Source: Candidatus Saganbacteria bacterium (lineage in GTDB: Bacteria > Margulisbacteria > WOR-1 > JAKLHX01). Taken from it: 32,000 nt of DNA. The notes under the pieces were generated by a model. The model was not told the DNA's origin. It was given only the letters and a program-made list of their open reading frames with translations, and ran no database searches. The position numbers and the translations under genes were made by a program. The stretch covers positions 16,234 to 48,233 of the forward strand of contig JAPLKZ010000004.1 of NCBI GenBank assembly GCA_026387835.1, read 5' to 3'. Each line of letters opens with the position of its first letter. The first letter of the stretch is position 1. Of this stretch, positions 1-32,000 are shown in pieces.

Positions 1-1
1 C

Positions 2-1054
2 CCAGGACCTTCACCGTATACTGAAATGAATATATTTGACCCCCAAATAGCTTCAGTACCCGTCGAAACTAAGATCGAACTGACAAAAGCGATAGAAAAA
101 GCGGCTTACAACCTTGACCCGAGAATAAAAAAGACGGAGAATACCGGCTACTGTGAATCCGAGAGCGAGGTGCATATAAGAAATACCAAGGGTATCGATT
201 GTTCATATACTTCTAACTATTGCGGCGGATTCGCGCAGGTAATCAGCTCGTCCGGAGAAGGTGAAGAAGAAGGATATTATTACAACTTTAAAAAGAAATG
301 GAAGGGCCTTGATCCTGTTCAGACAGGCGAAAAAGCGGCTGCCAAAGCAATGGCGCTTTTAGACGGCAGGACGATCAAGTCAGGGAAACTTCCTGTCGTC
401 CTCGATAATGAGACGGCAGCGGAGATGCTTGAGGTCATCTCAGGGATGATATCCGCAGATGCAACGCAGAAAGGAAAGTCCCTGTTCGCGGGAAAGACAG
501 GCAAACAGATAGCTTCAGCAACAGTTTCCATAACAGACGACGGGACATTAGCTGACAGGACCGGCACTTCTCCTTTTGATGATGAAGGAGTTCCAAAACG
601 GCGAAATATTATCGTCGAAGACGGTGTACTGAACAGCTTTTTGTATAACGTTTACACCGCATCAAAGGACAAAACAAAAAGCACAGGGAACGGAAAAAGG
701 GCCAGTTTCAAATATCCTCCTGTTATAGGCCCCAATAATATGTTTGTCGAGCCTGGCACGAGTTCACGGGAGAAGATAATATCAAAAATAACCAAAGGCA
801 TTCTTATAATGCGCTTAATGGCGCTTCACACGATAAACCCGGTGTCAGGCGATTTTTCCCTCGGTGCTGCGGGACTCATGATAGAGAACGGAAAAACGAC
901 TTATCCTGTAAGAGGAATAACTATTTCAGGCAATCTTATAGAACTCCTCCGCTCGGTGGAAGAAATAGGCAATGACCTCGAATTCTTCGCCCAGGCCGAC
1001 AACTGCGGCTCCCCTTCCCTGCTTATCGGCTCGCTCGATGTTTCGGGGAATTGA
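2..1054 (+). CDS. PmbA/TldD-family metalloprotease, C-terminal ~350 aa (5' end lies left of the window)
   Basis: The reading frame is open from nt 2, with no stop before the first ATG at 26, so the gene is cut by the window edge. Family-typical C-terminal motifs are visible: GNGKRASF, SGDFSLGAAGLMIENGK, RGITISGNLIELL. Confidence 0.8.
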   Translation, partial: PGPSPYTEMNIFDPQIASVPVETKIELTKAIEKAAYNLDPRIKKTENTGYCESESEVHIRNTKGIDCSYTSNYCGGFAQVISSSGEGEEEGYYYNFKKKWKGLDPVQTGEKAAAKAMALLDGRTIKSGKLPVVLDNETAAEMLEVISGMISADATQKGKSLFAGKTGKQIASATVSITDDGTLADRTGTSPFDDEGVPKRRNIIVEDGVLNSFLYNVYTASKDKTKSTGNGKRASFKYPPVIGPNNMFVEPGTSSREKIISKITKGILIMRLMALHTINPVSGDFSLGAAGLMIENGKTTYPVRGITISGNLIELLRSVEEIGNDLEFFAQADNCGSPSLLIGSLDVSGN

Positions 1055-1144
1055 TTGTAATCGCTAATCCCAGCCCCCTCAGCCCCCGAAAATCACATGA
1101 AATTTCCTGAAAATATGTTCGACATATAACCGGAGGAAAATAAC

Positions 1145-3898
1145 ATGGAAATATTAACACTATCAGGCACACGGACTATAGAAGATATCTACAGAAGGTT
1201 GAGAGAAATAGATTCTATAAAGGACGGAAAAGCAGACGGTATCATAACCCGGGAAGAGCTGGGTGAGGCCTCAAATAAAAATATCAACACAGTCATACAG
1301 TTCAACGAAGGCAAAACCTCATCGTATGACGCGATCCAAAAACTCTATCTGAAACTTCAAGCCATGGATAAAAAGGACGGCAGTCTGGACGGAAATATTG
1401 AGGAGCTAAAATCGCGCTCCGGGATCACATTGACTACAGAACAGATCGCTGATGTCAGCATACTTTTAGAGACCGACGATTTTGTTTCTGCTAAAAAAAG
1501 AAGATCCATAATCAGTGCAATTAAAAGAGGTTTTCAACATTTACAATATACGGAACCCTCCGCAAGAAAAGATAAAAAGGTGGTTTTGGCGGCAGTCGAA
1601 AAAGACGGGATGGCATTGCAGTATGCGGGTGAAAGCTTAAGAAAGGACAAGGATGTTGTATTGGCGGCGCTTGAGCAAAACAGTGAGGCAATGCAATATA
1701 TGGATAAAACGTTATGGAAGGATAAGGAAATCGTATTGGCAGCAGCCGGACAAAACGGATCGGCGCTAGAGCATGCGCATTCAGACTTAAAAATGGATAA
1801 AGAATTTGTACTTGCAATTGTCAATAAAAACGGAGGGGCGTTGCAATATGCGGACGAAAGTTTAAAAAAGGACAAAGAAATAGTCCTGGCTGCTGTTAAA
1901 CAAAGCGGGAAGATTTTGCAGTATGCTGATGAAGGTTTTAGAAAAAACAAAGAAATAGTGCTAGCTGCTGTTAAACAAAATGGAGAGGCATTGCAGTATG
2001 CAGACAGAAGTTTAAGAAGGGATAAAGAAGTTGTATTAGCAGCTGTTAAACAAAATGGGAATGCGTTGGTATATGCGGATTATTTAACGAAGGACAAAGA
2101 AGTTGTATTGGCAGCGGTTGAACAAAATGGAGATGCAGTTATATACGGGGATATTGTACTAAGGCGCGGCAAAGACTTTGAAAAAGTCATATCAGCGGTC
2201 ATCGAAAAAAATAAGGGTACTTCTGATTTTGCAAAAAAAAGAGAACTCGCATTAGATAAGGTTAAAGGATTTTGGCGAAATTTAGAGGAAATGGATGCCC
2301 CCTTCAAAAAGGACAAGGAAATAGTACTGGCAGCTGTTAAAGAATATTGGGGGGCATTGCAGTATGCTGATGAAACCTTAAGGAACGACAAAGAAGTTGT
2401 ATTAGCAGCTGTTAAACAAAATGGAGCGGCTTTGGAATATGCGGATAATACCTTAAAGAAGGATAAAAAAATAGTACTGATAGCTGTTGAACAAGACGGA
2501 AAATATTTGCAGCATGCGGATGAAAGCTTAAAGAAGGACAAAGAAGTTGTACTGGCAGCGGTTGAACAAAATGGATTTGCATTGCAGTACGCGGATAAAA
2601 GCTTAAGAAAGGACAAAGAAGTTGTACTGGCAGCGATCGATGAAATCGGATTGGCGATAGAATATGCGGATGAAACCTTAAAGAAGGATAAAGAAGTAGT
2701 CCTGGCAGCAGTTAAAGAATCTGGAGGTGTATTGCAGTATGCGGATGAAAGCTTAAAGAGGGATAAAGTATTTGTATTGACAGTTGTTAAAAAAGCCGGA
2801 AGTGAACTTCAGTATGCGGATGAAACCTTAAGAAAGGATAAAGAAGTTGTATTAGCGGCTGTTAAACAAAATGGAGGGGCTTTGCAATATGCAGATAGAA
2901 GTTTTAGAAAGGATAAAGAAGTTGTATTGGTTGCTGTTAAAACAAATAAATATGCATTACAGTATGCGGATGACAGCTTGAGATATGACAGAGAAGTGGT
3001 GTTGGCTACCGTGCCCTCATTAGACGATATTTACAATTCAAACACAGGCCAAAATGATTATTTATCATTATTTGTTTCAAATATTCTGCTTATGGGATTT
3101 TACGAAGAAAGCGATGCTTCTCTTAAAGCTTTAGCGCATTCAGGAAAAGGAATGCTGTCATCCTACAGGACGATCAATCAGCAGATAGAAAAAACCGGTC
3201 TTAAAGGGTTAAGCAATATTGATCCGGACTCGGCCAATAAATTAATTTCAATAATTGTTGAAATATATGGGTATCATGACCTTTGGGCGACGAGATCAAA
3301 ATACAGTGTCATGAGAGATATCAGGCTGATAGAAATGTCAAATATTTCGGTTATAGCAAAAATTCTTTCTCAGGAGGGGAAGATGGAGACCCCCAAAATA
3401 ACAACATATAAGTTTGATTGGAGTGGCAGACCATCTATACCTGTCAATCTCCCTTCAAATGTTTACTGGTACAAAAAAGACATCCCTGAATTGCGCTCCC
3501 TGCTTAACAGTAAATATGAAGTGTACAAGAAAGCAGCCGCAAAAGCTCTTGAAAAGATAGCTAAGGATGGCGTTGAAGATCAGGAGCTTGAAGCGGGAAA
3601 CAAACCCTCGCCTGAAAAAGCTCAAGCTCTTAGAAAGATGATGGAAGACAAAGATTGGACATTGAGATACAGAGCTCTTGAAGCGCTGCGCATCAGCGGT
3701 GCGGATGCAGCCGAACTTACACCGGAAATACTCAAGCTGTTTAATGACAAAGATTGGTATGTCCACAACAGCGCCGCACTGATCATCGAGAAAAACAAAG
3801 AAAAGCATATTGAATATTTGAAAGACAGTATCAAGACCGGATCAGAGTTTGCGCAAGAAAGGGCTAAAGATATACTTGGCCCAACAAATCCAAAATAA
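1145..3898 (+). CDS. Large repeat protein, paralog 1: EF-hand-like N-terminus, 17 DUF4116-type 25-aa repeats in two blocks, conserved middle domain, HEAT-like C-terminus
   Basis: 917-aa ORF with a GGAGG Shine-Dalgarno at 1131-1135. The N-terminal loop DGKADGIITREE fits EF-hand positions 1, 5, 6, 8 and 12. The repeat consensus is KDKEVVLAAVKQNGxALQYADxSLR. The C-terminus carries DKDWTLRYRALEALRISG and DKDWYVHNSAALII, which are HEAT/PBS-lyase-like. No signal peptide is evident. Confidence 0.85.
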   Translation: MEILTLSGTRTIEDIYRRLREIDSIKDGKADGIITREELGEASNKNINTVIQFNEGKTSSYDAIQKLYLKLQAMDKKDGSLDGNIEELKSRSGITLTTEQIADVSILLETDDFVSAKKRRSIISAIKRGFQHLQYTEPSARKDKKVVLAAVEKDGMALQYAGESLRKDKDVVLAALEQNSEAMQYMDKTLWKDKEIVLAAAGQNGSALEHAHSDLKMDKEFVLAIVNKNGGALQYADESLKKDKEIVLAAVKQSGKILQYADEGFRKNKEIVLAAVKQNGEALQYADRSLRRDKEVVLAAVKQNGNALVYADYLTKDKEVVLAAVEQNGDAVIYGDIVLRRGKDFEKVISAVIEKNKGTSDFAKKRELALDKVKGFWRNLEEMDAPFKKDKEIVLAAVKEYWGALQYADETLRNDKEVVLAAVKQNGAALEYADNTLKKDKKIVLIAVEQDGKYLQHADESLKKDKEVVLAAVEQNGFALQYADKSLRKDKEVVLAAIDEIGLAIEYADETLKKDKEVVLAAVKESGGVLQYADESLKRDKVFVLTVVKKAGSELQYADETLRKDKEVVLAAVKQNGGALQYADRSFRKDKEVVLVAVKTNKYALQYADDSLRYDREVVLATVPSLDDIYNSNTGQNDYLSLFVSNILLMGFYEESDASLKALAHSGKGMLSSYRTINQQIEKTGLKGLSNIDPDSANKLISIIVEIYGYHDLWATRSKYSVMRDIRLIEMSNISVIAKILSQEGKMETPKITTYKFDWSGRPSIPVNLPSNVYWYKKDIPELRSLLNSKYEVYKKAAAKALEKIAKDGVEDQELEAGNKPSPEKAQALRKMMEDKDWTLRYRALEALRISGADAAELTPEILKLFNDKDWYVHNSAALIIEKNKEKHIEYLKDSIKTGSEFAQERAKDILGPTNPK
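1568..2983 (+). repeat. In-frame 75-nt (25-aa) tandem coding repeats in paralog 1: block of 8 (1568-2164), 144-nt linker, block of 9 (2309-2983)
   Basis: I counted units in the translation. One unit is 24 aa. The block boundaries were checked against nucleotide coordinates. Confidence 0.9.
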
Positions 3899-3911
3899 AG
3901 GGGGCAGAGAC

Positions 3912-5924
3912 ATGAGCAAAATAACACTAACAGATTTGTGGAATATTGAAGATATATATTCAAGACTGAGGAAGATCGATGCAGTAAGGGACGGGAAGGC
4001 TGACGGGATAATAACCAGGGAAGAATTGGCCGAGTCTGCAAAGACCGGAATAGATACGACAGTAAAGTTCAACGAAGGCATAATTTCTTCTTATGATGTC
4101 ATACAAAAGCTGTACTTGAAACTTCAGACAATAGATAAAGAGGACGGCACTAATGACGGACTGCTTAACACATTAAGGGTCCGGCAGGGAGTAGCATTGA
4201 CACCTCAACAACAAGATAAAGTCAGCATAGAGTTGGATCTTGATGATTCGGATATCTCCGCAAAAAAAGAGCTTGCAATTGCCAAAGTCCGGGATAAATG
4301 GTATGCCCTGGAAGAAATGGACGCCTCCTTGAAGAAGGATAAAGAAGTTGTGCTTGCAGCGGTCAGGTCAGACGGAAAGGCATTAGGATATGCCGATGAT
4401 TCATTAAAAAAAGACAGGGGATTCGTATTGGAAGCTGTTAAAACAGACGGATGTGCGCTCAACTGTGCAGATGCATTATTTAAGAGAGACAAGGAAATAG
4501 TCTTGTCTGCCGTCAAAAGTTCCTGGACTGCATTAAAATATGCGGATGATTCGCTAAAAAAAGATAAATACTTCATGATAGAGGCTGTTAAACAAAACGG
4601 ATGTGCAATCGAATATGCGGATATAACACTTAAAAAAGACAAAGACGTGGTTTTGGCTGCCGTAAAACAGGAGGGATATGCGCTGCAGTTTGCGGATGAT
4701 TCTTTAAAGGGAGATAAAGATCTCATACTGCAGGCGGTCGGACAGTATAACAATGCTATCAAATATGCCGGCCCTTCATTGCTTAAGGATAAGGATTTTA
4801 TGATGGCAGCCGTAAAACAATATGGACTGGCACTTGAGCTGGCTGATGATCATTTAAAGAAGGATAAAGAAATTGTACTCGCGGCGGTTATGCAAAACGG
4901 ACATGCCCTGTCGTTTGCCGACGATGCCTTCAAAAAGGACAAAGTAGTGGTGCTGGCCGCTGTCAGACAGGACAGATTTGCGATCAAGCATTCCGACGTA
5001 TCACTCCAGAAAGACAGGGATGTGTTATTGGCTAATAAGCCGGGATTAAAGAATATTTTCAACCTGAATATGAATGAAGAAAAGTATATTGTATCGTTCG
5101 TATCAAATATGACGTTTTTGGAATATCAGGAGGAAACCGACGATTCACTTCAAAGATCAGCTCTTTCGGGAAATATACTGCTTTCATCATATCGTACGAT
5201 TACCGGGCAGATAGAAATAACAGGACTAAAAGGCCTTGGCAATATCGATCCGGAATCTGCTAAAGAATTAACCTCGATCATGGCTGAAATTGACGGCTCC
5301 CATGGCTTATGGGCCACACAGTCAAAACATGCTGTCAGGAGAGATGTAAGACTGACAGAGATGTTCAAAAATTCGGTCATATTAAGATTACTTGTCTCAG
5401 AAAGTAAAATGAAGATACCTGTAAAAACACAGTTTGATTTTGTCTGGAGCCACGCCGATTCAATACCAGTTAACCTCCCTTCAAATGTTTACTGGTACAA
5501 AAAGGACATCCCTGAACTGCGCGGATTGTTGAATAATAAATATGAAGTATATAAGAACGCAGCGGCAAAAGCCCTTGAAAAGATAGAAAAAGAAGGCACT
5601 GAAGATCAGGGGCTTGAAGCGGGAAAGAAACCTTCTCCTGAAAAGGCTCAGGCTCTTAGAAAGATGATGGAAGACAAGGATTGGACATTGAGATACAGGG
5701 CGCTTGAAGCATTGCGCATCAGCGGTGCGAACACGAGCGGATTTACGCCTGAAATATATAAGCTATTTAATGACAAAGAATGGTATGTACACAACAGCGC
5801 CGGTCTTATCATAGGGAAAGAAAAGGGAAAGCATATCGAATATTTAAAAGACAGCCTCAAGACCGGGTCAGTTTTTGCGCAAAACAGAGCTACAGATATA
5901 CTTAATCCCTCAAATCCAAAATAA
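3912..5924 (+). CDS. Large repeat protein, paralog 2 (9 DUF4116-type repeats), same architecture as paralog 1
   Basis: The ORF track starts at 3849 and overlaps the previous gene. I prefer the ATG at 3912 (MSKITLTDLW...). It aligns with the N-termini of paralogs 1 and 3 and follows AAGGGGG at 3897-3904. Confidence 0.85.
   Translation: MSKITLTDLWNIEDIYSRLRKIDAVRDGKADGIITREELAESAKTGIDTTVKFNEGIISSYDVIQKLYLKLQTIDKEDGTNDGLLNTLRVRQGVALTPQQQDKVSIELDLDDSDISAKKELAIAKVRDKWYALEEMDASLKKDKEVVLAAVRSDGKALGYADDSLKKDRGFVLEAVKTDGCALNCADALFKRDKEIVLSAVKSSWTALKYADDSLKKDKYFMIEAVKQNGCAIEYADITLKKDKDVVLAAVKQEGYALQFADDSLKGDKDLILQAVGQYNNAIKYAGPSLLKDKDFMMAAVKQYGLALELADDHLKKDKEIVLAAVMQNGHALSFADDAFKKDKVVVLAAVRQDRFAIKHSDVSLQKDRDVLLANKPGLKNIFNLNMNEEKYIVSFVSNMTFLEYQEETDDSLQRSALSGNILLSSYRTITGQIEITGLKGLGNIDPESAKELTSIMAEIDGSHGLWATQSKHAVRRDVRLTEMFKNSVILRLLVSESKMKIPVKTQFDFVWSHADSIPVNLPSNVYWYKKDIPELRGLLNNKYEVYKNAAAKALEKIEKEGTEDQGLEAGKKPSPEKAQALRKMMEDKDWTLRYRALEALRISGANTSGFTPEIYKLFNDKEWYVHNSAGLIIGKEKGKHIEYLKDSLKTGSVFAQNRATDILNPSNPK
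4335..5009 (+). repeat. In-frame 75-nt tandem coding repeats in paralog 2 (9 units)
   Basis: 9 x 25 aa beginning KDKEVVLAAVRSDG and ending ...HSDVSLQ. A partial tenth unit follows. Confidence 0.9.
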
Positions 5925-5935
5925 AGGATAAAGAC

Positions 5936-8095
5936 ATGGAAAAGATAACAATGGTCGGCGGGCTGGTCATCGATTACTTCTACCAAAGGTTGAGAGAAAT
6001 AGATTTTGTAAGGGATATGAAAATGGACGGCGTCATAACCCGTGAAGACCTGTCCGAGGCCGCAAAGAAAGGGATCCGCACATCCATACAGTTCAGCGAA
6101 GGGTCGACCTCGTCCTGCGACACGATACAAAAACTTTATCTGAAACTGCAGGCCCTGGACAAAGCGGACGGCAGACTGGACGGGGATATCAAAGCGCTCA
6201 GACCGAGCCGTGTATTGTTCATTCAGGGACGTCCGAAAATAACCTACATCCAGCTGGAAGTCGATGTCTTTATTTCCGATGAAAAAAAAGAGCTCATCCT
6301 GGCCAAAGTCAACGCCGATCCTGATACTTTAAAGGAAATGGATCCTTCTTTAAAAAAAGACAAGGATTTTATATTAGAAGCCGTTAAACGTTCCGCTGCC
6401 GCAATGAAGTATGCGGATGCGTCCTTTAGTAAGGACAAAGAATTTCTTTTGACGGCCTTTAAATACAATCGGGATGTACTGAAATATGCGGATGTTTCCG
6501 TAAAGAAGGACAAATCATTCATACTGGCAGCTGTCAAAGAAAGCCGGACGGCTTTGGAAATCGCGGACGAAGCCTTAAGGAAGGACAAGGAAGTGATGCT
6601 GGCTGCCGTTAAACAGGACGGACATGCGCTGGAGTACGCAGATGCGTCCTTAAAGAAAGACAAAGAAGTAGTAAGGGCTGCTGCTGGACAAAACGCATGG
6701 GCAGCATTCTATCATGCGGATAGCTCTCTTAAGAATGACAAGGGTTTCATATTGGAAGCAGCGGGATTTTTTGGCGGGGTTCTTGAGTTCGCGGACGAGG
6801 CTCTGAAGAAGGACAAGGAAGTGGTATTGGCATGCGTCAAAGAAAACGGGCAGGCATTGATGTTCGCGGATCACTCCTTAAAAAGGGATAAAGATGTAGT
6901 AATTACAGCTGTCAAACAATATGGAAAAGCACTGCAGTCTTCATATCAATTATTAAACAATGATAAAGAAGTGGTACTGGCTGCTGTTAAACAGGACGGT
7001 GAAGCACTGTGTTATGCGGATGACCTCCTGAGGAAGGATAAAGAAGTTGTATTAGCGGCTATCAGGCAGAACAGCGATGCGTTGAAATATGCGGACGACC
7101 TGATAAGGAAGGATAAAGAAGTAGTATTGACTGCCGTTAAACAAAACGCAGCAACATTGGAGTTCGCGGATGAATCCTTATGGAAAGACAAAGATGTGAT
7201 AACTGCCAGCATACCGGGATTACAGAGCATTTTTGATTCGAACATGAGCGAAAAGGATTATCTGTCGCTGTTAGTATCGAACATGCTTGTCATGAGAAAT
7301 AATGAGGAGACCGACGCTTCGCTCGGATATAAAGCTCTTTCGGGAAGCGTGTTATTGTCATCGTACAGGACAGTTATCCGGCAGATAGAAAAGACCGGGC
7401 TCAGGGGTTTAAGCAATATAGACCCGGACTCAGCAGTAAAACTGACATCGACCATGGCTGAAGTATTTTTACGGGGCGGTTATTGGGCTACACAATCAAA
7501 GAACGTGGTCATGAGAGATGTCAGGCTTACCGAAATGTCCAAGAATTCGGCCGTATTGAGACTGCTTGCCCATGAGGGGAAGCTGAATCTCCGTTCAGAA
7601 ACAAGTTTTATTTTTGCATGGAGCCATGCACCTTCTATCTCCGTCAATCTCCCTTCAAATGTCTACTGGTATAAAAAAGACATCCCTGAACTCCGCGGGC
7701 TGCTGAACAGCAAATATGAGGTTTATAAGAACGCAGCTGCAAAAGCTCTTGAAAAGCTCGATAAGGAAGGCGTTGAAGATCAGGGGCTTGAAGCGGGAAA
7801 GAAACCTTCTCCTGAAAAGCTTCAGGCTCTTAGAAAGATGATGGAAAGCGATGATTGGACATTGAGATACAGGGCGCTTGAAGCTTTGCGTATCAGCGGT
7901 GCGGACACTGGTGAGTTTACACAGGAAATACTTAAGCTTTTTAATGACAAAGAATGGTATGTACACAACAGCGCGGCGCTCATCATCGAGAAAGACGGAG
8001 AAAAGCACATGGATTATTTAAATAAAGTTAAAAAAAACGGGTCCGAGTACGCGTCTTTTAGGGCCTTACAAATAATTTGGCCCGACAATAAATAA
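5936..8095 (+). CDS. Large repeat protein, paralog 3 (11 DUF4116-type repeats), same architecture
   Basis: 719-aa ORF starting 11 nt after the paralog 2 stop. It has the same N-terminal (ITREDL, IQKLYLKLQALDKADG), middle (LSSYRTVIRQIEKTGLRGLSNIDPDS) and C-terminal (NLPSNVYWYKKDIPELR ... DDWTLRYRALEALRISG) blocks. Confidence 0.85.
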   Translation: MEKITMVGGLVIDYFYQRLREIDFVRDMKMDGVITREDLSEAAKKGIRTSIQFSEGSTSSCDTIQKLYLKLQALDKADGRLDGDIKALRPSRVLFIQGRPKITYIQLEVDVFISDEKKELILAKVNADPDTLKEMDPSLKKDKDFILEAVKRSAAAMKYADASFSKDKEFLLTAFKYNRDVLKYADVSVKKDKSFILAAVKESRTALEIADEALRKDKEVMLAAVKQDGHALEYADASLKKDKEVVRAAAGQNAWAAFYHADSSLKNDKGFILEAAGFFGGVLEFADEALKKDKEVVLACVKENGQALMFADHSLKRDKDVVITAVKQYGKALQSSYQLLNNDKEVVLAAVKQDGEALCYADDLLRKDKEVVLAAIRQNSDALKYADDLIRKDKEVVLTAVKQNAATLEFADESLWKDKDVITASIPGLQSIFDSNMSEKDYLSLLVSNMLVMRNNEETDASLGYKALSGSVLLSSYRTVIRQIEKTGLRGLSNIDPDSAVKLTSTMAEVFLRGGYWATQSKNVVMRDVRLTEMSKNSAVLRLLAHEGKLNLRSETSFIFAWSHAPSISVNLPSNVYWYKKDIPELRGLLNSKYEVYKNAAAKALEKLDKEGVEDQGLEAGKKPSPEKLQALRKMMESDDWTLRYRALEALRISGADTGEFTQEILKLFNDKEWYVHNSAALIIEKDGEKHMDYLNKVKKNGSEYASFRALQIIWPDNK
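6356..7183 (+). repeat. In-frame 75-nt tandem coding repeats in paralog 3 (11 units, one of 26 aa)
   Basis: Counted from the translation (KDKDFILEAV ... FADESLW). A partial unit follows. Confidence 0.9.
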
Positions 8096-8115
8096 TAAAG
8101 TCCGGAACCAATAGT

Positions 8116-9165
8116 TCACTCTCCCGTGAACATTCTGTTATACGCCCCCACCGAACTTTCCACCATCTCTTCATAAGGCGTTGGTTTTTCAAATATCCCA
8201 GGATTGACCACATCGAGTACCCTTATCGGGCCTTGCGCTCCCTTTGCAAAGTTCGCCCCGAAAAGAAGCTGCGTCGGCGGGGTGGATCGGCTCAGGTATC
8301 CTGTTACTTTCCCGAGGTCATTGAAGAGCATACCGAAAGCGTAATGCGCACATCGTTCGCATATCCTGTCAAGTATAGGGTCTTTCGGGATCAAGTTATC
8401 ATGCCTGAAATATCTTGAATGCTCCGGGTACCTGCAAAAATGGAACTGGCTTTCGGGGTCCGGCAATATCCCGCCGAACAGCATCGGTACAAGGCTTCTC
8501 ATGACCGAGGCATTGTACCAGGCTATCCCGTCGCGTGCCGTATGATCAAGGACGTGCAGGCCCGTATAATTTCTACTGACAATTGCCTCTGCTCCGAGCG
8601 CAAAGACCCGCACTTCGTTATTTCCCGTGTTTTCGACGGCAAATGCGAGGTCGGGATACCTTTCAGGCAGCGGGATCCTGTTGCTCACATGCACGAACGC
8701 GCTGCGGCCGACTATCACCGGCACCAGATGCCTGAGGTTTATTTTCTCACCGGGAGCGGACCCTTCCAGGACGAAACTTTTTGTCAGGTCTTGTTGTAGC
8801 AGTTCTTGTCCTTCCTTTGCTTTCCCCGTCTCGCAGCAGGAAACCGTGAACTCCCTGCCGAGGCATTCAATTGTCAGTCCCACGTCCGCCGGCACGGGCG
8901 TCCTGAACACCGCGAACTTCATCATATTCGGGAAGGACAGCTGCCGCGACTCGCTTCCGTGGCTCAGGAAAAATTCCGCGTCCACAAGCCTCTGCCTGTG
9001 CACGGTCTTCAGATAATCCATCACAAAACGCCCGTCATTTCGGCCGTGTAACGGTATTTGTGAAGGTATACTGAACATCATAATGCGCCTCAGGACAGTA
9101 TCGGCTGTTTTATCGGGGAATTTCAGGTAGTTCGCAATCCGTGCTGCAATATCAGCGGCTTTCAA
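8116..9165 (-). CDS. Hypothetical protein (349 aa), no motif recognised
   Basis: Long ORF in a visibly GC-richer segment, on the same strand as the next gene and directly downstream of it. The track start at 9165 is a TTG overlapping the upstream gene by 14 nt. The first in-frame ATG is at 9081, so the start is uncertain. Confidence 0.6.
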   Translation of the reverse strand: MKAADIAARIANYLKFPDKTADTVLRRIMMFSIPSQIPLHGRNDGRFVMDYLKTVHRQRLVDAEFFLSHGSESRQLSFPNMMKFAVFRTPVPADVGLTIECLGREFTVSCCETGKAKEGQELLQQDLTKSFVLEGSAPGEKINLRHLVPVIVGRSAFVHVSNRIPLPERYPDLAFAVENTGNNEVRVFALGAEAIVSRNYTGLHVLDHTARDGIAWYNASVMRSLVPMLFGGILPDPESQFHFCRYPEHSRYFRHDNLIPKDPILDRICERCAHYAFGMLFNDLGKVTGYLSRSTPPTQLLFGANFAKGAQGPIRVLDVVNPGIFEKPTPYEEMVESSVGAYNRMFTGE

Positions 9166-10399
9166 ACAAGGATCCTGCTTCGATCCTCTCCCAGCCGCTG
9201 TAGCCTCTGGATTTGACCCATAACTGCTTTAGTGAAGGGACAGCGACGATCTGGTAAAATGTCGCGTAGATGCTGTCATCCGGGAATGTTGGGCCGCCTA
9301 AGGGAATCGTCGTATCAAGGATATCCATCATCTTCTGGGCATTGATCGATCCTTTATTTGCATTTCCCAGTGCCAGGAGGTTTGCCCTGCGCTCAAGAGT
9401 GTATCCTCCGGCAAGTCCCGCCGCAACTGTCGGAAGCCCGGTCCACCTCGGGTCGACAAAATGATTTGAGGTCGATAAAAGCCCCGGTGTATCTGCACCC
9501 CTTCTCTTGCCTCCGTAGGTCGCCCATTCATAAGAAAAAGCATCATTTGTACCGGCGGCGTTTATGATCAGTCCCATATTGGTCTGTGTGGCATCAAAAG
9601 CCGCATTGATGCCGTCAAGTGTGCTTTGCTCCAGCATGACAGAAAAAAGCTTCATCGAAGTCGGGATCATCGAAGGATCTGTATGAGGATCGGATACCTG
9701 GCCGTTCTGCAGGTCGATGAAAAGTCCCGCATCGTTCAATAGTGTCTGCGGGGCTATCGAGCCGAGATAGTTGATGTCTACGACGCTGTGGCTGTATCCC
9801 GTCGGATTGTAGACGACGACCGTCACGTATTTTGAAAGGTTTGAAAAAGGCCCCTTTGCCGTATCCCAGTTCCTGCCGAATACGAGCGCTCCGTCAGTCG
9901 TGTAGTCCCCCCATGCGGCGATGCCTGAACACCCGAACAGCATGCCCATGAGCCCGGATACTATCTTCTGTTTTTCAAGGCCCAGGCCTGAAGTCTCGGC
10001 CATGCCGTTGATCAGGTCTTTCATGTAATCGTACTGGACATCATATTCCACCTGCCCCATGGCGGCCACAGCCTCATAAGAGGCGCCGTGCGCCGTAAAA
10101 TAATCCATCCCATTCTGGTATATTTCGGCAAGCATGGTCCTTGTAAGGAAGCCGTACTGCATGCCCATTTCATAAAAAGTCCCCTTCAGCTGCACTACAT
10201 ATAATTGGTTGACTCCCGGGGCCGTATTGGTCACATAAAGTTTCCCGTCATCGTACGAAGACACCAGCTGGAGTCCTGGTATCGATGAGGCCCCCGTGTT
10301 AAAAAGATTGCCGCAACCGGAGCACGTCAGCGTAAAAATAAATAAAATGAGAAAGAAAAAAGTTTTTCTGTTCACTTGTTGTATTATTGCGTAATACAT
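9152..10399 (-). CDS. Secreted/lipoprotein Ntn-hydrolase, peptidase C45 (acyl-CoA:6-APA acyltransferase-like) family candidate
   Basis: The N-terminus has a charged n-region followed by a hydrophobic stretch ending LTCSGCG, which reads as a signal or lipobox-like sequence. An internal FGCSGIAAWGDYTTDGALVFGRNWD resembles the Cys-nucleophile and GRNxD pattern of C45/choloylglycine-type Ntn hydrolases. The track start at 10411 is TTG. The ATG at 10399 (MYYAII...) is an equally plausible start. Confidence 0.55.
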   Translation of the reverse strand: MYYAIIQQVNRKTFFFLILFIFTLTCSGCGNLFNTGASSIPGLQLVSSYDDGKLYVTNTAPGVNQLYVVQLKGTFYEMGMQYGFLTRTMLAEIYQNGMDYFTAHGASYEAVAAMGQVEYDVQYDYMKDLINGMAETSGLGLEKQKIVSGLMGMLFGCSGIAAWGDYTTDGALVFGRNWDTAKGPFSNLSKYVTVVVYNPTGYSHSVVDINYLGSIAPQTLLNDAGLFIDLQNGQVSDPHTDPSMIPTSMKLFSVMLEQSTLDGINAAFDATQTNMGLIINAAGTNDAFSYEWATYGGKRRGADTPGLLSTSNHFVDPRWTGLPTVAAGLAGGYTLERRANLLALGNANKGSINAQKMMDILDTTIPLGGPTFPDDSIYATFYQIVAVPSLKQLWVKSRGYSGWERIEAGSLFESR

Positions 10400-10488
10400 A
10401 AATGGTGTCAAGATATTGAAATACTTGATATTGCGGGCGTATAATATTTTGAATGCAATACCAGGAATACAAATATAATAAGAAAATC

Positions 10489-11121
10489 ATGAAGGCCTGG
10501 CTATTTAAGAAAAAAATAACCGCTTTTATTTTCTGCGCTTTATTCCTGACCATGATCGTGACAGGCTGCGGTCAGATAGTGTCAACCACTAGTGAAGGGC
10601 GGGAGTATTTTCCGAATACCGATGGCTTCAGCTGGACCTATCGCAGTCTATCCAGCGCCACAACCGAAGTCTCTATTCTGCGCACCGGCTTTGATGGTTT
10701 CTCGACAGTTGGCAGCCAAATAGTACAGAAACAAAAGAATGAGACTTTCAGAGGTTCACTGATCGAAACCTCGGAAAGCCTGGTCAGAGTAACTGACTCG
10801 GACGTTAAAGACTATGGTTCGCCGGATTATGTGAAAACCCAACCGTCAAACATGCTCGTTTTTCCTCTTTTTGTCGGAGCAAGTTGGTATACCGATGGGA
10901 CCATCGAAACAACCGTTGTAAATAAGGAAGATGTCACAACCCCGGCCGCGAACTACACCAATTGTTTTAAGCTAAGGACAATCAACCCTTCTTCAGCCAG
11001 GATCGTCACCGTAGATATGTGGCTTGCCAAAAACGTTGGCGTTGTTAAGATCCTTATAAACCTGGACATTGGCACTGCCACTCTGATCACCACGATCGAA
11101 CTAACCAGCAAGAACTTCTGA
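10489..11121 (+). CDS. Hypothetical lipoprotein
   Basis: MKAWLFKKKITAFIFCALFLTMIVTGCG is a classical signal peptide with the lipobox VTGC. An upstream in-frame ATG at 10453 is also possible. Confidence 0.65.
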   Translation: MKAWLFKKKITAFIFCALFLTMIVTGCGQIVSTTSEGREYFPNTDGFSWTYRSLSSATTEVSILRTGFDGFSTVGSQIVQKQKNETFRGSLIETSESLVRVTDSDVKDYGSPDYVKTQPSNMLVFPLFVGASWYTDGTIETTVVNKEDVTTPAANYTNCFKLRTINPSSARIVTVDMWLAKNVGVVKILINLDIGTATLITTIELTSKNF

Positions 11122-11286
11122 TGTGAAAGTCATCAAACTTTATTTGCCGACCAGAAAGCAACCCGTCCCGTAAACCAGTGCGTGCGGAACGGCCCCATAC
11201 ATCAGCTTCGCTCAGTGATTTGTGGCGGTTAAATTGCTCATAAGACAGCTATAAGCTGTAAGCTTTAAGCTAAAAAGGAGGTATTT

Positions 11287-11871
11287 ATGCCTAAAAGTGC
11301 AATTATTAAGCAGAGGTTAAAGAATATAGGTGTTGAAAAATCCAACAATCTGATAATTTCAGCCGAAAGTATAGAAGGAAAGATATTTCTGAGCAGAGGT
11401 AGAAAAGTAATACTTGATGCAGATCTTGCATCATTTTACGGGGTATCTACCGGACGTTTAAATGAACAGGTGAAACGCAATATTAAAAGGTTTCCTGAGG
11501 ATTTTATGTTTCAGCTGACCCAGAACGAATACTTATCATTGCAAGATCTTTCTCCCGACTTGATATCGCAAAATGCGATGTCAAGTTATGGCGGCAGGAG
11601 ACATTACCCATTCGTATTTACTGAACAGGGAATAGCCATGCTTTCCGGCATTTTAAACAGCGAACGTGCCATCATGGTCAACATCGCCATTATGCGTGCG
11701 TTCGTGAAAATAAGACAGATAGTTTCTTTTAATAAGGAACTCGCACAAAAGTTTGCCGAGCTAGAACGCACGGTCGACCGTCATGACAAGGATATTATTG
11801 ATATCTTCAGGGCAATAAATAAAATAATAAAAGAAGAACAGAAGCCGAAGGCGAAGTTCGGGTTTATATAG
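11287..11871 (+). CDS. ORF6N (KilA-N-related) domain protein, phage/island-type DNA-binding protein
   Basis: Strong SD (AAAGGAGG) 6 nt upstream. The sequence LDADLASFYGVSTGRLNEQVKRNIKRFPEDFMFQLT ... GGRRHYPFVFTEQGIAMLSGILNSERAI matches my memory of the ORF6N family signature. Confidence 0.8.
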   Translation: MPKSAIIKQRLKNIGVEKSNNLIISAESIEGKIFLSRGRKVILDADLASFYGVSTGRLNEQVKRNIKRFPEDFMFQLTQNEYLSLQDLSPDLISQNAMSSYGGRRHYPFVFTEQGIAMLSGILNSERAIMVNIAIMRAFVKIRQIVSFNKELAQKFAELERTVDRHDKDIIDIFRAINKIIKEEQKPKAKFGFI

Positions 11872-11895
11872 GGGGGATACATCCCTGACTGTGTT

Positions 11896-12450
11896 TCAAG
11901 TATGTTTCTTCCCCTGTGCTATCCTCGGCATCCATCTTGGGACCTGTTCCATGTACTCCGAGTAATCTTTGCCGTATTTATTAAGCAGCAGTTTTTCTTC
12001 ATAGGCCGCGGCATAGTTATACCAGACCGCCGCAACGGCTGTCAGGAAAAAGGAAGCCATAGAAAAAGTGATGATTGACAGTCCCGCATACAGCAATATC
12101 GAACCTAAATATATTGGATGGCGCACATAAGCAAAAGGCCCCTGTCTTATTACCGAAGGGACCTCTCTTGTCTGAACGAAAACAATATTCAGCGCGCTTT
12201 TTGTCAGATATAGCCACAGGCATAACAACAATATCCCGCACAGGGCCCTAAGCAGTAACGGAACGCCTGCTGCAGCGGATGTTGTCATGTGGAGGAAGAA
12301 CGAGTCTGTTATCCATACGATAAGGAACACAATGATCATGGCGACCTGGACAGGATCGTTCAACGGATGCTCACCCGCAAGATCTTTCCTACCGGCCTGA
12401 TCAGATCTGCTATATATCTTTTTAAGCGGACTGTCTTCTGTTGTGTTCAT
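11896..12450 (-). CDS. Isoprenylcysteine carboxyl methyltransferase (ICMT)/phospholipid methyltransferase-family membrane protein
   Basis: Multi-pass hydrophobic protein with GPFAYVRHPIYLGSILLYAG and a C-terminal EEKLLLNKYGKDYSEYMEQVPRWMP, typical of the family. Confidence 0.75.
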   Translation of the reverse strand: MNTTEDSPLKKIYSRSDQAGRKDLAGEHPLNDPVQVAMIIVFLIVWITDSFFLHMTTSAAAGVPLLLRALCGILLLCLWLYLTKSALNIVFVQTREVPSVIRQGPFAYVRHPIYLGSILLYAGLSIITFSMASFFLTAVAAVWYNYAAAYEEKLLLNKYGKDYSEYMEQVPRWMPRIAQGKKHT

Positions 12451-12667
12451 CTCTTTGATTTTACATTAGTGCTCAATGGAGGGCAAGGTTTGACAATGCC
12501 ACCGGATTATATGAAAGCTAGTTTTTTAATTTGGGATTATCATATAACAAAAAAACGCCCTCTGGTGCGAACTCATGCTCAAATGCTTGGTTCGGAACGT
12601 CTGCCTTTTAACAAGGCTCCGACACCTTCAGGCGCAAATAAAATTATAGATCTGCCGCAAATGACTG

Positions 12668-13030
12668 TCAATCAGTATTCTTTGAATATTTGGTAAACAT
12701 ATTTGACGGTACTTTAACCCCGAAAGATTCGTGTTCATATCCCTGTTTGTCCACTCTCGTTAAATACAGGTGAATATGTTTGGTGTTCGATTCAATCGGT
12801 GTAATAGCACCTTTCTGCATAAAACCTTGCGCCATTTTCTCAAATATCTTCTCTTCCTCTTTATCCATAATTTTCTCCTCATTGGCTTTGGGGGGACGCG
12901 CATTTCCCCCATCAATGACTCCCGAAGGAGGCTTGGCAGACCGCTTCCTAACCTTCAAAGCCTTATAATAGTATACAATATTTTTACTAAACTCGATGAC
13001 ATCATTTGCCGGAGGGACGGTTGCCCCCAT
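12668..13030 (-). CDS. Hypothetical small protein (120 aa), last gene of the R-M operon
   Basis: The ATG at 13030 is preceded by AGGGG. The track start at 13036 is TTG. The gene lies ~23 nt downstream of the preceding gene on the same strand. It has a low-complexity Lys/Glu-rich centre and no recognisable domain. Confidence 0.45.
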   Translation of the reverse strand: MGATVPPANDVIEFSKNIVYYYKALKVRKRSAKPPSGVIDGGNARPPKANEEKIMDKEEEKIFEKMAQGFMQKGAITPIESNTKHIHLYLTRVDKQGYEHESFGVKVPSNMFTKYSKNTD

Positions 13031-13053
13031 TTGCAACCCCTAACCGTTCATTT

Positions 13054-14085
13054 TCATTTGGCACTATTCAACCCTCCTCTTCCTGCTGCCTGATATAACT
13101 CCTGAAATGTAAAACTTCTTGCACCCATAGCCCCATGTATTCCAAGTTTCCCCTTAGATATTGGCGTCAGAAATGCCTGGAATGGTTCCCCTAATAACAA
13201 GATCATCAATTCAGGGCTTCTGGTTTCATTGTATATTTCCTTTACAGCTTCTTTGTATTTATTGTGCCCTTTAGACTTTAAATATTCTTTTATTCCACTT
13301 CTTCTTAATACCTGAATATCTAATATTGGCGCTATCCAGGCTATTCCCGGCTCTATTTTTATCATTGATCTTTCTGCGAAGTCCTTTGGTGCACGACCAG
13401 TTAAATATGGAGCAAAATACATATTCCCCTGAGCCGACTTGAAGAATTTTGTTTGACTTTTATAAATATGATACTTAAAGAACAATTCAACTGAATCACC
13501 TTGTAGATCCCTCACATATACTTCCTTACGTTTTTTACTGCTCATATTATTTACCTCCATATAATTTTTAAATTCTTTTGCTATGTAATAAGCTGATTCA
13601 TCGATCGCTTTTGAGCTTTTGAATCTTAACAATTTAACGAATTCCTTATGAATGTCACTCCATGTAACATATTTTATCTCAACTCTCTTGGGAAGGCCCT
13701 CTTTAATATCTCGAATCCAACTCGTTGATTTATAAGAACCGTAATCGAGTAAATATAATGTCGTTCTTTTTTTACTTTTAACAATATTTTTAATATATCT
13801 TGCAATTTGTCTTTTCCTTTGTTTAAAATCGAGCTTTGCCTCAATGATGATATTTCTTCTGTCGGTCTCCATCACGATATCGTAGCGATCACTCTTTTGT
13901 GCGAAGTGCTCAATTCTTATCTTTATTATATGTTCTCTCTTTTCAAGAAAGATATTACCAATGCGATCTGGGAACATTTTTATAAAATATGCTATATAAG
14001 CGGTTAAGTTCGTCTCCTTCAGCTCACTTACTGCTGAAAAGAAGTTGTTTATATTTTCGGAGCCTCTTGTAAGTTCAATCGGCAT
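13054..14085 (-). CDS. Hypothetical protein with an N-terminal PD-(D/E)xK nuclease-like motif and an unknown C-terminal domain
   Basis: Its ATG at 14085 overlaps the hsdR stop (14075-14077) by 11 nt. The motif YDIVMETDRRNIIIEAKL gives a D...ExK spacing typical of restriction-endonuclease-fold proteins. The C-terminal ~150 aa are unassigned. Confidence 0.6.
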   Translation of the reverse strand: MPIELTRGSENINNFFSAVSELKETNLTAYIAYFIKMFPDRIGNIFLEKREHIIKIRIEHFAQKSDRYDIVMETDRRNIIIEAKLDFKQRKRQIARYIKNIVKSKKRTTLYLLDYGSYKSTSWIRDIKEGLPKRVEIKYVTWSDIHKEFVKLLRFKSSKAIDESAYYIAKEFKNYMEVNNMSSKKRKEVYVRDLQGDSVELFFKYHIYKSQTKFFKSAQGNMYFAPYLTGRAPKDFAERSMIKIEPGIAWIAPILDIQVLRRSGIKEYLKSKGHNKYKEAVKEIYNETRSPELMILLLGEPFQAFLTPISKGKLGIHGAMGARSFTFQELYQAAGRGGLNSAK

Positions 14086-17056
14086 TCTTCGTCACCTTTT
14101 TACTTACATAATCGAACAATTTCTGATTAACATATTCCTTCAAATCAATATTAGAGTCAAGCTTTTTATAGAAATCAAAATGCTGATTCAACATATTGAT
14201 CAGCTCCTGTTGAAAGATTTCATCAAACTTTATCTTTGCTACATCACGGGCATTGTTTTGTATGGATCCGCTCAATGATTCATTGTCTAATAGCTTTTTC
14301 CCTAAATTGTTCAATATAACCCTATCGTCTGTGCTAAAAGTTGTCCCAAATTTATCGTTAATATCCTTAATGATCCTCGAAAGCATGTCCAATTCATCCT
14401 GAGATTTGCCTCGCCCTGCTCCTTCAATTGGCCTGATCAACCCCTGTTCATCTTCAAGGAATATCCTGGTTTCTTTATCTTTGATGACCTTATATGATTC
14501 CATGTCAATACTTTGAAGTATTTCCCATGGAAGAGGATTCTTCCTCGCCGGCAATTTCTTATACAGATTCCTAAGAAAGATATAAAGTTTCTCAAGCCTC
14601 GTATCCTCAAAGGTTATTATTTGCGCGATAAACGCGTATTTTCTTATATAATCAATGAACTTGACGCGCATATCATCCTGTTCCTCCGGCAGATAATGCG
14701 CAAATCTCTCCGCAACAACATCAAGGAAACTGTTTAATTGGGCCGGACTTTTTCCTAGATAAAGCAACTCCACAAAGTTATCAATCTCGGCTTCGCTAAA
14801 TAGCCTGAAATTTAATATATCTCTTTGCAGATCGTGTAATAAATTGGGGTCCGTAGATTCCGAAAGGACGGTTGACACATAATAGGGCTGAAAAGATTCT
14901 TTAATATCGTCAGTATCGTTGACGAAATCCAGGACAAATACCTCATCTTTGTTAGGACATACCCTGTTTAATCGGCTTAATGTTTGCACAGCGTTTACTC
15001 CGCCAAGCTTTTTATCAACATACATAACCGAAAGCAGAGGTTGATCAAAGCCCGTTTGGAACTTATCCGCGCATATCAAGAATTTATATTCAGATTTTTT
15101 GAACTCTTCAGCCGTGTTCTTTTCAGGGATGCCGCCGTTCATCTGTTGTTCGGCATATTCAAGCTTACCGTCCTTCACCTTTCCCGAAAATGCCACCAAA
15201 GCTTTAAAGGGGTATCCTTTTTCTTTCAAATATTTATCCATGGCGATTTTAAATCGCACTGCATGCAGTCTCGATCTTGTTACTATCATTGCTTTTGCGT
15301 TGCCGTTTATCTGATGTGAAATATTTTTGGCAAAATGATCGGATATTATCGAAACCTTCTTATTTATTGCGTGCTCATGCTTCTCAACATAATTTAGAAG
15401 CATGCGCTGAGCTTTTTTCTTTTCATATTCAGGATCGTTCTCAATCTTCTTAATCAATGAGAAATAGACCTGGTATGTCGTGTAATTTTTTAACACATCA
15501 AGGATAAAGCCCTCCTCGATCGCCTGTTTCATCGAATAAAGACTAAAAGGATAGAATTTATTGTCAACAGGGCTCTTATCGCCGAAAACCTCAAGTGTCT
15601 TTTGTTTTGGAGTGGCTGTAAAGGCAAAAAAGCTTATTGTATTGGATTTTGATCTTCTTCCCCGCATTTCTTTGAGGATCATGTCTTCAAGTGTTTCTTC
15701 TTTGCTTGTATCATCCTCTCTTTCCGCCTCTTCCAGGGTCTCTTCTTCGTTTTCTTTACCCGAAGATTTGAGCACTATTTTCAGCCCTTTTGAGCTTTCT
15801 CCGCTTTGGGAGGAATGGGCTTCGTCAATTATCACGGCAAACTTTTTCCCGGGCAATTCATCGACAACTCCAACGATGAAAGGGAATTTTTGCAATGTTG
15901 TAGTTATAATCTTTTCACCGGCTTCAAGTGCTTCCTTTAATTCTTTTGAACCTTCTATTATCGGCTTTACCACACCGGCTGTCTGTTCAAACTGCATTAT
16001 TGTATTGCGCAGCTGCCTGTCTAAGACTCTTCTGTCTGTAACAACTATTACAGAATCAAATACTTTCTGATCTTCGCTATTGTGAAGCGCGGAAAGTCGG
16101 TGAGCTGTCCATGCGATCGTATTGCTTTTTCCGCTTCCCGCACTATGCTGGATTAGATAGTTTTTGCCAGCCCCGTTTTCTCTTGAATCCGCCACAAGCC
16201 TTTTAACCGTATCCAGCTGATGATATCTTGGAAAAATTAATGTCTCTTCCGTATATTTTTTGCCTTTTTGGTCTTCCTTCTCATCCTTTTGAATGTTCAC
16301 GAACCGGCCTACGAGCTCAAGAATGCTATCAGGAGATAACACTTCTTCCCAAAAGTAATGCGTTTTATATTTGCCTTCCGCGACAGGGTTTCCGGCGGAA
16401 TTATTATTGCCCTTATTGAATGGCAGGAATCTGGTCCTTAATCCCTCGAGCTTCGTTGTCATAAATACGACCTCAGTATCAACCGCGAAATGAGTCAGGC
16501 ATCGTTTGAATGAAAGAAGCTTTTCTCTCGGATCACGGTCTGTTTTGTACTGCATTATGCCATTCTTTACCGATTGGCCCGTCAACTGATTCTTGAGTTC
16601 TATCGTGAATATGGGCAATCCATTAATAAAGATCACCATATCTATTGAATTTTCGTTCTTTTCACTATATTTCAATTGCCGGACAACACTAAAGATGTTG
16701 GAATTATACTTTTGCAGTGTCTCTTCATTCAGCTTTGTTTCCGGCTTGAAATACGCGAGGTCAAATTTAATCCCATGATCATTTATTCCGCTGCGGAGCA
16801 CTTCCAATATCCCCCGCGCCCTTATTTCCTCGTCCAACCTCTTAAAAAACCGATTTTCCGCATCTTCCCCATGCTGATCAAGCAGTTTCTTCCATTCTTT
16901 ACTCTGTGTTTTCTTGATAAACCCGATGACTGTATCTTTGTCAAAACAAATCGCTTTATCAAAGTCGCCTGGTTTCAGTTTGCAATATGACTGGCTACTA
17001 ATAAGATGTTTTTCAATAAATTCTTCGAAACCGAGTTCTTTTGTATTAGTTATCAT
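14075..17056 (-). CDS. hsdR: Type I restriction endonuclease, R subunit
   Basis: 993 aa. The N-terminal nuclease motif is DMVIFINGLPIFTIELKNQ. Helicase motif I is HSAGSGKSNT and motif II is VIIDEAHSSQSG. It sits in one operon with hsdM and hsdS. Confidence 0.93.
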   Translation of the reverse strand: MITNTKELGFEEFIEKHLISSQSYCKLKPGDFDKAICFDKDTVIGFIKKTQSKEWKKLLDQHGEDAENRFFKRLDEEIRARGILEVLRSGINDHGIKFDLAYFKPETKLNEETLQKYNSNIFSVVRQLKYSEKNENSIDMVIFINGLPIFTIELKNQLTGQSVKNGIMQYKTDRDPREKLLSFKRCLTHFAVDTEVVFMTTKLEGLRTRFLPFNKGNNNSAGNPVAEGKYKTHYFWEEVLSPDSILELVGRFVNIQKDEKEDQKGKKYTEETLIFPRYHQLDTVKRLVADSRENGAGKNYLIQHSAGSGKSNTIAWTAHRLSALHNSEDQKVFDSVIVVTDRRVLDRQLRNTIMQFEQTAGVVKPIIEGSKELKEALEAGEKIITTTLQKFPFIVGVVDELPGKKFAVIIDEAHSSQSGESSKGLKIVLKSSGKENEEETLEEAEREDDTSKEETLEDMILKEMRGRRSKSNTISFFAFTATPKQKTLEVFGDKSPVDNKFYPFSLYSMKQAIEEGFILDVLKNYTTYQVYFSLIKKIENDPEYEKKKAQRMLLNYVEKHEHAINKKVSIISDHFAKNISHQINGNAKAMIVTRSRLHAVRFKIAMDKYLKEKGYPFKALVAFSGKVKDGKLEYAEQQMNGGIPEKNTAEEFKKSEYKFLICADKFQTGFDQPLLSVMYVDKKLGGVNAVQTLSRLNRVCPNKDEVFVLDFVNDTDDIKESFQPYYVSTVLSESTDPNLLHDLQRDILNFRLFSEAEIDNFVELLYLGKSPAQLNSFLDVVAERFAHYLPEEQDDMRVKFIDYIRKYAFIAQIITFEDTRLEKLYIFLRNLYKKLPARKNPLPWEILQSIDMESYKVIKDKETRIFLEDEQGLIRPIEGAGRGKSQDELDMLSRIIKDINDKFGTTFSTDDRVILNNLGKKLLDNESLSGSIQNNARDVAKIKFDEIFQQELINMLNQHFDFYKKLDSNIDLKEYVNQKLFDYVSKKVTKNAD

Positions 17057-17415
17057 TAGCCCACATCCAAAGGATGATAATTTTGCTTATTAATACCTTT
17101 CAATTGAGTATTCAGCTTGCTTCTTTCGTCTGCTGACATATTATCAATCCACACACCAAATTTAATCCTACTAACAGTAGAATTCTTATTATCTCGATTT
17201 ATGTCCCCGCCTGCTTCAACAAACTGCAATACTTTCACCCCTGCCTTCCCGGACTTTGAGGTTGTTTCTTCAACTGATACCGCAATATCAAATTCTACAT
17301 GTCGATTTTCTGGACTTCCGTATATTTCGATTATTTGATGTGCTTCTATTGTAGCCTCCTTAACTGCCGAAGTTATATCCACTAGCACTTTCTTGATAAA
17401 TTCTTTAAGTTCCAT
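17056..17415 (-). CDS. Small protein (119 aa) resembling the trypco2-type (trypsin-co-occurring domain 2) conflict-system domain
   Basis: It overlaps the upstream gene by 11 nt, and its stop overlaps the hsdR ATG (TAATG). The layout is an N-terminal helix (LKEFIKKVLVDITSAVKEA) followed by VEFDIAVSVEETTSKSGKAGVKVLQFVEAGGD...STVSRIKFGV. That matches my memory of trypco2. The assignment is not verified. Confidence 0.5.
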   Translation of the reverse strand: MELKEFIKKVLVDITSAVKEATIEAHQIIEIYGSPENRHVEFDIAVSVEETTSKSGKAGVKVLQFVEAGGDINRDNKNSTVSRIKFGVWIDNMSADERSKLNTQLKGINKQNYHPLDVG

Positions 17416-18391
17416 GATTATTGATCTCCTTTTGTTTTGCTAAGTATGACAGAACAAAGTCCTTCCATTTTTCGTACCAGTACCATCTGTCTGGTAATTG
17501 AAAACCATATCCTTTTGATGTCTCCTTTGCATTATGTTGTTTCCATATTCTATAGTGTTTTGCAATATTAAAATCATCGAATCCTGCCTTATGAGCTTCT
17601 TCAACGATATTTTTAGGCAAGTACTTCCTTTTCTCAGTTTCCTCTTTAACCCAGTATTCTCTCTTGATATTTTCGGCAAGGGGTGATTTAGGATCAAGAA
17701 ATTCAATTACTCGATCAGCCTGCCCTGCTCTTTTTGCTATGACCTTTGTAAATAATATTCTATAGGCATATCTTTCGCTTATGATTTGATCTTCAGATAA
17801 TGTACTATCAAATTTAGCTATATATGATTTTATCTCCTGTGGTATTTTATTGTCTTTATCCCTAATAGTTTTTGATTGTGAATAATCAAGCTCAGCAAAT
17901 TGCAAGCTCAATGCCAACATATTGTCCAATCCATGTCTATCACCGAATAGTTTTTTGATGTAATAGTTAAAGTTTATTGCACACGCCTGATATCTAGCAG
18001 ATAGGTACGAATCCAAATGGTTAGCTTTCCTATGCTCAATTTGATTTCTTAACCCTATTAGAAATTTGAGATTATTAGTCGTGTCAACATCAAGAGGGCG
18101 GTTTTCTTCATCGAGACAACTTGTTAAATCCCAATATTTAACACTACCATCTTTATTCTTTTTAAACTTTTTCCTTTTGTTTCTCTTCTCATAATATCTG
18201 TAATCTATCGATTTACTCCTATAGTACGCGTGAAGAAGATATGTCCAGGCAATCATGAAGAGCACAATAAAAGACTCCGACTTAAATGTTGTTAGAGGAT
18301 TGTTATATATTTGAACAGCAGCCAGAGCAGATTCTCTCGCTTTATTGATTAAATCAACTTTTTCGGAATACAGATGTCTTTCCTTTGACAT
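17405..18391 (-). CDS. DUF3644-like protein (328 aa) embedded between hsdS and hsdR
   Basis: The ATG at 18391 lies 5 nt after the hsdS stop and directly follows AGGGGGA. The N-terminal ALAAVQIYNNPLTTFKSESFIVLFMIAWTYLLHAYY resembles the DUF3644/Abi-like helical N-domain signature as I recall it. The assignment is not verified. Confidence 0.5.
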   Translation of the reverse strand: MSKERHLYSEKVDLINKARESALAAVQIYNNPLTTFKSESFIVLFMIAWTYLLHAYYRSKSIDYRYYEKRNKRKKFKKNKDGSVKYWDLTSCLDEENRPLDVDTTNNLKFLIGLRNQIEHRKANHLDSYLSARYQACAINFNYYIKKLFGDRHGLDNMLALSLQFAELDYSQSKTIRDKDNKIPQEIKSYIAKFDSTLSEDQIISERYAYRILFTKVIAKRAGQADRVIEFLDPKSPLAENIKREYWVKEETEKRKYLPKNIVEEAHKAGFDDFNIAKHYRIWKQHNAKETSKGYGFQLPDRWYWYEKWKDFVLSYLAKQKEINNHGT

Positions 18392-18396
18392 TCCCC

Positions 18397-19719
18397 CTAC
18401 ACCTCCACCTTCCCCGTCACTACATTTGAAATGATTGAGGATTTGTATTCTTGAAGCAGGGATATCGATTTGCCAATTTTATCTGCAAGAGCATCAACTT
18501 TGGACAGCTCATTCTTAATGTGTTCCGATATTTGTTCTTGGATATTTGTATCGGGAAATGCAATTCGAATATTCCCGATAAAATCCCAGCTGGCTCTTGG
18601 CATTTTTGCCCCATATGTAGAGTTGTCAACAAGTGATAAGAAGTCATCTGAAAGGACTCGACAAAAGAGATATTGTGAATTAATTTTATCCCTCCGTGGC
18701 TCCATGACAAGCAGTTCGCCGGTACAGATACCATCAAAATCCGGAAGAAGTGCTTTTGCCAGATATGGCCTTAATTTATTAAAAAGTACATCCCCAAGCT
18801 GAAATTCATTCGTTATGCTGTCTGGGTCTTGTTCAATTTCACTCTCCAAATATCGACCTGTAAAACTTTCAATGTTTTCTAATGCGAGATATTTCTTGTT
18901 GTTATCTGGGCTCTGACTTCTACGGAGATTTACAATATACTTCAACTTCTCCACCCGCCACCCCTCCGGCACTTTCCCGATCCACTCAATCCCGCTATCA
19001 ACAAGTTTGGCTTTTGAATCAAGCCCTCTTGTCACCGCCTGATTTATCACCGCCGCACGCTTTTCTTTGAGGAGCTCAATTAGCTTGCGTTTTTGTTCTA
19101 ATATTTGATCAATCAAGGCGGTTTTTTGGTCAAGGAATGAGACAATGTGCGATTGAATTTCTATAGCTTGCGTGGGAATTACTACTTGATTAATGGTTCC
19201 CCGGGAAATATTAACAAGTCCTGAGCTTGTTAGCCCCAAATAATTTATTTGCTCTCTTCCTAATACATTATTTAAGATGTAATAGAGTAACTTTGGATTT
19301 ATTTCTTTATTGACTCTGAGCCTTTGAATAAAGTTTGAAAAGACGCACCCATCACTAGCAACTTCTTTTGTGACAATAGCAGTTTTACCAATATGATACT
19401 CACTTCCACTAGATTTAACGATGAGAAGATCGCCCTCCAGCAATTTTGCTTTCTCGATTTCTAATTTGCTTAATAATCTTGTTGCAGGGTTATCGATTTT
19501 TAGATCCCCATCCATATCGATCTCAGTGGACCTTAATACAATTGTCCCCTGTCCAAGCGGATCATCATCACCCCAAACCCCACCATCGTTATTAATAAGT
19601 TTATGTATTAGTCGATCAGATTTCCACGTACCGGGAATCTTTCCAATCCATTCAATTCCTGAATCTTTGTATTCAGGATATCTTTTGTGCTGTTTTTTGA
19701 ATTTGATTGTTTGTGCCAT
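18397..19719 (-). CDS. hsdS: Type I R-M specificity subunit with two target-recognition domains
   Basis: 440 aa with duplicated half-structure. SGIEWIGKIPGTWKSDRL and SGIEWIGKVPEGWRVEKL open the two TRDs. The conserved central helix is LIDQILEQKRKLIELLKEKRAAVINQAVTRGLD, and the C-terminal helix is LLQEYKSSIISNVVTGKV. Confidence 0.92.
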   Translation of the reverse strand: MAQTIKFKKQHKRYPEYKDSGIEWIGKIPGTWKSDRLIHKLINNDGGVWGDDDPLGQGTIVLRSTEIDMDGDLKIDNPATRLLSKLEIEKAKLLEGDLLIVKSSGSEYHIGKTAIVTKEVASDGCVFSNFIQRLRVNKEINPKLLYYILNNVLGREQINYLGLTSSGLVNISRGTINQVVIPTQAIEIQSHIVSFLDQKTALIDQILEQKRKLIELLKEKRAAVINQAVTRGLDSKAKLVDSGIEWIGKVPEGWRVEKLKYIVNLRRSQSPDNNKKYLALENIESFTGRYLESEIEQDPDSITNEFQLGDVLFNKLRPYLAKALLPDFDGICTGELLVMEPRRDKINSQYLFCRVLSDDFLSLVDNSTYGAKMPRASWDFIGNIRIAFPDTNIQEQISEHIKNELSKVDALADKIGKSISLLQEYKSSIISNVVTGKVEV

Positions 19720-19721
19720 AT

Positions 19722-21755
19722 TTATAACTGCTTTAATAACTCCAAAAGCTCATTCTCGACCTTCTCAATATCCGTCTCGATCTCTTCAAGTGGTCTTGGT
19801 GGGGCATATTTGTAGAAATACCTCGTCAAAGGTATCTCATAGCCCACCTTTCCGATCTTTCCGTCCTTATGATCCCTGACATTTTCGTTTATCCATGCGT
19901 CAGGAACATATGGCTTTACTTCTTTTAAGAAATATTCATGGATATCCTGGCCATACGGCACATTTTCCGTATCTCTCAACTCGCTGTCCGGCTCAATATT
20001 TCCTTCTTTATCCTTGCATGGATCCGCAGTATCATCTCTCTCTGACAACTCCTGCCAGATAATCTTAAATATATTAGCCAGAACGTTAATCTTTGACTTC
20101 TCAAGTATCCTTTCTATATCAGTTATGAATTCTTCGCGATTTTTATACAGTATCTTTGGAGCATTATCCAAGCATAAAATAATATTGTCCCTTAACCTTT
20201 GCCATTCTTTGTTTTCCTTATCGCCGGCGGCACCTTTCTTCTTGCTTGGGGTGTCATTTGAGAATGTTTTGTTTTCCTGAAGCCTTTTCATTCGTTCTTC
20301 ATTCACCTGGAAGTTAAGCTTAAGCGGCCGCTCGATCACTATCTGCCTATACGCAAAATCCGTAGTTTTTAATGTTTTTGAATGTTCACTCTCTGCATAG
20401 CGTTTGTAGATATCGTAAATATCTTTCCTGTTTGCAGGAGATATCATGTTCCTCTTATTCCCGAGCGATTTCCTCATTTTTTCATAAAATGACCTCGCAT
20501 CGATCAACTGCACCTTGCCTTTTCGTTTTGCGTCCTTTCTATTAGTCAAGAACCACAGATAAGTATTAATGCCCGTGTTATAGAATAATTGGTCCGGTAA
20601 AGCCACTATCGCCTCAAGCAGATCCTTTTCAAGGATCCATCGTCTTATTTCGCTTTCTCCCGAACCTGCATCCCCAGTAAAAAGCGGAGAACCATTTAAA
20701 ACGATCGCGATACGGGATCCGCCATCGCTCGGATTTCGCATCTTTGAGATCAAATGTTGAAGGAAAAGCAGCTGTCCGTCAGATATTCGCGGAAGACCCG
20801 CACCAAATCTGCCCGCATAACCCCGCTCCGCCTCTTTTTCGACCGCTTCCTTGTCCTTTTTCCAGTCAACACCGTAAGGAGGATTAGTCAGACAATAGTC
20901 AAATGAGGTTCCTGCAAATTGTTCGCAGGAAAGCGTACTTGCTTTTGTGTTGTCCTTGTCGCCGCCTTTGATATTATCCGGATTTTCAGCCTTTATCATC
21001 ATGTCTGATTTGCAGATCGCGTATGTTACGGGATTTAATTCCTGTCCGTATAGGTAAATGGCAGCTTTCTCATTTATATTCTCTAATATATGATCTTTGC
21101 TTACAGTAAGCATACCGCCGGTACCGCAGCAACAGTCGTAAACAGTTCTAATTTTATGTTTTTGTTTGAGCTGCTCTTTATCCGGAGCAAATAGTATCTC
21201 AACCATAACTTTAATAACTTCCCTCGGAGTGTAATGTTCTCCTGCGGTTTCGTTCGATTGCTCATTGAATTTTCTTATTAATTCCTCGAAAATATAACCC
21301 ATTTCGTGATTGCTAACCGTTTCGGGATGCAGGTCTACTTTATTGAACTCCTTTATTATGAGGTATAGAAGGTTGCCGCCTTCAAGACGCGACAGCTGTT
21401 TTTCAAAGTCGAATTTTGCAAAGATTTCCTTAACGTTGTCGCTATAACCATTTATATGGTGGCGTAAATTCTTCGCTATATTCTTCGGATCTTCAAGAAG
21501 CTTTTCAAAATCATATGGCGAGATATTGTAGAAGCCCAGGCTTGATGCCTTCAATATTGGATCAATGTTAACTTTACCTTTGTATTTATTATGCTGAGCC
21601 ATGATCTTTTCTTTTACCTTTGAAAAGATCGAGTCAAGACGTTTGAGCACGACTAAAGGAAGGATCACATCTTGATATTCATGTTGTTTCCAGCCCCCTC
21701 GCAGTAGCTCAGCTATATTCCAGATTAATCCCGCTTTTGTATTGAAATTGTTCAT
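19722..21755 (-). CDS. hsdM: Type I R-M N6-adenine DNA methyltransferase subunit (long form, 677 aa)
   Basis: HsdM_N-like N-terminus (LIWNIAELLRGGWKQHEYQDVILPLVVLKRLD). SAM-binding motif I is DCCCGTGGML. Catalytic motif IV is LTNPPYG. A GGAGG SD lies upstream. Confidence 0.93.
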   Translation of the reverse strand: MNNFNTKAGLIWNIAELLRGGWKQHEYQDVILPLVVLKRLDSIFSKVKEKIMAQHNKYKGKVNIDPILKASSLGFYNISPYDFEKLLEDPKNIAKNLRHHINGYSDNVKEIFAKFDFEKQLSRLEGGNLLYLIIKEFNKVDLHPETVSNHEMGYIFEELIRKFNEQSNETAGEHYTPREVIKVMVEILFAPDKEQLKQKHKIRTVYDCCCGTGGMLTVSKDHILENINEKAAIYLYGQELNPVTYAICKSDMMIKAENPDNIKGGDKDNTKASTLSCEQFAGTSFDYCLTNPPYGVDWKKDKEAVEKEAERGYAGRFGAGLPRISDGQLLFLQHLISKMRNPSDGGSRIAIVLNGSPLFTGDAGSGESEIRRWILEKDLLEAIVALPDQLFYNTGINTYLWFLTNRKDAKRKGKVQLIDARSFYEKMRKSLGNKRNMISPANRKDIYDIYKRYAESEHSKTLKTTDFAYRQIVIERPLKLNFQVNEERMKRLQENKTFSNDTPSKKKGAAGDKENKEWQRLRDNIILCLDNAPKILYKNREEFITDIERILEKSKINVLANIFKIIWQELSERDDTADPCKDKEGNIEPDSELRDTENVPYGQDIHEYFLKEVKPYVPDAWINENVRDHKDGKIGKVGYEIPLTRYFYKYAPPRPLEEIETDIEKVENELLELLKQL

Positions 21756-21765
21756 TTTGCCTCCA

Positions 21766-22905
21766 TTACTTTTTAAATAGATTAATATACTCTGTTAAAG
21801 AGAATATTCTGTTTCTTGAATAACCTGTCTTTTCTTTGAATAATCCCAGTTTTTCAAACTCTTTTGCCAATGTACTCGCTGTCTGGAATGTCACAGGAAT
21901 CATTTTTCCAATTTCATGTACTGTTACCGTCGGTTTAGAGAACAGCTTATGAAGAAGCTGCTTGCCGAGCTTTTGCCGTTTTATCCCCATCCCAGACTCA
22001 ATATTATCCTCATATTTTCTGCGCAATACAATTATTTTCTCAAATGTTTCTTTCCCCTTTTTAGCTGTTTCCGCAACTCCCGAAAGAAAGAACCTAATCC
22101 ATTGTTCAAGATCATTTGAGACCCGCACCTTTGACAGGGCATCATAATATTGAATTCTATTCTTTTCGAAGTAATCTGACAGATAAAGTGTGGGCTTCTT
22201 TAATATTCCCAAGCTTACAAGATGAAGCGTTATTAACAGCCTTCCTATTCTGCCGTTGCCATCAAGAAATGGATGGATAGTTTCAAATTGATAATGAACT
22301 AAAGCCGTTTTGATGATATCCGGTATATTTGTCTTATCATTATGAATGAATTTCTCGAGATCTCCCATTAGGTCATTCAATTCATTATATTGTGGAGGCA
22401 CAAATGAAGCCTCCTCGATCGTTCGGCCACCTATCCAGTTTTGCCTAATCCTAAACTCCCCAGGATTTTTGCTGTATCCGCGAACCCCAGACAATAATAT
22501 GCCGTGTGCGTCTTTTATCAACCTTATTGAAACCGGCAGATGACGCAACTGCTCTATCGCATGGTTAATTGCTTTGATATAATTTTGAACTTCACTCCAG
22601 TCGTCCCTTTTATCAGGATCAACATCATTTTTGGGCAATAAAGCCTCATCAATGTTGGTTTTGGTACCTTCTATTTGGCTTGATTGTGTAGCTTCCTTTA
22701 AAACGTGCATTTTGATAAAAAAGTCAACATCAGGGACTAGCGTGGAATAGGCGTCAAGCTCACCCAAGTACCGCATCGCTTGTGCTAATAACAGATCGAT
22801 CTTCTTGTCCTGCCAGTCAAATGGTTGGTTTATAGATGTAGGAGTAAAGGTTTTATGCTTTCCTTGACTCTTATAATGGCCTGCGATATACTTTGAATAC
22901 TTCAT
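21766..22905 (-). CDS. fic: Fic-family protein (AMPylase-type) with an N-terminal inhibitory motif and a C-terminal winged-helix-like region
   Basis: The Fic core motif is [18 protein letters not shown] matches the (S/T)xxxE(G/N) intramolecular inhibitory helix motif. The track start at 22938 is a TTG lying inside the predicted promoter/TSS. I prefer the ATG at 22905 ([11 protein letters not shown]), which is preceded by AAGGCGGA. Confidence 0.85.
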
Positions 22906-22912
22906 AATCCGC

Positions 22913-22940
22913 CTTTGAATACTATTATTTATATTCAAAG
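22913..22940. promoter_or_regulatory. Palindromic operator-like site O2: CTTTGAATA-N10-TATTCAAAG (perfect), overlapping the -10/TSS and 5'UTR
   Basis: Read directly from the sequence. The half-sites are 22913-22921 and 22932-22940. An additional half-site CTTTGAATA sits at 22891-22899, inside fic codons 3-5 (counted from the 22905 ATG). Confidence 0.55.
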
Positions 22941-22967
22941 TATAACACTTTAGATTGAATATGTCAA
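22939..22967 (-). promoter_or_regulatory. Sigma70-type promoter of the fic-hsd operon
   Basis: The minus strand reads TTGACA-17 nt-TATACT, with -35 at 22967-22962 and -10 at 22944-22939. This lies ~34 nt upstream of the fic ATG at 22905. Confidence 0.65.
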
Positions 22968-22980
22968 GGTATATTCAAAG
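22953..22980. promoter_or_regulatory. Palindromic operator-like site O1: gaTTGAATA-N10-TATTCAAAG (7/9 + 9/9), overlapping the -35
   Basis: It has the same 9-N10-9 geometry as O2 and is displaced by exactly 40 bp. The half-sites are 22953-22961 and 22972-22980. Confidence 0.5.
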
Positions 22981-22988
22981 ATTATTGC

Positions 22989-23945
22989 TCACCCAAAATC
23001 CACCACCTGAAACGCATTCGTCTCCTTCTTCCCTATATGCTCCATCGTCATATATTCTTTTCTGAAAGGGTCCGTCTGCCAGTATTTGAAGAAGGCATCC
23101 GGCTTTTTAAACTTTGAGAATATAAACCGCGCTGTTTTTGTGGCCCGGTCCATTATCGCAGGGATCTCCTTGAAATCAAAAGGATGCACATCAAAGATGC
23201 CAGGATTGATGATCCTTACTGCTATTTTTTTCTTCAAGAAGATATCATCATTGATATATCTGTTGATCTGTGAAAAAGAGGTCGTCAAATCCAGACATTG
23301 CATGAAAACGTCCATGATGTTCTTTTTGTTAAAATCCCCTTTAACTTGACCACAATAGCCCAGATCGCACGCGATAATCCTTTTAACCCCCGCAATCCTT
23401 GCCGCAACCGATATTGGGCAGTTTTCTCTGATCCCGCCGTCGGCAAGAGCCATAACTTTGTTACCAATCTTTATTTTTTTGGGTTTAAAGATAACAGGGA
23501 ATGATATTGACGCTTCAAGGGCCTCGGTCAGTCGACAGTCGTCTGTAGACTGACGACTGCCAAATATTACTTGCTTCCCCGAATTCAAGTCCGTCGCCGT
23601 AATATAGACCGGCTTCTTTAGATCTCTGAATGTCATCCCCGTGAATCCCGCTTCTTTAGCGATAAGGTCGATGGTTTCCTTTGATTCAAGCAACCCGGCA
23701 TGCGAGAACAGGTCAAACGCGAGCATCTGCGGCCATATATGCTTCTTTATAAATTTAAGCGATATCTCTTTGACTGTCTTAGGCTCGTCGTAAAGACCGA
23801 GCATCACTGCAAACACCGCACCTATCGATGTGCCAACGAAGATATCGGGGACATATCCCTTTTTATACATTTCCTCGGCAATGCTTATATGTGCGGCGCC
23901 TTTGACGAAGCCGCCGGAGAGGACGAGGGCAAGGTTATTTTTCAT
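22989..23945 (-). CDS. Patatin-like phospholipase
   Basis: The oxyanion motif is SGGFVKG, the nucleophile elbow is GTSIG (GxSxG) and the catalytic Asp motif is ADGG. The track start at 23984 is TTG. I prefer the ATG at 23945 (MKNNLALVLSGG). Confidence 0.85.
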   Translation of the reverse strand: MKNNLALVLSGGFVKGAAHISIAEEMYKKGYVPDIFVGTSIGAVFAVMLGLYDEPKTVKEISLKFIKKHIWPQMLAFDLFSHAGLLESKETIDLIAKEAGFTGMTFRDLKKPVYITATDLNSGKQVIFGSRQSTDDCRLTEALEASISFPVIFKPKKIKIGNKVMALADGGIRENCPISVAARIAGVKRIIACDLGYCGQVKGDFNKKNIMDVFMQCLDLTTSFSQINRYINDDIFLKKKIAVRIINPGIFDVHPFDFKEIPAIMDRATKTARFIFSKFKKPDAFFKYWQTDPFRKEYMTMEHIGKKETNAFQVVDFG

Positions 23946-24095
23946 GATTATCTGAATTATGTAATATTTATCCGGAAATATCAATTATGCTTGCAGACTA
24001 AATATGCCTTGACTGTGCTAATATTTAAAGCTGCCATAAAAAAGTCTTAAAAAAACCGTTAAATTATCGGTATATAGTAATAAGGAGGGGTTGCG

Positions 24096-24620
24096 ATGGA
24101 TGAACAATTTCTTGATGTTTTGTTCGAGGCCGGCAAAGATGTATATCAGGAAGGCTGTTATGATGGAGCAATTGAAATATTCAAAATGGTCCTTGAAAAA
24201 GCCCCCAAAGACCGGGATGCCATGCTCTGGTTGGGTCTGTGCAGGCTTTCCGCCGGCGATAATAAAGAAGCGATATACTGGTTCAAAGAATCACTTAAAG
24301 CGCACCAATATTATTTTGATCCTCATAATTACCTTTATATGGGGTTATCATTTATTCATCTGGGTGATGTCGCAAAAGGTGTTATTTGTTCGATGTTCGG
24401 CGCGGTTTTGCTGTTGAACTGCATTGAAAGGGATGGAAGACAGGATATATGCGATTTTGTCGATATGTTGAATACTCTTATTGATGATGGGTATAATGAA
24501 TATCGCATAGTTAAATGTGCCGTATTATGCGCCGGCAAAACAGATGACATAAGACCAATAGTTAAACTAATATCTTCAATGTACGGAGATATACCGATGC
24601 CAAGATGCAAAACAGATTAG
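24096..24620 (+). CDS. TPR-like repeat protein with a Cys-rich C-terminal half (174 aa)
   Basis: Strong SD (AAGGAGGGG) 5 nt upstream. The N-terminus YQEGCYDGAIEIFKMVLEKAPKDRDAMLWLGLCRLSAGDNKEAIYWFKESLK has TPR periodicity. Confidence 0.65.
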   Translation: MDEQFLDVLFEAGKDVYQEGCYDGAIEIFKMVLEKAPKDRDAMLWLGLCRLSAGDNKEAIYWFKESLKAHQYYFDPHNYLYMGLSFIHLGDVAKGVICSMFGAVLLLNCIERDGRQDICDFVDMLNTLIDDGYNEYRIVKCAVLCAGKTDDIRPIVKLISSMYGDIPMPRCKTD

Positions 24621-24632
24621 GAGAGTGAATTT

Positions 24633-25265
24633 ATGGATGCAAATATTATCATTGAAAGAGTTGAAACAACTATTGACAAAGTAAAGGGCGAATTCAGAGA
24701 AAATGCGACTCAATATTTTACCGAAAATGATATTGTCATGTATTTTTATAGTCAGCTTCAGAATGAATTAGGATATCTTGTCGCGCTTGATAAAGACTGC
24801 AACAAACATTTCTTGGTCCATGGCGAATATCCCACGCCTGTCAAGTTGGACATGAAGGGGATTAATTGTGAAGTTAAGGAAAATAAGTCGAGACATAAGA
24901 GAGGACATTTCGATATCATAGTCCTGAACCCGGATTTTATTAATGCTCATTCATACGATGAGATAAAAGCACAGACCTTTAAAATGTTCCGCGAGATATA
25001 CGAAAATTCCGTTAAGCCTGTCGCATTATATGGATTGGAATTTATGCTAAGCAGAGATGAATTTAATTCAAAAAGTGCCGAAGAGAATTTTTGGAATAAG
25101 ACTCTTCAAGATGCGACAAAGCTTGATAAAATGCCTAAAGAGTTCATGGGGCGTAAAAAAATGCTTGCATTCATAAAGGGAACAAAAATGACTAAGCATG
25201 GATTTATTGAGAAGCAAAAGATCCTGTCGAACATCATTGAGATCATATGGGAGGATAAAGAATAA
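24633..25265 (+). CDS. Hypothetical protein (210 aa), possible PD-(D/E)xK-fold
   Basis: A GGAGAG SD overlaps and follows the upstream stop. Acidic residues (TENDIV, HGEYP, GHFDIIVL, YGLEFML) are spaced as in restriction-endonuclease-fold proteins, but there is no clean ExK. The fold call is weak. Confidence 0.55.
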   Translation: MDANIIIERVETTIDKVKGEFRENATQYFTENDIVMYFYSQLQNELGYLVALDKDCNKHFLVHGEYPTPVKLDMKGINCEVKENKSRHKRGHFDIIVLNPDFINAHSYDEIKAQTFKMFREIYENSVKPVALYGLEFMLSRDEFNSKSAEENFWNKTLQDATKLDKMPKEFMGRKKMLAFIKGTKMTKHGFIEKQKILSNIIEIIWEDKE

Positions 25266-25865
25266 ATGTCTATTATTTCTAAATACGAAACTTTAAAATC
25301 TATGGTTAAGAGCCGGAAAAAGGATTTCGACGACTTCGTCAACATGCTTGAAACTGAGACGAGCTGGCTGACCAGTCCCGCAAGCACGAGATTTCACTTA
25401 AATAAAGAAGGTGGCCTTTTAGAACATAGCGTTGGCGTGGCAGAAACGCTTTTGAAGATAAAAAGCACCCTTGCGCCGGAGTTATCAGATGAAACCTGTG
25501 TAATCGTAGGTCTTTTTCACGATGTTGGCAAAATCGGTATGCCCGGCAAGCCAAGGTATATCAAAAACGAAAATGAATGGGAGACAAAAAACAGAAATCT
25601 CACATACAAGGTAAATCCAGATGAGGTATACATGAACCTCGCGGTGAGAAGCCTTTATATCGCTTCAAAATACATGCCGCTGTCTGATGCAGAAGCGCAG
25701 GCCATCTTGTATCATGACGGGCAATTCATTGAAGCAAATCACGAAGTCGCACACAAAGAAGAGCCATTGACCCTTCTTTTGCAATTTGCTGATAGTTGGA
25801 CTGCGCATATTTACGAGGATGGTCGGATGATATCAGAAGATAAGAACTACTATAAAAGAAAATAA
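25266..25865 (+). CDS. HD/HDIG-domain phosphohydrolase, YhaM-like HD signature (possible nuclease)
   Basis: Its ATG directly abuts the upstream TAA (TAAATG). The motifs are ASTRFHLNKEGGLLEHSVGV, LFHDVGKIG and LYHDG, giving the H...HD...H...D pattern. The first motif resembles the HD domain of 3'-5' exoribonuclease YhaM, but without its OB fold. Confidence 0.75.
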   Translation: MSIISKYETLKSMVKSRKKDFDDFVNMLETETSWLTSPASTRFHLNKEGGLLEHSVGVAETLLKIKSTLAPELSDETCVIVGLFHDVGKIGMPGKPRYIKNENEWETKNRNLTYKVNPDEVYMNLAVRSLYIASKYMPLSDAEAQAILYHDGQFIEANHEVAHKEEPLTLLLQFADSWTAHIYEDGRMISEDKNYYKRK

Positions 25866-25906
25866 TCAGGTTTCCCGCCAAGACTAACTATTAAATCGGT
25901 GAGCAA

Positions 25907-26020
25907 ATGTCTACATCTGAGCTCATCTTTGGTTGGGTAATCGTGATAATAGGTTATGTGGTCACTCCCCTGTTGGTCGCAGTTGTAGTGTTTTGGCTTT
26001 CGTTGAAGTCTGGAAAATAA
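25907..26020 (+). CDS. Possible 37-aa hydrophobic single-TM peptide (MSTSELIFGWVIVIIGYVVTPLLVAVVVFWLSLKSGK)
   Basis: Found by hand translation. It is below the ORF-track length cutoff. The SD is weak (GGTGAG). The ORF ends one codon-frame-contiguous stop before the leuA fragment. Confidence 0.25.
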   Translation: MSTSELIFGWVIVIIGYVVTPLLVAVVVFWLSLKSGK

Positions 26021-26026
26021 CATTTC

Positions 26027-26113
26027 CACACCACTCTCCGCGATGGCGAGCAGGCGCCGGGTTTCAGCCTTAACACCGAGGAAAAGCTGGAGATAGCAAA
26101 ACAGATCCATTAG
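26027..26113 (+). pseudogene. Orphan fragment of the leuA 5' region (codons ~10-34), with no start codon
   Basis: It translates as [28 protein letters not shown], preceded by an in-frame TAA. Nt 26030-26104 align without gaps to leuA 26764-26838 at 68/75 nt identity and 24/25 aa identity. Confidence 0.85.
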
Positions 26114-26179
26114 TTTTGGCTTATGATATAATAAACTTCAATAGATCCCCAATTCTAAGTATTAAAATAAGGAGACGTT

Positions 26180-26416
26180 ATGAATCCAAAAACAATGATA
26201 AAAGAGATCATAAACGGAGTAAAAACGCTTCCCGAAAGGCAGATGAGATCGGTGGTTGATTTCATTACATATATACGTGAAAAGGAAACAGAAGAAAACA
26301 TTTTGAACTCAAAGACTATAATCAATGCTGTAAAAAGATCAAAAAAAGCCTGGGATAATGGGAAAACCGCTGATTTTACTTCTTGGGAACAAATAAAGAA
26401 AAAGAACAATATCTGA
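26180..26416 (+). CDS. Type II antitoxin candidate (DUF2281-like N-terminus)
   Basis: AAGGAG SD upstream. 78 aa. Its stop overlaps the toxin start (TGATG). The N-terminal IKEIINGVKTLPERQMRSVVDFITYIREKE resembles DUF2281-type antitoxins. Confidence 0.65.
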   Translation: MNPKTMIKEIINGVKTLPERQMRSVVDFITYIREKETEENILNSKTIINAVKRSKKAWDNGKTADFTSWEQIKKKNNI

Positions 26417-26667
26417 TGTTCAGGATCTTATTCCATAAGACCGCGGAAAAGAAATTCTCTAGACTGGATAAGCCGACGCAGAACCGCATTGCAAAAGCGA
26501 TAGATGCGATCTCGATAAATCCTAAACTCGGTACTGCCTTGCACGGCGCTCTTAAGGGAAGTTATCGTATCAGAATAGGCGATTTCCGGGTGATCTACGA
26601 AATAATCGAGAAGGAACAGATTGTTCTTGTCCATGCCATCGGCAGCCGCGGCGACATCTATAAATAG
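26416..26667 (+). CDS. RelE/ParE-family type II toxin (83 aa)
   Basis: MFRILFHKTAEKKFSRLDKPTQNRIAKAI ... YRIRIGDFRVIYEIIEKEQIVLVHAIGSRGDIYK is the family signature. The track start at 26383 would overlap the antitoxin. The ATG at 26416 gives the classical 1-nt stop/start overlap. Confidence 0.85.
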   Translation: MFRILFHKTAEKKFSRLDKPTQNRIAKAIDAISINPKLGTALHGALKGSYRIRIGDFRVIYEIIEKEQIVLVHAIGSRGDIYK

Positions 26668-26703
26668 TTATATTCCTCTGCCGCAATACTCGCGTTTTAG
26701 CTA

Positions 26704-26712
26704 TGTTATAAT
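26704..26712 (+). promoter_or_regulatory. Extended -10 element (TGtTATAAT) upstream of leuA
   Basis: Read directly from the sequence. It lies 25 nt upstream of the leuA ATG, with AAGAGG at 26723-26728. No convincing -35 was found. Confidence 0.4.
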
Positions 26713-26736
26713 ATTTTTCATAAAGAGGTAGCAATA

Positions 26737-28245
26737 ATGACCAAGAAAATATTAATATTCGATACCACCCTCCGCGATGGCGAACAGGCGCCGGGGTGCA
26801 GCCTGAACACCGAGGAAAAACTTGAGATAGCAAAACAGCTTGCGAAGCTGAACGTGGATGCGATAGAAGCCGGCTTTGCGATATCATCCCCCGGCGATTT
26901 TGAGGCCGTGGCGGCAATTGCAAAGAACATCAAGGGACCGGTTATCGCTTCCCTTGCGCGCGCGAAGAAAGAAGACATAAAAGCGGCGTATGACGCTATA
27001 AAAGCGGCAAAAAGACACCGCATACATATATTTTTGGCGACATCGCCGATCCACATGGAGAAAAAGCTGCGCATGAGCCCCGAAGAAGTGCTTGCCACAA
27101 GCGCGTCCATGGTGAAGTACGCAAGGACGCTTTGCGATGACGTGGAGTTCTCCTGCGAGGACGCAGGAAGATCAGAGCCCGCTTTTCTTTATAAGGTGAT
27201 AGAAGCTGTGATCGACGCGGGCGCTTCGACGATAAACCTGCCCGATACCGTCGGCTATAAGATCCCGGCCGAATTCGGGAAGATGTTCGCTGAGGTGAGA
27301 AAGAACGTGCCAAACATAGATAAGATCATCCTGAGTACGCACTGCCATAACGACCTCGGACTTGCTGTCGCCAATTCAATAGCAGCAATCGAGAATGGCG
27401 TCACTCAGATAGAATGCACGATCAACGGCCTGGGAGAGCGCGCTGGTAATGCCTCTCTTGAAGAAGTAGTGATGGCTATCAAGACGAGGAAAGACTTTCT
27501 TGATGCCGAAACTTCTATAAACACAAAGGAAATATACAGGACAAGCCGCCTTGTGAGCAACCTGACGGGCATGATAGTCCAGGCCAACAAAGCCGTTGTC
27601 GGAGCGAACGCTTTCGCGCACGAAGCGGGCATCCACCAGGCAGGCGTCATGCGCGCGAGGGAGACATACGAGATAATGGATCCCGCTGAGCTCGGTATCG
27701 GCGAAAGCAAGCTGGTGCTCGGCAAGCATTCAGGCAGGAACGCTTTCATAAAAAAACTGAAGGAGCTGGGCTTTGACCTGAAGGATGAAGAAACAGAAAA
27801 AGCTTTTAATGCGTTCAAGGTCCTATCTGACAAGAAAAAAGAGATATCCGACAAGGACATAGAATCTCTCATAAGCGACGAGATCTATGTGACGCCGGAA
27901 ACATACAAGCTTGAGTTCCTGAAGGTATCTTCGGGGACAAAGCTGAAGCCTACTGCAGAGGTCTCTCTAATGTATAAGGGAAAAGCCTGCAAGGTCAAAG
28001 GTTTCGGCGACGGACCTGTGGATGCCGTATATAAGGTAATAGATAAAATAGTAAAAAGGCCCGTCAAGCTGGTGGATTATATAATCCAGGCTATCACCGG
28101 AGGCACTGACGCCATGGGCGAGGTCATGGTGAGGATAAAAGAGAAAGAGCAGATATTTTCAGGCCACGGCTCCGATACTGACATCATAATCGCAAGCGCG
28201 AAAGCCTATATTAACGCTATCAACAAGATGGTGAACGAAAAATAA
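26737..28245 (+). CDS. leuA: 2-isopropylmalate synthase
   Basis: 502 aa with [24 protein letters not shown], and a C-terminal LeuA-dimer/regulatory-like domain. Citramalate synthase (CimA) cannot be excluded from sequence inspection alone. Confidence 0.85.
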
Positions 28246-28479
28246 TTATTGATCCACTGTGATGCAGGTCAGCGTCCTTGATACATACCCCGTTGACTGG
28301 ATGTTCTTAATAAGTACGTCACCAAGCTGCTTCAGGTCAGGCACTTCGACAAAAGCTATCACGTCATAAGGCCCTGTTACAAAATGCACCTGTTTTATGA
28401 CGGGAAGGTGCGCTATCGCCTTTGAAAGCTCCTGTCCTTTTCCCGGATGGCATTCGATCAATATATAGGCTTGTGTCAT
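28246..28479 (-). CDS. Stand-alone Lrp/AsnC ligand-binding (RAM) domain protein, no HTH
   Basis: 77 aa: AYILIECHPGKGQELSKAIAHLPVIKQVHFVTGPYDVIAFVEVPDLKQLGDVL. AAGGAG SD upstream. Its stop codon directly abuts the leuA stop, so the genes are convergent with 0 nt between them. Confidence 0.75.
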   Translation of the reverse strand: MTQAYILIECHPGKGQELSKAIAHLPVIKQVHFVTGPYDVIAFVEVPDLKQLGDVLIKNIQSTGYVSRTLTCITVDQ

Positions 28480-28575
28480 GTTTGTTATACTCCTTTTCGA
28501 AATATTATAACATACAGCCGTAAATTGTTTGCAAACACCGCTCTTTGATGTTATTATTTCTCTTGAGAAAATATC

Positions 28576-29175
28576 ATGTGGGCAAAACTAAGCAGCTTGT
28601 TCTTCAGAGGGGTAATAATATTACTCCCGTTATTCATCACGATATGGCTTTTGTGGTTCATGTTCTCGTTCATGGACGGCATCCTGGGTGGCATTCTTTC
28701 CTTGATATTCGGACATCCGATGCCGGGACTCGGTTTTATTATAACGATCTCCCTGATACTGTTCACCGGGTATCTTGCAAATTACCTTATCGGCGAAAGA
28801 TTCTTTCACTTTATCGATAATCTGCTCATAAAAGTGCCGATAGTAAAGACGATCTACTCTTCTGCCAAGCAGGTCAATGACGCGCTTTTCCAGACAGGGG
28901 CTTCAAAGGGATTTACAAAAGCATGCCTCATTGAATATCCGAGGACCGGCGTCTATTCAATAGGTTTTCTGACAAGCAGGACATCAAAGGAAATATCCAA
29001 AAAGACAGGCCACGATGACCTTGTCAACGTTTTTATCCCGAACACCCCTACCCCTGCAACGGGATTCCTGGTCCTTGTACCGCAGAAGGACGTCATCATG
29101 CTTGATATCAAGACCGAGGATGCGGTAAAGATGATCGTATCCGCGGGCGTGCTCCAGCCAAAAGAAAGAAAATAA
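28576..29175 (+). CDS. DUF502-family membrane protein
   Basis: Two N-terminal TM helices plus IPNTPTPATGFLVLVPQKDVIMLDIKTEDAVKMIVSAGV, the DUF502/COG2928 signature as I recall it. Confidence 0.7.
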   Translation: MWAKLSSLFFRGVIILLPLFITIWLLWFMFSFMDGILGGILSLIFGHPMPGLGFIITISLILFTGYLANYLIGERFFHFIDNLLIKVPIVKTIYSSAKQVNDALFQTGASKGFTKACLIEYPRTGVYSIGFLTSRTSKEISKKTGHDDLVNVFIPNTPTPATGFLVLVPQKDVIMLDIKTEDAVKMIVSAGVLQPKERK

Positions 29176-29176
29176 A

Positions 29177-30367
29177 ATGGAATTTTCTCATCTTCTTCTG
29201 ACACTGATCGTCATCCTTATCACAGCAAAGCTTTTCGGCGAGCTCGCACAGAGGCTGGGACAAAGCCCTGTGATCGGCGAGCTTATCGGCGGCGTGATAA
29301 TAGGCGGAAGCGTGCTGGGGCTTGTGCATGATTCTCAGATGATCCAGGTCTTTGCAGAGATCGGCGCGATACTGCTCTTGTTCGAGATCGGCATCCAGAC
29401 TAACCTTTATGACTTTTTAAAGGTAGGCGGCTGGGCTTTTGTCGTTGCCTGCGTGGGTGTCTTTTTTCCCTTTCTCTTCGGTTATTATATAAGTACGTTC
29501 TTCGGCCTTGACATGGTCCATTCGATATTCATTGGAGCCATCCTCACAGCTACATCAGTAGGTATTACAGCCAGGGTCTTTTCAGACCTCCATGCGCTTG
29601 CGTCCAAAGAAGCAAGGATCGTCCTCGGCGCCGCTGTGATCGACGATGTTATCGGCCTTGCGATACTCGCTGTCGTCACGAGACTGGTCCTGAACGGGAA
29701 TGTTTCTTTTTCGTCGGTAGCAAATATTACTATGATCGCGGTGGTATTCCTCTCTGTCTCGCTCATAGCCGGCGTCCTGATCATGCCGTTACTTTTCGGA
29801 CTTTTAAGAAAGATGCGTGTAAGGGGAATATTATTTGTTAGCGCGTTCTGTTTCTGCCTTTTGCTTGCGTATGTCGCCTCCGCCGACATGCACCTTCCTT
29901 ATATAGGCTATTTCAAGGTCGGGCTGGCGCCTATTGTCGGCGCTTTCATCGCGGGCCTGATACTTTCGATCACAAGAGAAAGGGTCTTCATCGAGGAACA
30001 GATAAAACCTCTTGCGGATATTTTCGTGCCGGTGTTTTTCGTCCTTATGGGAGCTCTTGTTGATATAAAAGTCTTCAATCCGTATGTCCCCTCCAATGCG
30101 ATGATACTCCAGATAGCCCTGTGGCTGTTCATTGCCGCTGTGATCGGAAAGGTGATTGCAGGATTTTCCGTGCTTGACCGTACATCCAACAAGCTTCTCA
30201 TCGGGGTCGGGATGATCCCGAGAGGCGAAGTCGGCCTTATCTTTGCGAGCATGGGGCTTACAAAGCATATAATCACCCAGCCCATCTATTCCGCCGCGGT
30301 CGTAGTGATAATGGCGACGACCTTCGTGACGCCGTTCCTTTTAAAGCTGCTGTTAAAAAAGAAATGA
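29177..30367 (+). CDS. Cation:proton antiporter (CPA2/Kef-type Na+/H+ exchanger family)
   Basis: It starts 1 nt after the DUF502 stop. It is a polytopic membrane protein with the family-typical N-terminus LLLTLIVILITAKLFGELAQRLGQSPVIGELIGGVIIG. Confidence 0.8.
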   Translation: MEFSHLLLTLIVILITAKLFGELAQRLGQSPVIGELIGGVIIGGSVLGLVHDSQMIQVFAEIGAILLLFEIGIQTNLYDFLKVGGWAFVVACVGVFFPFLFGYYISTFFGLDMVHSIFIGAILTATSVGITARVFSDLHALASKEARIVLGAAVIDDVIGLAILAVVTRLVLNGNVSFSSVANITMIAVVFLSVSLIAGVLIMPLLFGLLRKMRVRGILFVSAFCFCLLLAYVASADMHLPYIGYFKVGLAPIVGAFIAGLILSITRERVFIEEQIKPLADIFVPVFFVLMGALVDIKVFNPYVPSNAMILQIALWLFIAAVIGKVIAGFSVLDRTSNKLLIGVGMIPRGEVGLIFASMGLTKHIITQPIYSAAVVVIMATTFVTPFLLKLLLKKK

Positions 30368-30597
30368 AACCGAATATCCTGATCAGGACATTGCTTGTCA
30401 ACGCGGCTTTCAATCTCATCCTTATGATCGCCGGGATCGGACTTGTCTATTACGGCGCTAAAGCAAAAGCAAACAATCTGATGATAGCGGGCTTCATCCT
30501 GGTCGCATTCTCTTATTTAAGGAACAGGGTACTGAGCAGGACTTACAGCCTGCCGAACCTGAAGCGGATACAAAAAGAGAGACAAAAAGGTCTTTAG
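30364..30597 (+). CDS. Small two-TM membrane protein, hypothetical
   Basis: ATGA start/stop overlap with the antiporter gene. Two hydrophobic helices. The 3' end overlaps the convergent radical-SAM gene by 4 nt. Confidence 0.45.
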   Translation: MKPNILIRTLLVNAAFNLILMIAGIGLVYYGAKAKANNLMIAGFILVAFSYLRNRVLSRTYSLPNLKRIQKERQKGL

Positions 30598-31664
30598 AAT
30601 TTAGAGCCTTTGCTCCACTTAATGTTTATGGCATTTCCGCAATTAAGGCATTTATTTTCTGCATCTATCTCGTATGAGACGATATTGTAGCCTTCCCTCT
30701 CTATTACCACGGAATGGCACTTTGGACAGTAAGTGTTATCGTATTCATGGTTCGACACGTTCCCGAGATATACATACTGAAGGCCTTCCTTGAGCCCTAT
30801 CGAGCGCGCTTTTTCAAGCGTCTCTATGGGTGTCGGCATGACAGAGCTGAACTCCAGGTACGGGAAGAACCTTGTCACGTGCCACGGGGTATCCGGCCCG
30901 AGCTCTTTGCTTATCCACGAAGCGATCCCGTTGAGCTGGGCATCGTCATCGTTCATGCCCGGTATGATATTCGTCACTATCTCCACATGCATCTTGTGCT
31001 TGTTCTTTGCAAGCGAGGCTGACGTGAGTATGGGTTTCATGTCTGGGACCTTTGCCACATCCCGGTAAAAATCATTATTGAACGCTTTTACATCCACCCT
31101 GAACGCATCGAGGTACGGCGCTATCATCTCGAGCGGTTCCGGATTTATATACCCGTTCGTCACGTATACTGTGTAAAGCCCTTTCTGTTTTGCGAGCTTC
31201 GCGCTATCAAGAGTGTATTCGAACCAGACGGTCGGTTCATTGTATGTCCAGGCTATCCCGTCGCAGTCGTTCTTGAGCGCGAGTTCAACGGACTGCTCGG
31301 GCGTTATTATCTCTGTGGAGCGTTCTTTTGCGACCTCGTATATCTTGCTGCCGTCAAAGCTTTCCGCGAGTATCACGTGCGATATCTCCCAGTTCTGGCA
31401 GTGGCTGCAGTGCATGTTACAGCCCAGTGTCCCCATGGAGAACACCAGGGTTGAAGGGTTGAAATTATAAAGCGGCTTTTTTTCTATAGGATCGACGGCT
31501 TTTGAAGAGACCTTGTTGTATACCATCGACTCGAGTACGGCGTTCCTGTTCACCCTGACCCCGCAGAACCCGGCTTTGCCGTCGGGGATGACGCAAAAAT
31601 GGGGGCACAGGTCGCACCTGATATAGCCGTCCTTTAATTTTTTGTAGAAAAGCGCTTCTTTCAT
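30594..31664 (-). CDS. AmmeMemoRadiSam-system radical SAM enzyme (PflA-like activase family)
   Basis: The CNMHCSHCQNW CxxxCxxC cluster motif is present. The N-terminal Cys-rich region (RCDLCPHFCVIPDGKAGFCGVR) and the C-terminal CPKC...CLNC are typical of the family. No AMMECR1 or Memo partner genes lie inside this window. Confidence 0.8.
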   Translation of the reverse strand: MKEALFYKKLKDGYIRCDLCPHFCVIPDGKAGFCGVRVNRNAVLESMVYNKVSSKAVDPIEKKPLYNFNPSTLVFSMGTLGCNMHCSHCQNWEISHVILAESFDGSKIYEVAKERSTEIITPEQSVELALKNDCDGIAWTYNEPTVWFEYTLDSAKLAKQKGLYTVYVTNGYINPEPLEMIAPYLDAFRVDVKAFNNDFYRDVAKVPDMKPILTSASLAKNKHKMHVEIVTNIIPGMNDDDAQLNGIASWISKELGPDTPWHVTRFFPYLEFSSVMPTPIETLEKARSIGLKEGLQYVYLGNVSNHEYDNTYCPKCHSVVIEREGYNIVSYEIDAENKCLNCGNAINIKWSKGSKF

Positions 31665-31681
31665 TAAGAAGATTTTAGCAT

Positions 31682-32000
31682 TTATTTCACTGTTTTTACA
31701 AAAAATGCGCCGGACAGCACATCTGCCAGATGACGGAAAGCGAGGTCTTTTACTGCCAGAGAAGCAAGATCTGTCGAAGAAGCCCTGTATCCTTCTATAC
31801 TGAACTTTTTCTTTAACAGATCAGCCGTATTGTCCGGAATGCCGTTTACCGCGACAGTCCCCTGCTGAATGAGCCTGTCCCTGCCCCTTTTCTGCGCGCT
31901 GCCTACCAGCTTGCGTCCGCCTACCGTGATCTCGTACTCAAGAGGGTCCAGAAAGCAGATGTTTGAACCCTTTTGTCTGTTCTTTAAAGAGGTTTTCTTT
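31682..32000 (-). CDS. Biotin/lipoate A/B protein ligase-family protein, C-terminal part (5' end lies right of the window)
   Basis: Hand translation of the minus strand gives ...ITVGGRKLVGSAQKRGRDRLIQQGTVAVNGIPD...FFVKTVK*. The GSAQxR...QxGT pattern is typical of LplA/LipB-type ligases. The frame is open to the window edge. Confidence 0.6.
   Translation of the reverse strand, partial: KKTSLKNRQKGSNICFLDPLEYEITVGGRKLVGSAQKRGRDRLIQQGTVAVNGIPDNTADLLKKKFSIEGYRASSTDLASLAVKDLAFRHLADVLSGAFFVKTVK

Follow-up and report, generated by a model that had tools for sequence, protein, structure and literature searches.

A Type I restriction-modification operon of Candidatus Saganbacteria with embedded defence-type genes: a probable composite defence locus

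PrrC is an anticodon nuclease that is kept latent by the Type I restriction-modification (R-M) system EcoprrI. Type I operons that harbour embedded defence genes have been described more generally (Payne et al., 2024, 10.1101/2024.01.29.577857), as well as for TgvAB (PMC11411939) and DarTG2/RptR (PMC12255303). In the guilt-by-embedding work, Type I R-M, BREX, DISARM and Hma operons act as hosts, 96.7% of the embedded genes are co-oriented with the host system, and the repeated-insertion signature was used as a predictor of defence genes, with 7 of 9 candidates validated (Payne et al., 2024, 10.1101/2024.01.29.577857). DUF3644 proteins act as single genes, as seen for HEC-08 (10.1101/2024.01.29.577857) and Ishtar (10.64898/2026.07.06.735840), and experimental anti-phage or anti-plasmid activity is known for relatives of both SoFic and the DUF3644-HEPN proteins. 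Pepco (Trypco1/Trypco2) is a protease-activated pore-forming toxin, a pre-assembled oligomeric beta-barrel that becomes active when it is cleaved behind a conserved Ile preceding a charged tail (Evans et al., 2025, 10.1101/2025.11.14.688446; Kaur et al., 2020, PMC7159879).

Here, we describe a block of eight genes, coding for a Fic protein, HsdM, HsdS, a DUF3644 protein, a 119-aa protein, HsdR, a 343-aa protein and a 120-aa ORF product, in the window, the whole 32,000-nucleotide stretch of Candidatus Saganbacteria DNA that was analysed. The block resembles the guilt-by-embedding operons in that co-oriented extra genes flank the hsd genes or lie between them, the cargo is variable and one protein gives a full-length match to PADLOC PDC-S19, although its combination of genes is not among the multi-gene candidates. 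A preliminary description had stated that this is not a named system, which is overstated, as the Fic protein matches SoFic, the DUF3644 protein matches PDC-S19 and embedding in Type I operons is an established arrangement. As in the case of PrrC and EcoprrI, a toxin-type gene is placed within an hsd operon, but no ATPase domain is found in the accessory proteins of the locus and most occurrences of the accessory genes lack hsd neighbours. Similar to the seven-ORF island of EPEC with DarTG2/RptR, it is a multi-ORF locus with one predicted upstream promoter that combines R-M with embedded toxin-type genes, whereas neither DarTG nor an RptR-like regulator was found in the block. TgvAB, from the Type I R-M locus of V. 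cholerae VPI-2, and BrxU, from BREX, are modification-dependent nucleases located beside a modification-blocked system, which results in complementary coverage, and this is a candidate role for the 343-aa fusion protein. However, TgvAB and BrxU are GmrSD-type enzymes (DUF262/DUF1524), whereas a PD-(D/E)xK nuclease with an ASCH-like domain is predicted here, and the 343-aa gene follows hsdR instead of lying inside the operon.

Layout and transcription of the block

The eight minus-strand ORFs are arranged head to tail between positions 12668 and 22938 (Table 1), and both the packing and the spacings reported in the preliminary description are borne out by the ORF table. Gaps of 10, 2 and 5 nt separate fic from hsdM, hsdM from hsdS and hsdS from the DUF3644 gene, respectively. 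The DUF3644 gene overlaps the 119-aa gene by 11 nt, the 119-aa gene overlaps hsdR by 1 nt (TAATG) and hsdR overlaps the 343-aa gene by 11 nt, while the 120-aa ORF follows after 23 nt when counted from its ATG at 13030, or after 17 nt if a TTG start is used. Ribosome-binding sites of the GGAGG type are present 5' of hsdM and of the DUF3644, 119-aa and 343-aa genes. Because the promoter-like site abuts the TTG codon at 22938, the start of fic was placed at the ATG at 22905 (379 aa), and the same start is used in independent gene calls on identical contigs. In at least 10 metagenome samples, contigs coding for the identical 119-aa protein have the eight genes in the same order. While the eight ORFs of the earlier gene list stand, a gene directly upstream on the same strand had been omitted: it codes for a patatin-like protein (Pfam Patatin, 93 bits) with GTSIG, GGFVKG and DGG motifs, the orthologue of which is located downstream of hsdR in a second metagenomic lineage (L092). 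A ParE-type pair is also found near the block.

Table 1. Features of the eight-gene block and its borders (positions in the window)
Feature	Position	Strand	Remark
Patatin-like phospholipase gene	22989..23984	-	adjoins the block and travels with it
Promoter-like site TTGACA-17-TG-TATACT	22939..22967	-	11/12 match, extended -10 TG
fic	21766..22938 as ORF; 21766..22905 from ATG	-	start corrected from the ORF table
hsdM	19722..21755	-	677 aa
hsdS	18397..19719	-	440 aa
DUF3644 HEPN gene	17405..18391	-	328 aa; embedded cargo
119-aa Trypco2/Pepco-like gene	17056..17415	-	embedded cargo
hsdR	14075..17056	-	993 aa
343-aa PD-(D/E)xK + ASCH-like gene	13054..14085	-	variable 3' cargo
120-aa ORF	12668..13036; 12668..13030 from ATG	-	orphan
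Sigma-70 consensus site	12643..12671	-	perfect, 12/12; marks the 3' boundary

A single convincing promoter upstream of fic had been proposed before. The 11/12 site at this position is indeed the best match and is probably, as judged from its sequence, the operon promoter, but a 10/12 match is also present at 17103..17074, just 5' of hsdR, and others lie within the block. The perfect consensus site at the 3' boundary probably drives the next gene (ICMT/PEMT-like, 11896-12450). Minus-strand terminator-like sites were searched for within the eight-gene block and none was found. Due to the spacing, the one strong promoter and the lack of predicted terminators, all genes of the block are probably placed on one transcript starting 5' of fic. 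In classical Type I systems, hsdR is expressed apart from hsdMS, and one might therefore argue that the block is not one transcription unit and that separate promoters serve hsdR and possibly also the 3' cargo. The 10/12 match before the hsdR start and the further internal sites would fit with this, as would the exchangeable nature of the 3' cargo. On the other hand, overlaps or gaps of at most 11 nt at five junctions leave no intergenic room, no internal terminators were predicted, and the internal matches are near chance, with 52 promoter-like matches being only slightly above the 38.4 expected from shuffled sequences (sd 5.3). We regard separate promoters as rather unlikely and favour the single transcript.

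Domain content of the restriction core and its cargo

By its domain content, the locus is a complete Type I R-M system. HsdM contains N6_Mtase (PF02384, 210 bits) and HsdM_N (PF12161, 74 bits) domains and matches PADLOC MTase_I with 900 bits. In HsdS, Methylase_S is found in two stretches (Pfam), corresponding to two target-recognition domains, and residues 10-440 match PADLOC Specificity_I with 296 bits. HsdR combines an N-terminal nuclease and an SF2 translocase (HSDR_N, SWI2_SNF2/ResIII and T1R_D3 in Pfam) and matches PADLOC REase_I, while its TIGR00348 score of 208 bits is below the cut-off of 285. The amino acid identity between the window and L092 is 94% for HsdR but only 40% for HsdS, and since the neighbours of HsdS are above 90%, a different specificity is indicated in L092. 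A metagenome scan with HsdR alone returned two loci only. The domain labels assigned earlier agree with our Pfam, PADLOC and NCBIfam searches, and domain calls and spacing bear out the description of a Type I R-M operon that contains additional, closely spaced and co-oriented defence-type genes.

The Fic protein contains Fic_N and Fic domains (Pfam), a catalytic motif of the HxFx(D/E)GNGRxxR type at residue 211 and an N-terminal inhibitory (S/T)xxxE(G/N) motif, SSQIEG, at residue 75. It matches PADLOC SoFic over its full length (384 bits, residues 27-389), but reaches only 166.6 bits against the NCBIfam SoFic equivalog NF046030 (cut-off 550). On these scores, it is a relative of SoFic and not an equivalog. 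The DUF3644 protein matches Pfam PF12358 above the threshold (185 bits) and the PADLOC PDC-S19 model PDLC04948 over its full length (434 bits, 2-323 of 325). Like HEC-08 and Ishtar, which have an N-terminal DUF3644 HEPN domain and an Rx4-6H motif, it carries a HEPN Rx4H motif, RNQIEH, at residues 115-120; in contrast to HEC-08, its sequence contains no cysteine in residues 198-328. Genes for Fic are also found with hsd genes in L011/L023, L024, L025, L044, L062, L092, L117 and L132, and DUF3644 genes in L092 and L114.

The 343-aa protein matches PDDEXK_4 (Pfam PF14281, 24.2 bits) and the invariant residues of its family, D69, E82-x-K84 and Q93xxxY97, provide the PD-(D/E)xK core; nuclease folds are among its BFVD matches. 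Weak matches to PADLOC PDC-S26 and PDC-M15A cover the nuclease domain only. A search for a sequence-level ASCH match in the C-terminal domain returned none. In the AF2 model (pLDDT 84), Foldseek detected similarity to an ASCH domain (5gus, E 1e-4, prob 1.0, TMt 0.55), the McrB N-terminal domain (6n0s, E 1e-3) and MspJI (4f0p, E 8e-3). The predicted fusion of a nuclease with an ASCH-like domain suggests that the protein is a candidate Type IV, that is, modification-dependent, enzyme. Its gene is absent from L092 and located with hsd genes in L091; elsewhere, members of the family lie beside an N6_N4 methyltransferase gene or belong to an island that also contains TIR and AAA_21 ATPase genes. 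The 120-aa ORF found no homologue but itself among 5.8 billion clusters, matched no family in Pfam, PADLOC, NCBIfam or PHROGs and is absent from L092, and it is doubtful that it is a functional part of the block. The PHROGs search of the 119-, 120- and 343-aa proteins gave nothing informative.

The 119-aa protein family

The match of the 119-aa protein to Pfam Trypco2 (PF19631) reaches 17.6 bits and is below the cut-off of 24.2 bits; at the family level, 41 of 47 members match PF19631 (E<=0.1, best 3.9e-6), and precomputed PF19631 matches exist for three homologues. The family alignment has a mean column identity of 61% across phyla and shows a conserved core, behind which the charged C-terminal tail is variable. 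Position 90, after which the tail varies, holds a conserved I/V, which is only suggestive of the Pepco cleavage site. Judged from sequence, the 119-aa protein appears to be a divergent Trypco2/Pepco member and a probable membrane pore. It shares with Pepco the size class of ~117 aa, the family-level Trypco2 match and the core with its variable charged tail, but differs in that its family is in part embedded in R-M operons, is without an adjacent protease and is found in CPR, Saganbacteria and Omnitrophota, whereas Pepco is found in actinobacteria and cyanobacteria. A trypsin-, caspase- or subtilisin-type protease was found neither in the window operon nor adjacent to the gene in ~70 loci, the sole peptidase nearby being the S24 part of a helicase fusion protein in L027 and L030. 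The AF2 monomer has a pLDDT of 62.6 with a disordered segment (residues 49-79) and retrieved no Foldseek hit. A sequence search of the PDB gave only chance uL24 matches, plasmid and phage collections gave one weak match each, and PADLOC holds no model for the protein, returning only a 13.6-bit match to LmuC.

Approximately 15 of 60 genome loci (~25%) place the gene within Type I operons and ~45 (~75%) outside of them. In the R-M clade of the window, it always immediately precedes hsdR, frequently with an overlap (L020, L024, L025 and L011/L023 have it in this position), and in a second Type I clade (L036, L037, L045, L049) it lies between hsdM and hsdS. Other neighbours are Type II R-M, AbiEii, RhuM, YhcG and SLFN-helicase genes. 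In 5 genomes, the gene directly follows dnaK and has grpE close by, while in others it is found in the vicinity of hsp20 and sigma-70 genes. Positions after gyrA and metabolic genes also occur. We considered the 119-aa protein as a core fourth Type I subunit and rejected this, as none of 80 HsdR relatives (39-49% identity) has the gene, L093 is without it and it occupies the hsdM/hsdS position in the other clade. A conserved toxin-antitoxin-like cassette of the DUF3644 and 119-aa genes was likewise dismissed, as 0 of the ~60 genome loci collected around the 119-aa family contain a DUF3644 neighbour and L092 is the only other locus with the pair.

We tentatively speculate, while considering it an improbable reading, that the family is a protease-less branch of Pepco/Trypco2 that was repeatedly captured by Type I operons of CPR, Saganbacteria and Omnitrophota and acts as an abortive-infection effector without a dedicated sensor-protease trigger. 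The trigger could then be a phage-encoded or housekeeping protease, or a state of the R-M complex. If true, the family would represent a new class of R-M-embedded defence genes that current catalogues lack, and its pre-assembled pore would be licensed in a novel manner.

A proposed composite operon and alternative readings

L092 keeps the six-gene core fic-hsdM-hsdS-DUF3644-119aa-hsdR with ~83-85% nucleotide identity to positions 14092-22977 of the window, and the homology thus covers the promoter-like site of fic. Both the DUF3644/119-aa and the 119-aa/hsdR junctions are retained. With dN/dS values against L092 of 0.03-0.06 for all core genes but hsdS (0.029 for fic, 0.047 for the DUF3644 gene and 0.059 for the 119-aa gene), the core, hsdS excepted, is under purifying selection. 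Downstream of hsdR, genes for DUF4268, patatin and RiboL-PSP HEPN proteins replace the 343-aa and 120-aa genes in L092, and in relatives the same slots hold NYN, DUF2441, Shedu SduA_C, DUF3800, PDDEXK_1 or a second Fic. Of 58 non-redundant hsd operons of the window's family, 40 carry inserts longer than 300 nt. We rejected the idea of the eight genes as one conserved unit, as only six are shared with L092 and the 120-aa ORF is an orphan. The preliminary description had treated the five accessory genes as a set, but they co-occur only in this population and each is mostly found in other contexts. Association with hsd genes is not confined to this genome: the Fic, DUF3644, 119-aa and 343-aa genes, four of the five, recur with hsd genes elsewhere, while the expected recurrence fails for the 120-aa ORF, which has no homologue.

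We propose, as the probable explanation, that the locus is a composite defence operon in which a Type I R-M scaffold has received independent defence-type genes at its junctions and at both ends. The occurrence of each accessory gene elsewhere without the others and the frequent inserts in related operons fit with stacked, co-transcribed and independent modules, as in the guilt-by-embedding work. In such an operon, the HsdM/HsdS/HsdR core would restrict unmethylated DNA, the Fic AMPylase would provide a SoFic-type defence and the DUF3644 HEPN protein would act as an RNase-type effector that requires its Rx4H site, like HEC-08. [quoted passage not shown] Embedding would allow co-regulation and co-transfer and does not imply an obligatory physical partnership.

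Such a partnership is at the centre of a guard model of the PrrC/EcoprrI type, in which the Type I complex holds one or more accessory toxins (the Pepco-like, HEPN or Fic protein) inactive until a phage anti-restriction protein releases them and abortive infection follows. The translational coupling at the 119-aa/hsdR (TAATG) and DUF3644/119-aa (11-nt overlap) junctions, its retention in L092, the position of the 119-aa gene directly before hsdR in relatives, the strong enrichment of the family in Type I operons and the precedent of PrrC, for which hosts other than Type I systems are rare, would agree with this model. However, about three quarters of the 119-aa homologues have no hsd neighbour, the second clade carries the gene at another junction and the 80 HsdR relatives at 39-49% identity are without it. 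In addition, the DUF3644/119-aa pair is restricted to the window and L092, and the PrrC architecture of an ABC-ATPase with an anticodon nuclease is seen in no accessory protein. We therefore consider a guard unlikely. It is also conceivable, although quite improbable in our view, that some of the accessory genes are non-immune, either as selfish modules for addiction or stabilisation or, in the case of the 119-aa gene, as a stress-related hitch-hiker. The neighbourhood of dnaK, hsp20 and sigma-70 genes and the positions after gyrA and metabolic genes could be read in this way, toxin-antitoxin modules often contain Fic or HEPN domains and the ParE-type pair is close by. Against this stand the repeated and independent capture of the 119-aa gene by two Type I clades and its insertion beside other defence genes, which is the signature used for predicting defence genes, and the experimental activities of the SoFic and DUF3644-HEPN relatives mentioned above.

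As a composite operon, the locus would be a clear natural case of stacked defences in Saganbacteria, a barely studied phylum, in which one promoter appears to drive five modes of attack: restriction, a probable nuclease for modified DNA, an RNase-type effector, an AMPylase and a probable pore. Stacking is already established in model bacteria, and the locus adds a member and not a concept. The 119-aa family is a useful new lead, as it is a candidate single-gene defence that is absent from PADLOC and occupies different junctions in two Type I clades. It might also reveal how pores of the Pepco type can be triggered when a dedicated protease is missing. Its fixed position before hsdR in the clade of the window could reflect functional coupling and not chance insertion.

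A six-gene unit and its 3′ slot

The ORF table places the eight ORFs of the block consecutively on the minus strand with the spacings first described: four junctions are gaps (10, 2, 5 and 23 nt) and three are overlaps (11, 1 and 11 nt). Domain and family profile searches identify hsdM, hsdS and hsdR as a complete Type I system. In this Candidatus Saganbacteria MAG, the GC content is 35-42% in the block and 45-52% in the flanks. The -10 element of the best promoter-like site (TTGACA-17-TG-TATACT) abuts the TTG at 22938, and we therefore place the fic start at the ATG at 22905 (379 aa), which agrees with independent gene calls on contigs with identical proteins. Ribosome-binding sites of the GGAGG type lie ahead of hsdM, the DUF3644 gene and the 119-aa and 343-aa genes; those of hsdS and hsdR are weak, and their translation appears to depend on coupling. 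Within the block, the minus strand shows no terminator-like hairpin. Promoter-like matches, internal ones such as that before hsdR among them, number 52, which is close to the 38.4 expected by chance (sd 5.3). The 3′ end of the orphan 120-aa ORF contains part of a perfect 12/12 sigma-70 consensus (TTGACA-17-TATAAT), downstream of which comes an ICMT/PEMT-like methyltransferase gene.

The preliminary description regarded all eight genes as one unit; comparison with L092, a second metagenomic lineage whose HsdR shares 94% amino acid identity with that of the window, narrows the conserved unit to the six genes from fic to hsdR. L092 keeps these six in the same order and with the same junctions at approximately 84% nucleotide identity, with dN/dS values of 0.03-0.06 for every gene save hsdS, and lacks the 343-aa and 120-aa genes. 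Its post-hsdR slot is occupied by a DUF4268 gene overlapping hsdR by 29 nt, followed by a patatin orthologue and then a RiboL-PSP HEPN gene. As an intact patatin-like phospholipase gene (GTSIG and DGG motifs) is located directly upstream of the window block on the same strand, the patatin gene travels with the R-M block, on opposite sides in the two lineages. The sole diverged gene within the conserved block is hsdS (40% amino acid identity, patchy nucleotide homology), which indicates that the two systems would differ in specificity, with target-recognition domains swapped between the lineages.

The contents of the 3′ slot can be exchanged, and the accessory genes are distributed independently of one another. 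Of 80 IMG/VR loci whose HsdR shows 39-49% identity, four have Fic, one has DUF3644 and none has the 119-aa gene; 40 of 58 non-redundant operons have insertions longer than 300 nt between their hsd genes.

Coordinates of features in the window and in compared loci (L-numbers)
Feature	Locus	Position (strand)
Eight-ORF block	window	12668-22938 (-)
Best promoter-like site	window	22967..22939 (-)
Internal promoter-like site before hsdR	window	17103..17074
Region aligned with L092	window	14092-22977
hsdS, compared stretch	window	18458-19632
hsdS, compared stretch	L092	4873-6030
Post-hsdR slot	L092	10397-13094
12/12 sigma-70 site	window	12643-12671 (-)
ICMT/PEMT-like methyltransferase gene	window	11896-12450
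ORF6N gene	window	11287-11871 (+)
ORF6N/Bro-N genes around 343-aa homologue	L089	4830-5967; 11108-12512
119-aa homologue, dnaK-linked	L047, L053, L055	~10001
119-aa homologue, dnaK-linked	L050	~4509
119-aa homologue, dnaK-linked	L051	~3687
119-aa/MazG-like/SLFN cassette	L027	10001-12757
119-aa/MazG-like/SLFN cassette	L030	10001-12750
119-aa/MazG-like/SLFN cassette	L067	7776-10348
Distant 119-aa relative, Porphyromonas phage	BK068089.1	892-1215
DUF4116-repeat paralogues	window	1145-8095 (+)
ParE-type pair	window	~26180-26667 (+)
ParE-type pair, source of mapping	L001	749-1236

Proteins encoded by the accessory genes

Along its whole length the Fic protein matches PADLOC SoFic (384 bits); it carries a 12-residue catalytic motif and the inhibitory motif SSQIEG. 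The 328-aa protein is a DUF3644 protein with an end-to-end match to the PADLOC PDC-S19 model PDLC04948 (434 bits) and RNQIEH (Rx4H) at residues 115-120. DUF3644 is a HEPN family recorded in R-M operons (Anantharaman et al. 2013, PMC3710099), and its tested relatives include the anti-phage gene HEC-08, which requires the HEPN histidine (10.1101/2024.01.29.577857), and the anti-plasmid gene Ishtar (10.64898/2026.07.06.735840). Unlike HEC-08, the window protein has no cysteine in its C-terminal 130 residues.

The 343-aa protein belongs to a rare family (17 homologues) with invariant residues D69, E82-x-K84 and Q93xxxY97. Its confident model (pLDDT 84) has structural matches in ASCH domains (5gus, E 1e-4, prob 1.0), in MspJI and in the modified-base reader domain at the N-terminus of S. 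marinus McrB, as well as in PD-(D/E)xK nucleases of BFVD. A nuclease combined with a PUA-like reader is typical of modification-dependent restriction enzymes, and the model suggests that the 343-aa protein is a candidate nuclease of this kind. Three contexts were seen for the family: after an N6_N4 methyltransferase gene, among the TIR and AAA_21 ATPase genes of an island, and immediately 5′ of another Type I operon laden with cargo. An ORF6N (KilA-N-like) gene lies nearby in the window, and several ORF6N genes and a Bro-N gene flank the homologue in L089/L090, which may reflect a shared mobile-element context. The 120-aa ORF matched only itself among 5.8 billion clusters.

The Pepco-like 119-aa family

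The least expected element is a protease-less Pepco-like family that is captured recurrently by Type I operons. Trypco2/Pepco is a 117-aa pre-assembled beta-barrel pore toxin, activated when a neighbouring protease cuts after a conserved Ile and the charged tail is lost (10.1101/2025.11.14.688446). The window protein scores 17.6 bits against Pfam Trypco2, under the 24.2 cut-off, and 41 of 47 family members match this profile (best E 3.9e-6). The family is strongly conserved (193 homologues, 61% mean column identity), and in the alignment a variable charged tail follows the conserved core, whose last residues, SRIKFGVxI(D), reach about residue 91. Its hosts are mainly Patescibacteria/CPR, Saganbacteria/WOR-1 and Omnitrophota, with some Proteobacteria. 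A family profile search returned 404 representative clusters at E<=1e-10 (3030 at the looser E<=1e-3), the best 150 matches all being small proteins. The monomer model was of low quality and found no match by fold, which would be expected of a fold that arises only in the oligomer. PADLOC v2 holds no model for the family, and no paper linking Pepco with restriction-modification was found in the literature searched.

In a survey of 67 genome loci anchored on the 119-aa family (about 60 independent), the gene lies inside a Type I operon in approximately 15 of the independent loci, and DUF3644 was a neighbour in none of them. In the clade nearest the window (L011/L023, L020, L024, L025, L062) it is located just upstream of hsdR, and the plain order hsdM-hsdS-119aa-hsdR is seen in L020 and L024. 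In members of a second clade (L044, L045, L049) the gene comes after hsdM, and in L036, L037, L045 and L049 it is directly followed by hsdS. Other contexts include a C5 methyltransferase with SinI endonuclease, AbiEii, RhuM and YhcG genes, phage terminase regions, and an SLFN-type helicase with MazG-like and S24 domains. The last recurs as a cassette of 119-aa homologue, MazG-like protein and SLFN-group-3 helicase; in L027, and probably also in L030, the helicase has an S24 (LexA-like) peptidase fused to its C-terminus. This fusion is the sole protease domain seen near the family; no trypsin- or caspase-type protease was found beside the gene in about 70 loci. Distant relatives (30-40% identity) occur in a Porphyromonas phage and in IMG/VR viral contigs L174-L184, beside terminase large subunit, Mu F-like, DnaB and RhuM genes.

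Probable stacked modules and other readings

The locus is a further case of a known arrangement, a Type I operon with embedded defence cargo. Co-oriented cargo is hosted by Type I, BREX, DISARM and Hma operons ('guilt-by-embedding'; 10.1101/2024.01.29.577857), with PrrC, TgvAB (PMC11411939) and DarTG2/RptR (PMC12255303) as precedents. The six-gene unit, the exchangeable 3′ slot and the independent distributions match this pattern, and we therefore favour, as fairly probable, a block of stacked, co-transcribed but independent modules. A PrrC-like guard mechanism, suggested mainly by the tight coupling of the 119-aa gene to hsdR in one clade, is improbable. Some of the cargo might instead have a non-immune role, which we consider quite improbable. 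Heat-shock genes around the 119-aa family suggest such a role: in five loci from CPR and Bdellovibrionales-type genomes the gene directly follows dnaK, grpE lying a few genes ahead, and in other genomes Hsp20 and sigma-70 genes are among its neighbours. Separate transcription of hsdR seems rather unlikely and would be compatible with any of these readings.

Elsewhere in the window, a ParE-type toxin gene (83 aa), preceded by a 78-aa partner, lies, together with HD-domain and TPR proteins, between the defence block and leuA. Three consecutive large paralogues (917, 691 and 719 aa) carry DUF4116 repeats (up to 13 copies) and HEAT repeats, and GC skew is strongly positive across this region.

Follow-up and report, generated by a model that had tools for sequence, protein, structure and literature searches.

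PDCs, or phage defence candidates, have been defined by their being embedded in type I restriction-modification (R-M), BREX or DISARM systems (bioRxiv 10.1101/2024.01.29.577857). One domain known from such settings is DUF3644, published as a HEPN family (the EC042_2821 family) that "occurs in R-M system operons" (PMC3710099). HEC-08, a DUF3644 protein, has been shown to act in phage defence, for which the motif residue His128 is essential (10.1101/2024.01.29.577857), and the Ishtar genes (ist1/ist2) encode anti-plasmid HEPN proteins whose phenotype is the loss of plasmid RP4 (bioRxiv 10.64898/2026.07.06.735840). The nucleases PrrC and RloC stay latent under the control of the R-M enzyme until anti-restriction releases them (PMC3710099; 10.1101/2024.01.29.577857). 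SsPepco is a characterised pore-former, which is pre-assembled as a 9-10-mer beta barrel and activated by cleavage after a conserved Ile (bioRxiv 10.1101/2025.11.14.688446).

The locus described here lies in a stretch of 32,000 nucleotides from a Candidatus Saganbacteria bacterium, referred to below as the window. It is best read, with a probability of about 0.7, as a SoFic-linked type I R-M operon carrying two separable effectors at its hsdS-hsdR junction, a HEPN RNase (ORF328) and a latent Pepco-like membrane toxin (ORF119).

Organisation of the operon

The genes of this type I R-M operon run on the minus strand in the order SoFic, hsdM, hsdS, ORF328, ORF119 and hsdR, and a further gene closes the run:

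21766..22938, minus strand: SoFic/Fic-type gene, first in the operon (Pfam Fic_N and Fic; PADLOC SoFic, E=2.4e-115)
19722..21755, minus strand: hsdM, methyltransferase subunit (Pfam HsdM_N and N6_Mtase)
18397..19719, minus strand: hsdS, specificity subunit (Pfam Methylase_S, in two stretches)
17405..18391, minus strand: ORF328, 328 aa, DUF3644/HEPN protein of the PADLOC PDC-S19 family (Pfam, PADLOC)
18032..18049, minus strand: HEPN catalytic motif R115-N-Q-I-E-H120 (Rx4H) of ORF328, AGA AAT CAA ATT GAG CAT (reverse complement)
17056..17415, minus strand: ORF119, also called T2, 119 aa, small Trypco2/Pepco-family protein (sub-threshold Pfam match, family-level matches, AF2)
14075..17056, minus strand: hsdR, restriction subunit (Pfam HSDR_N, SWI2_SNF2, ResIII and T1R_D3-like; PADLOC REase_I)
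13054..14085, minus strand: PD-(D/E)XK_4-like gene, last of the run (Pfam PDDEXK_4, E=3.6e-5; weak PADLOC matches to PDC-S26 and PDC-M15A)

Only 5 nt separate the end of hsdS from ORF328. As the earlier note had stated, ORF328 (stop codon included) overlaps the start of ORF119 by 11 nt (17405-17415), and the stop codon of ORF119 meets the start of hsdR, with one base common to TAA (17058-17056) and ATG (17056-17054) in a TAATG junction; both peptide strings quoted in that note were also found in the ORFs. The stoichiometric co-expression with the restriction subunit that had been deduced from this arrangement is not supported, because the overlaps were its whole basis and are common in this compact operon, where the stop of hsdR is likewise overlapped by 11 nt by the PD-(D/E)XK_4-like gene. 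Each of the two ORFs has its own Shine-Dalgarno-like site, GGAGGTG ahead of the ATG of ORF328 and AAGGAG 10 nt upstream of that of ORF119. A promoter-like site (11/12 match) is found at 22967-22939, upstream of the SoFic-type gene. The Fic/SoFic gene also precedes hsdM, in the same order, in related operons (L085, L087, L088, L003, L011 and L012). Judged from their homologs, ORF328 and ORF119 are real conserved genes. Both would be co-transcribed with the R-M genes, yet would not constitute an obligate pair.

The two inserted proteins

The description of the first inserted gene as DUF3644-like was correct. Residues 14-197 of ORF328 align with positions 2-182 of the 183 of Pfam DUF3644 (PF12358; E=9.5e-55), with a score of 185.5 bits that lies above the gathering cut-off of 27.6 bits, and residues 2-323 align with positions 3-323 of the 325 of the PADLOC model PDC-S19 (PDLC04948; E=7.2e-131). 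The protein has more than 3164 homologs, with full-length conservation at 60-78% identity. The predicted HEPN domain spans residues ~14-197, and the C-terminus (~255-328) forms a conserved alpha/beta region rich in Trp. The structure search suggested in the earlier note, carried out with Foldseek on an AF2 model of pLDDT 77, returned HEPN toxins as the top PDB matches, including HepT (7bxo/5yep) and AF_0298 (2hsb). That note had also held that neither protein has an obvious catalytic motif, which is wrong for ORF328, because this protein carries the invariant HEPN Rx4H motif RNQIEH: among 40 homologs, R115 and H120 are invariant and N116 is nearly so. No ATPase domain was found in Pfam and PADLOC scans, nor was there a zinc-ribbon match in Pfam; CxxC pairs are absent, and the only Cys residues are C92 and C137.

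On this sequence evidence, the most likely role of ORF328 is that of a latent RNase effector acting through the Rx4H site, and the conserved C-terminal region probably serves to regulate it or to sense the target. By its position, it may be considered a functional analogue of the PrrC-type HEPN nucleases of type I R-M operons. ORF328 is an already catalogued HEPN candidate embedded in R-M, and the new knowledge contributed by the DUF3644 half of the locus is small.

The second gene had been likened to trypco2, a likeness that stands at the level of the family but falls below threshold for the protein of the window itself. ORF119 covers positions 2-73 of the 78 of Pfam Trypco2 (PF19631) with 17.6 bits (E=0.0045), under the gathering score of 24.2 bits. 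The same model is matched by 42 of 65 close relatives (best E=3.9e-6) and by 25 of 49 distant ones (best E=8.9e-9), and a precomputed PF19631 annotation exists for some of the relatives. The close homologs of ORF119 number 193, and its profile gave 3002 hits. SsPepco matches Trypco2 with E=5e-18 (positions 1-77 of 78), and the direct alignment of the ORF119 profile with SsPepco is weak (hhalign E=0.07).

In the AF2 model, ORF119 shows an N-terminal helix (residues 2-25), three beta strands (39-50, 58-68 and 80-91) and a C-terminal tail of 29 aa, 28% of which are charged (family mean, 35%). The helix is amphipathic, with a hydrophobic moment of 0.40, the same value as in SsPepco, and so are the strands (0.62, 0.29 and 0.61). 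The monomer model is poorly defined precisely at the hairpin region, as is expected for an obligate oligomer. I90 is conserved (Ile in 47 and Val in 17 of 65 relatives), and profile alignment established no equivalence between this residue and I97 of SsPepco. A Pfam search found no peptidase within the window, and none was present in any of the R-M-embedded ORF119-family loci examined. The sole protease-type neighbour in the family is an SLFN-helicase-Peptidase_S24 fusion, which was checked with Pfam in L014 and which sequence clustering also assigns to L017, L052 and L056.

These sequence features are best read as placing ORF119 in a clade of Trypco2/Pepco proteins that has no linked protease, a new variant in a new context. 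By analogy with SsPepco, it most likely assembles as a small beta-barrel kept inactive by the charged C-terminal tail, and the barrel would most likely damage the membrane once this tail is removed or displaced. Such activation would have to proceed with no dedicated protease encoded at the locus.

Contents of the hsdS-hsdR junction and alternative readings

The hsdS-hsdR junction had been presented as a slot for embedded defence genes, in agreement with the fact that PDC-S19 is defined by that criterion. The ORF328-like gene lies at this position in 13 of 80 ORF328-like loci. Among junctions of the clade whose HsdR is 58-94% identical to that of the window, the contents comprise DUF3644 plus T2, DUF3644 only, T2 only, DUF2441 plus T2, an SduA_C-like (Shedu-like) gene plus T2, T2 plus Fic, and DUF3644 plus an unrelated gene of 148 or 205 aa. 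DUF3644 stands alone between hsdS and hsdR in L095, L150, L151, L158, L160, L164, L165 and L167, and T2 does so in L007 and L011. T2 further occurs behind hsdM in R-M lineages in which HsdR shares only 22-26% identity with that of the window. The junction of this R-M clade would thus be a mix-and-match slot for embedded effectors. The survey of homolog neighbourhoods that the earlier note had called for gives a type I R-M setting for 14/78 ORF119-family genome loci.

These data also bear on the proposal of a single functional cassette made up of ORF328 and ORF119, either sensor and adaptor or effector and partner, which converts HsdR status into a toxic output. The pair is found in four loci (the window, L085, L087 and L088), where the genes overlap by 11 nt or lie 1-9 nt apart, and ORF119 is translationally coupled to hsdR. 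Even so, the cassette is unlikely, because all four pairs fall in one HsdR clade (HsdR 62-94% identity), so that their recurrence is explained by common descent, and because either gene is found without the other far more often than with it, also alone or with other partners at the same junction. A T2 gene lies downstream in only two of 80 ORF328-like metagenome loci, in addition to L087, DUF3644 is a neighbour in none of the 78 species-level ORF119-family genome loci, and no fusion of the two genes was seen among the homologs and profile hits of both. Moreover, a catalytic motif is present in ORF328 itself, and the DUF3644 proteins HEC-08 and Ishtar act as single genes. ORF119-family genes adjoin HEPN proteins of three families (DUF3644, RiboL-PSP and DUF4145), which leaves room for some cooperation.

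Two further alternatives concern ORF119 itself, whose family is very patchy, with 78 loci among 185,579 species genomes. That it is no toxin but a subunit with an accessory or regulatory role in type I R-M enzymes (modulating, for example, restriction alleviation or the assembly or stability of HsdR) would fit the absence of a protease partner, its place directly before hsdR with (near-)overlapping stop and start codons in one clade, and the embedding of the family in type I R-M in at least two unrelated lineages (14/78 genome loci, and three of five homologs looked up individually). This role is nevertheless quite improbable: the position of T2 varies, ahead of hsdR or between hsdM and hsdS; an ORF119-like gene is missing from L095, which falls in the HsdR clade of the window, and from most type I operons; about 80% of the family loci are outside R-M, with dnaK, MazG/helicase-S24, AbiEii, HNH, TIR and methylases as neighbours; and ORF119 is homologous to a pore-forming family. 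In six loci the gene is located 24-59 nt downstream of a canonical dnaK (HSP70 E ~1e-243 to 1e-267), and gyrA, rmlD and glycosyltransferases are further neighbours, which makes a non-defence role of the family possible. However, a family of small proteins with a housekeeping or stress function in CPR-type bacteria, associated with the dnaK operon and present in R-M incidentally, is very hard to reconcile with its patchiness, with highly variable neighbourhoods whose synteny is not conserved beyond small groups, and with repeated insertion into R-M and defence contexts.

Significance and comparison with described systems

Under the preferred reading of two separable effectors, a more specific and doubtful proposal is that the ORF119 clade represents a protease-independent or host-protease-triggered Pepco pore-former, repeatedly wired into type I R-M as a membrane-targeting back-up effector, to be set off by inhibition, degradation or stalling of the restriction complex. 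If true, this would be a new class of R-M guard, apart from the HEPN/ABC nuclease guards PrrC and RloC. The view of Pepco/Trypco2 to date is that of a pore-former licensed by a protease, while the ORF119 clade lacks a linked protease and occurs in several type I R-M lineages, mainly in CPR-type bacteria, which are under-sampled by RefSeq-based surveys. If the proteins of this family are active toxins, the question becomes what licenses a Pepco barrel that has no dedicated protease, and the idea of guarding restriction would take in membrane effectors as well as RNases. In this R-M clade, the junction further offers a natural series of mix-and-match genes for probing the functional effect of embedding.

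The closest described counterpart of ORF328 is PDC-S19 (Payne et al. 2024, bioRxiv 10.1101/2024.01.29.577857), whose model it matches end to end and which is likewise R-M-embedded. PDC-S19 is a bioinformatic single-gene candidate described without an ORF119-like partner. HEC-08 shares with ORF328 the N-terminal DUF3644/HEPN domain with an Rx4-6H motif, but it ends in zinc-finger/zinc-ribbon-like domains, in place of which ORF328 shows the Trp-rich region. Ishtar resembles ORF328 by its described layout, in which one protein joins a HEPN domain (DUF3644 or DUF4145) at the N-terminus to an alpha/beta domain at the C-terminus; its genes are described as standalone rather than embedded in R-M. PrrC and RloC are HEPN RNases encoded in type I R-M operons, as is predicted for ORF328, with prrC located between hsdS and hsdR; they are ABC-ATPase-HEPN fusions, and ORF328 has no ATPase domain.

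For ORF119, the reference is SsPepco (Evans et al. 2025, bioRxiv 10.1101/2025.11.14.688446; Kaur et al. 2020, PMC7159879), which belongs to the same Pfam family as its clade. Both are small proteins (117 aa for SsPepco) in which an amphipathic helix at the N-terminus is combined with beta strands that are likewise amphipathic and with a disordered, charged C-terminal tail. Contrary to ORF119, Pepco is encoded beside a trypsin- or caspase-like peptidase. Pepco adjoins Avs/STAND/VMAP proteases in Actinobacteria and cyanobacteria, while the R-M-embedded ORF119 clade is found in type I R-M operons, mostly of CPR/Patescibacteria, Omnitrophota and relatives.

Gene order around the hsdS-hsdR junction

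The two genes studied here, ORF328 (encoding a DUF3644/HEPN protein) and ORF119 (encoding a small Trypco2/Pepco-like protein), belong to an unbroken run of minus-strand genes, in the order Fic, hsdM, hsdS, ORF328, ORF119, hsdR and PD-(D/E)XK_4-like. The features of this region and its surroundings are the following:

22989-23984, minus strand, patatin-like phospholipase, just upstream of the Fic gene
21766-22938, minus strand, Fic (SoFic-type), head of the operon (PADLOC E=2.4e-115)
19722-21755, minus strand, hsdM
18397-19719, minus strand, hsdS
17405-18391, minus strand, ORF328, 328 aa
17056-17415, minus strand, ORF119, 119 aa
14075-17056, minus strand, hsdR
13054-14085, minus strand, PD-(D/E)XK_4-like, 343 aa (weak PADLOC PDC-S26 and PDC-M15A matches)
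11287-11871, plus strand, ORF6N-domain (KilA-N/antirepressor-like) gene, near the island
5936-8095, plus strand, 719-aa protein with seven DUF4116 repeats and HEAT repeats, farther from the island

The arrangement read from the sequence in an earlier note is confirmed: two genes lie at the junction, they overlap each other by 11 nt, the stop codon of ORF119 is shared with the start of hsdR (TAATG), and both peptide strings quoted there are found in ORFs of the window. ORF328 and ORF119 are each preceded by a Shine-Dalgarno-like sequence. The hsdR stop is overlapped by 11 nt by the PD-(D/E)XK_4-like gene, which probably represents a further nuclease-type defence gene, embedded in or appended to the same operon; in related operons its position is taken by DUF4268, GmrSD or others. 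The SoFic-type Fic gene upstream of hsdM is conserved across the whole restriction-modification (R-M) clade of the window, and a patatin-like phospholipase is also present downstream of hsdR in locus L085 (L-numbers designate loci from other genomes or metagenomes).

No flanking repeats or insertion scars were found around ORF328 and ORF119, where the search returned a single weak 30-nt direct repeat (70% identity). The GC content of both genes is slightly low (0.33-0.36 versus 0.38-0.44), a difference too weak to argue for a separate origin. A search of IMG/VR, made to examine a viral or phage origin of ORF119, found no relative.

The HEPN motif of ORF328

The proposal that the first gene is DUF3644-like holds. 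ORF328 matches the Pfam family over residues 14-197 (E=9.5e-55) and the PADLOC model PDC-S19, a phage defence candidate, from end to end (E=7.2e-131), so that by sequence its identity as a DUF3644 protein is unambiguous. DUF3644 has been placed in the HEPN RNase superfamily, as the EC042_2821 family that "occurs in R-M system operons" (Anantharaman et al. 2013, PMC3710099). It has also been demonstrated that the DUF3644 protein HEC-08 confers phage defence, which is lost on mutating the histidine of its Rx4-6H motif, and genes lying inside type I R-M, BREX or DISARM systems have been defined as the PDC systems (Payne et al. 2024, bioRxiv 10.1101/2024.01.29.577857). More recently, the Ishtar anti-plasmid proteins have been described as combining a DUF3644 or DUF4145 HEPN domain with an unknown C-terminal domain (2026 preprint, bioRxiv 10.64898/2026.07.06.735840).

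The earlier note saw no catalytic motif in either protein. This is wrong for ORF328, because it holds the conserved HEPN motif R115-N-Q-I-E-H120, in which R115 and H120 are invariant in 40 full-length homologs (59-78% identity). The AlphaFold2 model of the protein (pLDDT 77) finds its best PDB matches by Foldseek among HEPN toxins, namely HepT (7bxo, 5yep and 6m6u) and AF_0298 (2hsb), although these are weak (E=0.3-2). The C-terminal region (approximately residues 255-328), which contains a conserved WYWY motif, is built of a pair of helices, a hairpin and one long helix, and differs from that of HEC-08 in lacking the zinc-finger cysteines. ORF328 is an already known, catalogued candidate, the domain of which has been validated experimentally in HEC-08. 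It is probably a latent HEPN RNase, in a position that would mimic that of PrrC-type guards. Upstream of one ORF328 homolog, P0146, there is a GrpE-HSP70(837 aa)-AAA cluster.

Independent distribution of the two genes

Whether the two genes form a cassette was addressed from both sides, by examining the neighbours of ORF119-family genes at 78 loci in species-representative genomes, predominantly those of Patescibacteria/CPR, Omnitrophota and Saccharibacteria, and those of ORF328-like genes at 80 metagenome loci. A DUF3644 neighbour is found at 0 of the 78 ORF119-family loci, and an ORF119-family gene lies downstream of the ORF328-like gene at 2 of the 80 (L089 and L090, whose contigs are also those of L085 and L088); L087 is a third distinct pair outside the window. 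DUF3644 stands alone between hsdS and hsdR at eight of these metagenome loci, as an ORF119-family gene does in L007 and L011. The two-gene cassette proposed in the earlier note, taken as an obligate pair, is weakened by this census. Of the 78 ORF119-family loci, 14 are inside type I R-M operons, and most ORF328-like loci are outside R-M. All pairs fall within one HsdR clade, with 58-94% identity to the HsdR of the window, and the junction of this clade has varied contents:

Genes between hsdS and hsdR in the HsdR clade of the window
DUF3644 + ORF119-family: window, L085, L087, L088
DUF3644 only: L095
ORF119-family only: L011
DUF2441 + ORF119-family: L003/L010
SduA_C-like + ORF119-family: L012
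ORF119-family + Fic: L050
DUF3644 + unrelated 148-aa gene (Cys-containing protein, at L170:1836-2282): L170
DUF3644 + unrelated 205-aa gene (at L171:3058-3675): L171

In L170 and L171, unrelated small genes thus replace ORF119 between DUF3644 and hsdR. On the simplest reading, ORF328 and ORF119 are independent modules in a mix-and-match slot at this junction, and the pair recurs because one operon lineage shares common descent.

The repeated embedding of ORF119-family genes in R-M operons, even where HsdR is only 22-26% identical to that of the window (L015, L022, L024, L031-33 and L036), together with the coupling of ORF119 to hsdR, would fit an accessory subunit of the R-M system. This role is nevertheless unlikely, given that the position of the gene is variable (it follows hsdM in L031, L032 and L036) and that ~80% of the family loci are outside R-M. 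Family members also occur in MerR-HsdM operons (L172 and L173). A housekeeping or dnaK-linked role is less probable still: six loci fit it, against the extreme patchiness of a family found at 78 loci among 185,579 species genomes. In those six (L034, L037, L038, L040, L042 and L043, from CPR, Bdellovibrionales and Peribacteria), a canonical dnaK is directly upstream, with a gap of 24-59 nt, of an ORF119-family gene at about 8001 or 4509/3687, and a candidate grpE recurs upstream.

Besides dnaK, the same-strand neighbours of the family include the housekeeping genes gyrA and rmlD, methylases, and defence-type genes (DUF2441, Shedu SduA_C-like, HEPN_RiboL-PSP, DUF4145, AbiEii, HNH, YhcG, NYN, a CAP12-type TIR, and MazG with an SLFN-helicase-Peptidase_S24 fusion). 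The PADLOC census of these neighbours is dominated by HsdS models and uninformative, and the neighbour-joining tree of the family, in which R-M-embedded members are interleaved with others, is too poorly resolved to be given weight. In L072 and L077 the ORF119 domain seems to be fused to a long ORF, but the upstream parts contain no Pfam domain; these cases are probably over-extended ORF calls of a simple gene caller and were left out of the counts.

ORF119 and the Pepco pore-formers

The suggestion that the second gene is trypco2-like stands at the level of the family; ORF119 itself is below the Pfam threshold (17.6 bits versus 24.2; E=0.0045). The family is well conserved: ORF119 has 193 close homologs of ~115-119 aa, and the family alignment shows the invariant pattern EFD..A...E...G..G...G...SR..FG. 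Searching 1.84 billion representatives with its profile retrieved 3002 small proteins. Trypco2 is matched by 42 of 65 close members (best E=3.9e-6) and 25 of 49 distant ones (best E=8.9e-9), and the characterised pore-former SsPepco, its sequence taken from the supplement of bioRxiv 10.1101/2025.11.14.688446, is a clear member (E=5e-18). The homology of ORF119 to SsPepco rests on this Pfam model, because the ORF119 profile aligns weakly by hhalign to SsPepco as a single sequence (E=0.03-0.07). Membership in Trypco2/Pepco is therefore supported at the clade level and, with a direct alignment at E=0.07, is not airtight for ORF119. The AlphaFold2 monomer has low confidence (pLDDT 62) and gave no meaningful Foldseek match, the PDB profile search returned ribosomal L24/L26 at chance level and nothing else, and NCBIfam matched neither ORF119 nor ORF328. 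The family tail carries the conserved motif T94-K95-x-E97 (T in 59/65, K in 53/65, E in 59/65), from which ORF119 deviates with S-A-D-E at residues 94-97.

No peptidase gene is present in the window or in any R-M-embedded locus of the family. The only protease-type neighbour seen across the family is a Peptidase_S24 fused to an SLFN-type helicase and accompanied by a MazG-like gene. This triad (ORF119-family gene, MazG-like gene and SLFN-group-3 helicase with a C-terminal Peptidase_S24) occurs, in varying gene order, in L014:8001-10760, L017, L052, L056 and partly L029, and could be a three-gene defence system; the fusion was Pfam-checked in L014 and one further neighbour, and assigned by sequence clustering in L017, L052 and L056. 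In E. coli type IA/IB systems, HsdR is degraded by ClpXP during restriction alleviation. A protease link to ORF119 is conceivable by this analogy, which is pure speculation for the system of the window.

The ORF119 family itself is already known as Trypco2/Pepco. A protease-less clade of it that recurs inside type I R-M operons, however, is not in PADLOC v2, where the sole match is a chance-level LmuC, and no description of it was found in the papers searched. Pepco, a protein of 117 aa, pre-assembles into 9-10-mer beta barrels; its basal helix is amphipathic, and removal of its charged C-terminal tail after Ile97 by an adjacent protease turns it into a membrane pore (bioRxiv 10.1101/2025.11.14.688446). 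An ipTM of 0.75 has been reported for SsPepco in multimer modelling. ORF119 is likewise predicted to form a Pepco-like barrel silenced by its own tail, and possible triggers would be a housekeeping protease or a partner displacing the tail. Its layout is that of SsPepco, with amphipathic strands and a charged tail (29 aa in ORF119), and the hydrophobic moment of its helix 2-25 (0.40) equals the SsPepco value.
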